Assembly (NCBI GenBank): GCA_052389315.1
Contig: JBQTIE010000295.1
Coordinates: 5,255-69,254 of the forward strand
Length of the DNA: 64,000 nucleotides
From: Acidobacteriota bacterium
GTDB lineage: Bacteria; Acidobacteriota; Vicinamibacteria; Vicinamibacterales; UBA2999
Reading direction: 5' to 3'
Of the stretch, positions 1-64,000 are shown piece after piece; the first letter of the stretch is position 1, and each line of letters starts with the position of its first letter. The position numbers were made by a program, and so were the translations under genes. The notes under the pieces are model-generated. The model made no database searches. It had not been told where the DNA came from and saw only the letters and a program-made list of their open reading frames with translations.

Positions 1-193
1 TGGACCAGGCAGAGCCGCGAGCCTCGCCGTCCATCCCAGGACGACGGGAATGGTGTTCGACGCGTCTCGCCCCCGAAGCGGGGCCGGCTGTTGCGAGCGC
101 CAACGGCGCCAGAACGCTCGAACGGCGCCGACATGCGGCTGGCGGTACCGAGTCACCCCGACGTGAGGAGCGGCCGCCAAGGGCATTGAGGGG

Positions 194-1762
194 TCAAGGG
201 CCTTCGCCAAGCAGGCTCGTCAAGAACGCTCGCGCCACATCTCGTGGATCCTGCCGCAGCCCGTCCACGGCATGGTTCATCCGCTGCATGGCCGTGGCGT
301 CGATACGCCCCGCCAGCAGCCGGATGGCGTCGTCGAGCTCAGGATAGCGCAGCAGCGTCGCGGCGTGAACCACCGGTACGGCGTCGTACGGCGGAAAGTA
401 GCGGCGATCGTCGGTCAGGGTCGCCAGGTTCAAGGCAGGGATGAGTCCACTCGTGGCATCGCCGGCCGTCACGTCGATCTCTCCGGCGGCCACCGCACGA
501 TAGATGAGATTGAGGTCCATGACGCGTGGGGCGTCGCGGAAGCGGAGCCCATAGGTGCGAGCGAGACCGGCCAGGCCGTCGGGGCGCTCGAGGAACTCGT
601 ACCCAAACCCGGCCGTCGCTCGTGGTGCGACGCGGGCGAAGTCGGAGATCGTTGTCAAGCGCTCGGCCGCTGCGAAGTCCTGTCGCACCAGCACCGCGAA
701 GGTGTTGTTGAAGCCGAGTCCGGGCAGCATGGTGATGCCGCGCGCGGCATACAGATCGCGCACGCGGGCGAAGACCTCGGCCGAGCGCGACTCCGCCCCG
801 GGCGCGGATGCCCCGGGCGCCGAGAGCGCCTGATCGAAGAGGGCGGTCAGCGCCGTGCCTGTGTACTCGACATACACGTCGATGTCGCCCCGCCCGAGCG
901 CTTGATCGCACACGAGCGTCCCGCCGAGGTTCAGCCGCCGGTCCACGCTCAGCCCCGTTTGTCGCTCGATGACCTGGGCCAGCAGTTCGCCCAGGATGAT
1001 CTGCTCAGTGAAGTTCTTCGAGCCCACGACCACCGCGCCGGCAGGCGCAGCCCGAAAGCTCCAGACTCCAACCGCCCCGCCGAGAACCACCATGGCGACG
1101 AGCGCGCGCCTCAGCCTCGGCGTGCCTCGCCGCGGGTCGACCGCGCGCCCGGTGAGGGCCAACAGCCCATCCGCGGCCAGCGCGAGCCCGGCGGCCGGCA
1201 CGGCCCCGGCAAGGATCACGACGGGATCCACCATCGCCAAGCCACGGAAGATGTAATCGCCCAGCCCGCCGGCCCCGATGGCGGAGGCGATGGTTGCCGT
1301 GCCCACGCCCACCACGGTCGCCACTCGGACGCCCGCGAGGATGGCTGGTGCGGCCAGCGGCATTTCGACCTGCCAGAGCACCTGGCGTCGCGTCATGCCC
1401 ATGGCCACCGCGCACTCGAGCACGGCCGGGTCCACGCCCTTCAAGCCGGCCACCGTCGTGCGCACGATGGGCAGCACGGCATACATCGTCAACGCCACGA
1501 GCGCGGTGCGCGTGCCGATGCCGCCGATCAAGGGGAGCGGAATGAGGAACCCGAACAGTGCAAGGCTCGGAATGGTCTGTGCCAGATTCGCGAGCCCCAC
1601 CAGGGGCCGCGCCAGCGTGGGTCGCCTCGCCGCCAGCACGCCGAGGGGAATGCCGATCAGCGCCGCGATGGTCGTCGACGCGACGACGAGGACCAGATGC
1701 TCGCCCAGACGGACGAGCAGCTCGTCTCGGTGCGACGCCGCGAAGGCCACGAGGGCGCTCAT
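194..1762 (-). CDS. ABC transporter permease fused to a periplasmic substrate-binding domain (glycine betaine/choline OpuB/OpuC type)
   Basis: From ORF 194..1834. The N-terminal half is a multi-TM binding-protein-dependent permease (TIPSLALFGFLIPLP, AVAMGMTRRQVLWQVEMPLAAP). The C-terminal half resembles osmoprotectant binding proteins (VVVGSKNFTEQIILGEL, DIDVYVEYTGTAL). Start set to ATG 1762, which overlaps the upstream ATPase stop by 4 nt. Confidence 0.85.
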   Translation of the reverse strand: MSALVAFAASHRDELLVRLGEHLVLVVASTTIAALIGIPLGVLAARRPTLARPLVGLANLAQTIPSLALFGFLIPLPLIGGIGTRTALVALTMYAVLPIVRTTVAGLKGVDPAVLECAVAMGMTRRQVLWQVEMPLAAPAILAGVRVATVVGVGTATIASAIGAGGLGDYIFRGLAMVDPVVILAGAVPAAGLALAADGLLALTGRAVDPRRGTPRLRRALVAMVVLGGAVGVWSFRAAPAGAVVVGSKNFTEQIILGELLAQVIERQTGLSVDRRLNLGGTLVCDQALGRGDIDVYVEYTGTALTALFDQALSAPGASAPGAESRSAEVFARVRDLYAARGITMLPGLGFNNTFAVLVRQDFAAAERLTTISDFARVAPRATAGFGYEFLERPDGLAGLARTYGLRFRDAPRVMDLNLIYRAVAAGEIDVTAGDATSGLIPALNLATLTDDRRYFPPYDAVPVVHAATLLRYPELDDAIRLLAGRIDATAMQRMNHAVDGLRQDPRDVARAFLTSLLGEGP

Positions 1763-2481
1763 CCGAATCGAGTCTCCATCAGCGCACGCACGTGCGGATT
1801 GGCGTGGCTGTCGAGGCCGGCCGGCGTCTCGCACGCCACGATCCGCCCTTCGTGCAGAACGGCGATCCGCGCGGCCAGCGCGAAGGCTTCCGCCAGGTCG
1901 TGCGTCACGAGCAGGACCGCACGAGGTTGCCGCTGCTGAAGCGCCCGGAACTGGCGATGCAGCTCTACGCGCGTGATCGGGTCGAGCGCCCCGAACGGTT
2001 CATCCATGAGCAGTACCGGCGGGTCCGCGGCCAGCGCGCGTGCAAGCCCGACGCGCTGGCGTTGACCGCCCGACAATTGGTCGGGCCATCGCGGACGATA
2101 GGTGCCAGGATCGAGGTCCATGAGCGCGAGCAGCTCGTCCACGCGCGATGCCACGCGCGGGGGGGCCCAGCCGAGCAGGCGCGGCACCAACCCGATGTTG
2201 CCGCCAACGGTCAGGTGGGGAAAGAGCCCGACCTCCTGGATGGCATAGCCGGTCTGGCGCCGCAGCGCCATCGGATCCCAGGTCCTCACGTCGCGGCCAC
2301 CGAGGCGCACTTCACCGGCGTCGGCATACAGCAGGCAGTTGACGAGCTTGAGTAGCGTGGTCTTGCCGCTCCCGCTCTTCCCGACGAGAGCGACGACCTC
2401 GCCTCGTTCGACGGTCAGTGTGATGCCGTCGAGCACGGGCCGGTGTCCTCGCGTGGCGACGACGTCGCGGAACTCGATCAC
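1759..2481 (-). CDS. ABC transporter ATP-binding protein (osmoprotectant uptake type, no C-terminal CBS domains)
   Basis: Walker A GKSGSGKTT, ABC signature LSGGQRQRVGLARAL and Walker B LLMDEPFGALD. The stop overlaps the start of the permease gene. Confidence 0.9.
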   Translation of the reverse strand: MIEFRDVVATRGHRPVLDGITLTVERGEVVALVGKSGSGKTTLLKLVNCLLYADAGEVRLGGRDVRTWDPMALRRQTGYAIQEVGLFPHLTVGGNIGLVPRLLGWAPPRVASRVDELLALMDLDPGTYRPRWPDQLSGGQRQRVGLARALAADPPVLLMDEPFGALDPITRVELHRQFRALQQRQPRAVLLVTHDLAEAFALAARIAVLHEGRIVACETPAGLDSHANPHVRALMETRFG

Positions 2482-2490
2482 GGCGGCTCC

Positions 2491-3180
2491 TCAGAACTCG
2501 GCAAACACGAGCGCGCTCAGCGACAGCCACCCGCGACTGCGATTCTCGAGATCGACACCGCGCCACCGGCGCACGTAGCGTGCTTCGCCGCGAACCCCCG
2601 CCACGCGGCCCCCGCGTGATCCCTCCCGAAGCGACAGCCTCACGCCGGCCCCGCCGTGCAGCGTGCGCCCAGACTCCACGCGGACGCGATCTTCATGCAG
2701 CTGCCTGAGATAGCCCCCGCCACCAATCGCGTACGGTTTCCAGCGGGCGCCAGGGCGGGTGCCTGGAAGCTGGACAACGCCGCTCAGGTCGAGGATGAAC
2801 GTGTCGAGCGCGGAACGGACGTGCACCCCGGATCCGGCTTCGCTGTCCCCCGTAATCTTCACGCCGACAGACGGCCTGGCGTAGCTGGCGCCCACCTCGA
2901 AACCCACGACGCGCGTGAAGGCCCAACCGGCGCGCGCATCGACGGCGGTCACGCCCTCGATGGCCGACTCGGTGCGAAACAGCGTGAACGCGGCCGGCGT
3001 GCCGGCCGTGTTGCGCCGCTGCTGCGCATCGAGCTCCCCGATGCCGTGTGACGACCAACGCCCGATGCCCGCCGAGAGGGACAGCTGCCTCGGACGAGGG
3101 ACCGGCCGGGTTTGAGCGACCGCGTTGGAGGCGATCAGCAGGACCAACCACAGCGCCCACCCCGCGGTGCGCGGGTTCAT
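2491..3180 (-). CDS. outer membrane beta-barrel protein (hypothetical)
   Basis: Signal peptide MNPRTAGWALWLVLLIASNAVAQT, alternating beta-strand-like pattern, and a C-terminal aromatic residue (..ALVFAEF). The start overlaps the matrixin stop (ATGA). Confidence 0.6.
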   Translation of the reverse strand: MNPRTAGWALWLVLLIASNAVAQTRPVPRPRQLSLSAGIGRWSSHGIGELDAQQRRNTAGTPAAFTLFRTESAIEGVTAVDARAGWAFTRVVGFEVGASYARPSVGVKITGDSEAGSGVHVRSALDTFILDLSGVVQLPGTRPGARWKPYAIGGGGYLRQLHEDRVRVESGRTLHGGAGVRLSLREGSRGGRVAGVRGEARYVRRWRGVDLENRSRGWLSLSALVFAEF

Positions 3181-4169
3181 TTGGGTCTCACCGTGACGTC
3201 CACAGGCGGCGGGCTGCCGCCGGCGGGCGCCACCACCACGCGCTCCGCATAGCTGACGCGAAAGTCGACGTCGATCGCTCCGGAAAGAAACGCGTCGGTG
3301 TCGGCGTCGTCCAAGGGTTCGACCCTGAGCACGTACAGGCCGGGGGCGAGGCCCGCGATGGCATACTCACCCGACGCATCGAGGCTGAAGCCGCCGACCA
3401 GCGCACCGGTGGCCAGGTTGAACGCGGCAACGTGAGCGCCGAACACTCCCGTGCCTCCCTTCAGGACGCGGCCGCCGATGCTCCCGCTCATGCGCCTGAA
3501 GTCGCCGGCCGGATAGAGATCGCTGATGCCCGCCTCGTCGTCGGGCTGCAGGACGCGGTCGGCGACCGACCCCGAGCCGAACGCAATCGGAAACATGACG
3601 GCGCCCGACGCGATGACACGGCGCCCTCCGGCCACCAGCTCTGTCTCACCGAGCGCCGAGTGGCCGAGACCCAGCAGGTGCCCAATCTCGTGCACGGCTA
3701 CTGATTCCAGATCGACGCGTCCCGGTTCGCCGGCCGCGGCCGTCGACCACTCGAAGCGTGCGTTGAAGAAGACATCCGCCTCGAGAATCTCGCCGCTTGC
3801 CGAATCGATCAGGAAGCTGGTGGCGCCGAGCACACGATCGAGCTCCGGGCGGTCCAGGAACCCGAGCGTCGAGCGGCCATCCTGCGCGCCAGGAGGCGCA
3901 CTGGTCACGCCGAGAAACTGACTCTGCACCGACGCTGTCGGCACGCGCTGCCACGTCGCAAAGGCGCGCATCACCGCGTCGCGGAACTGCGTGGCGTCGA
4001 CGCCGGGCACACCGCGCTCGGTCACGAAGTACGTCACCGGCCGGGACCATCGAATGGCCACGACGGTTCCGCCGGCGCGGACGCCAAACTTCAGGTACGC
4101 GGACGCGCCTGCCGGCCAACCCACGATCGTGGCGGCGACGATCAAGCCTGCGATCGCTCGACTCATCAT
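3177..4169 (-). CDS. secreted matrixin-family zinc metalloprotease with a C-terminal carboxypeptidase-regulatory-like beta-sandwich
   Basis: Signal peptide, zinc motif HEIGHLLGLGHS, a Met-turn region (GAVMFP) and a C-terminal tail GEYAIAGLAPGLYVLRVEP typical of CarboxypepD_reg-like domains. ATGA overlaps with both neighbouring genes. Confidence 0.75.
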   Translation of the reverse strand: MMSRAIAGLIVAATIVGWPAGASAYLKFGVRAGGTVVAIRWSRPVTYFVTERGVPGVDATQFRDAVMRAFATWQRVPTASVQSQFLGVTSAPPGAQDGRSTLGFLDRPELDRVLGATSFLIDSASGEILEADVFFNARFEWSTAAAGEPGRVDLESVAVHEIGHLLGLGHSALGETELVAGGRRVIASGAVMFPIAFGSGSVADRVLQPDDEAGISDLYPAGDFRRMSGSIGGRVLKGGTGVFGAHVAAFNLATGALVGGFSLDASGEYAIAGLAPGLYVLRVEPLDDADTDAFLSGAIDVDFRVSYAERVVVAPAGGSPPPVDVTVRPK

Positions 4170-4705
4170 GGGTTCCGGTAGGAGCTGATCACGGCGTCGA
4201 AGGCTTCGATCGAGAGCAGCGGTCGGCCCGGCGCGCCGCGCAGGACGCGGCCTCCCTCACTCGCTCGTAGCGGCGGCGGCGACACGCGCCCCTCGCCCGT
4301 CCTCGAGTCTCGTACGACACGGAACACCCCCTGCCCCAGGCCGACCGGGGTCGGGATGGCCGGACCCCGACCCGCCAGAAACAGGACGACGAGGTCGCCC
4401 TCGCGAAAGACCGGCGCGCCAGGTATGACGTGCATGCGGCCTCCTGCCTCCCCCCCTGGCGTGCGAATCATGACCGTCGCCCCCCAATCGCCCTTGAAGT
4501 AGCGCAAGGTCTCGAGGGTCATCACGCTGTCGATGGATCGACGATCGGCGGTCCACTGGCCGCGCACCTCCGCCACGCGCGCCAGGACCACGACCGAGGC
4601 TTCCTCGACGAGCTGCTCGAAGGTCATCGGCACGACCGTCGCCGCGCTCAACGACACGCTCGACAAGGTCCCGACGGCCAGGGCAACCTGCAGGCCTCGC
4701 ATCAT
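4166..4705 (-). CDS. hypothetical secreted protein, homologous to the N-terminal domain of the 39473..41200 protease
   Basis: Signal peptide MMRGLQVALAVGTLSSVSLSAA. No family recognised. By eye it aligns with residues about 45-170 of the 575-aa matrixin protein (..VVVLARVAEV..W..FKG..GG..GDLVVLFL..GLGQGVFRVV.. versus ..DVIVSGRVDGV..W..FKG..GG..GERVLLFL..GLWQGKWQVV..). Confidence 0.55.
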   Translation of the reverse strand: MMRGLQVALAVGTLSSVSLSAATVVPMTFEQLVEEASVVVLARVAEVRGQWTADRRSIDSVMTLETLRYFKGDWGATVMIRTPGGEAGGRMHVIPGAPVFREGDLVVLFLAGRGPAIPTPVGLGQGVFRVVRDSRTGEGRVSPPPLRASEGGRVLRGAPGRPLLSIEAFDAVISSYRNP

Positions 4706-5970
4706 GCGAGTGATCCCTTCTGACGCCCTGTCCGGGGCTCGTCGCCCGCCGAGAGACGCGGAAGCTGTTGATGGGCCCGCTCCCGGCGCGCGACGTCGAG
4801 GATCGCATCCGCCGCTCTTCCGCTCGCACCTGGTCCGCCGAGCCGCTCACGAACGATCTGGAGCTGCGTCTTCATCTCGGCGACCCGCCGGGCGTTGGTC
4901 AACAAGTCCACGGCCTCTCGGGCCACGGCGTCTGGCGTGCAGTGATCTTGAATCAACTCTGTCACGACGCGATCGCCCGCCACGAGATTCACCATGCTGA
5001 ACATCGAGACGCGCACGAGCCGCCGGCCGAGCTGGTAGGTCACTGGCGACAGGCGATAGACCACCGCCATGGGTTTGCCATGCAGGGCCGTCTGAATCGT
5101 CGCGGTTCCGGAGGCGGTCACCACGACGTCGCTGGCCGCCAGCACGTCGTCGGTCTGGCCTTCGACCACGCGAACCTGGGCGCCCACGCCCTGGAATGGC
5201 AGGAAGAACGAATCGGGCAGCTGTGGGGCACGCGCCACCAGGAACTGCGTCCCGTTGACCTCCGACGCGATGCGCGGCATCGCCGCGGCAAGCACCGGCA
5301 CGAGGCGGTGCACCTCATTGGGCCGGCTGCCGGGCAGGAGCGCAACCACCGGCCTCGACGTGTCGAAACCCAGGCGCTCGATGAGGGACTCTCTCGATTC
5401 GCGCACGACCGCAAGATCGACCAGGGGATGGCCGACAAACTCCACGTCGAGGCCCTCGTCGCGGTAGAGCGACTCCTCGAAGGGAAAGATCGGCAGCACG
5501 CGGTCCACGACGGCCTTCATCGTCCGGATGCGACCGGGCCGCCAGGCCCAGAGCTGCGGGCTGACGTAGTACACGACGGGCACGCCGAGCCGGTGGACGG
5601 CGGTCATCAGCCGAAAATTGAAATCCGGGTAATCGACGAGCACGAGCGCGTGCGGACGCTCGGCGCGGGCAGCCCGCACCAGGCGCCGGAGCATCGCATA
5701 GGAGTCCGGCAGCACGCGCAGGGCTTCGACCAGGCCGGTGACCGCCAGCCCGCGACAGTCGCCGACCAGACGGCCGCCGGCGGCCGAGAACCGCTCGCCA
5801 CCCAGGCCAAACACCTCGACGGTCGGCTCTCGTGTGCGGAGCGCCTGCACGAGGGCACCGGCATACAGGTCGCCGGAAGCCTCACCGCACGAGAGCATCA
5901 CTCGCACGGGCGTCGTCGAGGATGGCCCTCGGGGCGCCTCGCGACGCGCGGTGCTCGCCACCCCATTCAC
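4702..5970 (-). CDS. lpxB: lipid-A-disaccharide synthase
   Basis: Typical LpxB sequence (SCGEASGDLYAGALVQAL, DYPDFNFRL, VYYVSPQLWAWRPGRI, PFEESLY). The N-terminal roughly 20 codons may be upstream of the true start. Confidence 0.85.
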   Translation of the reverse strand: MNGVASTARREAPRGPSSTTPVRVMLSCGEASGDLYAGALVQALRTREPTVEVFGLGGERFSAAGGRLVGDCRGLAVTGLVEALRVLPDSYAMLRRLVRAARAERPHALVLVDYPDFNFRLMTAVHRLGVPVVYYVSPQLWAWRPGRIRTMKAVVDRVLPIFPFEESLYRDEGLDVEFVGHPLVDLAVVRESRESLIERLGFDTSRPVVALLPGSRPNEVHRLVPVLAAAMPRIASEVNGTQFLVARAPQLPDSFFLPFQGVGAQVRVVEGQTDDVLAASDVVVTASGTATIQTALHGKPMAVVYRLSPVTYQLGRRLVRVSMFSMVNLVAGDRVVTELIQDHCTPDAVAREAVDLLTNARRVAEMKTQLQIVRERLGGPGASGRAADAILDVARRERAHQQLPRLSAGDEPRTGRQKGSLA

Positions 5971-5976
5971 CCCGGG

Positions 5977-8307
5977 CTACCGAGTCGGGCGGGCGAAGGT
6001 GTCGGGGGCGAACCTGGGGTTGATAATCACCTCGACGAGCACGCGTTCCATCATGACGCGTCCCTGGCGGCGCAGTGAGGACTTGAACGGCACGCGAACA
6101 CCATCGACGCGGCGATAGTCGTCGAACCATTCTTCGACGGTGGGTTCGCCCGTCCCTCTCGCGGCCTGGTAGGCCAGCTTCACGAGCGTGCCGTGCGCGT
6201 CGAAGAACATCGAGACGGGCGCGAGCTGGCGTCCCGACGCCGTCAGCACTTTCAGCACTTGTCCCTGGTGCCCTTCCTCGGGCTTGAGCGTCAGCTCCAC
6301 GAGCCCCGTCGCGGCGGCGCGCAGCAAGGCGATGGGGTCTCGGAGCACGCTCGCATGAAAATCCTTCAGCATCTCGGGCGGCGCCTCACGAATTCCCGCC
6401 GGGTCCTTCAGCCAGCCCTTCCCGTCAGCGTAGATCTGCAAAATCTCCGCGTCGGGCAACCGGGCTTCCACGCGCACGCGATCCGGGTATTCGATCGCCG
6501 TATGCGTCGAGGCCTTCACCGGACCTTCGGGCGTCATGATCGTCGTCGTGGCATCGGCGGTCAGCCGTTTGACCGACGTCAAGGCCTCGAGCCCCCCATG
6601 GGCGTCGATGGCTCTGCCGATAATGGCGTCGACCGAGGCCTGCCCGGGCGTCGCGCGCGAGGGCCCTCCGGACGAGGTCCGCTGATACGACGGCGTCTCG
6701 AGCAGGAGGCGACCAGTCGACGCGACGTCGAATGGCGGACGCGCGCCGGGCCGCGGGCTGCGAGCGCCGGCCTCACCAACGGGGCTGCCCCCCCTCCGCA
6801 GGTCGGCGGCGAGCAGGTCCACCTGGTCGATCGGGATGCGCTCGAACTCGCCGAAGCCAACCCCTTTGAGGTCGTTGACGAACCCATTGGCGTTGCCCAC
6901 GAGCACGACCGCCAGGCGATCGGGCCGGAGGTAGGAGCGCGCCACGCGCTGGACGTCGTCGGGCGACACGCTGCGGACCCGCTCGGGGAACGTCTCCAGT
7001 TCGTCGAGTGGCAGCCCGTAGAAAAGCTGGTTGAGCACCTGGGTCGCAATGGCGTCGGGTGTTTCAATCGTCAACGGAAAATGCCCGGCGAGGTACGCCT
7101 GTGCGCCTTCCAGCTCGCCTTCGTAGACACGTTCGCGCTGGAGCTTCTGGAACTCGTCAATGGTCAGCCGCAGCACCTCGGCGGTCGCATCCGTTCGCGT
7201 GTCCGTTTCGGCGACGACGCCGCCCGCCGTCTTGTAGCTGTCCAGGTCGGCTGACGCACCGTAGGTCAGCCCGCGCTGGGACCGCAGGACCTGCTGCAGG
7301 CGGTTGGCGCCTTCGCCGCCGAGAATCTTGATGGCCTGGTCGAGCGCCATGAAATCATCGTGCCGCCGCGGGATTCCGATCTGGCCGACCCGGATCTCGG
7401 TCTGCACCGCGTCCGGCTTGTCGATCACGACGACCCGTCTGGTGGGCGGCGGCGGCTCGATGGGCGTGAACGGCGGCACGTCGCGTCTCGCCCAGTCATC
7501 GAACGTCTTGCGCAGCTGGTCCAGCGCCTCGTCTGCGCTCACGTCGCCGACAATCGCGAGCAGGGCGTTGTTCGGTACGTAGTAGCGGCGATGGAAGTCG
7601 GCGATGTCGTCTCGCGTCAGGGACCCAATCGACTCCGGGGTGCCGTTGCCCGGCAGTCCGTACGGGTGAAACCCGTAGACCAGCCGGTCGATCACCTGAT
7701 TGGCGACGGTATTGGGATCCTCCGCCGCCACGCGCAGCCCCGAGAGCGCCTGCTGACGTTGTCGCTCCAACTCTTGGGGCGCAAGGGTCGGTCGGCGCAC
7801 CACGTCCGACAGCAGCCGCAAGGCCAACGGCAGGCTGTCCTTCATCACGATGGCGTTGACGAAGGTCAGGTCCGTCCCTGCCCCCGTGCCGAGAATGCCG
7901 CCGATGAAGTCGATCGAGTCGGCGATTTGCTCGGCCGTGCGGTCGCCGGCGCCCTGATCGAGCAGCGCCGCCGTCAACATGGCCAGACCCATCTTCCCCT
8001 TGGGATCCTGCGCCGCGCCCGCCCGAATCAACATCCGGACGCTCACCGCCGGCTGTTCGTGATGGCTGACGAGCACGACCTGAAGGCCGTTGGCCAGCGT
8101 GCGAATCTCATAGGGTGGAAACTTGACGGCCCGTGAGGGCAGGGGCCGCGGAGGCCGCTCAGTCGGCCACTGCCGCACCTGTTGCGTCGCCTGACGCGCC
8201 GAGGTGCGGTGCGTATCGGCCGTGGCGGGGACGCTGGCGCAAAGCAGCGCCGAGCTGAGTCCGAGCACTCCGTACGCCAGCCAGACGCGCAGCCCGAGCG
8301 CCATCAT
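5977..8307 (-). CDS. M16-family peptidase-like protein (non-catalytic subunit type) with a C-terminal extension of roughly 270 aa
   Basis: Insulinase-fold sequence without HxxEH at the expected position (GLAMLTAALLDQG). At 776 aa it is far longer than the usual roughly 450 aa. The C-terminal third (..TTTIMTPEGPVKASTHTAIEYPDRVRVEARLPDAEILQIYADGKGWLKDP..) looks like a LolA-like beta-fold by pattern only. Confidence 0.75.
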   Translation of the reverse strand: MMALGLRVWLAYGVLGLSSALLCASVPATADTHRTSARQATQQVRQWPTERPPRPLPSRAVKFPPYEIRTLANGLQVVLVSHHEQPAVSVRMLIRAGAAQDPKGKMGLAMLTAALLDQGAGDRTAEQIADSIDFIGGILGTGAGTDLTFVNAIVMKDSLPLALRLLSDVVRRPTLAPQELERQRQQALSGLRVAAEDPNTVANQVIDRLVYGFHPYGLPGNGTPESIGSLTRDDIADFHRRYYVPNNALLAIVGDVSADEALDQLRKTFDDWARRDVPPFTPIEPPPPTRRVVVIDKPDAVQTEIRVGQIGIPRRHDDFMALDQAIKILGGEGANRLQQVLRSQRGLTYGASADLDSYKTAGGVVAETDTRTDATAEVLRLTIDEFQKLQRERVYEGELEGAQAYLAGHFPLTIETPDAIATQVLNQLFYGLPLDELETFPERVRSVSPDDVQRVARSYLRPDRLAVVLVGNANGFVNDLKGVGFGEFERIPIDQVDLLAADLRRGGSPVGEAGARSPRPGARPPFDVASTGRLLLETPSYQRTSSGGPSRATPGQASVDAIIGRAIDAHGGLEALTSVKRLTADATTTIMTPEGPVKASTHTAIEYPDRVRVEARLPDAEILQIYADGKGWLKDPAGIREAPPEMLKDFHASVLRDPIALLRAAATGLVELTLKPEEGHQGQVLKVLTASGRQLAPVSMFFDAHGTLVKLAYQAARGTGEPTVEEWFDDYRRVDGVRVPFKSSLRRQGRVMMERVLVEVIINPRFAPDTFARPTR

Positions 8308-9665
8308 CGGGCGCCTCCCTTCGGCATGACATGGAGCACGACGCGCCGCGCGGGCGTGAAGTACGTCTGCGCGACCCGTTGCACATCGGCGAGGGAGATG
8401 TTCTGAAAGATGTCGAACTCGCCGTCGGCCGTCTTGATGTCGGAATGAATGACTTCGGCGTGCGCCAGATGGGTGGCCTTGTCCTGGAGCGAATCACGGC
8501 CGAGGATGTAGTCGCGTGCAAACTGGTTCTTGGCCCGCTGCAGCTCACGATCCGAGATCCCGTCCTTCTTGAGCCGATCCAGCTCCCCGATCAATGCCTT
8601 CTCGACCTCCGCCGGCGATCGGCCCGGATTGACGATCGCGACGGCGAAGAACAGGTTGGGGTGCTCGATGATGTTGCCGCTGCCGAATGCGGTGAGCGCG
8701 AGGCCCGTGTCATAGACCAGGCGCCGATAGATGCGCGAACTCTGCCCGTCCGACAACACCTTGGAGACGATGTGCAGCGGATACGAGTCGGGATGGCCGT
8801 CGTAGGTGATGTGATGCGCGACGACGACCGCCGGCAGCGGCCAGGGCTCCTCCACCGTCGTCCGGCGCTCCTTTTTCGACTCTGGCTCTCGAGGAATGTC
8901 GCGCGGCACCGCCTTGGCGGCGGGCGGAACGCGAGCCAGATAGCGCTGCACGAGCTCGGTCGCCTGATCGACGTCGAAGTCGCCGGCGATGACGATGGTG
9001 CAGTTCGCCGGCACATAGTAGGTCTGGTAGAACTCCCGGACGTCGTCGACCGTCGCGGCCTCGAGGTCCTTCATGCTGCCAATCACCGGATGCTTGTAGG
9101 GATGCACGGTGAACGCCGACTCGAAGAGGATCTCGTTGAGGCGGCCGTACGGCTGGTTCTCGATGCGCATGCGACGCTCTTCCTTGACGACGTCGCGCTC
9201 GTTGCGGAACGTCCGATCGTCGATGCGCAGCGTGGCCATCCGGTCGGCCTCCATCCACAGCACGAGCGGCAGGTACTGGGCCGGCACCGTCTGCCAGTAC
9301 ACCGTGGCGTCTTCGGTGGTAAACGCGTTGGCGCGGCCGCCCACCGACGAGACAATCGACGTGTGCTGTTCCGGCTCGACGTTCTTCGAGCCCTTGAACA
9401 TCAGGTGTTCGAACAGATGCGCAAATCCGGTTCGCCCGCTCCGCTCGTCCTTCGAGCCCACGTGATACCAGAGCTGGACGTGCACGATGGGCGTGGACCG
9501 GTCCTGGTGCAGCAGGACCGTCAGGTCGTTGGGCAGGGTGAGGCGCTGGTAGTCGAGCTTGGGCGGCCTGACGGCCGCATCGACGTCCACCCGCCAGGGC
9601 CACACGGCCACGGCGGCCGCCAGCCACACGAGCAGCCACGAAACACGAAATGCAGGATTCGTCAT
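8304..9665 (-). CDS. M16-family zinc peptidase (catalytic subunit type)
   Basis: Inverted zinc motif HLFEH within GFAHLFEHLMFKGSK. Signal/TM segment MTNPAFRVSWLLVWLAAAVAVW. Start moved to ATG 9665 inside ORF 8304..9872. The stop overlaps the next M16 gene. Confidence 0.85.
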   Translation of the reverse strand: MTNPAFRVSWLLVWLAAAVAVWPWRVDVDAAVRPPKLDYQRLTLPNDLTVLLHQDRSTPIVHVQLWYHVGSKDERSGRTGFAHLFEHLMFKGSKNVEPEQHTSIVSSVGGRANAFTTEDATVYWQTVPAQYLPLVLWMEADRMATLRIDDRTFRNERDVVKEERRMRIENQPYGRLNEILFESAFTVHPYKHPVIGSMKDLEAATVDDVREFYQTYYVPANCTIVIAGDFDVDQATELVQRYLARVPPAAKAVPRDIPREPESKKERRTTVEEPWPLPAVVVAHHITYDGHPDSYPLHIVSKVLSDGQSSRIYRRLVYDTGLALTAFGSGNIIEHPNLFFAVAIVNPGRSPAEVEKALIGELDRLKKDGISDRELQRAKNQFARDYILGRDSLQDKATHLAHAEVIHSDIKTADGEFDIFQNISLADVQRVAQTYFTPARRVVLHVMPKGGAR

Positions 9666-9711
9666 GGATCTGACCTGATTATGGCACCGAACCGGACGAG
9701 CCGACGAAGTC

Positions 9712-10731
9712 TCAGGCCTTTTCGAGTCTGGCGAGTCGGCCTTCGAGGTCCTTGAGCTGGCGACGCAGCTCGGGCAGTCGCCGCACGATGGCAAACGCCT
9801 TCCGCCACTCGAGGTTCTCCATGTGCGGATACCCTGTGATGAAGGTGTCTGGCGGGACGTTCCCGGTGACACCTGTCTTCGCCGACGCTTTCACCCGATC
9901 GCCCACCGTGACGTGGCCCGTCACACCCACCTGTCCCCCCAACATCACATCGTCGCCCAGGATGGTGCTTCCGGCGATTCCGACCTGGGCGGCGAGCATG
10001 CTGTTGCGCCCCACGACAACGCCATGCGCCAGGTGGACGAGGTTGTCGAGTTTGGTGCCGGATCGCACGCGGGTTTCGCCCACCGCCGGGCGGTCGATCG
10101 TCGAGTTGGCGCCGATCTCGACATCGTCTTCGATGACGACCGTGGCCACCTGGGGAATCCGCTCGTGGGTGCCGTCGTCGCGCACCGCGAAGCCGAAGCC
10201 GTCGCTCCCCACCACGGCGCCGTCCTGGAACACGCAACGCGCACCGACGACCACCCGCTCCCTGATGGAGACGCGGGTGTGCACGACACAGTCGGGCCCC
10301 AGCGTCGCGCCCGCTCCGATGACGGCATGGGCGTGGATGATCGATCGAGCGCCGACGCGGGCGCCGGCTTCGATGACGGCGAACGGGCCGACCGACACCT
10401 CGTCTCCCAGGTGAGCCTCGGTCGATACGACGGCGAGCGCATGAATGCCCGGCACACGACGCGGCTCCGGGTGAAGCACGCGTGCGGCGCGGGCGAAGGC
10501 GAGATAGGGATTGTCCGTTCGCAGAATGGCGCATGGCGCGTCAGCGAGCGTCGGCGACGCGATGATGGCCGACGCCTGGCAACGACCTACGAGGCCGGTG
10601 TATTTGGAATTGGCGAGAAACGTGAGGTCGCCGGGACCCGCGCCCTCGAGAGAGTTGATGCGCGTGATCTCGATCTCGCCGTCGCCTTCGAGCAGGCACC
10701 CGAGGTGCGCGGCCAACTCGACGAGCTTCAC
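9712..10731 (-). CDS. lpxD: UDP-3-O-acylglucosamine N-acyltransferase
   Basis: LpxD N-terminal domain (KLVELAAHLGCLLEGDGEIEITRINSLEGAGPGDLTFLANSKY) followed by hexapeptide repeats. A likely GTG start at 10731 gives 339 aa and a 13-nt gap to the upstream gene. The ORF itself extends to 10824. Confidence 0.85.
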   Translation of the reverse strand: MKLVELAAHLGCLLEGDGEIEITRINSLEGAGPGDLTFLANSKYTGLVGRCQASAIIASPTLADAPCAILRTDNPYLAFARAARVLHPEPRRVPGIHALAVVSTEAHLGDEVSVGPFAVIEAGARVGARSIIHAHAVIGAGATLGPDCVVHTRVSIRERVVVGARCVFQDGAVVGSDGFGFAVRDDGTHERIPQVATVVIEDDVEIGANSTIDRPAVGETRVRSGTKLDNLVHLAHGVVVGRNSMLAAQVGIAGSTILGDDVMLGGQVGVTGHVTVGDRVKASAKTGVTGNVPPDTFITGYPHMENLEWRKAFAIVRRLPELRRQLKDLEGRLARLEKA

Positions 10732-10744
10732 GATTCCGAGAATA

Positions 10745-11431
10745 TCATGTGCTCGTCGCGCGGACCGTCTCGCAGAAGGTGGCCAGGTGTTCCAGCTGAA
10801 GGCGCCTGGCGAGCTCGCGTACACGCTCCTTCCGCGCCGCGGGTTCGAGCATCATGGCCGCGCGAAGCTCGGCGAGGTCCGCGCTCGCGTCATAGTGCCA
10901 CGTGACGCCCGACAACCCCTTCTTGGCGCCGCGCATCGACAGCAGGTGCCCGACCACCTGAAAGGTGAAGTACAGGCCAATCACGTTCGGCCCGGGGACG
11001 ATGGTGAGCAGGGTGGCCGGGGCCAGCAGCGCGAGGTCGATGAACATCCATTTCAGATGGTGATCCGCGTCGGCCTTCAGTTGCTGGCGCACGATGCGGT
11101 CGGCGTCGGCCGGCATCAGGTCCGCCGGCATCCGCGCGCGGACCTCGGTCGCCTTGCGCAAGTGCCAGAGCAGCCGCTGCTCGGCGATACGTTCGACCAC
11201 AAACCCCATGATGCGGCGCCGGAGGCGGCCGACCAGGCCTGGCGGCTCCGAACGTTGCTCCTGCCGCCGGTGTCGCCACTCCTCGGCTTCGTGAAGCATC
11301 GCGTCGAACTTGCGCGTCATCCGGCGAAAGAGGCCTGGACTCTCCGGCCCACTGTCGATCGCCTTGCCGGGCGGCTCGAAGTACAGCTCGTAGCGCCCTG
11401 CCTTCGCGGTGGGGATCAGGAACACGTCCAT
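10745..11431 (-). CDS. hypothetical membrane protein
   Basis: ORF 10745..11542 trimmed to ATG 11431 (MDVFLIPTAKAGRYELYFEPP). It has a charged central region and one clear hydrophobic pair of helices (WMFIDLALLAPATLLTIVPGPNVIGLYFTFQVVGHLL). No family recognised. Confidence 0.5.
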   Translation of the reverse strand: MDVFLIPTAKAGRYELYFEPPGKAIDSGPESPGLFRRMTRKFDAMLHEAEEWRHRRQEQRSEPPGLVGRLRRRIMGFVVERIAEQRLLWHLRKATEVRARMPADLMPADADRIVRQQLKADADHHLKWMFIDLALLAPATLLTIVPGPNVIGLYFTFQVVGHLLSMRGAKKGLSGVTWHYDASADLAELRAAMMLEPAARKERVRELARRLQLEHLATFCETVRATST

Positions 11432-11466
11432 AGTGGTGAGGACGGAAGCCGCTGAGTCGTGGTTCC

Positions 11467-12354
11467 TCAGCGGCGCGGCCGGACAGGTCTGGGCGTCTGC
11501 GCCCGGTCGAGGGGAACGGCCGGCTTGCCAGCGGCATGCCAAGCGCCAACGATGACGGAGGCCACCGCCGTCATCGACCGATTGATCTGATGCTCGAGCA
11601 CGCCAAACTGCGTGCGCTCGAACGCCTTGAAGTACTCGTCGTCGTAGAACTCACGGCCCGCCACCGCGGTTTTGTCGGCGGCGAACACGCCGTCCGCCAG
11701 CCGGTTGCTCGCCAGAAGCACGTCGAACATGAACTCCCGGGGATCGGTCACCGGCGTTGGGGCGGCCGGCGCAATCGTCAGTCGCTGCCGCAGGCGGTCG
11801 AACAGCTCGGCTTCCCAACGCGCATGCAGGCCGTGCTGATTGGTGCGTTGCCCGTCGTAGTTGACCACGGCATGCAGCGGGACATGGCCATCTCCGATGT
11901 AGTGGGCCAGAATCGCCGAAAAGAGCACGATGTCGTCCTGCGCGTAGGCAGAGGGTGGTTGACGCGTGAGGCTGGCAAAGGCGCGGACGAGACGCCCGTA
12001 GAACTCCTGGGTGCGCCATGGCAACAGGCCCTGCGCGTGAATGACGTCGCGGCCGAATTTCTCGACCGCACGGTCGTAGTCCCGCGGCAGCTCGGCGAAC
12101 GGATAGGCGCCGAAGTGGTCGAGATCGACGAAGTGGTTGGGAGCTTCAGTCTCCCAGCCCACTTGCCGCCAGATGTCCGGGTCGAGCGAGCGCTCGACGA
12201 AGACCGCCTGGTGACGCTCGAACAGCGGACGCAGCTCCGCAGGGAGGAGGGCGATGACGCGCTCGGCGATGAATCGGTGCGCGTTGAAGCCCCACGCCCG
12301 GGCGGGAGTGGGAGCCAGCAGCAAGACGAGTATGAGCGTGAGGCAGATCCGCAT
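11467..12354 (-). CDS. S1/P1 nuclease or zinc phospholipase C-like secreted metalloenzyme
   Basis: The signal peptide ends ..ARA, followed by WGFNAHRFIA (the mature N-terminal Trp plus His is typical of this fold). Also HYIGDGHVPLHAV and GLHARWE, resembling the HxxGDxHxPLH and NLHxxWD motifs. Confidence 0.65.
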   Translation of the reverse strand: MRICLTLILVLLLAPTPARAWGFNAHRFIAERVIALLPAELRPLFERHQAVFVERSLDPDIWRQVGWETEAPNHFVDLDHFGAYPFAELPRDYDRAVEKFGRDVIHAQGLLPWRTQEFYGRLVRAFASLTRQPPSAYAQDDIVLFSAILAHYIGDGHVPLHAVVNYDGQRTNQHGLHARWEAELFDRLRQRLTIAPAAPTPVTDPREFMFDVLLASNRLADGVFAADKTAVAGREFYDDEYFKAFERTQFGVLEHQINRSMTAVASVIVGAWHAAGKPAVPLDRAQTPRPVRPRR

Positions 12355-12414
12355 GGTGTCGATCCCATTCTACGCGTCGGCGCGTGGGGACCGACCTCTT
12401 CCCAGGCCCTGGGG

Positions 12415-13365
12415 TCACCGAACGAGGGCCACCACCGTGGCCCAGCCGCGCCCTTCGGGTCCCGCGTAGCGATAGTCGTTGAGGAAGACGCGCGTCCCCT
12501 CCTCCCCCGACTCGAGCACATAGAACGGGAAGCGCGACCAGCCGAGATACGCCCGAAAGCGCGGAGTCGTCGAGGCCTGGCGCGCGGGGGGCTGGTCGTC
12601 GTTGACCGACACCCCGTAGCCCGCCGGCCGAAAATGCGGCCAGGGCTCGAACCACACCGTGCCCCTCTCGTAGCGGTCCCCCACGTCCACCACGACATCC
12701 CGCTGCAACGGGTTGCCAAATACCGGCGTCTCCATGAAGCGGGTGTCCGCCGGCTGTCCGGCGCGGACCAGACCGCGTCTGACCTCCGCGCGCGCCCACA
12801 GATTCGAGACGAACATCACGCCGATGTAGGCGGCGGCGACCGTCAGGCCGAAGGCCACGAGTCGCTCGGCGCCCGCCGACGCAGGTCTGGTGCGCGACCG
12901 TCCGAGCAGCAGCGCGGCTCCGAGAACGACATACAGGATCGGATCGACGACGTACAGCGCGTCGCCGTAGAACCATCGCTGCGAGAACGGCATCAGCAAC
13001 CTGACGCCGTAGGTGTTCAGGTAGTCCATGAACACGTGCAGCCACGTCCCCAGGCAGGCCAGGAGCAGGAGTTCGCGCGCGCGCGCCGGCGCGCGCGGGG
13101 CCCCCCGCCGGCCGACCTGCCGAACGCCGCGGTCCCAGGCCAGCATCGCGAGGGCGAGGGCCACCGGCAACACCACCATCGCCAGCACACCATGCGTCCA
13201 GCCCCGGCGGAACGACATGGCGAGCGTGTCGGTGGCGAACACCGCGACGTCGAGGTCCGGGAGGTTCGACGCGATGAGCAGCGTGGGCACCGCCAGGGCA
13301 GTGCGCCGTTTGCAGCCCGCCTGGGCCAGCGCGGCCCCAGCGAGCGTATGACAAAGGTTGTCCAT
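12415..13365 (-). CDS. membrane-bound metal-dependent hydrolase (YdjM/YbcI, DUF457 type)
   Basis: MDNLCHTLAGAALAQAG.., LLIASNLPDLDV and RRGWTHGVLAMVVLP are characteristic of this family. Several TM helices are followed by a soluble C-terminal domain. Confidence 0.7.
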   Translation of the reverse strand: MDNLCHTLAGAALAQAGCKRRTALAVPTLLIASNLPDLDVAVFATDTLAMSFRRGWTHGVLAMVVLPVALALAMLAWDRGVRQVGRRGAPRAPARARELLLLACLGTWLHVFMDYLNTYGVRLLMPFSQRWFYGDALYVVDPILYVVLGAALLLGRSRTRPASAGAERLVAFGLTVAAAYIGVMFVSNLWARAEVRRGLVRAGQPADTRFMETPVFGNPLQRDVVVDVGDRYERGTVWFEPWPHFRPAGYGVSVNDDQPPARQASTTPRFRAYLGWSRFPFYVLESGEEGTRVFLNDYRYAGPEGRGWATVVALVR

Positions 13366-13371
13366 GTCGAA

Positions 13372-15081
13372 TCAGCCACGGTGCGCGGCGACGGCCACCT
13401 CACGCAGATCTTTGCGCAGGATCTTGCCGACGTTCGACTTGGGCACCTGGTCTCGAAACACGACGGTCCTCGGGATCTTGTAGCTGGTGAGCGACTGGCG
13501 CGCGTGCTCGCGCACGGCGTCGGCGGTCAGCGTACGGTCGCGGGGCACGATGACCGCCACGACGGCCTCGCCGCACAGCGGGTCGGGCACACCGAGGACG
13601 CACACTTCAGCCACTCCAGGGTGAGTCGCCAGCACCGCCTCGATCTCGGACGGATACACGTTGAAGCCGCTCACGAGAATCATGTCCTTCTTGCGATCCA
13701 CGATGTAGAAGTACCCGGCTTCGTCCATCGTGGCGACGTCGCCGGTGGCCAGCCAGCCGTCGCGCAACACGCGCGCCGTTTCGTCAGGGCGCTGCCAATA
13801 CTCCTGCATGACCTGCGGTCCCCGCACGAGGAGTTCCCCAGGCTGTCCGGGCTCCACGTCCCGGCCCTCGTCGTCGGCCAGCCGAATGTCGGTTCCCGGC
13901 ACGGGCACGCCGATCGACGCCATCTTCGCCCGGTGAAACGGGTTCAACGTGACGACGGGCGATGTCTCGGTGAGACCGTACCCTTGGTAGATCGGCGTGC
14001 CAGTCATCTGCTCCCACCGCTCGCCCACGGCGGGCGCCAGCGCCATGCCGCCGGCGACGGTCCCCCTGAGCTTCCAGTCCTTCTTCGCCTGGAACCACGG
14101 TTCGTTCATCAATGCGATGAACAGCGTGTTGACCCCGGTGAACCAGGTCACCGGCTCTTCCTCCATCACGCGGCGAAGGTTGGTGAACGGACGAGGAGAA
14201 GGGATCAGGAAGTTGCGGCCGCCTACCGCAAAGAACACCATCAGGTTCGCCGTAAACGCAAAGATGTGGTACAGCGGCAACGCCGTCAGCATCACCTCCT
14301 CGCCCCGCCGGAGCCGCGGCTTCCACACCTCGAGGCTCGCGAGGATGTTGGCCAGCAGGTTGCCGTGCGTCAGCACCGCGCCCTTGGAGACTCCCGTGGT
14401 GCCGCCGGTGTATTGGAGCGCCGCGATGCTGTCGCCGGTGAGAGCGTCCGCGTAGCTCTCGGGCCGGGCACCCGCCGCGCGCTGCCGGGCGCCGGCGGCC
14501 AGCGCGTCGGGGAACGTCGTATGGGGGAACGACACGGGTGGAAGCATCTTCTTCACGTGCTTCTGCACGGCGCGCACGACGAAGCGCTTCAGCGTGGGAA
14601 GCAGATCCGCCACGCTCACGAGCACAACGGTCTTGATGGCCGTCTTCGGCAATACCTCGGCGACTTTGTCGGCGAACACGTCGAGGACCACGAGGCCCGT
14701 GGCGCCGCTGTCGGTGAACTGATGCCTCATCTCCGCCGGCGTGTAGAGGGGATTGGTGTTCACCATCACGAGGCCGGCTTTCAAGCACCCGAACACGGCG
14801 ATGGGATAGGCCAGGCAGTTGGGCATCTGCAACGCCACGCGGTCGCCCGGGTTGAACCGCGCCACCTCGCGAAGGTACACGGCAAACTCGTCGGAGAGCC
14901 GCTCAACCTCGCGGTACGTCAGGGTGCCCTGCGTGCCGTTCGGCAGGTACAAGCTGAAGGCCGGAGACTCCGCAAAGTTCGAGGCGGCCTCCCGCACCAA
15001 GGCCGGCAGATGCGGCCACGCGATGGCGGGAAGCTCCCTGCTCGTCTGCTCGTGGTATTGGGCGAACCATGGACGCGTCAT
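13372..15081 (-). CDS. long-chain fatty acid--CoA ligase (AMP-binding enzyme)
   Basis: AMP-binding motif LQYTGGTTGVSKGAVLTHGNL, then GYGLTETSP, WLATGDVATMDEAGYFYIVDRKKDMI and a C-terminal KILRKDLR. Confidence 0.9.
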   Translation of the reverse strand: MTRPWFAQYHEQTSRELPAIAWPHLPALVREAASNFAESPAFSLYLPNGTQGTLTYREVERLSDEFAVYLREVARFNPGDRVALQMPNCLAYPIAVFGCLKAGLVMVNTNPLYTPAEMRHQFTDSGATGLVVLDVFADKVAEVLPKTAIKTVVLVSVADLLPTLKRFVVRAVQKHVKKMLPPVSFPHTTFPDALAAGARQRAAGARPESYADALTGDSIAALQYTGGTTGVSKGAVLTHGNLLANILASLEVWKPRLRRGEEVMLTALPLYHIFAFTANLMVFFAVGGRNFLIPSPRPFTNLRRVMEEEPVTWFTGVNTLFIALMNEPWFQAKKDWKLRGTVAGGMALAPAVGERWEQMTGTPIYQGYGLTETSPVVTLNPFHRAKMASIGVPVPGTDIRLADDEGRDVEPGQPGELLVRGPQVMQEYWQRPDETARVLRDGWLATGDVATMDEAGYFYIVDRKKDMILVSGFNVYPSEIEAVLATHPGVAEVCVLGVPDPLCGEAVVAVIVPRDRTLTADAVREHARQSLTSYKIPRTVVFRDQVPKSNVGKILRKDLREVAVAAHRG

Positions 15082-15788
15082 GAGCAGATCGTCCCGAACT
15101 GAAAGCCCTTTCGACGGAGTTCAGGAATCAGCGCGCGGGTCACATCGACGGCATACTGTCGATCGGCGCGCGGATTCACATGGTGCCCGTCGTGAATGAC
15201 GATGATGTCCCCGGGCGACGCCCGGCGCACCAGCCGAGGGACGATGGCCACCGAGCGAGGTCGGAAGAATTCGTAGTCCCAGAGCATGAAGCCCCAGCCG
15301 ATCATCTGATAGTCGATGCGGCGCAGTCCCTCGAGCATCTGGCTGCCACGGAAGCCAGCGTGCGGCCGGAAGGCACGGCACGCCGCCCGGCCCGTCAGCG
15401 ACTCCAGGCGCGCGGAGAAGGCCGTGAGCGTGCGCCCCAAGGCCTCGGGTTCCAGGAACAGGTAGCTTCGCGTGTGCGAGTGCAGGGCGACCGAGTGGCC
15501 TTCCTCGGCGATCCGGCGCACGAGCGGCGCCGTGTCCTCGGTGACGTGCCGCTCGATGAGGAAAAACGTGGCCTTCACGCCCTCGGCAGCCAACACGTCG
15601 AGCAACGCCGGCGTCGCCGTCGGATTCGGACCATCGTCATAGGTGAGATAGACGGTGGGGGTGGTCTGCTGGCGGGGCATCCGCCAGATGACCCGGTCCG
15701 CATGCAGGGCATCGAGCAAGAACGGAAACGGCGCCGTATGCGCCAGAGCGACGACCGCGGCGGCCACGCCGAGGAAGAGCAGCAGCAT
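15078..15788 (-). CDS. polysaccharide deacetylase (NodB homology domain) with an N-terminal TM/signal segment
   Basis: TVYLTYDDGPNP..ATFFLI..HSVALHSHTR motifs. ORF 15078..15848 begins at a TTG, but ATG 15788 (MLLLFLGVAAAVVALA) is the more plausible start. The stop overlaps the acyl-CoA ligase start (ATGA). Confidence 0.8.
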   Translation of the reverse strand: MLLLFLGVAAAVVALAHTAPFPFLLDALHADRVIWRMPRQQTTPTVYLTYDDGPNPTATPALLDVLAAEGVKATFFLIERHVTEDTAPLVRRIAEEGHSVALHSHTRSYLFLEPEALGRTLTAFSARLESLTGRAACRAFRPHAGFRGSQMLEGLRRIDYQMIGWGFMLWDYEFFRPRSVAIVPRLVRRASPGDIIVIHDGHHVNPRADRQYAVDVTRALIPELRRKGFQFGTICS

Positions 15789-15987
15789 GCCTGTTCCAGG
15801 AGTCTGCCACAATACAAGAATGTCTAACGAGGCCCTGCCTGAGACCAAACTGTGGCATCTGTGCCGCGTTTGGTCCCCGTGGGGTCGTCGCTGGCGACGG
15901 TGGAGGCTTCAGACCGCCAAGCCTGTGACGTAAGCAGGGCCTCGATAGCCATGATGTTGTCTTGCCCCGCCTCCGGCGGGGCAGTCG

Positions 15988-16349
15988 CCTTGACGGAGAA
16001 ACTTGACTCATCTGGTCAGCATTCGGGGCCGTCAAGGCTCCTCGTGTGGCGGCGACCCGGACCGCCCGCGGGCTTGCCTCGCCGGGTGGCCGTCTGTTGC
16101 CCGCGCCCTACCGTGCCGAAATACCGTCAAGGGTTCGTCGACGACGTGACTCATTCGCTTGACAACCGGCGTTTCCAGTCGACTAGAAAACTTGACTCTG
16201 CAGATTTCCAACCACGTGAGTCAAGTTTTCTCGCCCGGCCGGAGGACGGGCCAGCCAACACTGTCCCTCGCGAGGCGGAGCCCCAGCGGCAGATGCTCGA
16301 CGGTGTGAGGCGGAGCCTCGCTAGTGTCGTGTCCCGCGTAAGACTTGAC
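15988..16349. repeat. array of TTGAC-core 9-mers with nested inverted repeats in a 585-bp intergenic region
   Basis: CCTTGACGG at 15988..15996 (+), 16029..16037 (-) and 16124..16132 (-). ACTTGACTC at 16001..16009 (+), 16190..16198 (+) and 16218..16226 (-). CTTGACAA at 16158 and 16344. Perfect 13-bp inverted repeat GAAAACTTGACTC / GAGTCAAGTTTTC at 16186..16198 and 16218..16230. Direct repeat GAGGCGGAGCC at 16272 and 16307. Confidence 0.8.
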
Positions 16350-16373
16350 AATACTCCGGAGCGCGGCGCCCGG

Positions 16374-17348
16374 ATGGCAAGGCGCGACGACCGAGCATAT
16401 TGGGCAAATGCACGGGAGGAGCAACGCCGCCAGCCGGGATGCCCCGCCCGGAGGATTGGCAAGTTTTGCGTGGGACAGGACACGAGGACTTGGTGGATCG
16501 GCGGGCTGCTCTTCTCGCTGCTGCTCTCCGGGTGCAATAAGACAGACACCCCGACGGCTCCGACGCCACCCAACGACGTGTTCTACGCAGCCGTCGGCGC
16601 CAGCGACGGCATCGGCTTCGGTGGCAGCGTGCCGTGCGTCCCCTTCGATCCCGACTGCCCCAGCGGTACCGGGTACGTCTATTTGATCAAGCGGCGGTTC
16701 CAGAGCGAGGGGCGGACGGTCACGTTGAGCAATCGATCGCTGCCGGGTGCCGTGCTGAGCGGCGCCATCCTGACGCTCGGACGCGACATCGGGCGCAACG
16801 ACATACCGGGCACCTTCATCGATCAGATCGTACCGTTCGTGCCGGCCACGACGACGCACATCACGATCTTCGCCGGCGGCAACGATGCGAACGTCATCGC
16901 CCAGAACGTGCGGGCGGGCCGCGCGGGCCCGGACGTCCGCGCCTTTGTCGATCAGCATGTCCGACAGTGGGGCACCGACGCCGAGGACATGGTTCGGCGG
17001 CTGCGGTCTCGAGCCCCGAACGCCCGGATTGTCGCCTTCAACCTGCCGAACCTGGCGGCCGCGCCCTATGTGGCCTCGAACACGGTGCAGGAGCGCAGCA
17101 TCCTGCAGCGCATCGCGGTCGGCCTGACCGACCGCGTCAACGCCCTCACCGCCCAGAGCGTTCTCGTCATCGACCTGATGTGCGAGCCCCGCGTCTACGA
17201 CGCCTCGAGTTTTTCTTCCGACGGCTTCCACCCCAACGATCGCGGCTACGCCCTGATGGCCGACCTGGCCTATGCGGCGCTGGTCAGCGGCGCGGCGGCA
17301 CCTCCTCAGGCCAGCTGCGGGCAACGGACGCTGCTCCCGGTCTTCTAG
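16374..17348 (+). CDS. SGNH/GDSL-family hydrolase lipoprotein
   Basis: Lipobox LLLSGC, block I FYAAVGASDGIGFG (GDS-like), block V DGFHPNDRGY. ORF 15852..17348 is open much further upstream, but that part is repeat-rich non-coding DNA. Start is either ATG 16374 or GTG 16470. Confidence 0.7.
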   Translation: MARRDDRAYWANAREEQRRQPGCPARRIGKFCVGQDTRTWWIGGLLFSLLLSGCNKTDTPTAPTPPNDVFYAAVGASDGIGFGGSVPCVPFDPDCPSGTGYVYLIKRRFQSEGRTVTLSNRSLPGAVLSGAILTLGRDIGRNDIPGTFIDQIVPFVPATTTHITIFAGGNDANVIAQNVRAGRAGPDVRAFVDQHVRQWGTDAEDMVRRLRSRAPNARIVAFNLPNLAAAPYVASNTVQERSILQRIAVGLTDRVNALTAQSVLVIDLMCEPRVYDASSFSSDGFHPNDRGYALMADLAYAALVSGAAAPPQASCGQRTLLPVF

Positions 17349-17629
17349 GGCGCGGTTTCCGGCGCCTGCCGTCGTCGGGTCCCTCTTTCGGGTCTTTGCC
17401 CCATTTACGCGGAAAAAGTGTCGATCGTGCATGACGACCGGGAGATTGAGCCAAGAACACCCGTGAAATATGCACGAGTGACGCTTAAAACGTGTATGAT
17501 CTGCACGATTTTGACGTTACAAGCTCCGTCACTGGGGCGGGCTTGCATCCGGCGCTCAGACTGAGTGCCGTGGCAGCGAACTCGAGGGAGCACGACGCCT
17601 CACGCGACGAGGCGAGGAGGTCAACGCAC

Positions 17630-19807
17630 ATGGGATCGGCAGCGCTAGGCGACGCCATACGCAACATTCGTGACTGGTCGATGACCGAAGGACGCCAGAC
17701 CAAGCGGCCGGCGCGCGTGAGCGACGTGTTTGGGTCGCTGGTGTTCAACGATCAGGTGCAGCAGGCGCGGCTGCCGAAGCCCGCGTATCGCGCTCTGCGC
17801 AACACCATCACGCGAGGCGAACCCCTGGACCTGTCGACCGCCGATGCGGTCGCCAGCGCCTTGAAAGACTGGGCCATCGAGCAGGGAGCGTCGCACTACA
17901 CGCACTGGTTTCAGCCGATGACGGGCATCACCGCCGAGAAGCACGATTCGTTTTTCTCGCCAAGCCCGGACGACCGCTCGGTGGCGGAGTTCAGCGGCAA
18001 GGAGCTCGTGCGCGGCGAACCGGACGCCTCGAGCTTCCCCTCGGGCGGCATGCGGAGCACCTTCGAGGCCCGCGGCTACACGGCCTGGGATCCGACCAGC
18101 CCCCCCTGGCTGCTGCAGAACGGCAACAGCGTCACGCTGGTGATTCCGACGGCGTTCGTGAGTTGGACCGGCGACGCGCTGGACAAGAAAACGCCGCTGC
18201 TGCGTTCGATGGAGGCGCTGTCGAAGCAGGCCGTGCGTGTGCTGCGGCTCTTCGGCTCGCAGGCCACGCGCGCGACGGCCACGTGCGGACCTGAACAGGA
18301 GTATTTCCTGATCGATCGGAACTTCTACTTTGCCCGACCCGATTTGATCAACGGAGGCAGGACCCTGTTCGGCGCCCGTCCGCCGAAGGGTCAGGAGCTC
18401 GAGGATCAGTATTTCGGATCGATTCCCGAGCGGGTGCTCGCCTGCATGGCGGAGGCCGAAGCCGAGCTTTACAAGGTCGGCGTCCCGGTCAAGACCCGAC
18501 ACAACGAGGTGGCTCCGAGCCAGTACGAGATTGCGCCCATCTTCGAGAGCGCCAACCTCGCGACGGATCACCAGATGATGACGATGGAGATCCTGCAGAA
18601 GGTGGCGCCGAAGTACGGCCTGGCATGCCTGCTGCACGAGAAACCATTTGCGGGAGTCAACGGGTCCGGCAAGCACCTGAACTGGAGCATCAGCGACGAC
18701 CTGGGCAACAACCTGCTCAACCCGGGAGACACGCCGCACGACAACATGCAGTTCCTGTTCTTCTGCACGGCTGTCGTGCGGGCAGTCGACGTGTGGCAGG
18801 GCCTGCTGCGCATGTCCATTGCGCGCGCCGGCAACGACCATCGGCTGGGCGCCAACGAAGCTCCGCCGGCGATCCTCTCGGTGTTCCTCGGGGACATGCT
18901 CACCGACATCTTCACGCAGGTCGAGGCGGGCGGGAAACGGTCAACGAAGGCCGGAGGCTTCCTCGACATCGGCGTCAACGTGCTGCCCCGCCTGCCGCGG
19001 GATGCCGGCGATCGCAATCGCACCTCGCCGTTCGCGTTCACCGGCAACAAGTTCGAGTTCCGCGCGGTGTCGTCCAACCAGAACATCGCGTTTCCTGCGA
19101 CGTGTCTCAACGCGGCGGTCGCCGACTCGCTCGACGTCATGGCCGGACAACTCGAAGCGGCGATGGCCAAGGAGCAAAGCCTGGAGGATGCCGTCGCCGC
19201 CCTGCTCAAGCAGACGATCAAACAGCACAAGCGGATCATCTTCAACGGCAACGGCTATTCCGAGGACTGGCACAAGGAGGCCGCCAAGCGCGGGCTGCTG
19301 AACCTCAGGAACACGGTGGACGCGCTGCCGGAGCTGGTCAAGCCGGCGGTGGTGATGGCCTTCGAGAAGTTCAAGATCCTCTCCGAACGCGAGCTGCACG
19401 CGCGGCACGAGGTGAATCTCGAGACCTACAGCAAGACCATCAACGTCGAGGCGCAGCTCATGGTGCTGATGGCCAACCGTTACATTCTGCCGGCCGCGCT
19501 CGAGTCCCAGCGCCGGGTCGCCGAGAGCGTCTCGGCCGTCAAGAGTGCCGGGGGCACGAGCAAGGAAGGCAAGAAACTGCTGACGCAGCTCGTCAAGACG
19601 GTCGATCGGTTCCGGGCGCAGACCGACAAGCTCGCCTCGGCGGTGGAGCATCCCAGCCACTCGACCGAGAAACACGCGAAGTACATGCGCGACACGATCG
19701 TGCCGCACATGGCGAGCCTGCGCGAAATCGGCGACGAGCTGGAGCTCATGGTGCCCCACGAACTCTGGCCGCTGCCGACCTATCGCGAGATGCTGTTCAT
19801 CAAGTGA
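17630..19807 (+). CDS. glnN: glutamine synthetase type III
   Basis: Characteristic GSIII N-terminus ([39 protein letters not shown]) and core ([25 protein letters not shown]). ATG 17630 is preceded by GGAGG and gives 725 aa. Confidence 0.9.
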
Positions 19808-19896
19808 CGAGAAACCATCGACGCCGGCCCGCGGGACTCACGGGCCGGTGTCGATATGTCATGGTGGCCTGCCGGAGTTCGTGGCAGGATCGAGGG

Positions 19897-20334
19897 ATGC
19901 GTCTGCCCGCGTTACTCGTCGTTGCCGCGCTCAGCCTGACCACGTGCAAGAGCAACAATGCCACGCCGACCAGCCCCACGCCGCCCGGAGCGCCATTCAG
20001 CATGGCGGAGCTGCGGGTCGGCACGGGGACCCAGGCGACCTCGGGCCGTCGTCTCACGGTGAACTACACCGGCTGGCTCTATGAGCCCTCGGCCCCTGAG
20101 AACAAGGGGCGCCAGTTCGACACGAGCGTCGGGCGCACACCGTTCAGCTTCGTGCTGGGCACCGGTGCCGTCATTCGCGGCTGGGATCAAGGGTTGGCGG
20201 GGATGCGCGTCGGGGGGCTTCGGCGCCTCGTGATTCCACCGGAGCTCGGCTACGGCGCAGCCGGGGCCGGCAACGGCGCCATCCCCCCCAACGCGACCCT
20301 GGTGTTCGACGTCGACCTGCTCGACGTGCAGTGA
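19897..20334 (+). CDS. FKBP-type peptidyl-prolyl cis-trans isomerase lipoprotein
   Basis: This is the tail of ORF 18625..20334. It has a signal peptide plus lipobox (LSLTTC) and the FKBP core VNYTGWL..GRQFDTS..PFSFVLGTGAVIRGWDQGLAGMRVGGLRRLVIPPELGYG..IPPNATLVFDVDLL. Confidence 0.85.
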   Translation: MRLPALLVVAALSLTTCKSNNATPTSPTPPGAPFSMAELRVGTGTQATSGRRLTVNYTGWLYEPSAPENKGRQFDTSVGRTPFSFVLGTGAVIRGWDQGLAGMRVGGLRRLVIPPELGYGAAGAGNGAIPPNATLVFDVDLLDVQ

Positions 20335-20364
20335 GGCCGACAGGGGATCTCGGCGGCGAGGGCC

Positions 20365-20916
20365 TCAGGCACTGAAGTCGGACTCGCGCACCACCTCGGC
20401 GCGAAACCGTTGCACGGTCGCGCCCCTTCTCCACGCATCGGCCGACAGGCCTGCCTTGAGGCACGCCTGCGAGAGGAACATCTCGCGTGTCCAGCCATGT
20501 TCCACCGCAACCTGGGGCAGCAGCAGGCCATGGCGGCGCCCTTCTTCCACGATGAGGCCGTCACGCCCCAGCACGATCGTGGTCAGGTCGTCGACTCGCT
20601 CGGGCGAGGTCAGGATCGACAGGTCGATGACCACGGCGTCCAGCTCCTCTGGACGGACGGGCGCGAAGCGCGGGTCCTCGTCGGCCACGGCGGCCGCGAG
20701 GTGGACCACTGCGTGCGTCAGCGACTCGCGGGCCTCGAGGCTTCCCAAGCACCCGCGCAGGTCACCGGCGCAGTGAATGGTCACGAACACCCCGGCCGCC
20801 CTGAGGTTGAGGTCTGCCGGAAGCTCTGGCGGCGGGGTCCCGTGCACGCGCGCCGACAACGCGGCGCGTGCCAGCGACAGCAGCCGTCGGCGATCGTCAA
20901 CCTCGCTTAGTGCCAT
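20365..20916 (-). CDS. AMMECR1 domain protein (AmmeMemoRadiSam system protein A type)
   Basis: GVFVTIHCAGDLRGCLGSL, DPRFAPV, IDLSILTSPE and LLLPQVAVEHGW are hallmarks of AMMECR1. Start set to ATG 20916, a 10-nt overlap with the Memo gene. Confidence 0.8.
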   Translation of the reverse strand: MALSEVDDRRRLLSLARAALSARVHGTPPPELPADLNLRAAGVFVTIHCAGDLRGCLGSLEARESLTHAVVHLAAAVADEDPRFAPVRPEELDAVVIDLSILTSPERVDDLTTIVLGRDGLIVEEGRRHGLLLPQVAVEHGWTREMFLSQACLKAGLSADAWRRGATVQRFRAEVVRESDFSA

Positions 20917-21740
20917 ATCGCCGCGGCCATGTATCCGACCACCGAGCGCTTGTCGCCCGACACGTCGCCCGAGTCCGCATATCGGAGGACTCGACTCGTG
21001 GAGGCGCCTCGCGCGCGTGTCGCGCTCAGCACCGAGACCATCGGCCCACCGCCGCAGGCGTGTTCGGGCCGCCGCTCCAGGCACGACATGAGACCTTCAG
21101 CGTCCAGGGCGTTGACGTGCTCGATGACGCGAGCGTCGAGCCGCGCGGCGCTCGCCGCATCGAAGAAATGCGAGAGGTCCGAGCTGGCGATGAGGAGCGC
21201 GCGTTTCTGCGCCTGCAGCCGCTCGAGGCCTGCGCCGAGCTGTTGCGCCGTCTCGCGGGTCTGATGACCCATGACCAGCGGCACGATGGGAAGCTTGGGC
21301 ACCATGGTCGCCAGAAACGGCAGCTGCATCTCCAGCGAGTGCTCAGGCGTGTGGGCCGCCGGGTGCTCGTGCACGATCGGGCAGGCGGCTGTGAGCTGGG
21401 AACAAGCCTCCTCATCCACACGCAGGGGTCCCAGCGGCGTGTCGAAGCGCCCGCGGGGCCACACGGACACGCCTTCGAAGGCGACATGATGCGACGGACC
21501 AACCAGGACGATCACGTCGAAGGTTCGCGCTTGAAGCCACCGATAGGCATACGCCGCCACGGGACCGGAGTACACAAGGCCAGCATGCGGCGCGATGATC
21601 CCCAGGAGGTGGGCCTCGGGAGGGACGTCGTTCGAGGAACCTGCGTCGCCCGCGCGGGCGAGGTGAGTCTCCACCGCGCCTCGCAGCGCGACGGGATCGT
21701 CCGGGTACCAGGTGCCAGCGACCGCAGGACGACGGACCAT
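20907..21740 (-). CDS. Memo-like protein (AmmeMemoRadiSam system protein B type)
   Basis: RRPAVAGTWYP.., GIIAPHAGLVYSGPVAAYAY, VLVGPSH and HSLEMQLPFL are typical of the MEMO1/AmmeMemoSam_B family. Confidence 0.85.
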   Translation of the reverse strand: MVRRPAVAGTWYPDDPVALRGAVETHLARAGDAGSSNDVPPEAHLLGIIAPHAGLVYSGPVAAYAYRWLQARTFDVIVLVGPSHHVAFEGVSVWPRGRFDTPLGPLRVDEEACSQLTAACPIVHEHPAAHTPEHSLEMQLPFLATMVPKLPIVPLVMGHQTRETAQQLGAGLERLQAQKRALLIASSDLSHFFDAASAARLDARVIEHVNALDAEGLMSCLERRPEHACGGGPMVSVLSATRARGASTSRVLRYADSGDVSGDKRSVVGYMAAAIWH

Positions 21741-21860
21741 GAGGCTTGACCGGGCTGCGCGGGTTCGGCGGACTGAGGCGCAGCTTCGGGTAGTGTACTC
21801 CTACCGGGACCATGAGCGCGCGGCCGCTGTCCAGCGGTTTCCCGTACACTTACGGACACG

Positions 21861-22742
21861 ATGGACGCGACGCTGACCGGGTACAGCCGGGCCATGTACG
21901 CCAACTGGCTGTGGCATCGCCCACTCCAGCTGCTGATCGATGCGGGCGAAGGCCTGACGCTCGCGCTGGGCAGCCAGGTCTTCAGCCCGGCCGTCGTCGC
22001 CCTCACGCACGGTCACTCCGACCACGTGCTAGGCCTGCCGGGGTTGGCGGGGGCCCGCCGTTTCGGCAAGGGCGCGCGTGGCAAAGCCTGGACCGTGCTG
22101 TACCCGGAAGGGTCGCCCGGCGTCGCCGCCACGCGCGAACTCATGGCAAGACTCTGGCAGGAGGTGGCATTTCCGGTGACCTGGCGCCCCATCGCTGCGG
22201 GCGACACCTATGAGATGGACAAGCACCATACGCTCGAAGCGTTCGCCGTCACGCACGTGGCCTCGGAGATTACCGTCGGATATCGCGTGCTCGAACATCG
22301 GCGACGGCTACGCCCCGAGCACGCGGCCACGCCCGCGGCTGACATCGAGCACCTCGCCCGCGAGCACGGCCGCGACGCGCTGATGGAAGCCTACCAGCAC
22401 ATCGTCTTCGCGCATTCTGGCGACGCCATGCCGATTGACGCCGACCTTGTGCGCCACGCCGATCTGCTCGTGCATGACGCGACGTTTCTCAGCAGCGACG
22501 ACAGGCGCGAGCCGATTCATGCGACATCCGAAGAGGCGCTCGAGGTCGCGCACGCCGCCAGCGTGCGCACATTGGTGCTGCACCACCTGTCGGTGCGCTA
22601 CGCCCGCGACGCGGCCTACCGGGCGCTGCGCGAGCAGGTCGCTGCGAGCCCGTTCACCGGGGCCTGCTGGCTCCTGGACGAGGACGTGTTCGTCAACCTG
22701 CGCGAGGCGGCGCCCACCGCCAACCTCGCGCATCCTGTGTAA
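21861..22742 (+). CDS. MBL-fold metallo-hydrolase (ribonuclease Z-like)
   Basis: Metal motif THGHSDHVLGLPGL, followed by downstream His/Asp motifs (FAHSGD, LVHDATF, LHHLSVRY). Confidence 0.75.
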   Translation: MDATLTGYSRAMYANWLWHRPLQLLIDAGEGLTLALGSQVFSPAVVALTHGHSDHVLGLPGLAGARRFGKGARGKAWTVLYPEGSPGVAATRELMARLWQEVAFPVTWRPIAAGDTYEMDKHHTLEAFAVTHVASEITVGYRVLEHRRRLRPEHAATPAADIEHLAREHGRDALMEAYQHIVFAHSGDAMPIDADLVRHADLLVHDATFLSSDDRREPIHATSEEALEVAHAASVRTLVLHHLSVRYARDAAYRALREQVAASPFTGACWLLDEDVFVNLREAAPTANLAHPV

Positions 22743-22856
22743 TCTAAGGGAGCGTATCGACGTGGCTTCAGGGTCAACACGGAGGCGCAACGCCCGTTCA
22801 CCGGCTGTTGCGGCTCGAGGGCTGCTTGATCATCGCCCGTCCACCGCACGCGAACG

Positions 22857-23153
22857 ATGACTACGACGCTTTCGGAATCAGAGGTCCGGCGGATCGCCGA
22901 GCTGGCACGACTCGACCTGACAAGCGACGAGATCGCGTTGTTCACGCCACAGCTCGCGCGCATCCTCGAGTACGTCGAACAGATCCGTGGTCTCGACACC
23001 GCAGGTGTGTCGCCGACCACACATGTCGTCAATCGCCCGATGGACCGCCCGGATGAGCCCGGCGCGACGCTCTCGCGCCGAGACGTCCTGTCCAATGCCC
23101 CGGACGCCGCACCAGAGGCGGGACTTTTCAAGGTGCCGCGGGTCCTGGGATGA
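22857..23153 (+). CDS. gatC: Asp/Glu-tRNA(Asn/Gln) amidotransferase subunit C
   Basis: 98 aa. [34 protein letters not shown] is typical GatC. The stop overlaps the gatA start. Confidence 0.9.
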
Positions 23154-24625
23154 GCGCCGCCTCCGTTCCTTCACTCGAGGGCCTCGCCCGGGCCATCGCC
23201 GACGGGTCGCTCCAGGCGCGCGAGGTCGTCGAGGCGTCGCTCGATCGCGTCGCCCGTTTCGACCGGCGGCTCCACGCCTTCCATACGCTCGCCGCCGAAC
23301 AGGCAATGGCCCGCGCCGTCGAACTGGACGAGGCGCGCGCGGCGGGCCGTCCCATCGGCGTGTTGCACGGAGTCCCGATCGCACTCAAGGACAATATCTG
23401 CACGCGGGGCATCGCGACGACGGCCGCGTCGCGGATTCTGGAGGGATTTGTCCCGCCGTACAGTGCGACCGTCGTCGAACGCCTCGAGGCGGCCGGCGCC
23501 ATCGTGCTCGGCAAGACCAACCTCGACGAGTTCGCCATGGGTTCGTCGACGGAGAATTCCGGGTTCGGCCCGACACGCAATCCGTGGGACCTCGAGCGCA
23601 CGCCGGGGGGGTCGAGTGGGGGCTCGGCGGTGGCTGTTGCGGCTGGCTATGCGCCGGCGGCCCTCGGGTCCGACACGGGCGGCTCGATTCGCCAGCCCGC
23701 GGCGCTCACCGGGGTCGTCGGCCTCAAGCCCACCTACGGGCGCGTATCACGCTACGGGCTGCTCGCGTTCGCCTCGTCGCTCGACCAGATCGGTCCGCTG
23801 ACGCGCACCGCGGCCGACGCCGCGATCGTACTCGCCGTGATCGCGGGCGCGGATCCCCACGATGCGACAGCCTCCACCCAACCCGTGCCTCCGTACCGAC
23901 AGGCGCTGACCGGCGATGTGCGATCGCTGCGCATCGGCGTCCCGCGCCGGGTGCTCAGCGAGGGCGTCGACCCCGATGTCCTTCAAGCGCTTGACTCGGC
24001 CCTCGCCGTGCTCCGCGCCCGCGGCGCCACCGTGTTGGAGGTGGATTTGCCGCATGCGTCCTATGGCATCCCGATTTATTACCTGATCGCGACGGCCGAG
24101 GCCTCGTCGAACCTCGCCCGCTACGACGGCGTGCGCTACGGCATGCGTGCGCCACTCGACAAGAACGGGACGCTCAAGACGATGTACGACAAGACTCGCG
24201 ACGCCGGCTTTGGTGCGGAGGCCAAGCGGCGCATCATGCTCGGCACCTACGTGCTCAGCGCGGGCTATTACGATGCGTACTACCTGAAGGCGCAACAGGT
24301 CCGGACCCTCGTCCGGCAGGACTACGAACACGCGTTCGATCGCGTGGACGTGGTCGCCTCGCCAACCACCCCGGCGCCAGCCTTTCGACTGGGAGAAAAG
24401 ACGGCTGATCCCCTCCAGATGTACCTGGCGGATGTGTTCACGGTGAGCGCCAATCTCGCCGGCCTTCCGGCCATCAGCGCCCCGTGCGACTTTTCGGCCG
24501 ACGGACTCCCGATCGGCATCCAGCTGACCGGACGCCCTTTCGACGAAGAGACGCTGCTCCGAGCCGTGCACGCGTTTCAACAGGACACAGATCTTCACGA
24601 GCGACGCCCGCCCCACGCCGCGTGA
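23150..24625 (+). CDS. gatA: Asp/Glu-tRNA(Asn/Gln) amidotransferase subunit A
   Basis: Amidase signature [14 protein letters not shown]. Also [17 protein letters not shown] and [24 protein letters not shown]. Confidence 0.95.
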
Positions 24626-24711
24626 ACGTCGCCGAGGCCCAACCGAACCCGCGCAGGTCAGCGCGTCACTCGAAGAGGCTCTTGAGCGTCCCGCCGGCAG
24701 TCACATCGTAC

Positions 24712-24927
24712 TCACCGGCGCGTGGCGGAACGACTCGCGCGCGGAACCACCGTGCCCGAAACATACGCGCTCATCCCGAGGTTGTAGCCACGATTGATGC
24801 CCGAGACGATCAGATCGGGCTTCTCTTTCAAGAGCGCGAGCAGTGCCAGCTTCACACAACTGGCTGGCGTCGCCGTGACCGCGAGTGCCTTGATCCCACC
24901 AGCGAGCGTGCCCCAGGCGTGTCTCAT
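24712..24927 (-). pseudogene. surE: internal fragment of a surE (5'/3'-nucleotidase) gene
   Basis: The 71-aa ORF reads ..[47 protein letters not shown].., matching the conserved middle of SurE (GTPADCV..KPDLVVSGIN.G.N.G....YSGTV). The N-terminal NDDG region and the whole C-terminal half are absent. After YVSGTV, the expected AAREG-like continuation (GSARES) sits in a different frame. Confidence 0.55.
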
Positions 24928-24996
24928 GCGCGGAACTGTAGCGCGCAGACGACGCCGTGCAGGGGCGGAGGAACGGGCGCGCCAGAGGCGGCTGGC

Positions 24997-25377
24997 TCAG
25001 GCCGTGGCGGGCGACTTGCGGACCAGGGCCCAGATCAGCAGGCCGAGGAGCACGAACGGAATCGCCGGAACGAGCGCGGCGACGATGGCGGCGATGAGCC
25101 CGAACACGAGAAAGCCGCCGACCAGCAGCAGAAGGAAAGGAATAGCGATCGCGCCAAGGGTCATCCCTACCGCGCCGACAGCCAGGCCCACAGGAAGCCA
25201 CATCAGCTTGAACAGAATCTTGAAGGGCAACAGCACGGCCCAGAGGACGAACTTGACGAGCAAGAGCACGAAGCCCACGATGGCCGCGACCGCCAGCCCC
25301 ACGACCGCCAGCAAGGCGAGAAGCAATAGCTCGAACACGGAGCGTCCCCCCCTAGGTGAAGAATACGTAGGAGGCAA
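24997..25377 (-). CDS. hypothetical small integral membrane protein
   Basis: 126 aa, almost entirely hydrophobic, with 3-4 predicted TM helices (LLLLALLAVVGLAVAAIVGFVLLLV.., AIPFLLLLVGGFLVFGLIAAIVAAL..). No family recognised. Confidence 0.5.
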   Translation of the reverse strand: MPPTYSSPRGGRSVFELLLLALLAVVGLAVAAIVGFVLLLVKFVLWAVLLPFKILFKLMWLPVGLAVGAVGMTLGAIAIPFLLLLVGGFLVFGLIAAIVAALVPAIPFVLLGLLIWALVRKSPATA

Positions 25378-25425
25378 GTCTGCGGTTCACTTGGCGTCGG
25401 CCCGAGAACGGCCGCCGCCATCCGG

Positions 25426-25707
25426 CTACCGCGTGTCGAATACTGCCTTGAAGTCGGGCAAGTCCCAATACACGAGGCCCTCCCTCACTTCGGTCATCGC
25501 GGTCCGCTCCGCTTTGGCCGGGCGCGCGCCATGGGCTTCCAGGACCCCCTCGGCCACGCGTGGTTTGGCGCCCTTCCGGAGCTGCTTGGCCCGCATGGCC
25601 GCCACGTCGACGAACAGAAAGCGACTTTCAATGGGCGGCGCGGGCTCGAGCTGCTCTTGGGGCTCCTCGCCAACGGCCTCTTCGACTGGAATCACGTGGT
25701 CGGACAT
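25426..25707 (-). CDS. rpoZ: probable DNA-directed RNA polymerase subunit omega
   Basis: 93 aa. ESRFLFVDVAAMRAKQLRKGAKPRV...KAERTAMTEVREGLV resembles the RpoZ core (NRY.LV..AA.RARQL..GA.P......K....AL.EI..G). Assignment is by pattern only. Confidence 0.55.
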   Translation of the reverse strand: MSDHVIPVEEAVGEEPQEQLEPAPPIESRFLFVDVAAMRAKQLRKGAKPRVAEGVLEAHGARPAKAERTAMTEVREGLVYWDLPDFKAVFDTR

Positions 25708-25824
25708 AGCCTTTCAGTTTACCGTAGGTCTTGGGAGCGGGCAACCCCCTGATCGGCCCAACACGCTCGGAGGACCCGCGACGGCCTCCACCGGCTCAAA
25801 GCGGCCCCTGGCTGTGACCCCACT

Positions 25825-26169
25825 CTACTCCCGCCAGATGAACGCCCCGATGAACCACGACAGGGCGCTCGTCAGGAACGCGCCCAGGACGGCCGCCACC
25901 CACGAGGTGATGGAAAAGCCAGGGACAAGGGCCGCCGCCAGGCCAAAGGCCATGCCGTTCACAACGAGATAGAAAAGACCCAGGGTCAGGACCGTCAGCG
26001 GCAGGGTGAGCACGACAAGAATCGGGCGGACGATGGCGTTGACCGCGCCGAGGACAATGGCGGCGACGGCGAGCGCCAAGCCACTCGAGACGGTGACCCC
26101 CGGCACGACGGCGGCGGTCACCCAGATGGCAACGGCGAGGATCAGCGTGTGGAGGAGGAAATCACCCAT
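25825..26169 (-). CDS. membrane protein of the phage-holin-4_2 / DUF360 (YvlD-like) family
   Basis: MGDFLLHTLILAVAIWVTAAVVPGV.., GAVNAIVRPILVVLTLPLTVLTLGLF.LVVNG are typical of this widespread chromosomal family. Start trimmed to ATG 26169. Confidence 0.65.
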   Translation of the reverse strand: MGDFLLHTLILAVAIWVTAAVVPGVTVSSGLALAVAAIVLGAVNAIVRPILVVLTLPLTVLTLGLFYLVVNGMAFGLAAALVPGFSITSWVAAVLGAFLTSALSWFIGAFIWRE

Positions 26170-26258
26170 ACCGCTGATCCTACGCCTGTCTGGTGTCATG
26201 GGCGAGGCCCAGCCGTTGCGCCCAGGGGCGTAACGGCCGGGGGTGCCTGGGGCGCTGC

Positions 26259-26708
26259 TTACGCCGCCACTTCGACGTTGATGGTGCGCGGCTTGGCCTC
26301 CTCGCGCAACGGCAGCCGCAGCGTGAGCACGCCGTTCTTGTACTCCGCCTTGATCTTGCCGGCATCAACGGTCGCCGGCAGCGAGAACGTACGAGCGAAG
26401 CTGCCGTAGGCGCGCTCGATGCGATGGAACCCTTCCTTCCGCAGCTCGTCGTTCATCTGGCGCTCCCCGCGGATGGTCAGCGAATGGTTCTCGACGGTGA
26501 CGTCGATGTCCTCGCGTCGCATGTCGGGCAGCTCGGCCTTGAGGACGAGGTTGCCATCGGCTTCGAAGATGTCCACCGCCGGCGTCCAATTCCCGGTGAG
26601 CAAATCGTCTTCGCGCCCACGGTATGGGAACGCCTCGCTGAAGAGGCGGTTCATGCGGTCCTGAAGGGCCACGACATCACGGAACGGATCGAATCGAATC
26701 ATTGTCAT
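26259..26708 (-). CDS. Hsp20/alpha-crystallin small heat-shock protein
   Basis: 149 aa. [43 protein letters not shown]...[28 protein letters not shown] is canonical. It lies immediately downstream of dnaK. Confidence 0.9.
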
Positions 26709-26744
26709 TGCTTTCCTCCATGGTTGAAAAAACTGACTTCTCGA

Positions 26745-28636
<1,892 letters not shown>

Positions 28637-28696
28637 TTGCGTTTCGTCGCCTCCCTGACATGCCTGTGCACGCTCATACGGCCAGGCAATGACCCG

Positions 28697-28724
28697 ATGA
28701 TAACAGACTATTAGCTGATGTCAA
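28697..28724 (-). promoter_or_regulatory. sigma70-type promoter upstream of dnaK
   Basis: The minus strand reads TTGACA-N16-TATCAT (28724..28719 and 28702..28697), inside a conspicuously AT-rich island at 28690..28760. It lies about 55-60 nt upstream of the dnaK ATG. Confidence 0.6.
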
Positions 28725-28803
28725 GCATATTATATTAGTGTTATTAACTCATGTATGGATGACAGCGCCGTCTGGCCTGTTTCCCTCAGCTTTTGGCCTG
28801 ATT

Positions 28804-29718
28804 TTATGGCAGTACGGCCAGGAGTCTGGCGATGTCCGCGGCGAAGCGCTCCGTCGCCGCCGGCAGATCCAGCGGGCTGATGGGACCGATGTCGGTGAGA
28901 AACTGCGTCGCCAAATCACTTGGAATCGCCTCGAACACCGGATTGGCCACTTCCACCCCGGGAGACGGCGCGTCCCAGACCTCATCCAGACCGCCAAGCG
29001 GTCCGGGCCGAGCGCCCAACGCGCCCGGGCCCCGCTCCTGCTCCACCAGGGCCGTCGCAACGGCCTTGTTTCGGCTGGTCACGACGTAGACCGGGGCGCC
29101 ACGGACATAGGCCACCGAGGCCAGACCGAGCGTGCCCACCTTGTTGATCCAGAAGCTCGGGGCGAGGGCATCGGCTCCTACGACGACGGCGGCGCTTGGC
29201 GACAGATGAGCGGCCAGCGCCGCATCAGTGCACAGGTGGACGCGGATCCCGGAGTCGGCCAGTGTCGAGGCCATTCGACGGCCTTCGAGGCGCGGACGTC
29301 CCTCGCCGCAGATCACCTCCAGGACGCGTCGCCGTCCCACCTCGGTGAGCGCACTGGCCACGCTGGCGCTGAAGGAGAGCGTCACGACCCTGGCCACGGG
29401 CCCGTGCAGCGTGTCAGCCAGCGCCGCGGCTGCGGCGCGGGTGAGGGAGGCCGGCGCGCGCTCGAGTTCCAGACGCACCTGTGCGAAGCGCCCAGGAATC
29501 GCCCAGTCGCTCACCGCCGACGCGCACGCGTTCCACAACGGCGCCATCGCGGGCTGCCCTGCGCAGACGATCCGGGCGACGGCTGTGGTGGTTTGCCGGC
29601 CGAGCGTGAGCGCTTGGGCCAGTTCTGGCAGCAGGCGCGCGAGGAGCTCCGAGGCGCCGGCATCCCGGTCGGCGGCAAGGCTCTCGACGCGCCCGAGGAA
29701 CGCCCCGTGGCTCATCAC
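28804..29718 (-). CDS. eIF-2B alpha/beta/delta-like family protein (sugar-phosphate isomerase-like fold)
   Basis: The C-terminal two thirds resemble the IF-2B family (VVTLSFSASV..L......V..GEGRP..EGRRMA..L...GI.V.L..DAA......S.AAVVVGADA....F.NKVGT..LA......GAPVYVV). Assignment is by pattern only. Confidence 0.55.
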   Translation of the reverse strand: MMSHGAFLGRVESLAADRDAGASELLARLLPELAQALTLGRQTTTAVARIVCAGQPAMAPLWNACASAVSDWAIPGRFAQVRLELERAPASLTRAAAAALADTLHGPVARVVTLSFSASVASALTEVGRRRVLEVICGEGRPRLEGRRMASTLADSGIRVHLCTDAALAAHLSPSAAVVVGADALAPSFWINKVGTLGLASVAYVRGAPVYVVTSRNKAVATALVEQERGPGALGARPGPLGGLDEVWDAPSPGVEVANPVFEAIPSDLATQFLTDIGPISPLDLPAATERFAADIARLLAVLP

Positions 29719-29774
29719 CGCACCTGGCGGACGACGCGGCTGCGGTCTTCGACACTCTGGCGCATAATCAGCTC

Positions 29775-31109
29775 ATGATTTCACGGCGAGCGTTCCTTGC
29801 CGCCGCGGCGGCCACGCTGCCACTCCCGGCCTGGTCGCGCAGCCGTACGCGTCAGGCGCCGGCCGTCGACGCTGGCCGGCTTCAGGCTCGACTCGAGCGC
29901 CTCAGCATCTTTGGCCGCCCGCCCGGCGGGACCTTCGACGCTGGGGTCAATCGCGTCGCGTACTCGGATGCCGACCTCGCGGCCCGCCGATGGCTCCACG
30001 CCGAAATGACCACGGCGGGACTGGAGCCACGGATCGACGCGGCGGGCAACATCTTCGCGCGGTGGGGCGGCGACGGCACGCGGCGTCCCATCCTGTTCGG
30101 TTCGCACATCGACTCGGTGCCAACCGGCGGGAATTTCGACGGTGACCTCGGCACCCTCGCGGCTCTCGAGGTGATCCAGGCGTGCCAGGCCGCCGGCTAT
30201 TCCCCGCATCACCCGCTGGAAATGGTCCTGTGGGCTCACGAAGAGAGTACTGCATTTGGACGCGGCACCGCGGCCAGTCGGATTGTCGCCGGCGATCTGA
30301 AAGCCGGCGATCTCGATCAGACATGGAACGGACTGCGGAGGGCCGAAGGCATCCGGCGCCTCGGGGGCGATCCGGCTCGCATCGAGGAGGCGATTCGCCG
30401 GCCCGGCGACTGGCACGCGTATCTGGAGCTGCACATCGAGCAGGGTGGCTCCCTCCACAGCCGCGGCACTCCCATCGGCGTCGTCGAGGGCATCGTGTCC
30501 ATCCACCGCTACGACGTCGAAATCGCGGGGTTTGCCAATCACGCGGGGACCACCCCCATGGATCGGCGGCAGGACGCCTTGATCGCGGCCGCGCAGCTCA
30601 CGCTGGCCGTGCGCGCGACCGCGACGGGCCGCCCCGGGCGGCATGTCGGCACCGTCGGGAGACTCGACGTGTGGCCCAATTCTCCCAACGTGATTCCGGG
30701 TCGCGTGGTGCTCAGCGTCGAGCTTCGAGATCTGTCGGAGGACGTCCTGCACGCGCTCGCCCAGGAGCTTCGCGCGCGCGCGGCGGCCATTGCCGCCGGC
30801 ACCGGGACGACGATCACGATGACGCTCGCCTCCCGCAACCCACCGGCGCTGGCCGACGCGCGGATGAAGCAGGCGATCGCAGACGCGTCGGCACGTTCGG
30901 GCCTGCAGGTCGCGCAGTTGCCGAGCGGCGCGGGCCACGACGCTCAGATGATCGCCGCCCTCTGCCCCATGGGCATGATCTTCGTGCCGAGCATCGACGG
31001 CATCAGTCACTCGCCCCTCGAGCGGACCACGTGGCCGGACTGCGCGCGAGGGGCGACGGTCCTGCTGGGCGCGGTGCTCGAGATCGATTCGCGGGATACT
31101 ATGGATTGA
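29775..31109 (+). CDS. M20-family Zn-dependent amidase (allantoate amidohydrolase / N-carbamoyl-L-amino-acid hydrolase type) with a Tat-like signal
   Basis: MISRRAFLAAAAATLPLPAWS, then GSHIDSVPTGGNFDGDLGTLAALEV, WAHEESTAFG, YLELHIEQG and FANHAGTTPM are typical of the hydantoinase/carbamoylase amidase family. Confidence 0.85.
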   Translation: MISRRAFLAAAAATLPLPAWSRSRTRQAPAVDAGRLQARLERLSIFGRPPGGTFDAGVNRVAYSDADLAARRWLHAEMTTAGLEPRIDAAGNIFARWGGDGTRRPILFGSHIDSVPTGGNFDGDLGTLAALEVIQACQAAGYSPHHPLEMVLWAHEESTAFGRGTAASRIVAGDLKAGDLDQTWNGLRRAEGIRRLGGDPARIEEAIRRPGDWHAYLELHIEQGGSLHSRGTPIGVVEGIVSIHRYDVEIAGFANHAGTTPMDRRQDALIAAAQLTLAVRATATGRPGRHVGTVGRLDVWPNSPNVIPGRVVLSVELRDLSEDVLHALAQELRARAAAIAAGTGTTITMTLASRNPPALADARMKQAIADASARSGLQVAQLPSGAGHDAQMIAALCPMGMIFVPSIDGISHSPLERTTWPDCARGATVLLGAVLEIDSRDTMD

Positions 31110-31135
31110 CGTGACGACCCTCACCGTCTGACCAC

Positions 31136-31597
31136 ATGCGCACGAGCCGCCTCCTCGTATCGACGGATGTCGGCGACCTCTCCGCCGAGGTGGCGCGCCT
31201 GTTCGAGGATTTGGGCAGGCGGCGAACGCACCGGCCCGTGCCGTCCGGTGAATGCCTCCCGCTTTGGGATGTCTTCGAAACCGACCGCGCCGTCGAAATC
31301 GTGCTGGACATACCCGGTGTGCGCGCCGAGAACATGCGCGTCGTGATCAAGTCCGGCGTCGTGCTCGTCGTGGGGGAGAAGGATCGACCCGAGCGAACGA
31401 CCGGGCCGTCGAGCTATCACCTGGTGGAACGCGACTTCGGTCGCTTCGCCCGCGCCTTGCGCGTGCACGTCGCCATCGATGCGGCGGAGGCCACGGCACG
31501 GCTGCGGCAAGGGGAGCTGCGAATCGGCCTGCCCAAGATCCCCGAACGGCGCGGCGTCGAACATCACATCGCGATCGACATTGCTTCGTCGCCATGA
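31136..31597 (+). CDS. Hsp20/alpha-crystallin family protein (second copy)
   Basis: PLWDVFETDRAVEIVLDIPGVRAENMRVVIKSGVVLVVGEK....ERDFGRFARALRV..AIDAAEATARLRQGELRIGLPK. Confidence 0.8.
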   Translation: MRTSRLLVSTDVGDLSAEVARLFEDLGRRRTHRPVPSGECLPLWDVFETDRAVEIVLDIPGVRAENMRVVIKSGVVLVVGEKDRPERTTGPSSYHLVERDFGRFARALRVHVAIDAAEATARLRQGELRIGLPKIPERRGVEHHIAIDIASSP

Positions 31598-32433
31598 AGA
31601 TCCTGTTCATCGGCGACATCGTGGCGCGCCCAGGCCGCGATCTCGTCCGCCGCGGGCTGGGCGCGCTCGTCCAGGCCCACGCGGTCGATCTCGTGGTCGG
31701 CAACGTGGAGAATGCGGCGGGCGGCGCGGGAATCACCAGGGAGATAGCGCGTGACCTCCTCAAAGGCGGCCTTCACGTGCTCACCTCGGGCAACCACGTG
31801 TGGGACAAGCGCGAAGCCCTGGAATTCATCCGCGACGAACCGCGGCTGATTCGACCGGCGAACTATCCCGAAGGCACCCCAGGTTCGGGCTCGTACCTGT
31901 GGGAAGGGCCACGTGGCGAGCGTGTGGGCGTGATCAACCTCATGGGGCGGGTCTTCATGCAGCCACTCGACAATCCGTTCGCCGCCGTCCAGCCCCACGT
32001 GACTGCCTTGCGGCGAGGGGGGGCCACGGTGATCCTCGTGGACTTCCACGCGGAGGCCACGTCGGAAAAGCAGGCCATGGGCTGGCATCTCGACGGCGAG
32101 GTGACGGCCGTCGTCGGAACCCACACACACGTGCAGACCTCCGACGCACGGGTGCTGCCCGGCGGAACCGCGTACATCACCGACGTTGGCATGACCGGCG
32201 CCCACGACGGGGTCATCGGGATGGAGCGGTCGTCGATGGTCGCGCGCTTCATCAGCGGCCTGCCCTCGCGGTACGACTCGGCGTCGGGTGACCCGCGGCT
32301 CCACGCGGTGATCATCACGGCGGATCACGCGAGCGGCCGCGCTCAGGCGATGACGCCGCTCTCTTTGTCGGCCGACGAGCTCGACGCCCTCGCGTCGCCC
32401 GAACGCGCCGAACCGGCGGCCTCACTCCCGTGA
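31594..32433 (+). CDS. ymdB: YmdB-family metallophosphoesterase (2',3'-cyclic-nucleotide phosphodiesterase type)
   Basis: MKILFIGDIVARPGRD, VVGNVENAAGGAGIT, LTSGNHVWDK, DFHAEATSEK and GTHTHVQTSD. The ATG overlaps the hsp20 stop. Confidence 0.85.
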   Translation: MKILFIGDIVARPGRDLVRRGLGALVQAHAVDLVVGNVENAAGGAGITREIARDLLKGGLHVLTSGNHVWDKREALEFIRDEPRLIRPANYPEGTPGSGSYLWEGPRGERVGVINLMGRVFMQPLDNPFAAVQPHVTALRRGGATVILVDFHAEATSEKQAMGWHLDGEVTAVVGTHTHVQTSDARVLPGGTAYITDVGMTGAHDGVIGMERSSMVARFISGLPSRYDSASGDPRLHAVIITADHASGRAQAMTPLSLSADELDALASPERAEPAASLP

Positions 32434-33911
32434 CCACACCGTACGACCTGCCCTTCGACGATGTCGAGCCGCCGCGGCGGACGACGCGCGGCACCGACCC
32501 GCCGCGTGGCGATGCCGCCTCCGGCCGGGAGACCGCGCCGGTCGAGGCCGGTGCACCGGTCCGGCGGATCCTGTCGGTCAGCGAGCTGACGGCGACCCTG
32601 CGCGAGGTGCTGGAAACGTCGTTCCCGGAGATCTGGATCGAAGGCGAACTTTCCAACGCGCGAGTCTGGGCCACGGGACACCTGTATTTCACGCTGAAGG
32701 ACGCTCACGCGCAGATCAAGGGCGTGATGTTCCGGTCCGCGTTGCGCTATCTGAAGTTCAAGCCCGGGGATGGCCTGCACGTCGTCGTCCGGGGCCGGGT
32801 CAGCGTGTACGACCCCAAAGGCGAATATCAAGTGGTCGCCGAGCACATGGAACCGCGGGGGTATGGCCCGCTGCAACTCGCCTTCGAGCAGTTGAAGAAG
32901 CAACTGGCCGCCGAGGGACTGTTCGACTCGGCCCGCAAGCGCCCGCTGCCGGCGCTTCCCCGCCGGATCGGCGTGGTCACATCCATCGACGGCGCGGCAC
33001 TGCGAGACATCGTCCGGGTGCTGCATCGCAGGTATCCGAACCTTCATCTCGTCATGGCGCCGTCGCGGGTGCAGGGCGAGGGCGCGGCCGGCGAGCTGGC
33101 AAGGGCGATTCGCCAGGTGGGCCGCATCGAGGGTGTCGACGTCGTCATTGTCGGCAGAGGCGGCGGGTCGCTCGAGGATCTCTGGGCGTTCAACGAGGAG
33201 AAAGTGGCTCGCGCCATCGCCGCCTCTCCCGTGCCGATCATCAGCGCCGTCGGCCACGAGACCGATTTCAGCATCGCCGACTTCGTCGCCGACGTGCGCG
33301 CGCCGACACCGTCGGCCGCCGCTGAAATGGTCGTCGGCCGCAAGGATGAGTTCCTGGCGCAGATCGACCGGCTCCGTGGTCGCGCCGAAGCCTCGATTCG
33401 CAGCCTGGTCGGCGGCGGGCGCACGCGCTTGAAGACGCTGCTGGCGCGCCCGGGCCTGGCGGGGCAACCGGGCAGGGTCGCCATGCGCGGGCGTCACGTG
33501 GCGGAGCTTGCGGCCGCCCTCGGGCGCACGCTGTCGCTGACGCTCGGGCGCCGCGCGCGCCGGCACGAGACGCTTCGACGCGCGCTCGGGCACTACGATC
33601 CTCGCCATCGACTGGCCTCGATTCGTGCGCGTCTGCTCGCGCGCGATGGACACCTGCGGCGCGTCGTGGTCGAACGCGTCCACCACGCCGATGCACGCGC
33701 CCGGGCGGCGGCCGGGCGGCTGCACGGCCTGAGCCCGCTGGACGTGCTGGCACGAGGCTATGCCGTGTGCTGGGACGAGTCGCGAACCAGGATCATTCGT
33801 GAGGCGACCGCCGTCGGCTCCGGCGACCTCGTGCGCGTCACCCTTGCACGCGGCGAGCTGCGCTGCCAGGTCACCGAGCCCATCCTCGATCCGCCCTCGC
33901 CGGAACGCTGA
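32430..33911 (+). CDS. xseA: exodeoxyribonuclease VII large subunit
   Basis: OB-fold N-terminus (SVSELTATLREVLETSFPEIWIEGELSN..........GHLYFTLKD), then GVVTSIDGAALRDI, RGGGSLEDLWAFNEE and ISAVGHETDFSIADFVADVRAPTPSAAAE. Confidence 0.9.
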   Translation: MTTPYDLPFDDVEPPRRTTRGTDPPRGDAASGRETAPVEAGAPVRRILSVSELTATLREVLETSFPEIWIEGELSNARVWATGHLYFTLKDAHAQIKGVMFRSALRYLKFKPGDGLHVVVRGRVSVYDPKGEYQVVAEHMEPRGYGPLQLAFEQLKKQLAAEGLFDSARKRPLPALPRRIGVVTSIDGAALRDIVRVLHRRYPNLHLVMAPSRVQGEGAAGELARAIRQVGRIEGVDVVIVGRGGGSLEDLWAFNEEKVARAIAASPVPIISAVGHETDFSIADFVADVRAPTPSAAAEMVVGRKDEFLAQIDRLRGRAEASIRSLVGGGRTRLKTLLARPGLAGQPGRVAMRGRHVAELAAALGRTLSLTLGRRARRHETLRRALGHYDPRHRLASIRARLLARDGHLRRVVVERVHHADARARAAAGRLHGLSPLDVLARGYAVCWDESRTRIIREATAVGSGDLVRVTLARGELRCQVTEPILDPPSPER

Positions 33912-33915
33912 CATC

Positions 33916-34161
33916 ATGGATGCCACCATCAAGGATTTCGAAACCGCGATCGCCGAACTGGAGACGATCGTCAAGAAGCTGGAAGACGGCGAGCTGGCGC
34001 TCGACAAGTCGCTGGAATTGTACGAGCGGGGCGTCCAGCTCTCGCGCTTCTGCCACGCGCGGCTCGAGGAAGCCGAGCGGCGGATCGAGGTGCTCAACGA
34101 ACGCGGTGAACTCAAACCGGCTCCACCCTCCTTGGGCCTGCCGGGCGACGAAGAGCGTTGA
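33916..34161 (+). CDS. xseB: exodeoxyribonuclease VII small subunit
   Basis: 81 aa. FETAIAELETIVKKLEDGELALDKSLELYERGVQLSRFCHARLEEAERRIEVL is canonical XseB. Start is ATG 33916 within ORF 33760..34161. Confidence 0.85.
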   Translation: MDATIKDFETAIAELETIVKKLEDGELALDKSLELYERGVQLSRFCHARLEEAERRIEVLNERGELKPAPPSLGLPGDEER

Positions 34162-34167
34162 CCTCGG

Positions 34168-35106
34168 ATGCCCCTGCACGAGCTGCTGACAGCGCTCCGA
34201 AGTGAGATCGAGTCGGCGCTGGCCGGCTATGCGCTGAAACCACCCGCAACCCCCGGCATCGTCGGCGAAGCCATGCAGTACAGCCTCACGGCCGGGGGCA
34301 AGAGACTTCGCCCGCTGCTGACCTTGTGCGCGGCCGACGCCGTGGCCGCGCGCGGCGGTCTCGCTCCGGATCTCGTCAGGCGTCTGGCCATGCCCTCGGC
34401 GTGCGCCATCGAGATGATTCATACCTACTCGTTGATCCACGACGATCTCCCCGCCATGGACGATGACACGCTTCGGCGTGGCCGCCCGACGCTGCACGTG
34501 GTGGCCGGCGACGGGATGGCCATCCTGGCGGGCGACGGCCTCCAAGCCGACGCGTTTCGCCTCCTCGCACGGGAGCCCTCATCCAACGACCCGGCGATCG
34601 TCAGCCGAAAACTGCGCGTCATCGCCACGATCGCGGAGGCGGCTGGCTCGTCCGGCATGGTCGGGGGCCAGGCGCTCGACCTCGCGGCCATCCGACCCGC
34701 TCCAGGTCGTCCGCCGGCGATCCTGGACGCCGCCGGGCTCGAAGCCATGCACGGGCGCAAGACCGGCGCGCTGATCCGCGCGGCCACGGTCGCCGGTGCC
34801 ATCATGGCCGGCGCAGACGAAGAGGCCGTCGCCGCGCTCGATCGTTTTGGGGTCGAGATCGGACTCGCGTTTCAAATCGTCGACGATCTGCTCGACGTGG
34901 AACAGCGGTCCGAAACCCTGGGAAAGACAGCCGGCAAGGATGCGCAGGCGGGCAAGCCCACCTATCCGTCGCTGTTCGGCCTGGAACGATCGCGACAGCT
35001 CGCCGCCGACCGCATCGCCAGTGCCGCCTCGGCGTTGACCGGCGCCGGCCTCGACGACTCGGCCCTCATGGGCATTGCCCGCTGGGTCCTCGATCGGCAG
35101 TCGTGA
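34168..35106 (+). CDS. polyprenyl diphosphate synthase (farnesyl/geranylgeranyl diphosphate synthase)
   Basis: First Asp-rich motif LIHDDLPAMDDDTLRRGRPT and second motif FQIVDDLLD. The position after xseB is typical of ispA. Confidence 0.85.
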   Translation: MPLHELLTALRSEIESALAGYALKPPATPGIVGEAMQYSLTAGGKRLRPLLTLCAADAVAARGGLAPDLVRRLAMPSACAIEMIHTYSLIHDDLPAMDDDTLRRGRPTLHVVAGDGMAILAGDGLQADAFRLLAREPSSNDPAIVSRKLRVIATIAEAAGSSGMVGGQALDLAAIRPAPGRPPAILDAAGLEAMHGRKTGALIRAATVAGAIMAGADEEAVAALDRFGVEIGLAFQIVDDLLDVEQRSETLGKTAGKDAQAGKPTYPSLFGLERSRQLAADRIASAASALTGAGLDDSALMGIARWVLDRQS

Positions 35107-35855
35107 CCGCCGTGGCCAAGTCGCGCCTCGACATCCTGATGGTCCAACGCGGTTTGGCCGAGACACGCGAAAAGGCCCGCGCCCTGATCCTCGCCGGCAA
35201 GGTCGACGTCGCCGGCTCGGCCTCGATCAAAGCCGGGGCCCTGGTGGCTGCCGATGCCGAGATTCGGGTCACCCAACCAGACCACCCGTGGGTGAGCCGT
35301 GGCGGGGTCAAGCTCGCGCATGCCCTCGACCTGTTCCACATTGCCGTGGAGGGGCGCCTGGGACTTGACATCGGCGCGTCGACGGGCGGGTTTACCGACG
35401 TGCTGCTTCAGCGCGGGGCTCGCCATGTCCTGGCGATCGACGTCGGTCACGGCCAGCTTCACTGGAAGCTTCGCGGTGATCCGCGCGTCACCGTCATCGA
35501 GGGCATCAACGCACGCGCCCTCACAGCGGTCGACCTGCCGGGCCTCGGCCAGGGCGCCGACGTCGTGACCGTTGACGTCTCGTTCATCTCCCTCGCGCTC
35601 ATCCTGCCCGTCGTGCCCGGTCTTTTGGCGTCGGGCGCCGATGTCGTCGCCCTCGTCAAGCCGCAATTCGAGGCGGGACGCCAGGAGGTGCGCCGCGGGG
35701 GACTGGTCACCGACCCAGCCGTCCACGAACGGGTCATTGGCGAGGTCACGGCGGCCGGCCGTGCAGTAGGATTGGCACGCGTCGGGCTCATCCCCTCGCC
35801 AATCACCGGGGCCGAGGGCAACCGGGAGTTCCTGATGCATCTGACATGCGCGTAG
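35103..35855 (+). CDS. tlyA: TlyA-family rRNA (cytidine-2'-O)-methyltransferase
   Basis: S4-like N-terminus (RLDILMVQRGLAETREKARALILAGKV) and an FtsJ-type SAM domain (LDIGASTGGFTDVLLQRGA..V.AIDVGHGQL). Confidence 0.85.
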   Translation: MTAVAKSRLDILMVQRGLAETREKARALILAGKVDVAGSASIKAGALVAADAEIRVTQPDHPWVSRGGVKLAHALDLFHIAVEGRLGLDIGASTGGFTDVLLQRGARHVLAIDVGHGQLHWKLRGDPRVTVIEGINARALTAVDLPGLGQGADVVTVDVSFISLALILPVVPGLLASGADVVALVKPQFEAGRQEVRRGGLVTDPAVHERVIGEVTAAGRAVGLARVGLIPSPITGAEGNREFLMHLTCA

Positions 35856-36700
35856 GCATCGTGACCAAGCGGCAGCTGACGGCCGCATCGAGCACGCTCG
35901 CGGAGTTGGAGGAGTGGCTGCGTGCGCGCGATGTCCCTGCGCTCTGGGCGCCCGAGACGGCAGAGCTCATGGCCGACGGTGACCGCCCGGTGGCCGAGCG
36001 TTGGCAGCTCGCCGAGGCCGTCGACCTCGTGCTGGTCCTCGGCGGTGACGGCACGCTGCTGTCGATGGCGGGCATCATCGGCACGCGCGGGCTCGACGTG
36101 CCGATCCTCGGCGTCAACTTCGGGTCCCTGGGGTTTCTGACTGAAATCACGCACGCCGAGCTGTTCAGCTCGCTCGAGGCCGCGCTGGCAGGCCGTGTGG
36201 ATCACGACGCGCGAATGATGCTGTTCGGCAGCCTGCCCGGACACACGGGCCTGGCGATGAACGACATCGTGCTTGCGCGAACGGCACTGTCCCGAATGGT
36301 GGATCTCGACGTGACGGTGGGCGATCAGTTCGTGACTTCGGTCAGGTCGGATGGTCTCATCATCGCCACACCAACCGGATCGACCGCCTATAACCTGTCC
36401 GCCGGCGGGCCCGTCGTGCACCCCGCGATGGACGCGATGGTCCTGACGCCGATCGCTCCGCACACGCTCACGCATCGCCCCATCGTGATCCCCGCGGCCC
36501 GCGAGGTGCGCGTGCGGGCCGCCTCGACCAACGCCGGTGCGGAAATCTACGTGACCTTTGACGGCCAGCACGGCCTCCCGCTGGCCGAGGGCGGGGAGCT
36601 TTCCGTGACCAGAGCGGCCAAACCGATCCGACTCGTCCGCGCGGCCAACCGGAACTACTTCGCGGTCCTCAGGGAAAAGCTCAAGTGGGGGGAGCGCTAG
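35846..36700 (+). CDS. nadK: NAD(+) kinase
   Basis: DLVLVLGGDGTLL, GVNFGSLGFLT, DGLIIATPTGSTAYNLSAGGP and the PH..THRP motif. Confidence 0.9.
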   Translation: MRVGIVTKRQLTAASSTLAELEEWLRARDVPALWAPETAELMADGDRPVAERWQLAEAVDLVLVLGGDGTLLSMAGIIGTRGLDVPILGVNFGSLGFLTEITHAELFSSLEAALAGRVDHDARMMLFGSLPGHTGLAMNDIVLARTALSRMVDLDVTVGDQFVTSVRSDGLIIATPTGSTAYNLSAGGPVVHPAMDAMVLTPIAPHTLTHRPIVIPAAREVRVRAASTNAGAEIYVTFDGQHGLPLAEGGELSVTRAAKPIRLVRAANRNYFAVLREKLKWGER

Positions 36701-36716
36701 GAGTCCGTCGCCTGCG

Positions 36717-37763
36717 TCAGGGTTGCTTGGCGCGCGCGCGACGGCGAAAGAACTCCACCTGCCACCGTTGAACGTTGCGGTTGTGTTCGGCGAGGGTGCG
36801 GGCAAATACGTGGGATCCGTCATTGCGGCTCACGAAATAGAGGTAGTCCACCGGCGCGGGATTGACCGCCGCCTCGAGCGCGGCGCGCCCGGGCGCGGCG
36901 ATCGGTCCGGGAGGCAGGCCGGGATAGCGATACGTGTTGTACGGCGAGTCGATCTGCAGGTCATCCCGGCGCAGGTTGCCGTCATAGCGCCCCGCAGCCT
37001 GCAGCGCATAGATGACCGTGGGGTCGGCCTGCATGGGCATGCCCACACGCCGACGATTGAGGTAGACCGCCGCCACGATCCGGCGCTCGTCGGCCAGTGC
37101 CGTTTCCTTCTCGACCAGTGACGCGAGCGTCACGGCGTCGCGCACGCTGAGCCCATGTGCCCGGGCGGCCTCGATCATTTCTGGCGAGAACGTTTTCATG
37201 AACAGTTCAGTCATCTGGGCGATCAGCACCGCGGCTGGCGCTTTTCTGCCCAGCGCGTAGGTCTCTGGAAAAAGGTACCCCTCGAGCGTCCTGGCTTCGG
37301 CATCGAGCGCGGCAATGGCCGTGACGTCGATGGCGGCCTGTTCGAATTGTGCGGCCGTGCCCAGCCCCGCCGCTTCGTACACCCGGGCCATCTCTCGGAT
37401 CGTCAGTCCTTCGGGAAACGTGACCAGGCGGCGATAGACGTCCCCGCGCGAGATCTTCTCGACCACCTCGAGCGCACTCATCGGCCGGTCGAATCGATAT
37501 TCACCGGCGCGGAGGTCCCGAGCCCGGCCGCTCAACCAGACGGCGGCTCGGAAGGTCACGGGGTCTCTGACTACAGCGGCATCGACGAGCTGCCGCCCAA
37601 TCGCCGCCGACCCCAGACCCGGACTGATGTCCACGAAGACGCCTTCGTCTGCATAACCCTTGAAGGATTCGTGGATCCGCGTATGGCCGACAAAGGTGAC
37701 GCCGCCGGCCAGGCCGGCCACCAGCAGCAACGCCAGCGCGACGGCGATGAGCAGACGCTTCAT
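36717..37763 (-). CDS. mltG: endolytic murein transglycosylase MltG (YceG family)
   Basis: N-terminal TM helix MKRLLIAVALALLLVAGLAG, then GEYRF....S..EV..KI..G, TFPEGLTIREM, ASLVEKET and PYNTY...GLPPGPIA.PG. Start at ATG 37763 overlaps the ruvX stop. Confidence 0.85.
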   Translation of the reverse strand: MKRLLIAVALALLLVAGLAGGVTFVGHTRIHESFKGYADEGVFVDISPGLGSAAIGRQLVDAAVVRDPVTFRAAVWLSGRARDLRAGEYRFDRPMSALEVVEKISRGDVYRRLVTFPEGLTIREMARVYEAAGLGTAAQFEQAAIDVTAIAALDAEARTLEGYLFPETYALGRKAPAAVLIAQMTELFMKTFSPEMIEAARAHGLSVRDAVTLASLVEKETALADERRIVAAVYLNRRRVGMPMQADPTVIYALQAAGRYDGNLRRDDLQIDSPYNTYRYPGLPPGPIAAPGRAALEAAVNPAPVDYLYFVSRNDGSHVFARTLAEHNRNVQRWQVEFFRRRARAKQP

Positions 37764-38191
37764 CTGGTCCGTCCATCCAGGTAGTCCTGCAGGATCACCG
37801 CCGCTGCGGCAGCATCGAGCTTGGCCTTTCGCCGGCGCCAGTTCCGCTCTCGTAATGCCAGCCGCTCGTCTGCTTCCCGGCTCGACAAGCGTTCGTCCTG
37901 CAAGATCACCGGCACCGCGACCCGCGGCTCGAGGGCGCGCGCGAACGCTTCGACGTGCACGGTGTCGTGGGTGGGGCTCCCATCGAGCCGGCGCGGCCAT
38001 CCCACGACGACCGCTTCCAACCCCTCGTCTGCGCGGGACAGGGTGTGCACTTGATCGACGATCAGGTCGAGCGTGGCCGAGTCGGAGTCAGGACGGGCGA
38101 TCAACTGCCACGGCGAGGCAAGGGTGGCCGTCGCGTCGCTCAGAGCCAGGCCGATGCGTCTGCGGCCGTAGTCGATGCCGAGCACTCGCAC
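37760..38191 (-). CDS. ruvX: Holliday junction resolvase-like pre-16S rRNA nuclease RuvX/YqgF
   Basis: VLGIDYGRRRIGLALSD......P, VVVGWPRRLDGS, DERLSS.EA and AAAAVILQDYLD. GTG 38191 gives 143 aa. The much longer ORF 37760..38620 upstream of that is not supported. Confidence 0.85.
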   Translation of the reverse strand: MRVLGIDYGRRRIGLALSDATATLASPWQLIARPDSDSATLDLIVDQVHTLSRADEGLEAVVVGWPRRLDGSPTHDTVHVEAFARALEPRVAVPVILQDERLSSREADERLALRERNWRRRKAKLDAAAAAVILQDYLDGRTR

Positions 38192-38199
38192 GCGCTCAA

Positions 38200-38568
38200 T
38201 TATGCGGGATGCGATATCGAGGAGGCCGCCGCCATCGCGAGCAGGAGCTCGCGAAGGTAATACGCGAGCGTGGCCGCGGCCGCCACCAGGACGATCATGC
38301 GTACGAGCGCCGCGGGCGTTCCCATCCGGCGCTGCATGATGAGCTGAATCGGCTGCCACGCGAGAAAGAACAGCAAGTAGGACGCTCCGATGCCAAGGGC
38401 CAGGCCCACTCGTGGAATCAGCAGGACCGGCAGCAGCGTCAGGATGAAGACGCCGCCCACCCAGACGCCCACCGTCAGCCAGCGCAGCTCCGCCGGCGAG
38501 ATGAGGATTGGTGCAGCCAGGGGGTCGGTGGTCGGACTCGGAAGGGGATTCTGGGAGATCGCGGACAT
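38200..38568 (-). CDS. hypothetical small membrane protein
   Basis: 122 aa with three hydrophobic helices (WLTVGVWVGGVFILTLLPVLLI, LALGIGASYLLFFLAW, LVRMIVLVAAAATLAYYL). It fills the gap upstream of ruvX. No family recognised. Confidence 0.45.
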   Translation of the reverse strand: MSAISQNPLPSPTTDPLAAPILISPAELRWLTVGVWVGGVFILTLLPVLLIPRVGLALGIGASYLLFFLAWQPIQLIMQRRMGTPAALVRMIVLVAAAATLAYYLRELLLAMAAASSISHPA

Positions 38569-38592
38569 CAGGCCAGTGTATCCTCCCCCAGC

Positions 38593-39369
38593 ATGCCGGA
38601 CTGGTTCGTCGCCCTCTCACCGGTAACCCAGGCGCTGCTGGCCACGATCGGCACCTATCTGCTCACCGCGATCGGGACGACGCCCGTCCTCTTCTTCCAT
38701 CAAGCCCCGCGGCGCCTGATGGACGCGCTGATGGGCGGCGCGGCAGGCGTCATGGTCGCCGCCTCGTGCTGGTCGCTCCTCCAGCCGGCGATCGAGCTGG
38801 GAGGCACATGGCCCGCCGTCGTCGGCCTCGCGTTGGGGGGACTCTTCATTTTCGCGCTCGACCAGTTGCTGCCTCATCTGCATCCCGAGTTCCCGGACGA
38901 GGCGCAGGCTGAGGGCCCCGGCTCGAGCTGGCGCCGCGCGGTGCTGCTGATGGTCGCCATCACGATCCACAACTTCCCCGAAGGCCTGGCCGTCGGCGTG
39001 TCGTTCGGCGGCGGGGAGCCCGGCACCGCCCTGGCCCTCGCCATCGGGATCGGCCTTCAGAACATCCCGGAAGGCCTCGCGATCGCGCTGCCGCTTCGAC
39101 GCGAAGGGATGAGCCGCGTCCGCGCGTTCTGGTACGGTCAATTGTCCGCAACCGTCGAGCCGGTCGCGGGCGTGCTCGGTTGCGCGCTGGTCCTGGTCGC
39201 GCAGCCCGTGCTGCCCTACGCGATGGCATTTGCGGCTGGCGCCATGTTGTACGTCGTGGTGGAAGAACTGCTTCCGGAAACGACCCGTCAGGGCAATACA
39301 GACGTGGCCACGCTCGGCTTCCTGACCGGGTTCCTCATCATGATGGCGATGGACACGTCGCTCGGCTAG
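38593..39369 (+). CDS. ZIP-family divalent metal transporter (ZupT/GufA-like)
   Basis: This is the tail of ORF 37660..39369, starting at ATG 38593. It contains HNFPEGLAVGVSF, GIGLQNIPEGLAIALPL and FAAGAMLYVVVEELLPE. Confidence 0.85.
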   Translation: MPDWFVALSPVTQALLATIGTYLLTAIGTTPVLFFHQAPRRLMDALMGGAAGVMVAASCWSLLQPAIELGGTWPAVVGLALGGLFIFALDQLLPHLHPEFPDEAQAEGPGSSWRRAVLLMVAITIHNFPEGLAVGVSFGGGEPGTALALAIGIGLQNIPEGLAIALPLRREGMSRVRAFWYGQLSATVEPVAGVLGCALVLVAQPVLPYAMAFAAGAMLYVVVEELLPETTRQGNTDVATLGFLTGFLIMMAMDTSLG

Positions 39370-39472
39370 ACGGCGACCAGGGCCAGGCTCCGAAGCGGTG
39401 CTTCGCTGGTGTCCGACGCCCCGAGAGGCCGTCAGCGTCGGTCCGGGCCCCAGGCCCACAGCGCGGGTCGGC

Positions 39473-41200
39473 CTACCGCACGAGGAAGTCGGCCGGGACA
39501 GACGATCCGCAATCGTTCACTGCGATAACCCGCACCCAGGCTGCGAATCCGGGGACCACACCACTCGCGCTCACGCCGGTCGTGGTGCCGATGTTGGTGA
39601 GCGGCACCAGATCGGAGGCGCCGGGCGAGGTGCCCGCCTGGAAGAGGTAATGGATCACACCCGGCACCGCGACCCAGCTCGCCATGGCGATTCCGTTGAC
39701 CACACCGCCGACGATGGCCGGCGTCGGCGGGGGTTCGGTGCAGGATGCGCCGATGGCAAAAGCAAACGGTGGCGACGTGGGCCCCGGCACCAGGCCGGCA
39801 AAGGCCGTCACTTGGACGCTGAACGTGCCGGCGGTCCCCGCGGCCAGTGGCAGCGACACCGTAGTCGCCGGACCCACGATGATCGTGACCGCGAGCGCGC
39901 TGCCGACAAAGAAATCGAGGCGGTGCGACGTGGGTGCCGCCCCCGGTCCCAGCGTCCAATCGATGGTCAGGAGTTCGCCAATGGCGCTCGCGCGCTGCAC
40001 GCTCACGCTTCCTGGCACTCCACCGAGTGATAGCGGATAGATGAAGTGAATGCCTGCCAGGTCATCTGGACCAAGGGCGCTGGGGCTCCCGGCGCAGTCA
40101 CGGTTGAGCGACGGAAACATGATGGCCGATGGATCACTCGAATGGCCCAGGCCGAGCACGTGCCCCAGCTCGTGCAGCTGGATGTCTTGAAAGCAGCCGC
40201 TCACGTTCAGAAACTCCTGCGCGATGGGGCTGTCGTTGTTGATGATGAAGCCCTCGAGGGCGAGCCGGAACGGCTGGCCGCTGACCGAGATCGAGGCGCT
40301 CATGGTGAAGTAGGACCCCCCGACGGCGAGCGTCCCACCGCTGTTGCTAATCTCTCCGCACGGATCCAGGTATGAGATCGTCACGCCGTAGGTGCCGAGG
40401 AACTGGCTGGCGCACCGCGGCGGCGAAGAGGACGAACCGGGGAGAAACCGGAACGCGGCGCCCGCAGCGTTCCATGCCTGCACGGCCGCCTGAACCTCGG
40501 CGACACCGCCTCCGGGCAGACCGGGCTGCCCTCCCGCCTGCAGTTCAACCGTCGGCAAAAAGGTGTACCGAAAGGGCGTGGTCATGAGCATGAAGCGCTG
40601 GTGGCCGACGGTCGGACGCGACCACTCGCCGCCGTCACCCACCGTCACGGAAGCCGCCGACATGCCCGACTGCCGGAGGGCCGACAGCGGCAGGGCCTGT
40701 CCTCCTCGCAGCGCCACGCGCTCGCCGTCGGCGAAGGTGACCACTTGCCACTTGCCCTGCCAGAGGCCGGCCGTGTACAACGATCGGTCACGCGGCCGTG
40801 CCTCGAGGAACAGCAGGACCCGCTCACCTGAGACGAAGGTCGCCTGGTCGATCACCGAAAGAGCTGTGTCGCCGACCAGTCCGCCCAGCTGCTTCACGGC
40901 CAAGGGACCGGCTGAGATCGCCCCCTTGAACACCTCGTCCACGTCGAGCAACACCCAGGTGTAGATGGCACCGGCGCCGGCTTCCCACCCCGATACCACG
41001 CCATCGACTCGTCCGCTGACGATGACGTCCGAGAATCGCCAGAGGTCTCCGACCGCCCAGGTGGGCGCCGAGCTCGCCGCGACACGCTGGGGAGGCACCC
41101 CGAGCATCAGCGCAACGAGCGCGAATCCGACAGGCACGACGCTGACCCGAATGACGACCCCCTGTTTGGCAGCCCGCCGATGCGGCGGAGCGAGAATCAA
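39473..41200 (-). CDS. secreted multidomain matrixin-like zinc metalloprotease (N-terminal partner-like domain, protease domain, two C-terminal Ig/FN3-like domains)
   Basis: Signal/TM segment, then a region homologous to the stand-alone 4166..4705 protein, then zinc motif HELGHVLGLGHSSDPSAIMFP. The last roughly 190 aa are two beta-rich segments (..LTIDWTLGPGAAPTSHRLDF.. and ..ASWVAVPGVIHYLFQAGTSPG..VRVIAVNDCG..). Confidence 0.7.
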   Translation of the reverse strand: MILAPPHRRAAKQGVVIRVSVVPVGFALVALMLGVPPQRVAASSAPTWAVGDLWRFSDVIVSGRVDGVVSGWEAGAGAIYTWVLLDVDEVFKGAISAGPLAVKQLGGLVGDTALSVIDQATFVSGERVLLFLEARPRDRSLYTAGLWQGKWQVVTFADGERVALRGGQALPLSALRQSGMSAASVTVGDGGEWSRPTVGHQRFMLMTTPFRYTFLPTVELQAGGQPGLPGGGVAEVQAAVQAWNAAGAAFRFLPGSSSSPPRCASQFLGTYGVTISYLDPCGEISNSGGTLAVGGSYFTMSASISVSGQPFRLALEGFIINNDSPIAQEFLNVSGCFQDIQLHELGHVLGLGHSSDPSAIMFPSLNRDCAGSPSALGPDDLAGIHFIYPLSLGGVPGSVSVQRASAIGELLTIDWTLGPGAAPTSHRLDFFVGSALAVTIIVGPATTVSLPLAAGTAGTFSVQVTAFAGLVPGPTSPPFAFAIGASCTEPPPTPAIVGGVVNGIAMASWVAVPGVIHYLFQAGTSPGASDLVPLTNIGTTTGVSASGVVPGFAAWVRVIAVNDCGSSVPADFLVR

Positions 41201-41264
41201 ACGGTCAACGCTACGTCGTCACGACGCGTGGAATCAAGGGCCATCAATGGTAGGCTGACCGCTG

Positions 41265-42416
41265 ATGCCCTTCGGGTGGGACCGCCCAGCCTACGGCGTG
41301 CGGTTGGTCGTGGGCGTGGCCACGGCGCTGAACGCCGCTGTCGTCACCGCCGCGCAGCCAGCCAGTGCGCTGATCGATCAGGCGTCGGCGAGGATCCGCG
41401 AGCTACACAGCGAAGCCGAGCGGCTCACCCGAGAGTCCGCGACCTTGCTCATCGAATTGCGTCGGCTGCAGATCGAGCGGGACATCAAGGCTCAGGAGGT
41501 CACCAAGGCCGAGCTCGAGCTCGGTCAGGTCACGCAGGCCCTGGACACGACGACCAGGCGGGTGGCCGAGCTCGATGCCCAGCGCCTGGCCGGCACGACG
41601 GGCGTCAGTGAGCGCCTCATCGAGCTCTACAAACGAGGTCGCGGCGGGTACGTGCCGCTCCTCTTCCGGACGGACGACTTGCGGGCGCTCGGCCGCATGA
41701 GCCGTGGGGTAGCAGCGGTCGCCCGTCTGGACCGCGCCCGCTTCGACGCGCATCGTCGCCTCCTCGCCGATGCCCGGGAGGCCATGGACGAGTTGTCGGC
41801 TCGCCAGCAAGAGGTCGCGATTGCGCAGGATGAGGCGAGACGAGCGCGCCAGGCGCTGGACGGGGCCATTTCCGCCCACACGCGCCGCATCGCAGAGCTC
41901 GATCGGCGTCGAGACCTGGCCGCCCGCTATGTCGGGGACCTTCAACGAGCGCAAGCCGAGCTCGAGCGACGCATCGGCGGGCTCGACGCCGAACGGCCGG
42001 CAACGCTCCCCCTCGCGCCCTTTCGTGGCGCGCTCGAGTGGCCCGTTGCGGGCCGGGTGCTGTCACGCTTCGGACGGGGCGCCGGCGACCGGTTCGGCAC
42101 GCCGGTCGTGCGCAGCGGCATCGAAATCGGGTCGCGGGCAGGCGATGCCGTGCGGGCCGTGCACGGCGGCACCGTCGTCCATGCCGCGCCGTTCACGGGG
42201 TTTGGCGTGGTCGTCATTGTGGACCATGGAGAGGGCGCGTTCACGGTGTACGGTCATCTGGGCAGCGCCGTGGCCAGCCAGGATGCCGTGATCGATCGGG
42301 GCGCGGTGGTCGGCTACGCGGGACGAACCGCCGCTGGAGTCGAGGCGACGTACTTCGAGCTCAGGATCGACGGCCGTGCGGTTGATCCCGTACAATGGCT
42401 GAGGAGTCCACGATGA
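41265..42416 (+). CDS. EnvC-like coiled-coil protein with a degenerate M23/LytM domain (murein hydrolase activator type)
   Basis: A long coiled coil (residues about 40-230) is followed by a LytM domain (LEWPVAGRVLSRFG.., GIEIGSRAGDAVRAVHGGTVV, GFGVVVIVDHGEGAFTVYGHL). The zinc ligands appear replaced: RSGIE where HxGID is expected, and EATYFE where PHLHFE is expected. Confidence 0.8.
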   Translation: MPFGWDRPAYGVRLVVGVATALNAAVVTAAQPASALIDQASARIRELHSEAERLTRESATLLIELRRLQIERDIKAQEVTKAELELGQVTQALDTTTRRVAELDAQRLAGTTGVSERLIELYKRGRGGYVPLLFRTDDLRALGRMSRGVAAVARLDRARFDAHRRLLADAREAMDELSARQQEVAIAQDEARRARQALDGAISAHTRRIAELDRRRDLAARYVGDLQRAQAELERRIGGLDAERPATLPLAPFRGALEWPVAGRVLSRFGRGAGDRFGTPVVRSGIEIGSRAGDAVRAVHGGTVVHAAPFTGFGVVVIVDHGEGAFTVYGHLGSAVASQDAVIDRGAVVGYAGRTAAGVEATYFELRIDGRAVDPVQWLRSPR

Positions 42417-43570
42417 ACTCACGCGGGCGTGTCGCGGTCTTGGTTCTCTCGCTTCCAGTCGCGATGTATGCGGTCGTCGGCGGCGTCATGGGCAACGCGA
42501 TGGCGCGGCAGGAGAGCTATCAGTTCCTCCGCATCTTCGAAGACGTCGTCACGTTGATCGTGAACAACTACGTCGAGGAAGTGCAGGTCGACAAGGTCAT
42601 GCGCGGCGCCATGCACGGCCTGGCCGACGGCCTCGACCCGGACAGCGCGTACCTGACGGCGGATCAGGTCAAGGCGTTCGAATCGAAGGCGCCCAGCCCC
42701 ACCGGGCAGGTCGGGCTCGAACTGACGCGTCAGTACTATCTTCGCGTCATCGCCGCGAGGGACAACTCCCCGGGCGCCAAGGCCGGGCTGCAGCCGGGTG
42801 ACTACGTTCGGGCGATTGACGGGCAGTCCACCCGCGATACGTCGGTCCACGAGGGCATGAACCTCCTGGCCGGCAAGCCGGGCACCAAGGTGGAGCTCAC
42901 CGTGTTGCGGGGCAACGCCGCCGAGCCGCACCAGCTGACGCTGACCAGGGAAAACCTCGCTCCGGTGACCGTCCGGGGACGCATCCTCGAACCAGGAATC
43001 GGCTACGTGCGAATCCCGGCGTTCGGCAAGACCAGCGCCAGCGAGCTTCGGTCTCAGATGGCGGCGCTCACCAAGAGTGGCGCCGCGCGCGCGGTCATCG
43101 ACGTGCGCGGTACGGCGTTTGGCGAGGTGGATGCCGGACTCGAGGCGGCGCGACTCTTCGTGAAGAGCGGCACCCTCATCTACCGACAGGAGCGGGGGAA
43201 GCCCAAAGAGCCCATCCAGGCCGCCGACGGCGACGGCCAGTTGACCTTGCCGATTGCAATCCTCAGCGACGCTGGCACCGCCGGCCCCGGCGAAGTGTTC
43301 GCGGCCGCCCTGACCGGCAATGGCCGTGGGCTCCTGGTGGGCGAACGCACGCTCGGCCGTGCGGCGCGTCAGCGTCTCATTCGCCTGCCGGATGGCAGCG
43401 GTCTCATGCTCACCCACCTGCTCTACGTCACCGCCACCGATGTCGTCATCAACGAGCGCGGATTGACTCCGGAGGTCGCGGTCGAGCAGCCCGAAGTCGA
43501 GTTCGGCCAGCCGTTGCCGGCGGGTGACAGCACACTCGAACAGGCCGTCAAGCAGCTGAAGAGCCGCTAG
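42413..43570 (+). CDS. S41 (C-terminal processing peptidase) family protein with a PDZ domain, predicted non-catalytic
   Basis: Family-typical N-terminus (FLRIFEDVVTLIVNNYVEEV), PDZ domain (SPGAKAGLQPGDYVRAIDG) and S41 core (VIDVRGTAFGEVDAGLEAARLF, LPIAILSD..). GTAGPGE replaces G-S/T-A-S-A-S-E, and TLGRA replaces T-F-G-K-G. ATG 42413 has a GAGGAG RBS and overlaps the M23 stop. Confidence 0.8.
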   Translation: MNSRGRVAVLVLSLPVAMYAVVGGVMGNAMARQESYQFLRIFEDVVTLIVNNYVEEVQVDKVMRGAMHGLADGLDPDSAYLTADQVKAFESKAPSPTGQVGLELTRQYYLRVIAARDNSPGAKAGLQPGDYVRAIDGQSTRDTSVHEGMNLLAGKPGTKVELTVLRGNAAEPHQLTLTRENLAPVTVRGRILEPGIGYVRIPAFGKTSASELRSQMAALTKSGAARAVIDVRGTAFGEVDAGLEAARLFVKSGTLIYRQERGKPKEPIQAADGDGQLTLPIAILSDAGTAGPGEVFAAALTGNGRGLLVGERTLGRAARQRLIRLPDGSGLMLTHLLYVTATDVVINERGLTPEVAVEQPEVEFGQPLPAGDSTLEQAVKQLKSR

Positions 43571-43751
43571 CGAAGCGGCGCCTCAACCCGCAGGGCGAGA
43601 CGTCGGCTCCGCTTCGCTTGCGCCCCACTCTGTCGTGTTGCCCCGCCTCAGCGGGGCGGACATCTACCATGGCCGGTCGAAACACTTGCGTCATTCGTGA
43701 CGCTTCCGGCCATCGACGATGTCTGGCGGCGAAGTCCGGCGCCGTTTGCGC

Positions 43752-43780
43752 TTGACTGGCCTGCACCGCTCGCATATAAC
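43752..43780 (+). promoter_or_regulatory. sigma70-type promoter upstream of hup
   Basis: TTGACT (43752..43757), a 17-nt spacer, then TATAAC (43775..43780). This predicts a 5' UTR of about 140 nt before the hup ATG. Confidence 0.55.
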
Positions 43781-43926
43781 CGCACACGTTTTTCTCGCGC
43801 GTTGGCGCGAGAGGACGCATCGTACATAACCCATCGCGCGCGCCGCAGTTCAGGCTTCCCCTCACCGCGGACGCGTTGTGGCGCATCGCGCGCCCGTCAA
43901 CGAGGCGCGTCCAACAGGGAGGGCGA

Positions 43927-44199
43927 ATGAACAAACAGGCGCTGATTTCCAAGGTGGCCAAGGACACTGGCGGGACCAAGAGCATGGCGGCACAGGCCAT
44001 CGATTCGATGATCGAGGGCATCACGCGCGCGCTCAGGAAGGGTGACTCGGTCACCTTCGTGGGCTTCGGGACCTTCAAGACGTCCAACCGCAAAGCGCGA
44101 ACGGCGCGCAACCCGCAGACGGGCGCCCCCATCAAGATTCCCAAGCGGAAGGCTGTCCGATTCGTCGCCGGCAAGGCGCTGAAATCGGCCGTCAACTGA
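43927..44199 (+). CDS. hup: HU-family nucleoid-associated DNA-binding protein
   Basis: 90 aa. MNKQALISKVAKDTG.TKS.A..A.D........AL..GD.V...GFGTF......AR..RNP.TG..I.I...K...F..GKALK is canonical HU/IHF. The RBS is GGGAGGG. Confidence 0.9.
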   Translation: MNKQALISKVAKDTGGTKSMAAQAIDSMIEGITRALRKGDSVTFVGFGTFKTSNRKARTARNPQTGAPIKIPKRKAVRFVAGKALKSAVN

Positions 44200-44306
44200 C
44201 GCCGAAAGACGCACGCCAACGCCCGACGCGCCGCGCACGGCGTCGCCGGGCGTAGGTCCGTGCGGTATACTTTCTATTCGTCCTTCGACTGAAGGATGGC
44301 GTCTGC

Positions 44307-44383
44307 AGGCGCGTAGCTCAGTTGGTTAGAGCGCCTCCCTGACACGGAGGAGGTCAGTGGTTCGAATCCACCCGCGCCTACCA
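44307..44383 (+). tRNA. tRNA-Val (anticodon GAC), CCA encoded
   Basis: Cloverleaf folded by hand. Acceptor AGGCGCG/CGCGCCT, D arm GCTCAGTTGGTTAGAGC, anticodon stem CCTCC/GGAGG with loop CTGACAC (GAC), T arm GTGGTTCGAATCCAC, discriminator A then CCA. There is an A1:U72 pair and one A-C mismatch closing the T stem. Confidence 0.9.
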
Positions 44384-44444
44384 TTTGACTCGGTCGCCTC
44401 CTGCCTGCGTGGGTGGCGCGCGCCGAGAGGCGGAATCCACGGTC

Positions 44445-46376
44445 ATGTCGCAGATTACGGTCACCCTGCCTGACGGCTCTGCCCGGCAGCTTGCGTCCGG
44501 CACGCCCGCGCTCGCCGTGGCGCGGGACATCTCGCCGAGGCTGGCCGACGCCGCCCTGGCGGCCAAGGTGAACGGCCGTCTCGTCGATCTCACCACGAGC
44601 CTGGACGCCGACGCCGAGCTGCAGATCATCACCAACAAGTCGCCGGAAGCGCTCGCGCTGTACCGCCACTCGACTGCGCACCTGATGGCCGCTGCCGTCA
44701 CCGCCCTCTTTCCGCGGGCGCAGTGCGGAATCGGTCCCGCCATCGACGAGGGCTTCTTCTACGACTTCATCGTCGATCGGCCGTTTGTCCCGGAAGATCT
44801 CGAGCGCATCGAGGCCAAGATGCGGGAGCTGGCCGCGCAGGATCTGCGCTATGAGCGGCAGATGTGGCCCCGGGATGAAGCGCTGGCCTTCTTCGCCAGC
44901 CGCGGCGAGCCTCTCAAAGTGCAGCTCATCGAGGAAAAGGCGGCGGGCCAGTCGCACGTTTCCTGCTACACGATCCACGATCGCGACACCTTCGTCGATT
45001 TCTGTACGGGCCCCCACGTGCCGTCGACCAACCGCCTCAAGGCATTCAAGCTCCTCTCGACGTCCGCCGCCTACTGGAAGGGCGATGCGAACAACGCCCC
45101 CATGCAGCGCATCTACGGCACGGCGTTCTTCACTCAAAAGGAGCTCGATGACCACCTGACACGACTCGAGGAGGCGAAAAAGCGCGACCACCGGCGCGTC
45201 GGGCGCGACCTGGAGCTGTTCACGTTCCACCCGTGGGCGCCCGGGGCGACCTTCTGGCTGCCCAAGGGCACCGTCTTGTACAACACGCTCAGCCAATACA
45301 TGCGCGGCGTGCTGCTGGCGGCCGGGTACGTCGAGGTCAGGGCGCCAATCGTGTTCAACAAGGCGCTATGGGAGACCTCCGGGCACTGGGAGCACTACCG
45401 CGACAACATGTTCCTGGTGAAGTCCGCCGACGGCGAGGAGATGAGCCTCAAGCCGATGAACTGCCCCGGGCACTTTCTGTTGTTCGGCGCCGAGATGCGC
45501 AGCTACAAAGACCTGCCCTTGCGCTTTCACGAGCAGACGGCTCTGCACCGCAACGAAGCCTCGGGAGTCCTGTCGGGCTTGACTCGCGTCCGCCAGTTCT
45601 CGCAGGACGACGGGCACTGCTTCGTGACCGAGGATCAGATTGGGTCGGAAGTGGAGGCGCTCATCGGGCTCGTCCAGCGGGTGTACCGGGATTTCGGTCT
45701 CGACTACACCGCCAAGCTGTCGACCCGGCCGGAGAAATACCTGGGCGAGATCGCCACCTGGGATCACGCGGAGGCCGCCCTCAAGCAGGCACTCGATCGG
45801 TCGGGCCAGCCCTACACGCTCAACGCGGGGGACGGGGCGTTCTACGGGCCGAAGATCGACTTCGACATCACCGACGCACTCAGTCGCAAGTGGCAGTGCG
45901 GGACCATTCAGCTCGACTACATGATGCCGGAGCGCTTCGACCTGAAGTACGTCGGCTCTGACAACACCGATCATCGGCCCGTGGTGATTCATCGGGCGAT
46001 TTTCGGCAGCATCGAGCGATTCATCGCCATCCTGATCGAGCATTTCGCGGGGGCCTTTCCGCTCTGGTGCGCGCCGGTCCAGGCCATTGTGCTTCCGATC
46101 GCGGATCGCCACGCCGACTATGCGCGGCAGGTGGAGCGCCAACTGACGGCCGCCGGCCTGCGGACGACCCTCGACCTGCGCCAGGAGAAGGTCAACCTCA
46201 AGATTCGAGAAGCCCAACTCCAGAAGGTCCCCTACATGCTGGTCCTCGGCGACCGGGAGCTGGCCGACAGGACCGTGGCCGTCCGCAGCCGAGGGCGGGG
46301 CGACCTGGGTCCACGGCCCGTGGAACAGTTTGCAAGCGACGCGCTTGCCGAAATCGCGGCAAAAACGGTATCGTAA
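44445..46376 (+). CDS. thrS: threonine--tRNA ligase
   Basis: TGS domain (ITVTLPDGSARQLASGTPALAVARDIS), editing-domain motif HSTAHLMA, and class II core (FRNE.SG.L.GL.RVR.F.QDD.H.F, GAFYGPKIDF). ATG 44445 gives 643 aa. Confidence 0.95.
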   Translation: MSQITVTLPDGSARQLASGTPALAVARDISPRLADAALAAKVNGRLVDLTTSLDADAELQIITNKSPEALALYRHSTAHLMAAAVTALFPRAQCGIGPAIDEGFFYDFIVDRPFVPEDLERIEAKMRELAAQDLRYERQMWPRDEALAFFASRGEPLKVQLIEEKAAGQSHVSCYTIHDRDTFVDFCTGPHVPSTNRLKAFKLLSTSAAYWKGDANNAPMQRIYGTAFFTQKELDDHLTRLEEAKKRDHRRVGRDLELFTFHPWAPGATFWLPKGTVLYNTLSQYMRGVLLAAGYVEVRAPIVFNKALWETSGHWEHYRDNMFLVKSADGEEMSLKPMNCPGHFLLFGAEMRSYKDLPLRFHEQTALHRNEASGVLSGLTRVRQFSQDDGHCFVTEDQIGSEVEALIGLVQRVYRDFGLDYTAKLSTRPEKYLGEIATWDHAEAALKQALDRSGQPYTLNAGDGAFYGPKIDFDITDALSRKWQCGTIQLDYMMPERFDLKYVGSDNTDHRPVVIHRAIFGSIERFIAILIEHFAGAFPLWCAPVQAIVLPIADRHADYARQVERQLTAAGLRTTLDLRQEKVNLKIREAQLQKVPYMLVLGDRELADRTVAVRSRGRGDLGPRPVEQFASDALAEIAAKTVS

Positions 46377-46497
46377 GGGGTTGCCGACGAACGCGTGTTA
46401 CGGGTGTTCGTCACGATCGGTCGCACGATCATCGTCTCGCCGCCGTGAGGGGCGTGGCGACGGCCCCGTAACAGGTGTTTCGTCGGAGGATTGAGCT

Positions 46498-47091
46498 ATC
46501 GCTTTCGATCGTACTCGGCAAACCCGGCGCGACGACCGGCTCCGCATCAACGAGCGCATTCGCGTTCGTGAAATCCGCGTGATTGACGACATGGGTCAGC
46601 AGCTCGGCATCATGCCGCCGCCGCAAGCCCTGGCGATCGCCCGGCAGAAAGGCCTGGACCTCGTGGAGATTTCGCCCACGGCCGTTCCGCCCGTCTGCCG
46701 GATCATGGATTACGGGAAGTACCAATACCAGGAGCAGAAGCGCGCCCGCGAGGCGCGGCGCAATCAGCACGTCGTGGAAGTCAAGGAGATCAAGTTCCGA
46801 CCGAAGGTCGACGAACACGACTACCAGTTCAAGAAAAACCACATTCAGCGGTTCATCGAGGAAGGCGACAAGGTCAAGGCCACCATCTTTTTCCGTGGCC
46901 GTGAGATGGCGCACCCCGAGATCGGGCACAAGATCCTGCTGCGCCTGATCGGCGATCTGTCCGAGGTGGCCATGCCAGAGACCCAGCCGAGGATGGAGGG
47001 CAATCAGATGCACACCATCCTGACGGCCAAGAAAGGGGCCAAGGCGGCGCCGAAACCGGCCGGCCGTCCGGCCGAAATGGACGTGAAATGA
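46498..47091 (+). CDS. infC: translation initiation factor IF-3, probable ATC start codon
   Basis: The tracked ORF (46579..) lacks the conserved N-terminal [14 protein letters not shown], which is in frame upstream. The frame is open back to a TGA at 46492. ATC at 46498 lies 7 nt after GGAGGA (46485..46490). Non-AUG (AUU/AUC/AUA) starts are the rule for infC. Confidence 0.8.
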
Positions 47092-47288
47092 AGATGAAGC
47101 TGAAGTCGCATCGGGGCGCCGCCAAGCGGTTCAAGAAGACCGCCAGCGGCAAGTTCAAGCGGTCGCAGTCCTTCAAGCGGCACATCCTCACGAGCAAGAC
47201 CACCAAGCGGAAGCGCGCCCTCCGTAAGGCAACGCTGGTCGCCGATGCGGACCAGGCCAAGTTGGAGCGGATGCTGCCGTACAAATAG
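47088..47288 (+). CDS. rpmI: 50S ribosomal protein L35
   Basis: 66 aa. [22 protein letters not shown]...FKRHILT.KT.KRKR is canonical. The start overlaps the infC stop, and ATG 47094 is an alternative start. Confidence 0.9.
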
Positions 47289-47445
47289 ACCGATGGCAGC
47301 CGCCTCGGGGACATCCCGAGGAGTCTGCCCCGCGGCCACCGACGACCGGGCAATCAGGGCACTTTCGTCGCCGGAATCGCGCCGCACCGAGCACTGCTCG
47401 CCGAAGTCCACTTCGTGTGGTCCCTGATTGCCGTCCAGGAGTCCG

Positions 47446-47811
47446 ATGCCTCGCGTCAAACGTGGAACAGTCCGTCGAGCCAAGCGCAAGAAGCTGGCAA
47501 AACTGACCAAGGGCTACTTTCAGAACAAGAGCAAGCTCTACAAGTTCATGAAAGCGGCGGCCGAAAAGGCGGGCGTGTACGCCTACGTCGGACGCAAGCA
47601 GAAGAAGCGGGACTACCGCAGTCTCTGGGTGGTCCGCATCAACGCGGCCGCGCGCCAGCACGGGCTCTCCTACAGCGTGTTCATGAACGGTTTGAAAGCG
47701 GCGGGCGTCATGCTGGATCGCAAGAGCCTGGCCGAGCTGGCCGCTCGCGAACCGCAGGCGTTTGCCGCGCTGGTCGACAAAGCCAAGGCGTCGACCTCGT
47801 CGGCGTCCTGA
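47446..47811 (+). CDS. rplT: 50S ribosomal protein L20
   Basis: [33 protein letters not shown].....[36 protein letters not shown]. Confidence 0.9.
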
Positions 47812-47874
47812 GCGTCAGAGCCGCCAACCCGCCATCGGCAATCGCCTCGGCCTGGCCGCGGCGGTTGCGTATCA

Positions 47875-48993
47875 TTGCTCATGGCTTTCGCGCAGGACCT
47901 GATCGACAAGGCCCGCGGTCTCGCCGGGCAGTTCCACTCGGAGCTGTCGCAGGTCTCGAGCGCCGCCGATCGCGAAGTGGCCGTCACACAGCTGAAGCAC
48001 CGCTGGCTGGGTCGCAAGGGTCTCGTCGCCTCGCTGACACCGCAGCTGGGCCAGGTCACCGACGCCGCCGACCGCAAGGCGGTGGCGCTCGAAGTGCAGG
48101 GGCTGCGCACGACGATCGAGCGCCTGCTGGCCGGGCAGCCCGCAACGTCGCAGCCCCGAGCGCGAATCGCGGGGGTAGACGTCACCCTGCCCGGTCGCAC
48201 GCCCACCCTCGGATGCAGACACCCGTTGAGCCTGGTCCGCGAGCAGGTGGAGGAGATCTTCACCAGGCTGGGCTACCAGGTGCTCGAGGGTCCCGAGGTC
48301 GAAGACGACTACCACAATTTCGAAGCCCTCAACATGCCGGCGGAGCACCCCGCGCGCGACATGCAGGACACGCTGTACCTGGCGACGCCGCTTGCGCCGT
48401 CGCAAGCGGCCGGCCACTCCACACTCTCCCGCCGGCCTGCGTCAGGCCCGCAGCCCCTCACGCTGCTGCGCACCCACACCTCCGCCATGCAGGTTCGCCA
48501 CATGGAGCGCCACGCCCCGCCCGTGCGGCTGGTCGCCATCGGACCCGTGTATCGGCGTGACAACCTCGACCTGACCCACACGCCGATGTTCCACCAGGTC
48601 GAGGGGCTCGTCGTGGGATCAGGCATCACCCTGGCCGACCTCAAGGGCACGTTGTTGTCCATGGCCACGGCGTTGTTCGGCGAGGGTCAGGATGTTCGAT
48701 TCCGGCCAAGCTTCTTCCCGTATACCGAACCCAGCGCAGAAGTGGACATCCGGTGCATCCGGTGCCGGGGGCTGGGGTGTGCCATCTGCAAGCGGACGGG
48801 ATGGCTCGAGATCCTGGGCAGCGGCATGGTCCACCCGGCGGTCTTCGAGCACGTCGGCTACGATCCCGACCAGGTCACAGGCTTCGCCTTCGGCATGGGG
48901 ATCGAACGCGTCGCCATGCTCAAGTGGAACGTCGAGGACATTCGCCTGTTCTACGAGAACGACGTGCGCTTCCTCGAACAGTTCGGGTCATGA
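47875..48993 (+). CDS. pheS: phenylalanine--tRNA ligase alpha subunit
   Basis: HPL......V..IF..LGY, NFEALN.P..HPARDMQDT, LLRTHTS..Q.R.M, FRPSFFPYTEPS.EVD, zinc-knuckle-like CIRCRGLGCAICKRTGWLEILG.GMVHP and GFAFGMGIER. Confidence 0.9.
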   Translation: MLMAFAQDLIDKARGLAGQFHSELSQVSSAADREVAVTQLKHRWLGRKGLVASLTPQLGQVTDAADRKAVALEVQGLRTTIERLLAGQPATSQPRARIAGVDVTLPGRTPTLGCRHPLSLVREQVEEIFTRLGYQVLEGPEVEDDYHNFEALNMPAEHPARDMQDTLYLATPLAPSQAAGHSTLSRRPASGPQPLTLLRTHTSAMQVRHMERHAPPVRLVAIGPVYRRDNLDLTHTPMFHQVEGLVVGSGITLADLKGTLLSMATALFGEGQDVRFRPSFFPYTEPSAEVDIRCIRCRGLGCAICKRTGWLEILGSGMVHPAVFEHVGYDPDQVTGFAFGMGIERVAMLKWNVEDIRLFYENDVRFLEQFGS

Positions 48994-51122
48994 AAGTCCT
49001 TCTCTCCTGGATTCGGGATTTCGTGGACGTTCCAGGCGCCCCCGAGGAAATCGGCGCGCGCCTCTCGATGCGGGGCCTCGCCCTGGACGCGCTGGAGCCC
49101 GTTGACTCGCTTCCGCCTCCTCCCTGGCGGGCCCAGGCGGCTGGCGACGCCGTGCTGGACGTCGACGTCACGGCGAACCGTCCGGACTGCCTGTCGATTC
49201 GAGGCATCGCCCGGGAGATCGCCACCGTGTACCAGCTTCCCTTGCGTTCGCAGGGCCCTGCCCTGCCGCTTCCAGGCGGGAGCGGGCCGCACGACTCGCC
49301 AAGCGCCGGCGAGCCGATGCCCGCGCTCTCGGTCAACATCGAGGCCCCGGAGCTGTGCCACCGCTACGTGGCCGGAATCGCGGACGTCACCGTGGGCGCT
49401 TCCCCCGCCTGGCTGCAGGCTCGTCTCACCGCCTGCGGCGTCCGACCCATCAGCAATGTGGTCGACGTGACCAACTATGTCCTGCTCGAACTCGGGCAAC
49501 CCCTGCATGCCTTCGACTACCAACGGCTTCGAGGGCCGTCCATCATCGTGCGCCGGGCTCGTGCCGGCGAGCGGCTCACCACCCTGGACGGCAAGGCGCG
49601 AGTCCTCGACCCGGAGACGCTGGTCATCGCGGATGCGGACGCGGCGTCGGCCATCGGCGGCGTCATGGGGGGCCTTCAGTCCGAGGTGGCACACGGCACG
49701 CGGCGTATCGTGCTCGAAAGCGCGTGGTTCAAACCTCAGTCGGTCCGGGCCACCAGCAAGCGCCTGGGCCTGCGGACCGAAGCGTCCTACCGCTTCGAAC
49801 GCGGCGCAGACGTCGAAGCCGCCGACGAAGCGATGGAGCGGGCCCTCGCCCTGCTGGTCGCCATCGGCGCCGGAAAGGCTCGCGGCCAGATCATCGACTG
49901 CTATCCGGAAAAACGCGTCGCCACCCGGCTCGAGGTGGCCCCCGGTTCCATTGGCCACCTGCTCGGCATGGAGGTGCCGGCAGCCGACACCGAACGCATC
50001 CTTCGGAGCCTTGGCTTCGTCGTTCGCGCCGCCGGCGACGGGCCAGGTCACCAGGCCGCGGGCGGCGCTCGTGGCGGCGCCTGGCACATCCAGGTCCCCT
50101 CATGGCGCGTGGATGTGTCGCGGCCGGTGGACGTGGTCGAGGAAGTGGGGCGTCACTACGGCTTCGAACACCTGCCGACGACTTTTCCGCCGGTGGTCGC
50201 GCCACCGCCGCCCTCCGATCCGCGCATCGAGCGCGACGGACGGGTGCGCCGTGCCCTGCTCGGCATGGGATTCACCGAAGCCATCACCTTCGCGTTCATC
50301 GAGGCCGCCGCCGCCGCGCCCTTCGTGGACGACGGCGTGGTCGCACTGGCCAACCCCCTGTCGGAGAAGTTCACGACCCTGCGCCCCAGCCTGCTGCCAG
50401 GCCTCGTCGACGCGGTGAGCCACAACCGGCGACACGGCCGCGGCGACATCAGGCTCTTCGAGATCGGCACCCGGTTCTCGCCCCGTGGCGAAACACGGGC
50501 GGCAGCAGCAGTGTGGACCGGTCTGGCCACGTCCGACCATTGGAGTGGCGGGCGCCGGCCGGTGGACTTCTTCGACGTCAAGGGTGTCGCCGAGCAGGTG
50601 TGTGCCGTGTTGAACGTCAGTCCGGACATCCGGCCGATGGCCGCCGCCGCCTTCGAGCGCGGACGCGCCGCCGAGCTCAACTCGGGCGGGGCCCGCGTGG
50701 GCATCCTCGGCCAGCTCAACATCCAACTGGCCACCAGCCGGGAACTGCCGACCGCGGACGCGGTTTTCATGCTCGAGTTGGATCTCGACGGGCTCTCACG
50801 TGACCTTCCGTCCACGGTCCGGTTTGCCACACCCCTGCCGAAGTATCCGTCGGTGGTGCGAGATGTTTCGGTCCTCGTCGATGACACCTTGTCTGCCGAG
50901 ACTGTTCGTGGCACGATCCGGACAGTGAGTCCGGCCTCGCTCACGAGCGTGCAGGAGTTCGACCGCTATCAAGGTCAAGGCATTCCTGCGGGGAAGGTGA
51001 GCCTGTCGTTGCGGCTGACCTTTCAGTCATCGGACCGGACGCTCACCGACGCCGAGATTCACGTGGCGATGGAGACCATCGTGGGAGCGCTGGCCGGACA
51101 GCTCGGCGCCGTCCAGCGATAG
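48990..51122 (+). CDS. pheT: phenylalanine--tRNA ligase beta subunit (short form without the OB-fold tRNA-binding domain)
   Basis: MKVLLSWIRDFVDV (B1) runs almost directly into VLDVDVTANRPDCLSIRGIAREIA. It is followed by B3/4, B5 and a C-terminal FDX-ACB-like domain (FDRYQGQGIPAGKVSLSLRLTFQSSDRTLTDAEI). ATG 48990 overlaps the pheS stop and gives 710 aa. Confidence 0.9.
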   Translation: MKVLLSWIRDFVDVPGAPEEIGARLSMRGLALDALEPVDSLPPPPWRAQAAGDAVLDVDVTANRPDCLSIRGIAREIATVYQLPLRSQGPALPLPGGSGPHDSPSAGEPMPALSVNIEAPELCHRYVAGIADVTVGASPAWLQARLTACGVRPISNVVDVTNYVLLELGQPLHAFDYQRLRGPSIIVRRARAGERLTTLDGKARVLDPETLVIADADAASAIGGVMGGLQSEVAHGTRRIVLESAWFKPQSVRATSKRLGLRTEASYRFERGADVEAADEAMERALALLVAIGAGKARGQIIDCYPEKRVATRLEVAPGSIGHLLGMEVPAADTERILRSLGFVVRAAGDGPGHQAAGGARGGAWHIQVPSWRVDVSRPVDVVEEVGRHYGFEHLPTTFPPVVAPPPPSDPRIERDGRVRRALLGMGFTEAITFAFIEAAAAAPFVDDGVVALANPLSEKFTTLRPSLLPGLVDAVSHNRRHGRGDIRLFEIGTRFSPRGETRAAAAVWTGLATSDHWSGGRRPVDFFDVKGVAEQVCAVLNVSPDIRPMAAAAFERGRAAELNSGGARVGILGQLNIQLATSRELPTADAVFMLELDLDGLSRDLPSTVRFATPLPKYPSVVRDVSVLVDDTLSAETVRGTIRTVSPASLTSVQEFDRYQGQGIPAGKVSLSLRLTFQSSDRTLTDAEIHVAMETIVGALAGQLGAVQR

Positions 51123-51174
51123 GTTCACTGGCGAGCCACACGCCGCCACCACGTGAGAGAACACCGAGACGCCC

Positions 51175-51453
51175 ATGGTAACCAAAACCGTCCCCTCGTC
51201 TGCCGTTGGCCCCATCGATCGACTCGAAGAGAAAATCAAGCTGCTCGTCAGCGTCATCGGGCGGTTGCGCGGTGAGCAATCCCGCGTGATGGAGGACAAC
51301 GCTCGCCTCCAGCGCGAGGTTGCGGCCCTGACGGCGCGGCTGACCGAGGCTGAAGGTGCCACCGGTGAGCTGACCGAGTTGCGGGCGGAACGCGACGAAG
51401 TCCGTTCGCGCGTGTCGGAAATGCTTCAGCAACTCGACGCCCTGAACCTGTGA
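51175..51453 (+). CDS. coiled-coil protein, ZapB-like cell-division factor candidate
   Basis: 92 aa of continuous heptad-like sequence (IDRLEEKIKLLVSVIGRLRGEQSRVMEDNARLQREVAALTARLTEAE...), located directly upstream of zapA. Confidence 0.5.
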   Translation: MVTKTVPSSAVGPIDRLEEKIKLLVSVIGRLRGEQSRVMEDNARLQREVAALTARLTEAEGATGELTELRAERDEVRSRVSEMLQQLDALNL

Positions 51454-51548
51454 CGGACGCACAAGCCCGTGCACCGCACCCTTCGCCGTCCGAGTCGTCG
51501 CCCCGGTGCCTGCGAGCCAGCTCCCGGACCTGACGCACCGCTAGTCCT

Positions 51549-51854
51549 ATGAACGATGCCCGGCTCGTCCAGATTGAGATTCACGGTCAGCGTTATCCCA
51601 TCAGGACGACGTTGCCGACCGAATACGTGCAGCAGTTGGCGGCCTTCGTGGATCACAAACTGGACCTCGCGGCCGCGGCGTCCCCGTCCAGCGACACGCT
51701 GGGCCTGGCCGTGCTGGCGGCTTTGAACATCGCCGACGAGCTGTTCCGGGCTCGCGACGAGGGCGCGGAGACCAACACGGTCTTGGCCGCCCGTACCACC
51801 GCGTTGGAGCAAATCGTCGATCGCGCGCTGGCGCTGGCTGAACAGGCCGACTGA
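51549..51854 (+). CDS. zapA: cell division protein ZapA
   Basis: 101 aa. VQIEIHGQRYPIRTTLPTEYVQQLAAFVDHKLDL........DTLGLAVLAALNIADELF matches the ZapA pattern. Confidence 0.8.
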   Translation: MNDARLVQIEIHGQRYPIRTTLPTEYVQQLAAFVDHKLDLAAAASPSSDTLGLAVLAALNIADELFRARDEGAETNTVLAARTTALEQIVDRALALAEQAD

Positions 51855-51892
51855 CCGATTTTCGTGTTTTCTTCGCCAATGTGGTCGGCGAC

Positions 51893-51921
51893 TTGACCAC
51901 CCTCCCGGCGGGACCTAAGAT
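51893..51921 (+). promoter_or_regulatory. sigma70-type promoter for the candidate 6S RNA
   Basis: TTGACC (51893..51898), a 17-nt spacer, then TAAGAT (51916..51921). It sits 40 nt after the zapA stop. Confidence 0.5.
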
Positions 51922-51927
51922 CGGGGT

Positions 51928-52123
51928 GGCTCCTGAGTTGTGCGTGATGGTTTTCGGAGGCTTGTCTGAGCCAACGTTAAACCTCAAGCGAGTCGCGACA
52001 GCTGCGTGGTGTGCATGCCTCCGAGGCGAGGAAGCCTGAAGCGTAGTTTCTACAGCGGCTCCACCTGCTAAAACAGGTTCAGCAATCCTCCCCACACGGC
52101 AACGCGGGAGCTTCTCTGTTTTT
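51928..52123 (+). ncRNA. ssrS: candidate 6S RNA
   Basis: A non-coding stretch of about 195 nt lies between zapA and thiL, has its own promoter and ends in a T run (52119..52123). Hand folding gives a long imperfect rod. 51929..51935 GCUCCUG pairs with 52105..52111 CGGGAGC. 51956..51960 GGAGG pairs with 52087..52091 CCUCC. 51962..51972 pairs with 52076..52085. The middle is largely unpaired. The zapA-ssrS neighbourhood is known from E. coli. Confidence 0.55.
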
Positions 52124-52204
52124 GCGCGCCGGCGCGGCTGGTCCCTGGGGCCCCGGCTGGTTGACCGTCTTTCGCGCCGATCCGTCGCCGCCCGATCAAC
52201 GCCA

Positions 52205-53281
52205 GTGACCCACGCCCCATCTCGAGGACCGACCAGTCCGGCGGCGATTCCCGTGCACGGGCGTGAGACGGTGGCGGGGTGTGGCGAACGCGCGCTGCTG
52301 GAGCGCATCCGCACGATTCTGGTCAGCGGCCGACACCAGGAGGGAGTGGTCGTCGGCATCGGCGATGACGGCGCGGTCGTGGCGGTTCCCCGAAACGCGC
52401 TGACGGTCCTGACGGCCGATGGGGCGGTCGAAGGGGTGCACTTCGATCGGGCGTTTTCGACCGCTGGCGACATCGGCGTCAGAGCGCTTGCCGCCAACTT
52501 GAGCGACCTGGCGGCCATGGGCGCCGAACCGCGATGGGCGCTGCTCTCGCTCGCGCTGCCGGATTCGACGCCCGTGGGAGAGGTCGACGAGATGGTCACC
52601 GGCATTGCGACGCTGGCGGCCGCGCACGATGTCGCGGTGGTGGGAGGCAACGTGACGACCAGCCCTTCGGCCCTCGTGATCGACATCACGGCCATTGGCA
52701 CCGTGCGGCCCCGCCAGCTGCTCACGCGCAGCGGCGGAAGGGCGGGAGACGAACTGTTCGTCAGCGGGACCGTGGGAGGGGCGGCGGCCGGTCTGGAGAT
52801 GCTGCGTTCAGGCGTCGCGGCAGACGCCGGCCATCCATGCGTCGTCCGCCACGTGCGGCCGGTGCCGCGGGTGCGCCTGGGCCTGGCCATCGGCCGAGCG
52901 CGAGCCGCGCGAGCGATGATCGACCTCAGCGATGGGCTCGCCGACGCCGCGCATCAGCTGGCTGAGGCGAGCGGATGCGGCATCGAGCTTGATGCCGAGA
53001 CGATTCCGATCGACGCGTGCGCGCGCGCGTGGTGGGAGTCGAACGGAACCGACCCCGTGGCCGCGGCGCTGGCTGGCGGCGACGACTACGAACTGCTCTG
53101 CGCGATCCCGCGGAGCTGGCAGGGACGCTTGCGGCATGCGCGATCGCGCGTCGGCGACCCGCCGCTTACACGGATCGGCGTGCTCACGCGAGATCGGGAC
53201 GCGCGCGTACTCCGGCGATCGGGCGCGCGCGTGAGATTGCCGCGGGGCTACGAACACTTCGGATCACGATCGGCGAACTGA
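52205..53281 (+). CDS. thiL: thiamine-monophosphate kinase
   Basis: GERALLERI, GIGDDGAVV, TADGAVEGVHFD, IGVRALAANLSDLAAMGA.P, GGN and DLSDGLA motifs. GTG 52205 begins the ORF, and GTG 52271 is an alternative start. Confidence 0.85.
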   Translation: MTHAPSRGPTSPAAIPVHGRETVAGCGERALLERIRTILVSGRHQEGVVVGIGDDGAVVAVPRNALTVLTADGAVEGVHFDRAFSTAGDIGVRALAANLSDLAAMGAEPRWALLSLALPDSTPVGEVDEMVTGIATLAAAHDVAVVGGNVTTSPSALVIDITAIGTVRPRQLLTRSGGRAGDELFVSGTVGGAAAGLEMLRSGVAADAGHPCVVRHVRPVPRVRLGLAIGRARAARAMIDLSDGLADAAHQLAEASGCGIELDAETIPIDACARAWWESNGTDPVAAALAGGDDYELLCAIPRSWQGRLRHARSRVGDPPLTRIGVLTRDRDARVLRRSGARVRLPRGYEHFGSRSAN

Positions 53282-53282
53282 C

Positions 53283-53876
53283 ATGTACCTCTCGCGCTCG
53301 TTCTGGCGAAAGGCGGTTGCGACGGTTGGGGCCGCGGTGGGATTCGTGTTCGTGTATGAGACCACGACTCGCGACTCGCGTTTCGCCTCGATCGTCGATA
53401 CGGCCGCCACGCCGCAGCCAGGTGCCCGCCTGCTCTTCACGGCGACCGCGTATTGCAAGGGCGAAACAACCGCCTCGGGCGTGGCCGTCCGTACCGGCAT
53501 CGCCGCCGCGGATCCATCGCTTCTGCCGGTGGGCACTGTCGTGCGAATCGACACACCAGATGCTCGCTACGATGGGATTTGGACCATCATGGATACCGGC
53601 CCCGCCGTGCAGGGCCGCATCATCGATCTGTATCTCTGGAGTTGTCACGACGCCCTGCAGTTCGGCAGGCGTCCGATTCAACTGACGGTGCTCAGACTCG
53701 GTTGGCATCCTCGGAACAGCGAGCCCGCCGTCGCCGATCAGCTGTTTCGACAACGGGAGCGCGACCAGTCGCTTCAGTTACCGGCGTCAGGGCTCGGCGG
53801 GGCCGACCCACCGGCCAGGCCCGACCCACCGGCCAGGCCCGACCCATCGAAGGCGTCACCGCCCGCGCCCCGCTGA
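53283..53876 (+). CDS. 3D-domain protein (MltA/RlpA-like double-psi beta-barrel) with an N-terminal TM anchor and a Pro-rich repeat tail
   Basis: FTATAYCKGETTASGVAVRTGIAAADPSLLPVGTVVRI......DGIWTIMDTGPAVQGRIIDLYL is the 3D-domain pattern. The tail has DPPARP repeats. Confidence 0.7.
   Translation: MYLSRSFWRKAVATVGAAVGFVFVYETTTRDSRFASIVDTAATPQPGARLLFTATAYCKGETTASGVAVRTGIAAADPSLLPVGTVVRIDTPDARYDGIWTIMDTGPAVQGRIIDLYLWSCHDALQFGRRPIQLTVLRLGWHPRNSEPAVADQLFRQRERDQSLQLPASGLGGADPPARPDPPARPDPSKASPPAPR
53802..53850 (+). repeat. 18-bp tandem repeat, about 2.7 copies, in-frame inside the 3D-domain gene
   Basis: GGCCGACCCACCGGCCAG / GCCCGACCCACCGGCCAG / GCCCGACCCATCG, encoding (A)DPPARP DPPARP DPS. Confidence 0.9.
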
Positions 53877-54077
53877 GGCCGACCCCCTCCGACTCGCCGT
53901 TCTTCCGCGGTTGCGAGCGTGTCCTCAATAGGACGAGGCGTAGGCCGACCGTCCAGACGAAGGGACGGTGTTCGTGCCTTCGCGTCACCGGGAGGGGTCA
54001 GCTCCGGCCGACCCCTGTAACCCCTTGCGATCTAAGGCTTCCCGTGCTCCGAGCCTGCTGATATCATCCGGGGCGAC

Positions 54078-55895
54078 ATGAACGCGCTGTATCTCGTACT
54101 GCCGGCTCTTGGCATCTTTGCCATCGCCTATCGCTATTACAGCGCCTTCCTCGCGGCGCGCATCATGGTCCTCGACGATGCGCGTGTGACACCCGCGCAT
54201 ACGAAGTACGACGGCCACAACTTCTACCCGACGTCGCGGTGGGTGCTCTTCGGGCATCACTTCGCCGCCATCACGGGCGCGGGGCCGCTCATCGGGCCGA
54301 CCCTGGCGGCTCAATTCGGCTACGCTCCCGGCTTCATCTGGCTGGTGGCGGGCTGCTGCCTTGCGGGCGCCGTCCACGATTTCATCATTCTCTGGGCGTC
54401 GACGCGGCGCGGGGGCCGGTCGCTGGCAGAAATCGTGCGCGACGAGCTCGGGCCCGTCGCGTGGTTCACGGGCGCCGTCGCCATCCTGTTCATCGTCATC
54501 ATCGCCATAGCCGGCCTCGGCATCATCGTCGTCAACGCACTGGCGGAGAGCCAATGGGGCACGTTCACGATCGCAATGACGATCCCGCTCGCGTTTTTCA
54601 TGGGCTTCTACATGTACGTCTGGCGAAAAGGCCGCGTCGTGGAAGCCACGGTCATCGGCATCATCGGCCTGATGGCGTGCGTGATTTTCGGCGAGCCGCT
54701 CAACCATCCGGGCTCCGCCCTGGGGAGCTGGTTCCGCCTGTCGCGTGAAGAACTCGTCATCGCGATCGGGATCTACGGATTCGCCGCGTCGGTGCTGCCC
54801 GTCTGGCTCCTGCTGTCGCCGCGGGACTATCTCAGCTCGTTCATGAAGATCGGCACCATCGTGTTGCTGGTGCTCGGAATTGCGATCGTCAATCCGCAGC
54901 TGCAGATGCCCGCGCTCACCGAGTACGTGAACGGCGGTGGCCCCATCATTCCAGGGCCGCTGTTCCCCTTCTGCTTCATCACCATTGCCTGCGGGGCCAT
55001 CTCCGGCTTCCATTCGCTGATCAGTTCCGGCACGACGCCCAAGATGGTGGACAAGGAGACGGACATCCGCCCCATCGGCTACGGCGCCATGCTGATCGAG
55101 GGCATGGTCGGCGTCCTCGCGCTCGTCGCGGCCTCCGCGATGTATCCCGGCGACTACTTCGCCATCAACACGACCACGCAGGTGTATGCCACCCTGGGGC
55201 TCAGCCACGTCAACCTGGAAGCGCTCCAGCTCTCGGTGGGCGAAACGGTGGCGGGACGAGCCAGCGGCGCGGTGTCGCTGGCCGTGGGAATGGCGCAGAT
55301 CTTTACAGCCCTCCCCGGCATGAGCGGGCTGATGGCGTACTGGTACCACTTCGCCATCATGTTCGAGGCGCTGTTCATCCTGACCACGATCGACGCCGGG
55401 ACACGCGTCGGGCGCTTCCTCGTGCAGGAGTTCCTCGGGCGGATCCACCCGCCGTTCTCCAACCCGGCATGGATCCCCGGGTCCGTCATCTCGACCACGC
55501 TCATCGTGTTCGGGTGGGGCTACTTCATCTACACAGGGAGCGTGGACACGATCTGGCCGATGTTCGGTGTGGCGAACCAGCTGCTCGGCTGCGTGGCCCT
55601 GTCGGTTGCTACGACGATCATCATCAACCTGGGCAAGGTGCGGTACGCCTGGGTCACGGGCGCCCCGCTCACGTTCCTGGCGACCAACACCTTGTGGGGC
55701 GCGTTCCTGAACATTCGCGATAACTACTACCCGTTGACCGCCCGCCTGGACGATGCTGCGCGCGTGCAGGGATGGGTGCTGACGGTGTCATCCGTCATCA
55801 TCATGGTCTGTGCGATTGTGATCCTGGCGGCCGCCATTCGGAAGTGGGCGAGCCTGTTGAGCGGCGACCGGCAGCCGCTGCCTGCCGAATCATGA
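54078..55895 (+). CDS. cstA: carbon starvation protein A (peptide/pyruvate transporter family)
   Basis: 605 aa. Highly typical CstA sequence throughout (YRYYSAFLAA, HFAAITGAGPLIGP, FHSLISSGTTPKM and others). Confidence 0.95.
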   Translation: MNALYLVLPALGIFAIAYRYYSAFLAARIMVLDDARVTPAHTKYDGHNFYPTSRWVLFGHHFAAITGAGPLIGPTLAAQFGYAPGFIWLVAGCCLAGAVHDFIILWASTRRGGRSLAEIVRDELGPVAWFTGAVAILFIVIIAIAGLGIIVVNALAESQWGTFTIAMTIPLAFFMGFYMYVWRKGRVVEATVIGIIGLMACVIFGEPLNHPGSALGSWFRLSREELVIAIGIYGFAASVLPVWLLLSPRDYLSSFMKIGTIVLLVLGIAIVNPQLQMPALTEYVNGGGPIIPGPLFPFCFITIACGAISGFHSLISSGTTPKMVDKETDIRPIGYGAMLIEGMVGVLALVAASAMYPGDYFAINTTTQVYATLGLSHVNLEALQLSVGETVAGRASGAVSLAVGMAQIFTALPGMSGLMAYWYHFAIMFEALFILTTIDAGTRVGRFLVQEFLGRIHPPFSNPAWIPGSVISTTLIVFGWGYFIYTGSVDTIWPMFGVANQLLGCVALSVATTIIINLGKVRYAWVTGAPLTFLATNTLWGAFLNIRDNYYPLTARLDDAARVQGWVLTVSSVIIMVCAIVILAAAIRKWASLLSGDRQPLPAES

Positions 55896-55969
55896 GTTGG
55901 CTCCGAGCGTTCCTCGCCGGCGTTCACCAGTTCCTGACGCTGCTCTATGCGGAACCGCCAGGGTGTTGA
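55892..55969 (+). CDS. 25-codon ORF translationally coupled to cstA (possible degenerate YbdD/YjiX-type partner)
   Basis: The ATG overlaps the cstA stop (ATGA). It encodes MSWLRAFLAGVHQFLTLLYAEPPGC, then TGA. The position matches the small partner genes commonly found after cstA, but the sequence is much shorter and lacks their conserved core. Confidence 0.3.
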   Translation: MSWLRAFLAGVHQFLTLLYAEPPGC

Positions 55970-56191
55970 GCGGTCAATATCCGCGTCCTGGAGCGGACGC
56001 GCCGACTCTAGCCGCCTTGACAGGCGGGAACCAAGTCCAGTAAGCCGGGCGCTGGACCAGCGGTCTCACGCCGTGCTCTTTCTGCTATAGTGATCAGGCC
56101 TGTTGTCCCAGACAGGCGCCGACGCTCCCCCAGCGTCGTGAGCGTCCGCAGCCCGCGGACCAGCGTAACCTCCGGGGTAGAGACTGCGTCC

Positions 56192-57022
56192 ATGATACGG
56201 ATGTTCGAATGCGGTCGTGTCGCCCGGGCGGCGGCCATTGGAGTCTTGGTCCTCGGTTGGCCGTGCACGGCGGCGGCTCAGTTTCGCCCCGCGCCGAACC
56301 CGGCCATCGGCGAGCGCTACCACATCGAAGGGGCGATGACGCTGTGGAACGCCGACCCGACGCTGATCGTCTCGAGCGAGGCCCTCGGCATTCCCGGAGA
56401 CAACGTTGACCTCGTGACCGACCTGGGAATCGAGCAAGAGCGCCTGCGGGAGTTCCGGCTGGTCCTCCGGCCCGCGACCAAGCACAAATTCCGGGTGCAC
56501 TACCTGCCCATCAGCTACGAGGCCCAGGCCGTCGTGCAACGCTCGTTCGTCTTCAATGGCCAGCGCTACCGCATCGGACTCCCCGTCAACACCACCGCGA
56601 ATCTCAAGACCTACCGGTTCGGGTACGAATACGACTTCTTCTACAGGGATCGCGGGTACGTTGGTGTGCTGCTCGACCTCAAGTACACGGACGTGCAGGT
56701 CAACCTGGATAGTCCGATCGGCGCGGAATTCACGAGCGCCGTCGCGCCGATTCCCACCTTCGGGTTCGTCGGGCGCGGCTACGTGACCAGCAACGTGTCG
56801 ATCACCGGTGAGTTCACCTTCTTCAAGGTACCCGAAAACCTGGGTGGCGAAGATTACGGCGGTCGCTACATCGATTACGACTTTTACGGCACCATCAACT
56901 TCACCAACAACGTCGGCGCGCAGTTCGGTGTGCGGTCGATCGATGTCGAGTACTTCAAAGAGCTCGACACCGGTAACTTGCAGTTCAAGGGATTGTATTT
57001 CGGGGGCGTGCTGCGCTACTGA
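56192..57022 (+). CDS. outer membrane beta-barrel protein (hypothetical)
   Basis: Signal peptide ..VLVLGWPCTAAAQ, aromatic-rich alternating strands (YRFGYEYDFFY, GVLLDLKYTDVQV, YIDYDFYGTINF) and a C-terminal ..GLYFGGVLRY. Start is ATG 56192 within ORF 56090..57022. Confidence 0.6.
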   Translation: MIRMFECGRVARAAAIGVLVLGWPCTAAAQFRPAPNPAIGERYHIEGAMTLWNADPTLIVSSEALGIPGDNVDLVTDLGIEQERLREFRLVLRPATKHKFRVHYLPISYEAQAVVQRSFVFNGQRYRIGLPVNTTANLKTYRFGYEYDFFYRDRGYVGVLLDLKYTDVQVNLDSPIGAEFTSAVAPIPTFGFVGRGYVTSNVSITGEFTFFKVPENLGGEDYGGRYIDYDFYGTINFTNNVGAQFGVRSIDVEYFKELDTGNLQFKGLYFGGVLRY

Positions 57023-59673
57023 GACGGCTCGGGGAACTCGAGCCGCACACCGAGGCGCCGTGGGTCGCGCGACTCGGGATCCTGATCGACCGGCCGGAAC
57101 CATGCCCCCGTGTGGATCGCGAGCAGTTGGTTGGCCGGCACGCTCAGGCGCGACTGTTCGCCGGGGGCGAGCGCCGCGGTCGCCCTCCACGACCCGGCTT
57201 CCAGTTCCACCTGCGTCGGCACCGGGCCTGCCTGGAGGATCACCTCGACGCCGGGCTCCGCGCTGGTGAGGGCCACTCGCGCGGTGGCATTGCCTCGCGT
57301 CCAGAGCCCTCCGGGTTCCAGATACACTTCGTCGTCCAGGAGGAATACTCGTGCGGCGCCGAATCGCGACGCGCGAATCACGTAGCGATCGGCCGCAATC
57401 GGCCTGCGGTCGACGACGAGCGGCCGAAGGCCCACCCGCGTGAGGCTCGCTCTCGCCGCAGTATCGCCTCGAACGACCACGGAGTGTGCGCGCGCGGGCA
57501 AGCGCATCCGGAAGGTGGTGACGCCTGGTGCCACGCCGTCGAGCGCCCACGTCTCAATCGCCTGCGACGTCAACCCGACAGCTACGGCGAGCGTCCCCGA
57601 CAGCCGGCTCGGCCCCTCGAGCAACACCGCATATTCGCCCGCCGGCAGCCACGCCGCGGCGAACAGTACGTCAGGACCCTTGACGTCGCGGGTGCGTCCT
57701 GACATATGGAGCGAGAGGCTTGCCAACGCCTGCCCGTGCCGCACTCGATGTCGCTCGGGCAGGCGGAGCATGACGGGGCGCCACGAAGGGTCCCAACGGC
57801 GGACGAACTCTGCTTCAGACGACTCAGGGGTGACGGCCTGCAGCCCCTGTTGCCACCAGACCGCGGTCATACCCAACATGGTGACGACGAGCACCCACAG
57901 CCCGGTCAGGGCCCATGACGCCCCGAAGGACCTCACCCGCGTTCGCAGAGAGCCCGCCAACCCGGCGCACGCGGCCACGGTCATGGACGCCCAAATAGCC
58001 GCCGCCGTGAGCGCGACGGCTCCGCCAGTGCGGTGCACGCTGGGAACGGCGAGGGAGATGTCGATCGATCGCGCCAGCCAATCCAGCAGAAGATCCGACC
58101 CGTCTCGCGTGTTGTACATGAGCAGACCGTCAAGGAGGACCACTCGCGCCACCAGGTTGGCGAAGCCGATCAGCACCAGCGCACCGAACGTCCATCGCCA
58201 CGCTCGCCCACCGGTCAGCCATCCGTGCGCCAGGATGGGCACCGCCAATGGCAGGACGGGAACCAGGAATCTGGCGGGAGCGCTCCAGCCGCCCCACCAC
58301 ATGCCGAACGACGCAACGAGCGCCACGTACGGCACGGCCGTCAGCAGGAGTTCGCCGGCCAGGCGGGGCCGAGCCTGGACGAAACGCCAGAGCGATGGTA
58401 CCAAGTACAGGATCGCAGGAGCGCTGGCGAGCAAGCCAAACTGCTGATCAACGGCCAGACCGGTGAAGCCTCGGCCGATCCACATCCAGGCATTCTGCTG
58501 GCTGCCCCCATAGGGCACCGCCGGATTGACCGTGCCGTAGATGCGCTCGAAGTACGAGAACCAGGCCAGGGCCAGCAGCGCGGGGCCAGCCCCGAAGGCG
58601 ATGAGCGCGCGCCACCGGTCCGGTCGGCCCAGGAGCCGAGCGCCCAGCACCAGCCCCAACGCCGCCGACAGGATGGCGAAGCGGGTGTGCAACCACGGCA
58701 GCACTCCGAGGAGCAGTCCCGCTGCCATGAGCAGTCCCGGACGGGCTTCGAGAGAACGAGACACGCCCAGGCGAATCAACAGTGCGGCGCTGGCGGCGAC
58801 GATCGCCCCACCCACGGCGTCGGGAAAGATCGAGACGCTGTGAACAACCCACGGTGCGCTGGCCGCCACCGCCAGCGTGCCCGCCCACGCCGCGGCGGCA
58901 TCGGAGGTCATCAGGTACGCCGCCCGCCACATCGCCGCGACGCCGAGCGCGCAGATCAAAGCCAGCGTCATCACGGCACCGGCGTAACCGGCGAGCCAGA
59001 AGGCTGGCAGAACCAGCACCGACACGCCCGGTGCGTGAATGGAGTAGATCTCACCGTCGCCGCCCCTCTTCAGGAAGTCCGGGAACAGCGGGTTGGCGGA
59101 GTACGCGAAGTAGTCACCCCTGTCGTGATTGTTCTGGATCCGAAGGTCCCCGTCCGACAGCAGGCTCTGCGTGATGACGAGGTAGTGAGGTTCATCACCA
59201 GCGGGAAGTTGCTGCTGGAGGCCCCAGGCGCAGGCCAACGAGACCACGAGCGCCAGCGCACTGGCCGTCCAGGGCGCGCGTTTCGGATCGCCGATGAGCG
59301 CCAGGCCGCGGACGAAGCGCTCCAGGCGAGCGCGAGCAATGCGGGCGCAGAGCACGCCGCCGAGGGCGGCTGTCCAGACCAGCGCCTCGAGCGGGCCTTC
59401 CCAGACAAGCGCGGCATGCGGGACGGGCGCCGGCAGCCACGGCCACCACAAGACGGCGGTCAGGGCCAGGGGCCAGGCCTCCGCCGTTCTGAGGCGCCCA
59501 AGCCACGCCAGCAGGACTGGCGCGGCGATCAGCGGGGCCAGGGCCCAGAGACTCGGCAGGGCGCCGATGCTCGCGCCGCTGTCGTGGATGACCGCGAGCG
59601 ATCCCAGCGACAGCCAGGCTGACGCTCCCGCGGCGAGGGCCAGCCCGAGCGCGCCGGGGTCGGTTCGGCGCAT
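57016..59673 (-). CDS. large polytopic membrane protein, GT-C-fold glycosyltransferase-like, with a C-terminal extracytoplasmic beta-rich domain of roughly 300 aa
   Basis: About 15 hydrophobic helices. There is an acidic loop motif, LPAGDEPHYLVITQSLLSDGDL, after the early TM helices, as in ArnT/PMT-type enzymes. ATG 59673 sits 1 nt after the methyltransferase stop. The ORF extends to 59757. Confidence 0.55.
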   Translation of the reverse strand: MRRTDPGALGLALAAGASAWLSLGSLAVIHDSGASIGALPSLWALAPLIAAPVLLAWLGRLRTAEAWPLALTAVLWWPWLPAPVPHAALVWEGPLEALVWTAALGGVLCARIARARLERFVRGLALIGDPKRAPWTASALALVVSLACAWGLQQQLPAGDEPHYLVITQSLLSDGDLRIQNNHDRGDYFAYSANPLFPDFLKRGGDGEIYSIHAPGVSVLVLPAFWLAGYAGAVMTLALICALGVAAMWRAAYLMTSDAAAAWAGTLAVAASAPWVVHSVSIFPDAVGGAIVAASAALLIRLGVSRSLEARPGLLMAAGLLLGVLPWLHTRFAILSAALGLVLGARLLGRPDRWRALIAFGAGPALLALAWFSYFERIYGTVNPAVPYGGSQQNAWMWIGRGFTGLAVDQQFGLLASAPAILYLVPSLWRFVQARPRLAGELLLTAVPYVALVASFGMWWGGWSAPARFLVPVLPLAVPILAHGWLTGGRAWRWTFGALVLIGFANLVARVVLLDGLLMYNTRDGSDLLLDWLARSIDISLAVPSVHRTGGAVALTAAAIWASMTVAACAGLAGSLRTRVRSFGASWALTGLWVLVVTMLGMTAVWWQQGLQAVTPESSEAEFVRRWDPSWRPVMLRLPERHRVRHGQALASLSLHMSGRTRDVKGPDVLFAAAWLPAGEYAVLLEGPSRLSGTLAVAVGLTSQAIETWALDGVAPGVTTFRMRLPARAHSVVVRGDTAARASLTRVGLRPLVVDRRPIAADRYVIRASRFGAARVFLLDDEVYLEPGGLWTRGNATARVALTSAEPGVEVILQAGPVPTQVELEAGSWRATAALAPGEQSRLSVPANQLLAIHTGAWFRPVDQDPESRDPRRLGVRLEFPEPSQ

Positions 59674-59674
59674 G

Positions 59675-60421
59675 TCAGGAAGGTTTGCGAGCGTGGCAGA
59701 GCAGCGAACTGCCGACGGGGAGGTCCACGACACGCAGCGCGGCAGCTTCGAGACCAACCAACCCCGTCAGCATCATGTTGATCGGCCACGGGGGGACGGT
59801 GATGTCGAACTCACCGGCCGGGATGGACGGTCCTTTGCGCCACCGCTGCACGGTGCGCACGAGCAGCATGAGGGGAAACAGGCTCGCGTACACGAAGGTC
59901 AGCCGGTCGATGGTAAAGCCTGCCCGCTCGACAACGAGTCGCAGCCGGGCCGGGGTGTAGCGACGCACCTCCTCGGAGAGCGTGCTGTGCGGTCCCCGGA
60001 GCGCGTCGAGGGCCGCGACGTTGAGAATCAGGCGGCCACCTGGCTTGAGCACTCGCCACAGTTCGGCGAGGGCCGCCTCCTCGACCGGATCGGGCAGGCA
60101 TTGGAACACGTCGAACGACGTCGCCACGTCGATGGTGGCGTCCCGCACCGGAACCGCCGCGAGGCTGGCCCGAGCCAACCCTTGCCGTCCCAGCTGACGG
60201 CCGAGCACCAGCCCGTTCCAGGTGAGATCGAATCCGTGGGTGACCCCGAACTGGCGGAGCCACGCCACGTTGGCGCCCGTGCCGCATCCGCAGTCGAGAA
60301 GCGTCGGGGCGTCGAGGCCGCGCACGGCTCGCGCGACCTCGGGCTGTACAAACCAGCGAAACCCGCGAAACCAGAAGTGCGACTGCTCCGCGCGACAGGT
60401 CAGTTCCAGCAGGCGATCCAT
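59675..60421 (-). CDS. class I SAM-dependent methyltransferase
   Basis: Motif I LLDCGCGTGANVAWL. Post-I and motif II-like segments (GFDLT, DVATSFDVFQCLPD) and LKPGGRLILNV. Confidence 0.8.
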   Translation of the reverse strand: MDRLLELTCRAEQSHFWFRGFRWFVQPEVARAVRGLDAPTLLDCGCGTGANVAWLRQFGVTHGFDLTWNGLVLGRQLGRQGLARASLAAVPVRDATIDVATSFDVFQCLPDPVEEAALAELWRVLKPGGRLILNVAALDALRGPHSTLSEEVRRYTPARLRLVVERAGFTIDRLTFVYASLFPLMLLVRTVQRWRKGPSIPAGEFDITVPPWPINMMLTGLVGLEAAALRVVDLPVGSSLLCHARKPS

Positions 60422-60458
60422 CGAGGCGGCGAACGCGTCATGCTACCATACGCCCCGC

Positions 60459-62123
60459 ATGCGCTCGCGCGGACTGATCGAGGCCACGCTCGTCTGCCTC
60501 ATCGCGACCGCGCTCACGGCTGCTGCCACTTATCCGGTGGCGGTCCGCTATGACCAGGTGGGACGCGTCAACACGGACGACGGCCGCTGGAGCATCTGGG
60601 TGGTGGCGTGGGTCGCGCATAAGCTGACGAGCGATCCCCTCGAAGTCTTCAACGCCAATATCTTCCATCCGCACCGGTACGCCCTGGCGTTCTCGGAGGC
60701 CAACCTCGGTGCGGGCTTCCTCGGTGCCCCCGTCTGGTTCTTGACCGAGAATCCGTATGCCACCCACAACATCGCGTTCCTGTTGTCGTTCGTCATCGCG
60801 TTCGCGGGCGCGTACTACCTCGTCCGCCACCTGACCGCCAGCCGCCACGCCGCGATTGTCAGCGCCGTCCTGTACGCGTTCTGTCCGTTCGTGTTCGCTC
60901 GAACCGCCCACATCCAGCTGATGTTCACGGGCGGACTCCCATGGTCGATGCTGGCGTTCCATCGTCTCGTCGATGCGCCGTCGGTCACGCGATCGGTCGT
61001 CCTCGGCGTCACGTTGTGGGCAACGGCCCTGTCCTGTGCGTACTACGGCATCTTCGCCGGGCTGATGGTCGGCTTGGGCACGGCGGTGTTCGCCGCGGCC
61101 CATGGACGGTGGCGATCGTCCGACTACTGGGTCGCGATTGGCCTGGCCGCGTTCGTGAGCGTGGGTCTGACCATCCCCTTCTTCCTGCCGTACCTGGAGA
61201 TTCAGACCGAGATGGGCTTTGCGCGCACGCTGGACGACGCTCGGATGTACTCGGCCGATGGCGGTGCGTGGCTCGCATCGGCGGCCTGGGCCCATCGCTG
61301 GTGGCTGCCGCACCTCGATCGGTTCAACGAGGTGCTGTTCCCCGGCGTGACCACCCTGGTCCTGGCCGTCGTTGGCATCGCACGCGGTGTCGGCCGCAAG
61401 CCGCCGGTGGGGGCCGCTCATCGCCCTGGCTTGAGCCTGGAGGCAGGTCTCCTATACGTGCTCATCGCGGTGTTCGCGTGTTGGGCGTCGTTCGGGCCCG
61501 ATGGCGGACTCTATCGCCTCTTCTACGACTATCTGCCGATCTTCACGTTCCTCCGCGCACCCGGTCGAATGGGCATCATGGTCACGCTGGCGCTGACCGT
61601 CCTGGCCGGATCCGCCGTGGCGTACTGGTCGAGTCGGCTGGCGCGCGCCACAGCACTCACGGCTGCCCTCGCGGCTGGTGCCTTCGCCGAGCTGGCGACC
61701 ATGCCGCTCGATCAGTTCAGGCAAGCCGACCAGGTCTCGTCTGCACATCGCCTCCTCAAGACTTTACCCAGGGGCGTGGTCGCCGAGTTCCCCTATTGGT
61801 ACGAGCGCATGGACTTCCCGCGTCATGCCTTCTACATGCTGCTCTCGACCGCGCACTGGCAACCACTGGTCAATGGCTACAGCGATCACATCCCCAGGGA
61901 CTTTCGAGAGAGCGTGCGATCGCTGTCGTCGTTCCCCTCGCGCGAATCGTTCGGGATCCTCGCCAGGCGTGAGACGCGCTACGTGCTGCTTCACCTGAAC
62001 ATGTACAACATCAGGCTCCGGGAGCGGTTGTTCGAACGACTCGAGGCCTATCAGGACTACTTGCGTCCCATCGTGCGGGAAGGCGACGTGTGGCTCTTCG
62101 AAATCGTTGGGTGGCCGAACTAG
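60459..62123 (+). CDS. polytopic membrane protein, GT-C-like candidate (paralog 1)
   Basis: TM1 is followed by the loop VGRVNTDDGRWSIWVVAWVAHKL, then about 11 further helices and a C-terminal soluble domain of roughly 120 aa (HWQPLVNGYSDHIP...). It is clearly paralogous to the next gene. Start is ATG 60459 within ORF 60222..62123. Confidence 0.6.
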   Translation: MRSRGLIEATLVCLIATALTAAATYPVAVRYDQVGRVNTDDGRWSIWVVAWVAHKLTSDPLEVFNANIFHPHRYALAFSEANLGAGFLGAPVWFLTENPYATHNIAFLLSFVIAFAGAYYLVRHLTASRHAAIVSAVLYAFCPFVFARTAHIQLMFTGGLPWSMLAFHRLVDAPSVTRSVVLGVTLWATALSCAYYGIFAGLMVGLGTAVFAAAHGRWRSSDYWVAIGLAAFVSVGLTIPFFLPYLEIQTEMGFARTLDDARMYSADGGAWLASAAWAHRWWLPHLDRFNEVLFPGVTTLVLAVVGIARGVGRKPPVGAAHRPGLSLEAGLLYVLIAVFACWASFGPDGGLYRLFYDYLPIFTFLRAPGRMGIMVTLALTVLAGSAVAYWSSRLARATALTAALAAGAFAELATMPLDQFRQADQVSSAHRLLKTLPRGVVAEFPYWYERMDFPRHAFYMLLSTAHWQPLVNGYSDHIPRDFRESVRSLSSFPSRESFGILARRETRYVLLHLNMYNIRLRERLFERLEAYQDYLRPIVREGDVWLFEIVGWPN

Positions 62124-63715
62124 CGCTCTTCGCCCTGCTGGCGACGCTTCACACCTGGCCGCTCGCCACCGATCCGGCGCACCTCACCCGCCTCGACAAT
62201 GACGATGCCGCCTTCAATACGTGGGTGATCGCGTGGGTGGCCCATCAGCTTCCCAGGGATCCGCAGCGCCTCTTCGAGGCTCCCATCTTTCATCCAGCCC
62301 ACGAGGCCCTGGCGTTCTCGGAGCACATGCTGGTGCCGGCCCTGCTCGGCGCGCCGCTGCAATGGGCGGGCGTTTCGCCGGTACTCGTCTACAACATCCT
62401 GGTATGGGCCGGGCTCACGCTGTCCGGCTTCTCCTTGTGCGTCGTCATGCGCCGCTGGACAGGCAGTGGCATCGCCGGGGTGGTCGCCGGGAGCGCGTAC
62501 GCGTTCAACGCCCACCTCTTGACCCGCTTTTCCCACTTGCAAGCGCTGCACGTCGAGTTTTTGCCCGTCGTGCTGTTCGCCTTCGACCGGCTCCTCTCCA
62601 CCAAGCGGACCCGGTGGGCTGCCCTGCTGGCCGTCGCCTTCCTGCTGCAGGCGCTCTGCTCGAATTACACGATGGTGTTCCTGGCCACGGCGCTCGGCAC
62701 GGCGCTGCTGGTCCGACCAGAACCCTGGACGCGCGGATCTCTCCGCCTGTGGCTCGCGCTGGCCGGCGCGGCCCTCGTGGCCGGCGGAGCGCTGGTTCCG
62801 TTCCTCCTGCCGTACTACCGTGTCAGGCTCGATCAGGGATTGGTGCGCACGATCGATGATGTGCGGCTGTACTCAGCGGGTTGGCTGGACTACCTCGTGA
62901 CCGCAGGACGAATCCATTTCTCGGCATGGAGCCACTACGTTTTTGAGCATCGGACGGCCCTGTTCCCGGGCCTGACGGCCAGTGCCCTCGCGGCCATGAC
63001 GGTGATCAGCGGCGTAGCACTCCGTGATCGACGTGCCCGGATGGCACTGGCGTTCAGCGTCGTCGGCTTTGCGCTGTCGTTTGGCGCGAACCTGCCGGGC
63101 TATGCGTGGCTGCACGAGCACGTCCCGCTCCTCCAGGGCATTCGCGCGGCTGCCCGCTGGGGGTTCCTCGCCCTGACGGGTATCGGCATCCTGGCGGGTT
63201 TCGGCGTCAGCTGGCTGCAGAACCGGGTCGGCCGGACGTCCGTCTGGCCGGCTATCGCCATCGGCCTGGTCGGCCTGGTCACCCTAGAGGCGCTGCGCGC
63301 GCCACTTTCGCTCCGTCGTTTCGACGGTCTGGCCTCCGTGCATCGGCGTCTCGCGCGCGCCGAAGTGCACGCCATCGTCGTCTTTCCACTCTACGGCGGC
63401 GACCGATTCAATCGAAACGCCATGTACCTGCTCGATCAGACGGCGCACTGGAAACCCATGATCAACGGGTACAGCAGCTTTGCCCCGAGCAGTTTCTTCG
63501 AGCGCGCCGCGCGTCTGCAGTCGTTTCCAGACGCCGCCTCCATTGCTGAACTCCGTTCGGTGGGGGTCAGCCATATCGTCTTGCATCGTGCCCCGCTCGA
63601 GGAGACCTTCGGGGCCGCGGCTCTTGCCTCGCTTCGCGCTCACCCGGACCTCGAGTTCGTCGTCGAACAAACGGGTGTGATCGTCTATCGGCTTCGACCC
63701 GAGGGACCCGGTTGA
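62090..63715 (+). CDS. polytopic membrane protein, GT-C-like candidate (paralog 2)
   Basis: Same architecture as paralog 1: LTRLDNDDAAFNTWVIAWVAHQL, IFHPAHEALAFSEHMLVPALLGAP (versus IFHPHRYALAFSEANLGAGFLGAP) and HWKPMINGYSSFAP. GTG 62090 or GTG 62111 overlaps the end of paralog 1. Confidence 0.6.
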   Translation: MALRNRWVAELALFALLATLHTWPLATDPAHLTRLDNDDAAFNTWVIAWVAHQLPRDPQRLFEAPIFHPAHEALAFSEHMLVPALLGAPLQWAGVSPVLVYNILVWAGLTLSGFSLCVVMRRWTGSGIAGVVAGSAYAFNAHLLTRFSHLQALHVEFLPVVLFAFDRLLSTKRTRWAALLAVAFLLQALCSNYTMVFLATALGTALLVRPEPWTRGSLRLWLALAGAALVAGGALVPFLLPYYRVRLDQGLVRTIDDVRLYSAGWLDYLVTAGRIHFSAWSHYVFEHRTALFPGLTASALAAMTVISGVALRDRRARMALAFSVVGFALSFGANLPGYAWLHEHVPLLQGIRAAARWGFLALTGIGILAGFGVSWLQNRVGRTSVWPAIAIGLVGLVTLEALRAPLSLRRFDGLASVHRRLARAEVHAIVVFPLYGGDRFNRNAMYLLDQTAHWKPMINGYSSFAPSSFFERAARLQSFPDAASIAELRSVGVSHIVLHRAPLEETFGAAALASLRAHPDLEFVVEQTGVIVYRLRPEGPG

Positions 63716-63766
63716 CGCCGACCCGGACCACCCGGTCGTTGCTTGGCGCGGAATCTGTTCGTGCGC

Positions 63767-64000
63767 TCAGGGCTTGGCGGCCCGCAGTCGCGCCAATCGC
63801 AGCTCGGCCTCGCGAATGGTCTCGTCGCGCTTGGAAAAGCAGAACCGGACGAGCGAGGCCCCGTGGCGGGCGTCCTGGTAGAAGCTGCTCGCGGGAATCG
63901 CCGCCACTCCGATCTCGCTGACCAGGTACCTGGCAAACGCCACGTCGTCTTCGAAGCCGAACCTGGAGATGTCGGCCATGACGTAGTAGGCGCCCGCCGG
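63767..64000 (-). CDS. class I/II pyridoxal-phosphate-dependent aminotransferase, C-terminal part only (gene continues beyond the window)
   Basis: ..DVAFARYLVSEIGVAAIPASSFYQDARHGASLVRFCFSKRDETIREAELRL.. is a typical aminotransferase C-terminus. The frame is open to the window edge. Confidence 0.7.
   Translation of the reverse strand, partial: PAGAYYVMADISRFGFEDDVAFARYLVSEIGVAAIPASSFYQDARHGASLVRFCFSKRDETIREAELRLARLRAAKP

What the first reader, a model, noticed from the sequence alone, without database searches (positions are those of the whole stretch)
2491..4705. Matrixin protease and its unknown partner occur once as separate genes and once as a fusion
On the minus strand, three genes overlap by ATGA junctions at 4166..4169 and 3177..3180.
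- A 179-aa secreted protein of no recognised family (4166..4705).
- A matrixin-type zinc protease, HEIGHLLGLGHS (3177..4169).
- An OMP-like beta-barrel (2491..3180).

About 35 kb away, the 575-aa protein at 39473..41200 carries a domain homologous to the 179-aa protein, then a matrixin domain (HELGHVLGLGHS) and two Ig/FN3-like domains. By-eye alignment shows shared blocks: V.V..RV..V...W, FKG, GG, G..V.LFL and GL.QG...VV.

A split versus fused arrangement in the same genome argues that the unknown domain works with the protease, for example as a pro-domain, inhibitor, chaperone or substrate-recognition module. The barrel may be its export or anchoring partner. I know of no description of this module.
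Basis: partly seen in the sequence, partly recalled or inferred. Interest (0 to 1): 0.55.

Follow-up and report, generated by a model that had tools for sequence, protein, structure and literature searches.

The report
TIMP-like partner domain of bacterial matrixins
A small secreted protein of no described family is always encoded just upstream of, or fused to the front of, bacterial relatives of animal matrix metalloproteases. Its predicted fold most resembles the animal inhibitors of those enzymes (TIMPs), so it is probably a built-in latency or inhibitor module.

Summary
The three minus-strand genes sit at the stated coordinates and are joined by ATGA overlaps. A fourth ATGA links the upstream gene lpxB to p179.

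The 179-aa protein (p179) is homologous to the N-terminal domain of the 575-aa matrixin (p575). Profile-profile comparison gives 99.7% probability, E 8e-26, over 117 columns. Reversed, catalytic-domain and C-terminal controls give E of at least 0.01.

The family has no Pfam or NCBIfam model but is large: 8,242 clusters at 50% identity. In every sampled locus with enough downstream sequence (about 100), the next gene is a matrixin-type protein. This includes distant lineages with other protease architectures. A second fusion type also exists, with two tandem copies followed by a zincin domain.

A high-confidence AlphaFold model (pLDDT 91) matches NTR/TIMP OB-fold modules first. The Foldseek E-values are marginal, and there is no sequence-level similarity to TIMPs and no cysteine. 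The domain starts at the predicted mature N-terminus, with a conserved Pro at position 5, as in TIMPs. The partner protease has no prodomain.

Best reading: a trans or cis latency/inhibitor module, analogous to the potempins. A role as foldase or adaptor is not excluded. The barrel is an OMP, but it is specific to one lineage.

The parts
4166..4705 (-). p179: secreted 179-aa partner protein with a predicted NTR/TIMP-like OB fold. The family has no described model.
   Evidence: ORF. No Pfam or NCBIfam family. Homologous to the p575 N-terminal domain. AF2 model has pLDDT 91.3 and pTM 0.82. The Foldseek PDB top 25 are almost all NTR modules: agrin NtA, TIMP-1/-2/-3, PCOLCE NTR and complement C3 C345C.
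4640..4705 (-). p179 signal peptide (residues 1-21 or 1-22). Ala21 at position -1 is nearly invariant.
   Evidence: MMR + hydrophobic core + SLSA|A. Ala21 is present in 90 of 94 diverse family members. The cleavage site is inferred from the AxA rule; no predictor was run.
4628..4642 (-). Predicted mature N-terminal segment A22-T-V-V-P26. The conserved Pro is at mature position 5.
   Evidence: Family profile: T 70/94, V, L/V, V, P 80/95, directly after the AxA site. The register is the same as C1-T-C-V-P5 of TIMP-1 (sequence verified against PDB 1d2b). The best local hhalign path aligns V25-P26 with TIMP V4-P5, but this is not significant.
4283..4627 (-). OB-fold core of p179 (residues 27-141). 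This is the region homologous to p575 residues about 48-166.
   Evidence: hhalign aligned columns 26-138 and 27-144. Model secondary structure is H29-35 then strands 38-51, 58-71, 77-83, 105-111, 127-132 and 139-141. K71, G72, G85, G96 and G126 are invariant.
4217..4282 (-). Conserved but low-confidence loop (residues 142-163, SPPPLRAS..GR..RGA..R). Candidate interaction segment, not aligned to p575.
   Evidence: P143, P144, P145, S149, G152, R156, G157 and R161 are invariant in the close family. pLDDT is 66-69 in an otherwise >90 model. Not covered by the hhalign match.
3177..4169 (-). p330: secreted matrixin (M10A-type) protease without a prodomain, plus a C-terminal CarboxypepD_reg-like Ig domain.
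   Evidence: PF00413 at 1.2e-12, residues 43-219; PF13620 at 2.3e-6, residues 230-284. Closest PDB sequences are MMP-16 and karilysin. The signal peptide ends ...ASA|YLKFG and the catalytic domain begins within about 15 residues. A|Y or G|Y is found in 54 of 79 orthologues, and most of the rest read one column out of register.
3660..3692 (-). p330 zinc-binding motif H160-EIGHLLGLG-H170, followed by Ser171. The Met-turn is at M192.
   Evidence: read directly from the sequence.
2491..3180 (-). p229: small outer-membrane beta-barrel protein. Third gene of the Vicinamibacteria-type block.
   Evidence: Signal peptide ...AVA|Q and C-terminal ...LVFAEF. 11 of 20 orthologues hit PF13505 OMP_b-brl, best E 2.3e-7. 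Present after the matrixin wherever there is room in L001-L025 and L030-L109. Absent in Ignavibacteriaceae and other distant contexts.
4702..5970 (-). lpxB (lipid-A-disaccharide synthase). Its stop codon overlaps the p179 start as ATGA. It is context, not part of the module.
   Evidence: PF02684 at 7.5e-86. ATGA at 4705..4702. lpxB is upstream of the p179 homologue in essentially all Vicinamibacteria-type loci.
39473..41200 (-). p575: fused form. Order is signal peptide, partner-domain homologue, matrixin catalytic domain, C-terminal Ig/FN3-like region.
   Evidence: NCBI annotates a 554-aa product from an internal start (P0121).
40703..41059 (-). p575 N-terminal domain (residues about 48-166), homologous to p179.
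   Evidence: hhalign Prob 99.7%, E 7.8e-26. The diverse-family HMM hits it at E 6.9e-19, and the reciprocal N575 HMM hits p179 at E 1.5e-13. In the 575 family the signal peptide ends AxA|x-S/T-G-P-K/R-W-S, so the domain again starts at the mature N-terminus.
40142..40174 (-). p575 zinc-binding motif H343-ELGHVLGLG-H353, followed by Ser. The Met-turn is AIMFP.

Best explanation
p179 is a Sec-exported soluble periplasmic or secreted protein with an NTR/TIMP-like OB fold. It is made in fixed proportion with the matrixin p330, because the genes overlap as ATGA and are probably translationally coupled. The proposal is that p179 binds p330 1:1 and keeps it latent or inhibited until the protease reaches its site of action.

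p330 needs such a partner. After signal-peptide removal it starts directly with the catalytic domain (A|YLKFG...). It has no cysteine-switch or other prodomain.

In p575 the homologous domain occupies the position of a prodomain. It lies between the signal peptide and the catalytic domain, so it would play the same role in cis.

The likely contact elements are two. One is the free mature N-terminal segment (x-T-V-V-P), which has TIMP-like geometry. The other is the conserved flexible loop at residues 142-163.

Shown here:
- the homology between p179 and the p575 N-terminal domain;
- the strict gene linkage and the existence of fusions;
- the predicted fold class;
- the absence of a prodomain in p330;
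- the conserved placement of the domain at the mature N-terminus.

Inferred, not shown:
- physical binding;
- inhibition;
- which surface contacts the active site;
- the signal-peptide cleavage sites;
- translational coupling.
For: (1) Homology of the split and fused forms: with negative controls.

(2) Strict linkage. A matrixin-type gene lies immediately downstream in 25 of 25 Vicinamibacteria-type genome loci and 2 of 2 informative Ignavibacteriaceae genome loci. The same holds in 69 of 69 metagenome loci with more than 195 nt downstream. It also holds in 7 of 7 distant contexts with unrelated flanks and different protease architectures of 329-918 aa.

(3) Two independent fusion architectures: the p575 family and P0388, with two domain copies, a HEFGHGIGIGHS zincin and FN3. 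Split and fused paralogues coexist 30-45 kb apart in two other genomes.

(4) Fold. The AF2 model has pLDDT 91.3. The Foldseek top 25 are almost all NTR modules, ranking ahead of nearly all generic OB folds, whether the lower-confidence or the high-confidence model is used. N-TIMP-3 aligns with target-normalised TM 0.62 and rmsd 3.2 A over 113 columns.

(5) The mature N-terminus is conserved and sits exactly 4 residues before an invariant-like Pro, as in TIMP C1-x-C-x-P5. In the fused family the domain also begins at the mature N-terminus.

(6) p330 orthologues start A|YLKFG with no prodomain.

(7) Precedents.
- Potempins are small OB-fold or beta-barrel inhibitors encoded immediately upstream of their target proteases. 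The targets include the bacterial MMP karilysin (PMC9890683).
- Listeria carries a metzincin/TIMP-like pair (PMC8235301).
- TIMPs inhibit through their free N-terminus (PMC2871463).
Against: - There is no sequence-level similarity to TIMPs. Pfam TIMP and NTR models do not hit any of 88 members. hhalign against four TIMP N-domains gives E 0.15.
- Foldseek E-values are only 1e-3 to 1e-1, with query-normalised TM 0.33-0.44.
- p179 has no cysteine. The Cys1 and disulfide scaffold that positions the TIMP N-terminus is therefore absent.
- An NTR fold alone does not make an inhibitor. The PCPE-1 NTR domain does not inhibit metzincins, and no inhibitory activity has been reported for agrin NtA (PMC2871463).
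- Two distant partners sit upstream of p330 homologues whose zinc motif reads QExxHxxGxxH (L111, L114). If those proteins are inactive, keeping the partner argues for a structural, chaperone or adaptor role rather than pure inhibition.
- No complex model, binding data or activity data exist.
- Most sampled loci are orthologous and share synteny, so they are not independent observations.
Confidence: 0.55

Rival explanations
1. p179 is a dedicated periplasmic foldase or secretion chaperone: a prodomain supplied in trans. It is needed for p330 to fold or to be handed to its export or anchoring route, and it is then released. The p575 N-terminal domain is the classical cis intramolecular chaperone. 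Any inhibition would be incidental.
For: The linkage and fusion evidence applies equally here. The domain sits in the prodomain position in p575. The partner is retained next to QExxH-variant proteases that may be inactive. The secretion chaperone CsaA appears among the weaker OB-fold Foldseek hits, at E 0.02-0.1 with high rmsd.
Against: Matrixin catalytic domains generally fold without a chaperone (established knowledge of recombinant MMP catalytic domains). The best structural matches are inhibitor-type NTR modules, not chaperones. Many protease prodomains both fold and inhibit, so this rival overlaps with the best explanation.
Confidence: 0.2
2. The domain is a ligand- or substrate-binding or anchoring module. 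Non-TIMP NTR modules such as agrin NtA bind matrix components. On this reading the domain targets the protease to a cell-envelope or extracellular polymer. In Vicinamibacteria it may act together with the p229 barrel.
For: The top Foldseek hits are agrin NtA, the laminin-binding NTR. The triad is embedded after lpxB in a conserved envelope-related block. The barrel co-occurs in that lineage.
Against: A targeting module encoded as a separate soluble protein needs its own stable interaction with the protease, so it still implies binding. The barrel is missing in other lineages, where the pair persists. The domain always sits at the mature N-terminus, immediately before the catalytic domain, which is typical of prodomains. 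Substrate-binding exosites in this protein family are C-terminal: CarboxypepD_reg, PKD, FN3 and TIG.
Confidence: 0.15
3. The adjacency reflects only vertical inheritance of a conserved gene block, and the sequence similarity to p575 is an old domain duplication. There is no present-day functional coupling.
For: About 94 of the sampled loci share the same M16-M16-lpxB-triad(-ABC) synteny, so they count as few independent events.
Against: The pair persists in at least six unrelated genomic contexts and in other phyla, with different protease architectures. Two separate fusion architectures exist. The 4-nt ATGA overlaps argue for co-expression.
Confidence: 0.05

Closest known systems
[quoted passage not shown]
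   Same: The predicted five-stranded OB barrel with flanking helices gives NTR modules as its best PDB matches. The domain begins at the mature N-terminus after signal-peptide cleavage, with Thr/Ser near position 2 and Pro at position 5. Its partner is a matrixin, the protease family that TIMPs inhibit.
   Different: There is no detectable sequence homology. The protein has no cysteine, so no Cys1 zinc ligand and no disulfides. It has an extra conserved Pro-rich loop (142-163). It is bacterial, and it is either co-transcribed with its protease or fused N-terminally to it, which TIMPs never are. Inhibition has not been tested.
Potempins of Tannerella forsythia (PotA-karilysin and related pairs; PMC9890683)
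   Same: A small secreted beta-barrel or OB-fold protein is encoded immediately upstream of, and co-transcribed with, a secreted protease. For PotA the target is a bacterial MMP-like enzyme. Their function is specific inhibition that protects the cell's own envelope.
   Different: Potempins are outer-membrane lipoproteins of 98-132 residues; p179 has no lipobox Cys. PotA inhibits through two loops and an Asp that binds zinc, not through its N-terminus. No potempin structure appears in the Foldseek top 50. Potempins are restricted to one species, whereas this family has thousands of clusters. No fused form of potempins is described in the sections read.
Listeria Mtz-Tim pair (PMC8235301)
   Same: A bacterial metzincin is paired with an adjacent gene for a protein predicted, from structure only, to be TIMP-like.
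   Different: Tim is a lipoprotein encoded downstream of the protease. It is of phage origin and is cleaved by Mtz to release the TIMP-like fragment.
Serralysin inhibitors (Inh/AprI, MEROPS I38). This comparison rests on my own knowledge and was not tested here.
   Same: A periplasmic protein encoded in the operon of an M10-family metzincin. It inhibits by inserting its free N-terminal residues into the cleft, with the N-terminal amine on the zinc.
   Different: I38 inhibitors are eight-stranded up-and-down barrels that target M10B serralysins secreted by type I secretion systems. No such structures appear among the Foldseek hits.
MMP cysteine-switch prodomain and the short karilysin Asp-switch propeptide
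   Same: The position is the same as in p575: between the signal peptide and the catalytic domain. The presumed role, latency, is also the same.
   Different: The MMP prodomain is a three-helix bundle with the PRCGxPD motif. Here the domain is an all-beta OB fold without Cys, and it can be encoded as a separate gene.

Membership tests
Matrixin / Peptidase_M10 (p330) | Pfam PF00413 above the gathering score | tested here: met
   48.4 bits against a cutoff of 24, E 1.2e-12, residues 43-219 on profile positions 5-158 of 159.
Matrixin / Peptidase_M10 (p330) | HExxHxxGxxH followed by Ser, and a Met-turn | tested here: met
   H160-EIGHLLGLGH-S171 and A-V-M192-F-P.
Matrixin / Peptidase_M10 (p330) | Zymogen prodomain with the cysteine switch (PRCGxPD). 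This is typical of MMPs but not required for the catalytic family. | tested here: not met
   The catalytic domain starts about 15 residues after the predicted cleavage site ASA|YLKFG. There is no Cys upstream of the domain.
Matrixin / Peptidase_M10 (p575) | Pfam PF00413 above the gathering score, plus the zinc motif and Met-turn | tested here: met
   41 bits against a cutoff of 24, but only profile positions 109-158 are covered. HELGHVLGLGHS and AIMFP are present.
TIMP (Pfam PF00965 / MEROPS I35) for p179 | Sequence match to TIMP or NTR profiles | tested here: not met
   No Pfam TIMP or NTR hit in any of 88 members at E up to 1. A PDB profile search returned 0 hits. hhalign against TIMP-1 to -4 N-domains gives E 0.15, Prob 0.4%.
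TIMP (Pfam PF00965 / MEROPS I35) for p179 | N-terminal Cys1 (CxC) and a conserved disulfide framework | tested here: not met
   p179 contains no cysteine. The family consensus has none.
TIMP (Pfam PF00965 / MEROPS I35) for p179 | NTR-type OB fold | tested here: inconclusive
   NTR modules fill nearly all of the top 25 Foldseek hits with prob 1.00. However, E is 1e-3 to 1e-1, target-normalised TM is 0.38-0.62 and rmsd is 3-6 A. No coordinates were available for a manual topology check.
TIMP (Pfam PF00965 / MEROPS I35) for p179 | Domain starts at the free mature N-terminus | tested here: met
   Conserved AxA|(x)T-V-x-V-P directly after the signal peptide. The cleavage site is inferred, not measured.
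TIMP (Pfam PF00965 / MEROPS I35) for p179 | Tight 1:1 inhibition of matrixins | not testable with these tools
   Needs biochemistry or a multimer structure prediction.
Potempins | Gene immediately upstream of, and co-oriented with, the target protease gene | tested here: met
   ATGA overlap with p330. Adjacency is conserved.
Potempins | Outer-membrane lipoprotein (lipobox Cys) | tested here: not met
   No Cys in p179. The signal peptide ends SLSA|A, a type I site.
Potempins | Structural similarity to solved potempins | tested here: not met
   No potempin entry appears in the Foldseek PDB top 50, although the library holds entries released up to April 2026.
OMP_b-brl (PF13505) for p229 | Profile match, signal peptide and C-terminal aromatic residue | tested here: met
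   11 of 20 orthologues hit PF13505, best E 2.3e-7; p229 itself is below reporting. The signal peptide ends AVA|Q and the C-terminus is ...FAEF.

The most novel reading that the evidence does not exclude
This large bacterial family is a true, very distant homologue of the metazoan NTR/TIMP module. On this reading the matrixin-plus-TIMP-like-inhibitor pair is an ancient, originally bacterial two-component unit, and animals inherited or acquired both halves. In bacteria it would inhibit through a cysteine-free N-terminal wedge.
Probability: 0.15. Interest if true: 0.85.

Novelty: new variant of a known kind. Interest (0 to 1): 0.62.

Why it matters
Matrix metalloproteases and their TIMP inhibitors are a textbook animal regulatory pair. 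Bacterial matrixins are usually treated as rare and mostly unregulated oddities.

This finding would change that picture in three ways:
- It defines a widespread, unannotated bacterial protein family of thousands of clusters, with no Pfam or NCBIfam model. The only constant feature of the family is its partnership with a matrixin.
- It gives a testable mechanism for how prodomain-less bacterial matrixins are kept harmless in the periplasm.
- It offers a cysteine-free, TIMP-shaped scaffold that could be exploited as a specific MMP inhibitor.

It also bears on where the NTR/TIMP module came from. On the practical side, "hypothetical protein" annotations upstream of M10 genes in Acidobacteriota, Ignavibacteria and related soil and sediment lineages could be replaced by a family name.

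Tried and rejected
- Pfam and NCBIfam on p179 gave nothing. The only line was LIC_20196 at E 0.03, 14 bits against a cutoff of 230.
- Pfam on 88 diverse members gave only weak DUF4131 hits in 7 members, best E 1e-3. DUF4131 is the ComEC N-terminal domain. The hits were too weak to use.
- A PDB sequence search with the close-family profile gave only a spurious SasG repeat match at E 0.005. That match vanished with the diverse profile, which returned 0 hits.
- hhalign against a four-sequence TIMP N-domain alignment was not significant. TIMP-1 was verified against PDB.
- Foldseek against the viral BFVD library returned only generic SSB-like or DUF669 OB folds with rmsd above 10 A. There is no phage Tim-like relative.
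A four-sequence subset (A4) worked.
- The promoter and terminator scan of 1..9000 gave no promoter-like sites. Terminator-like sites were at or below the shuffle expectation.
- The PDB profile search for the barrel returned only chance hits.
- I considered p229 as an export pore for the protease and rejected it as a core feature. It belongs to the small-barrel OMP_b-brl family and is missing wherever the pair occurs outside the Vicinamibacteria block. The Ignavibacteriaceae proteases carry a T9SS C-terminal sorting domain instead.


Full report
**1. The observation**

The window has 67% G+C and comes from an Acidobacteriota MAG with locus tags ACT4QD_. On the minus strand it carries these ORFs:
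- p179 at 4166..4705;
- p330 at 3177..4169;
- p229 at 2491..3180.

The junctions read ...AAC CCA TGA / ATG ATG AGT and ...CCC AAA TGA / ATG AAC CCG. A further ATGA at 4705..4702 joins the upstream lpxB gene to p179.

p330 is a matrixin:
- It matches PF00413 at E 1.2e-12, above the gathering score.
- It carries HEIGHLLGLGHS and the Met-turn AVMFP.
- Its nearest solved sequences are MMP-16 and karilysin.
- It has a CarboxypepD_reg-like Ig domain at residues 230-284.

p575 (39473..41200) matches PF00413 at E 2.3e-10 and carries HELGHVLGLGHS and AIMFP. Its homologues carry Pfam fn3 at the C-terminus. NCBI annotates a 554-aa product from an internal start.

**2. Is the similarity between p179 and p575 real?**

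The evidence rises in strength:
- I built a 32-sequence alignment of the p179 family and a 107-sequence alignment of the p575 family. I cut out the p575 region before the catalytic domain. hhalign then gave Prob 98.5%, E 2.9e-15 over 112 columns.
- With a more diverse 88-sequence alignment of the stand-alone family, hhalign gave Prob 99.7%, E 7.8e-26 over 117 columns.
- Controls score far worse. The reversed target profile gave E 0.014-0.021, the p575 catalytic region 0.44-0.58, and the p575 C-terminal region 0.12-0.28.
- An HMM of the p179 family finds residues about 5-145 of many p575-type proteins. E-values reach 2e-9 when scaled to 1.84e9 sequences.
- More distant stand-alone members hit both p179 and p575 directly, for example L018 at 7e-34 and 9e-13.

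The homology is therefore established. The window holds exactly two copies of the domain and exactly two HExxHxxGxxH motifs, and they are paired one to one.

**3. How large is the family, and is it described?**

No Pfam or NCBIfam model matches p179 or any of 88 diverse members, apart from weak DUF4131 lines. A profile search of 1.84 billion 50%-identity representatives found 8,242 proteins at E up to 1e-3 and 1,601 at E up to 1e-10. The best 150 are mostly 170-210-aa stand-alone proteins. One of them, P0388 (707 aa), has two tandem copies followed by a HEFGHGIGIGHS zincin and an FN3-like region. This is a second, independent fusion architecture.

**4. Linkage to matrixins**

| Sample | Loci informative | What lies downstream |
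|---|---|---|
| GTDB species genomes, Vicinamibacteria-type | 25 of 25 | p330 orthologue, then a p229 orthologue, same strand and order |
| GTDB species genomes, Ignavibacteriaceae | 2 of 2 | 654-aa matrixin + CarboxypepD_reg + T9SS C-terminal sorting domain; no barrel |
| Metagenome scan seeded with a clade 35-40% identical to p179 | 69 of 69 with more than 195 nt downstream | p330 orthologue; three were found only by tblastn |
| More distant members (28-33% identity, e.g. Eiseniibacteriota-like), each in a different flanking context | 7 of 7 | Large secreted p330 homologue |

Two further genome loci were on contigs too short to judge.

Among the seven distant contexts, five downstream proteins have a Pfam M10 hit and an HExxHxxGxxH motif. 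The other two (L111, L114) read QExxHxxGxxH.

It was not met in any sample.

One caveat applies. The roughly 94 Vicinamibacteria-type loci share the same block, M16-M16-lpxB-p179-p330-p229(-ABC transporter), so they are not independent. The independent support comes from the distant contexts and from the two fusion types.

Split and fused forms are both stable paralogues. In two other genomes the p575 orthologue lies in the same S41-(M23)-p575 neighbourhood, 30-45 kb from the triad.

**5. What the domain looks like**

With the close-family alignment, AlphaFold gave pLDDT 74. With the diverse alignment it gave pLDDT 91.3 and pTM 0.82. The predicted elements, in order, are:
- a signal-peptide helix;
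- a short coil;
- helix 29-35;
- a five- to six-stranded beta core (residues 38-141);
- a lower-confidence loop (142-163);
- a C-terminal helix 166-177.

Foldseek against the PDB returned nearly the same top list for both models. It consists of agrin NtA (E 1e-3), TIMP-1, PCOLCE-1 NTR, TIMP-2, N-TIMP-3 (target-normalised TM 0.62, rmsd 3.2 A over 113 columns) and complement C3 C345C. All are NTR modules. With one exception (the chaperone CsaA at rank 12, high rmsd), generic OB folds such as SSB, ribosomal S28e and CsaA rank below them.

The E-values are marginal. Sequence methods see no relation to TIMPs. I therefore call this an NTR/TIMP-like fold, not TIMP membership. Potempin structures are not among the top 50 hits.

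**6. Features that bear on mechanism**

(a) Across 96 diverse members the signal peptide ends in a nearly invariant Ala (90 of 94). It is followed by (x)-T-V-L/V-V-P, with Pro in 80 of 95 members. The mature protein therefore starts four residues before a conserved Pro that leads into the first helix. TIMP-1 starts C-T-C-V-P, then a helix, then LVIRAK; I verified that sequence against PDB 1d2b. The best local hhalign path puts V25-P26 on V4-P5 and VVVLARV on LVIRAKF, but it is not significant.

(b) In the fused family the signal peptide ends AxA|x-S/T-G-P-K/R-W-S. The domain is again at the very N-terminus of the mature protein.

(c) p330 orthologues start A|YLKFG... and the catalytic domain follows at once. 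There is no prodomain and no cysteine switch.

(d) The 4-nt overlaps predict coupled, roughly stoichiometric synthesis. This is an inference.

(e) A conserved Pro- and Arg-rich loop (142-163) has low confidence in an otherwise confident model. That pattern is typical of a segment that orders only on binding. This too is an inference.

**7. Most likely mechanism**

The domain is a latency or inhibitor module for the matrixin. In the triad it acts in trans, and in p575 it acts in cis, in the prodomain position. It is exported by Sec and binds the freshly folded protease in the periplasm. It blocks the active-site cleft with its free N-terminal segment, with the 142-163 loop, or with both.

Three precedents make this plausible:
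- Potempins are small OB-fold or beta-barrel proteins encoded immediately upstream of their target proteases. They inhibit those targets specifically, including the bacterial MMP karilysin (PMC9890683).
- Listeria has a metzincin/TIMP-like pair (PMC8235301).
- TIMPs inhibit through the free N-terminus, and adding one Ala abolishes inhibition (PMC2871463).

I put this explanation at about 0.55.

The arguments against it are:
- p179 has no cysteine.
- It has no sequence similarity to TIMPs.
- NTR domains that do not inhibit are known, such as PCPE-1.
- The partner is retained next to QExxH-variant proteases that may be inactive.

**8. Rival explanations**

- Foldase or secretion chaperone, about 0.2. 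This overlaps with the prodomain idea.
- Ligand-binding, targeting or anchoring module, about 0.15.
- Mere synteny with no functional coupling, about 0.05. This is contradicted by the distant contexts and the fusions.

**9. The barrel**

p229 has a signal peptide and a C-terminal aromatic residue, and 11 of 20 orthologues match PF13505 OMP_b-brl. It is confined to the Vicinamibacteria-type block. In Ignavibacteriaceae the protease instead carries a T9SS sorting domain.

The barrel may anchor or receive the protease in that lineage, but it is not part of the conserved two-part module. Nothing here tests its role.

**10. Novelty**

Co-encoded protease inhibitors and prodomains are a known kind of system, and TIMP-like or OB-fold examples exist in bacteria. 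What is new here is:
- a very large, unannotated family with an NTR/TIMP-like fold;
- its strict partnership with matrixins across phyla;
- the demonstration that the same domain is used both as a separate gene and as an N-terminal fusion.

No paper in the searchable library describes it. I rate it a new variant of a known kind, with interest 0.62.

The most novel reading not excluded by the evidence is true, ancient homology with animal TIMPs. I give that a probability of about 0.15.

Noticed in passing
window 4702..4705 and 4702..8307; loci L001-L109, L115: The lpxB stop codon overlaps the p179 start as ATGA. The block M16-M16-lpxB-p179-p330-p229, often followed by a glycine-betaine-type ABC transporter, is conserved in essentially all Vicinamibacteria-type loci. 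This places the triad in a core envelope-biogenesis neighbourhood rather than an accessory island.
   Followed up: partly
L111:4561-6912 and L114:4585-6435: The proteins downstream of distant family members P0474 and P0384 are p330 homologues. Their zinc motif reads QExxHxxGxxH (IQEIMHCFGIDHS / NQEVQHCFGAEHT) instead of HExxH. They may be pseudo-proteases that still keep the partner gene.
   Followed up: partly
P0388 (707 aa): This protein has two tandem copies of the partner domain, followed by a HEFGHGIGIGHS zincin and an FN3-like region. It is a fusion architecture different from p575.
   Followed up: partly
L027:5555-7519, L028:5495-7459: In Ignavibacteriaceae the partnered matrixin carries a T9SS C-terminal sorting domain (Por_Secre_tail), and no barrel gene follows. 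This suggests that lineage-specific export or anchoring solutions are attached to a constant partner-protease core.
   Followed up: partly
window 38560..39369 (+), converging on the 3' end of p575; also L118:7376-7986: A ZIP-family zinc transporter gene (PF02535, E 2.6e-30) lies next to the zinc protease p575. It is also about 2.4 kb from the p575 orthologue in OY970174.1, but it is not within 3 kb in DATLXN010000040.1. This may be coincidence.
   Followed up: partly
window 41265..43570 (+); L117, L118: p575 is flanked, on the opposite strand, by genes for an M23 peptidase and an S41 (Ctp-like, PDZ) peptidase. The S41 gene is a neighbour in both other genomes examined; the M23 gene is a neighbour in one of them (L117). 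Together they form a cluster of envelope proteases.
   Followed up: no
L012 (CAZJBN010000030.1) and L016 (VFZG01000033.1): Contigs labelled as Bifidobacteriaceae and Acidimicrobiia MAGs carry the complete Vicinamibacteria-type M16-lpxB-triad block. These are probably binning contamination.
   Followed up: no
window 39473..41200: The longest ORF starts at a TTG (575 aa). NCBI annotates 554 aa from an internal start. Homologues have 20-30-residue signal peptides ending AxA just before x-S-G-P-K-W-S, so the true start is uncertain, but the mature N-terminus is not affected.
   Followed up: partly
P0225, P0228, P0236: Further p575-like matrixin paralogues are annotated from Acidobacteriota MAGs. 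One of them, P0225, carries the same ACT4QD_ locus-tag prefix as this window, on a different 3.6-kb contig. The genome therefore probably holds more than one fused copy.
   Followed up: no

Follow-up and report, generated by a model that had tools for sequence, protein, structure and literature searches.

Putative cell-envelope glycosylation cluster of three predicted GT-C glycosyltransferases and a methyltransferase in a Vicinamibacterales acidobacterium

A cluster of four genes, found in a 64,000-nucleotide stretch of acidobacterial DNA (the whole stretch that was analysed, hereafter the window), is most likely an unstudied yet conventional cell-envelope glycosylation cluster. In the reading that we favor, with a probability of roughly 0.65, three GT-C glycosyltransferases of two families (protein A, and the paralogous proteins C and D) and a cytoplasmic methyltransferase (MT, protein B), flanked by an outer membrane protein-like (OMP-like) gene, would glycosylate a component of the envelope. 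Proteins A, C, and D are all annotated as "hypothetical". Vicinamibacterales, which correspond to Acidobacteriota subdivision 6, occur abundantly in soil; we know of no characterisation of their envelope glycans.

Gene organization of the locus

Four ORFs had been proposed in a preliminary description of the DNA, and their coordinates and spacing were all confirmed in the ORF list. The gene for A is located at 57016..59673 on the minus strand (885 aa counted from the ATG; the longest ORF begins at TTG 59757), preceded on the same strand by the MT gene at 59675..60421 (248 aa), with 1 nt between the TGA stop of MT and the ATG of A, as described. The genes for C (60459..62123, 554 aa, a predicted GT-C-fold membrane protein) and its paralog D (62090..63715, 541 aa) are located on the plus strand, the latter overlapping the end of the former. 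The NCBI call for D is 534 aa, which would place the start seven codons downstream (at 62111) and give a C/D overlap of 13 nt instead of 34 nt. C and D are transcribed divergently from MT after a spacer of 37 nt (60422..60458, read from the sequence), which separates the MT-A and C-D transcription units; because 37 nt cannot accommodate two separate promoters, the promoters should reach into the coding regions. The single nucleotide between MT and A and the overlap of C with D indicate an operon structure, in which MT and A are translationally coupled, and C and D likewise.

The OMP-like gene was assigned to 56192..57022 on the plus strand (276 aa), and its last 7 nt, up to 57022, are shared with the end of A, again in agreement with the preliminary description. 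The mechanical ORF (310 aa) begins at GTG 56090; however, the start is most likely ATG 56192, since alignments with homologs begin only at residue ~35 of that ORF.

All of the motifs that had been quoted, namely GDEPHY...SDGDL, NTDDGRWSIWVVAWVAHKL and DNDDAAFNTWVIAWVAHQL, IFHP..ALAFSE, and HW(Q/K)P(L/M)(V/I)NGYS, were found in the translations, and they fall on invariant columns of family alignments of 50-54 members. The paralogy of C and D was borne out by BLASTP (31% identity over 494 residues, E=3e-58). A was also considered as a third paralog of C/D and rejected, since the hhalign probability of 0.2 between A and C/D indicates unrelated families.

Predicted structures and conserved loops

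The AF2 model of C (pLDDT 90.4, pTM 0.91) consisted of a membrane GT-C fold and a C-terminal alpha/beta periplasmic domain of ~140 aa. When this model was searched against the PDB with Foldseek, STT3 (8age) was the top match (E=1.6e-7, TM 0.52), followed by DPY19, AglB, AftA, ArnT, PglB, and Pmt4, and all 24 matches with E<=1e-3 were GT-C enzymes. The first periplasmic loop of C (60528..60704, plus strand, residues 24-82) contains R36, D41, W47, W51, H54, F69, P71, S79, and E80 as invariant residues among 54 C/D sequences, and 15 of the 42 invariant columns of the family fall within this loop (enrichment, p=5e-6). Two K/R residues precede TM1, and the charge distribution, read as charge bias only, suggests that this loop lies outside. 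For D, a GT-C fold is predicted by homology to C at 31% identity; in alignment A1, which covers the C and D subfamilies, D keeps every residue invariant across both. At the start of the C-terminal periplasmic domain, P469, N472, Y474, and S475 are invariant in the C/D family (HWxPxxNGYS). A PA14 carbohydrate-binding domain is found in relatives of D, located between two additional TM helices; this would place it on the same side of the membrane as the first periplasmic loop. Relatives of ~750-780 aa were also considered as MT-GT-C fusions, which was rejected; their N-terminal domains are PA14 domains and not methyltransferases.

The AF2 model of A (pLDDT 92.7, pTM 0.90) showed an N-terminal extension of four helices, then the membrane core with the GT-C fold, and finally beta-sandwich domains at the C-terminus, a layout that in the model resembles those of Emb, AftD, and GT136 proteins. 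ArnT (5ezm) was the best Foldseek match in the PDB (E=1.7e-6, 19% identity over ~500 columns), further matches were AftB (9dlh), EmbA (7bvc), EmbB, AglB, and ALG12, and all 8 matches with E<=1e-3 were GT-C enzymes. The first periplasmic loop of the GT-C core (59029..59217, minus strand, residues 153-215) carries the invariant G159-D160-E161-P162..Y164..D174.D176 in 50 A-family sequences, and 17 of the 63 invariant columns of the family fall within this loop (enrichment, p=3e-7). Six K/R residues in the preceding loop (114-133) and nine D/E residues in loop 153-215 suggest by the positive-inside rule, that is, from charge bias only, that the latter loop is outside.

The C-terminal beta-rich domain that had been noted in A is present, but its size in the model is ~250 aa (residues 634-879, with ~20 strands) and not ~300 aa. 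This region (57016..57774, minus strand, residues ~634-885) is a putative pair of carbohydrate-binding modules. Foldseek gave only weak matches for the beta domains, to bicupin/jelly-roll proteins and Vip3 C-terminal domains, and a role in carbohydrate binding is suggested by analogy with Emb, AftD, and GT136 (PMC11127046). The module was also observed on shorter polytopic proteins (630-685 aa) in the loci designated Type II below.

Taken together, fold prediction and structure search for C and A, and homology to C for D, support the earlier view of three GT-C-like polytopic proteins. The fold, i.e., a polytopic protein with ~8-13 or more helices and similarity to solved GT-Cs, was obtained in the models of C and A and by homology for D, and the PDB matches with a Foldseek probability of ~1.0 (for C and the membrane part of A) were all GT-C glycosyltransferases. 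The acidic first-loop motifs to which attention had been drawn are indeed invariant (D41 and E80 in 54 C/D sequences, D160-E161 in 50 A sequences), in loops strongly enriched for invariant columns.

Relationship to sequence families

None of A, C, and D reached a curated Pfam or NCBIfam threshold, consistent with the remark that they belong to no nameable family. C scored 16.6 bits against DUF6044 (PF19510; sub-threshold, cutoff 27), and D matched none of the YfhO, DUF6044, DUF6311, and PTPS_related Pfam profiles. Within the C/D family, matches at E<=0.01 were obtained to DUF6044 (8/54), PTPS_related (3/54), and YfhO (2/54), together with sporadic sub-threshold matches to PMT_2; some C homologs carry precomputed DUF6311 and PTPS_related matches, and a more distant C/D relative is named either "glycosyltransferase family protein" or YfhO by different sources (YfhO by UniRef). 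These profile scores suggest that C and D are peripheral relatives of YfhO (PF09586), DUF6044, DUF6311 (PF19830), and PTPS_related (PF10131), and we do not call them members. At the 50% identity level, the number of clusters in public data that matched the C/D profile was 31,414 with E<=1e-3 and 5,629 with E<=1e-30, so that the donor and acceptor of even one member would help to annotate a very large family.

No Pfam family was found for A or its 50 relatives at E<=0.01, except for one spurious DUF4131 match. The PMT_2/PMT gathering threshold was not reached by A, and its similarity to ArnT is structural only. The NCBIfam family LA_3751/LA_3752 putative glycosyltransferase (NF047440) gave 22.4 bits with A (cutoff 200) and was weakly matched by 44/50 A-family members, all below cutoff (best E 6.7e-16); judged by these scores, A appears to have no detectable resemblance to any other named sequence family.

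Profile HMMs of the C/D, A, and OMP families gave nothing meaningful against PDB sequences. The GT-C assignment therefore depends on the predicted structures, for which the multiple sequence alignments contained only 50-54 sequences. In the literature, nothing was found on DUF6311/PF19830, DUF6044/PF19510, or the LA_3751/LA_3752 family, and nothing relevant joined Vicinamibacter to glycosyltransferases.

Methyltransferase and OMP-like protein

The assignment of protein B as a class I SAM methyltransferase was corroborated by Pfam Methyltransf_11 (58.1 bits, cutoff 21.2, E=1.5e-15) and Methyltransf_25 (48.1 bits, cutoff 27), and its translation includes the motif I-like LLDCGCGTG. The best NCBIfam match, the DVU_1556 family methyltransferase, remained below its cutoff (49.6 versus 155 bits). 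MT has no N-terminal hydrophobic segment and only one weakly hydrophobic stretch (214-232). Since MT lacks a signal peptide and SAM is cytoplasmic, methylation would occur before export and not at the periplasmic face.

The OMP-like product, judged by its termini, is an orphan secreted protein and a putative outer-membrane beta-barrel; this nature is suggested by the signal-peptide-like N-terminus (...AAIGVLVLGWPCTAAAQ) and the aromatic residue of the C-terminus (...GGVLRY). No Pfam match and no PDB sequence match were obtained for it, and alignment A3 (18 members) showed a mean column identity of 55%. An OMP homolog was found upstream of C in 48/61 loci, which makes it the most constant neighbor of the cluster. 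Many relatives have, next to OMP, a pair of MsbA-like ABC exporter genes, an assignment based only on the N-terminal sequences. When the window OMP was compared by BLASTP with an OMP_b-brl-like protein of one Type II locus (L085), no similarity was observed.

Donor genes and proposed pathway

Among the ~39 window ORFs that were scanned, Pfam analysis revealed no GT2-type polyprenyl-phosphate sugar synthase, no GtrA/Wzx/MATE flippase, and no nucleotide-sugar gene; the search for a polyprenyl-phosphate sugar synthase that the preliminary description had proposed thus came out negative for the window, as did that for the adjacent pair of a GT2/GT-A synthase and a small flippase that characterizes multi-component systems. 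The genome may carry such partners outside the window. A housekeeping polyprenyl synthetase is located at 34168..35106.

On the basis of these observations, we propose the following pathway. A donor-making enzyme and a flippase would be encoded elsewhere in the genome, and the cytoplasmic MT would methylate the lipid-linked sugar or glycan precursor ahead of flipping. Each GT-C enzyme would then transfer a sugar from a polyprenyl-phosphate-linked donor to an envelope acceptor at the periplasmic face of the inner membrane, with D160/E161 (A) and D41 and E80 (C, with equivalents in D) of the first periplasmic loops as candidate catalytic acids. A probably binds a polymeric glycan as acceptor through its beta-sandwich region, as EmbC, AftD, and GT136 ORF12 do through their carbohydrate-binding modules; C and D may add different sugars or linkages, or may form a heterodimer. 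The catalytic activity, the lipid-linked donor, the type of acceptor, the role of the carbohydrate-binding modules, the heterodimer, and the timing of methylation are what we infer from these observations.

Gene association across related loci

Neighbors of C were counted in the 61 related loci whose upstream sequence was long enough. In 35 of them A was adjacent and in 25 MT was; 13 loci had both genes beside C, 14 had neither of the two, and among 67 loci a D-like paralog followed C in 32 (copy number of D, 0-3). The arrangement OMP-A-MT-C-D (Type I) recurs as a variable module in Vicinamibacterales MAGs, and its flanks (pheST-zapAB-thiL-3D-cstA and SLT/TPR-GAF) are conserved regardless of the module content; since pheST-zapAB-thiL-3D-cstA is conserved as well, a large part of what is conserved in Type I may have been inherited as synteny.

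These patterns bear on the possibility that the GT-Cs are genuine but independent envelope-modifying enzymes, gathered in a variable hotspot between housekeeping flanks and not forming one pathway. The mosaic presence and absence of the genes, the constancy of the flanks, and the unrelatedness of A and C/D are all as expected from such a hotspot. However, A-like, MT, and C-like genes were found again in a second arrangement, A-short-(MT)-C-A-long (Type II), in a context unrelated to Type I, together with three GT4/GT1 genes, an NAD-dependent epimerase/dehydratase, a hexapeptide acyltransferase, and LPG_synthase_TM. In loci L060, L071, L075, L076, and L078 the re-associated genes are co-directional and tightly packed within entirely different flanks. 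This re-association in a second, differently flanked glycan-biosynthesis cluster argues for a functional linkage beyond inherited order, and the translational coupling of MT with A and of C with D in the window is also at odds with independent genes, which we consider an unlikely explanation. The Type II methyltransferases share 28-34% identity with B over the SAM-binding core, and on that identity they may not be its orthologs. LPG_synthase_TM proteins and GT4s were present in the Type II relatives, whereas GT2 was not seen. The preliminary idea of a dedicated four-gene pathway is thus supported insofar as the co-occurrence recurs in a second context, but the genes do not form a fixed unit, both A and MT being beside C in 13/61 loci.

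A more ambitious reading, which we regard as doubtful, is that A, C/D (or a further D-like paralog, D'), MT, and OMP constitute a previously undescribed trans-envelope machine, widespread in Vicinamibacterales, for a methylated surface glycan or glycolipid, with C and D as a heteromeric pair and A as a polymer-modifying enzyme guided by its carbohydrate-binding modules. If activity were shown for such a machine, at least two new CAZy GT-C families would result.

Modification of lipid A or the LPS core, with A acting like ArnT, C/D adding further residues, and OMP modifying or associating with LPS, seems quite improbable. ArnT is the best structural match of A, the organism has the lipid A genes lpxB (4702..5970) and lpxD (9712..10824), and the MsbA-like exporter pair (known from its N-terminal sequence) lies next to OMP in many relatives. 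On the other hand, A matches no PMT_2/ArnT profile, the lpx genes are ~47 kb distant, and arnABCD-like donor genes were not found in the window. Furthermore, A has a large C-terminal beta-sandwich, as GT-Cs that act on polymers typically do (PMC11127046, PMC8035078), and ArnT is without one.

The structural matches of C, headed by STT3, AglB, and PglB, also raise the possibility that C and D are oligosaccharyltransferase-like enzymes that glycosylate OMP or other envelope proteins, with HWxPxxNGYS in the acceptor-binding role of WWDYG; the invariant residues of this motif at the start of the periplasmic domain and the frequent adjacency of OMP are in line with it. Nevertheless, no STT3 Pfam match was found among 54 C/D members, WWDYG is absent from the translations of C and D, and the TM-scores are only ~0.5 and similar for DPY19, AftA, and ArnT. 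In addition, the periplasmic domain of PglB is far larger than the ~140 aa of that in C, and the Type II contexts resemble glycan or glycolipid synthesis, which makes this reading very unlikely.

That A, C, and D are transporters or non-catalytic GT-C-like scaffolds is barely credible, for although they match no curated family and certain GT-C-fold proteins such as PIG-U are non-catalytic, a transporter fold for A and C was rejected by Foldseek (probability 0.06-0.23 for transporter structures versus 1.00 for GT-Cs), and invariant acidic, His, and Arg residues concentrate in the GT-C active-site loop.

Comparison with known systems

In the preferred reading, an envelope-glycosylation cluster, the GT-C proteins can be compared with several known systems. 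Like A, ArnT (GT83, undecaprenyl-phosphate-Ara4N:lipid A transferase, PDB 5ezm/5f15) has an acidic motif that opens the first periplasmic loop after a TM helix; however, ArnT lacks two parts of A, namely the four additional helices at the N-terminus and the beta-sandwich of ~250 aa at the C-terminus, and no arn donor pathway is near A. EmbA/B/C, AftD, and GT136 ORF12 have the same architecture as A, in which a periplasmic beta-rich domain follows the GT-C core in the membrane, and EmbA (7bvc_A) aligned with A over 927 columns in Foldseek. The beta-rich domain of GT136 ORF12 is a carbohydrate-binding module that binds the acceptor glycan, and GT136 enzymes belong to three-component systems in which a GT-C is combined with such a module (PMC11127046); our comparison of A with GT136 (C. 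youngae ORF12 type) is by domain architecture alone (PMC11127046). In contrast to this architectural likeness, no sequence relationship of A to the Emb, AftD, and GT136 proteins was detected by the PDB sequence-profile search, and their pentofuranose donor pathway (PPPRS, MATE flippase) is absent from the window. The Leptospira family LA_3751/LA_3752 (NF047440) is itself only a "putative" glycosyltransferase family.

For C, the top structural matches are STT3/PglB/AglB (GT66) and the C-mannosyltransferase DPY19 (E~1e-7, TM~0.5, identity 9-14%), which likewise have many helices and a C-terminal periplasmic domain opening with a conserved aromatic motif, whereas C has a much smaller periplasmic domain and no WWDYG. 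The closest sequence families to C/D are the YfhO/GtlB-type GT-Cs, DUF6311, DUF6044, and PTPS_related, all below the gathering threshold. PTPS_related and PMT_2 belong to the Pfam GT-C clan (PMC7801869), and YfhO proteins are GT-C-type enzymes (PMC8035078). Multi-component transmembrane glycosylation begins with a GT-A that makes a C55-P-sugar and a flippase that moves it; the transfer of the sugar by a GT-C then takes place outside the cell (PMC8035078). The YfhO/GtlB systems differ from our locus, because the partner GT-A/GtrA gene is not adjacent in the window and they belong to teichoic-acid-containing Firmicutes, whereas the host of the window is a diderm acidobacterium.

The earlier term "undescribed system" is thus fair in the sense of an uncharacterised one, although the kind of system is already known: the locus would extend the well-known paradigm of periplasmic GT-C glycosylation and represents no new kind of system. 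With defined predicted catalytic residues, a putative carbohydrate-binding module, and a methyltransferase as operon partner, it offers an experimental target within that paradigm.

Gene organization of the cluster

The six-frame ORF list and the junction sequences agreed with the preliminary description as to the four ORFs, their coordinates, and their spacing. Protein A, a membrane protein of 885 aa (57016..59673, minus strand, counted from an ATG), is encoded downstream of protein B, a class I SAM methyltransferase (MT) of 248 aa (59675..60421, minus strand), with one base between the TGA of B and the ATG of A. Membrane proteins C (60459..62123, plus strand, 554 aa) and D (62090..63715, plus strand, 541 aa) lie in tandem on the other side. 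Only 37 nt (60422..60458) separate the oppositely oriented start codons of B and C, so that the two divergent promoters, and any site for a regulator, must share sequence with one another or extend into the genes themselves. C and D had been described as paralogs, which was borne out by 31% identity over 494 residues (E=3e-58), and all of the quoted motifs were present.

The true start of D is ambiguous: the C/D overlap is 34 nt from the ORF list, whereas the 534-aa D of the NCBI call would begin seven codons further on and shorten the overlap to 13 nt. The 7-nt overlap between the end of A and a putative outer-membrane beta-barrel (OMP-like) ORF, which ends at 57022 on the plus strand, was found as described. 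The OMP start is probably ATG 56192, since the homologs align only from about residue 35 of the longest ORF.

The GC content (64-70%) was uniform over the whole window and gave no sign of the block being foreign. Identical proteins in NCBI (ACT4QD_20945, _20955, and _20960 of an Acidobacteriota MAG) are all named "hypothetical protein", and the nearest relatives bear a Vicinamibacterales label. Elsewhere in the window, dnaK (26745..28636, minus strand) is split by a frameshift; its N-terminal ORF (27218..28636, 473 aa) leaves the frame after '...DNRSLG', and the canonical continuation in another frame leads to a 159-aa ORF (26745..27221). This split is probably a 1-nt MAG assembly error and not a real pseudogene.

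Family searches

B was assigned as a class I SAM methyltransferase by Methyltransf_11 (58.1 bits against a cutoff of 21.2), and its best NCBIfam match, the DVU_1556 family, was far under the cutoff. None of A, C, and D reached the tested Pfam or NCBIfam thresholds, in line with the earlier statement that they resemble no named family. No Pfam match was obtained with A and 50 relatives; a weak match to the NCBIfam LA_3751/LA_3752 putative glycosyltransferase was found in A (22.4 bits against a cutoff of 200) and in 44 of the 50 relatives (best E=6.7e-16). C matched DUF6044 alone in Pfam, below threshold (16.6 bits against 27), and D matched nothing. Sporadic weak matches occurred among 54 members of the C/D family (DUF6044, 8; PTPS_related, 3; YfhO, 2; PMT_2, 2), and several homologs carried precomputed DUF6311 or PTPS_related matches. 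The Pfam GT-C clan CL0111, GT-C being the fold of glycosyltransferases that use lipid-linked sugars, includes PTPS_related and PMT_2 (PMC7801869). Membership tests placed A outside PMT_2 and LA_3751/2, and C and D outside STT3, YfhO, DUF6044, DUF6311, and PTPS_related at gathering thresholds.

Profile searches of the families against PDB sequences found nothing, and no relatedness was detectable between A and C/D (hhalign probability 0.2). With clustering at the 50% identity level, the C/D profile matched 31,414 clusters at E<=1e-3 and, at the stricter E<=1e-30, 5,629; one distant relative is named YfhO or glycosyltransferase family protein by its sources. A literature search found no paper on DUF6311, DUF6044, or LA_3751/2.

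Gene association across genomes

A scan of one genome per species yielded 573 relatives of C; the best 80 loci were nearly all from Acidobacteriota/Vicinamibacterales MAGs. Two contexts emerged from tblastn mapping and ORF clustering, with gene calls in the related loci from a simple GC3-filtered ORF finder. The order in the first context (Type I), to which the window belongs, was [ABC exporter pair]-[CstA]-OMP-A(-)-[MT(-)]-C(+)-[D(+), sometimes a third paralog]-[aminotransferase]-SLT/TPR-GAF, and the layout was confirmed in three relatives with precomputed Pfam annotation, one of which (L001) had no A. Upstream sequence of at least 4.5 kb before C was available for 61 loci, of which 48 had the OMP gene, 35 an adjacent A, 25 an adjacent MT, 13 both A and MT, and 14 neither of these two. 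C was followed by a D-like gene in 32 of 67 loci; MT and D were concentrated in the clade nearest the window.

The four genes were thus not a fixed set, and this mosaic of presence and absence would be expected if independent enzymes had gathered in a variable hotspot. Such a reading is weakened by the translational coupling within the cluster and by the re-association of the genes in a second, differently flanked cluster type (Type II; L055, L060, L069, L071, and L076-L078, with A-homolog loci L083 and L085). In Type II loci, a C ortholog (46-48% identity) directly follows a shorter polytopic protein of 630-685 aa, which has its last beta domain in common with A and, in L075, the motif region too. 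In some loci a class I MT separates the two genes, and in some an A ortholog (37% identity) is convergent to C. The Type II MTs showed only 28-34% identity to B, in the SAM-binding core, and may therefore not be orthologous to it. The neighbours included three GT4/GT1 genes, an NAD-dependent epimerase/dehydratase, a hexapeptide acyltransferase, LPG_synthase_TM proteins, and a GlpD-like oxidoreductase, with a PMT_2 GT-C, an MBOAT, a radical SAM enzyme, and a small OMP_b-brl-like protein in addition in L085. These results suggest that A, an MT, and C cooperate in the synthesis of an envelope glycan or glycolipid, for which the Type II re-association is the best evidence.

Several further features of the loci were observed. 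The Type II cluster of L078 spans 213-18930 and includes an extra MT; comparable clusters were seen in L055, L060, L071, L076, L077, L083, and L085. A pair of proteins of about 592 aa with an ABC-exporter-like N-terminus, absent from the window, lies just upstream of CstA or OMP in at least 14 loci. Nine loci with Vicinamibacterales-type synteny were labelled Bifidobacteriaceae, Acidimicrobiia, Gemmatimonadaceae, or Cyanobacteria, and are likely mislabelled or contaminated bins. In nine loci, homologs of A, C, or D were fragmented (at least two tblastn segments or ORFs each), a sign of frameshifts, pseudogenes, or errors in long-read assembly.

Predicted structures and conserved residues

Structural inference was based on predicted models built on alignments of 50-54 sequences. 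The model of A (pLDDT 92.7, pTM 0.90) gave eight Foldseek matches at E<=1e-3, all GT-C enzymes, with ArnT at the top (E=1.7e-6, 19% identity), followed by AftB, EmbA/EmbB, AglB, and ALG12. Secondary structure and hydropathy suggested about four N-terminal helices, a GT-C core from helix 133-151, and a C-terminal beta region. The beta-rich tail had been put at roughly 300 aa; its presence was supported, and its length came to about 250 aa (residues 634-879, about 20 strands, with weak jelly-roll-like matches).

ArnT as the best match of A could mean that the cluster modifies LPS or lipid A, and the organism makes lipid A, as lpxB (4702..5970) and lpxD (9712..10824) are present in the window. 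However, these genes are about 47 kb distant, and A has a large C-terminal region of the polymer type that ArnT does not have. The two lpx genes flank two M16 peptidase genes (5977..9872), and a polysaccharide deacetylase gene (15078..15848) is nearby, all on the minus strand.

The AlphaFold2 model of C (family alignment; pLDDT 90.4, pTM 0.91) matched yeast and human STT3 (best E=1.6e-7, TM about 0.5), C. elegans DPY19, AglB, AftA, ArnT, PglB, and Pmt4; all 24 PDB matches at E<=1e-3 were GT-C glycosyltransferases. D presumably has the same fold by homology to C. With STT3 and PglB among the top matches of C, and an invariant HWxPxxNGYS motif where the periplasmic domain begins, C and D might glycosylate proteins in the manner of an oligosaccharyltransferase. 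C and D differ from STT3/PglB, however, in showing neither an STT3 profile match nor a WWDYG motif.

In the C/D alignment, D41, E80, R36, W47, W51, and H54 were invariant in both subfamilies, and the first periplasmic loop of C (residues 24-82) contained 15 invariant columns of 42 (p=5e-6). G159-D160-E161-P162, Y164, D174, and D176 were invariant in A, with 17 invariant columns of 63 in residues 153-215 (p=3e-7). That A, C, and D are not glycosyltransferases is disfavoured by this conservation pattern and by the fold searches, in which MFS and other transporters, named earlier as the refuting alternative, reached probabilities of only 0.06-0.23 with C.

Topology was predicted for A and C from hydropathy and charge only. 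The loop preceding helix 134-152 of A has six K/R and the following loop nine D/E, and basic residues lie upstream of TM1 of C; this charge bias supports an outside location of both motif loops. Nine D relatives of 722-782 aa carry a PA14 domain between the N-terminal anchor and an additional TM helix. With an extra TM helix on either side, this carbohydrate-binding domain would face the same side of the membrane as the motif loop, and its fusion ties the C/D family to glycan recognition.

Proposed function and comparison with known systems

By analogy with known enzymes, A, C, and D may each work at the periplasmic face, where a sugar would pass from a polyprenyl-phosphate donor to an acceptor (PMC8035078, PMC11127046). 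The beta region of A could hold a polymeric acceptor, as in EmbC, AftD, and GT136 ORF12, and C and D might represent two specificities or a heteromer. B would methylate a precursor ahead of export, given that it lacks a signal peptide and that SAM is found in the cytoplasm. A scan of about 39 window ORFs revealed neither a GT2 polyprenyl-phosphate sugar synthase nor a flippase, suggesting that the donor pathway is encoded elsewhere.

In solved GT-C enzymes and GT136 ORF12, the proposed catalytic Asp immediately follows a TM helix, where the first periplasmic domain begins (PMC11127046), and the acidic residue of A and of C/D is in the same position. A, C, and D would act like known GT-C enzymes, yet are outside every curated family tested. 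Their novelty is that of uncharacterised GT-C families from an unstudied phylum, within the familiar paradigm of periplasmic glycosylation.
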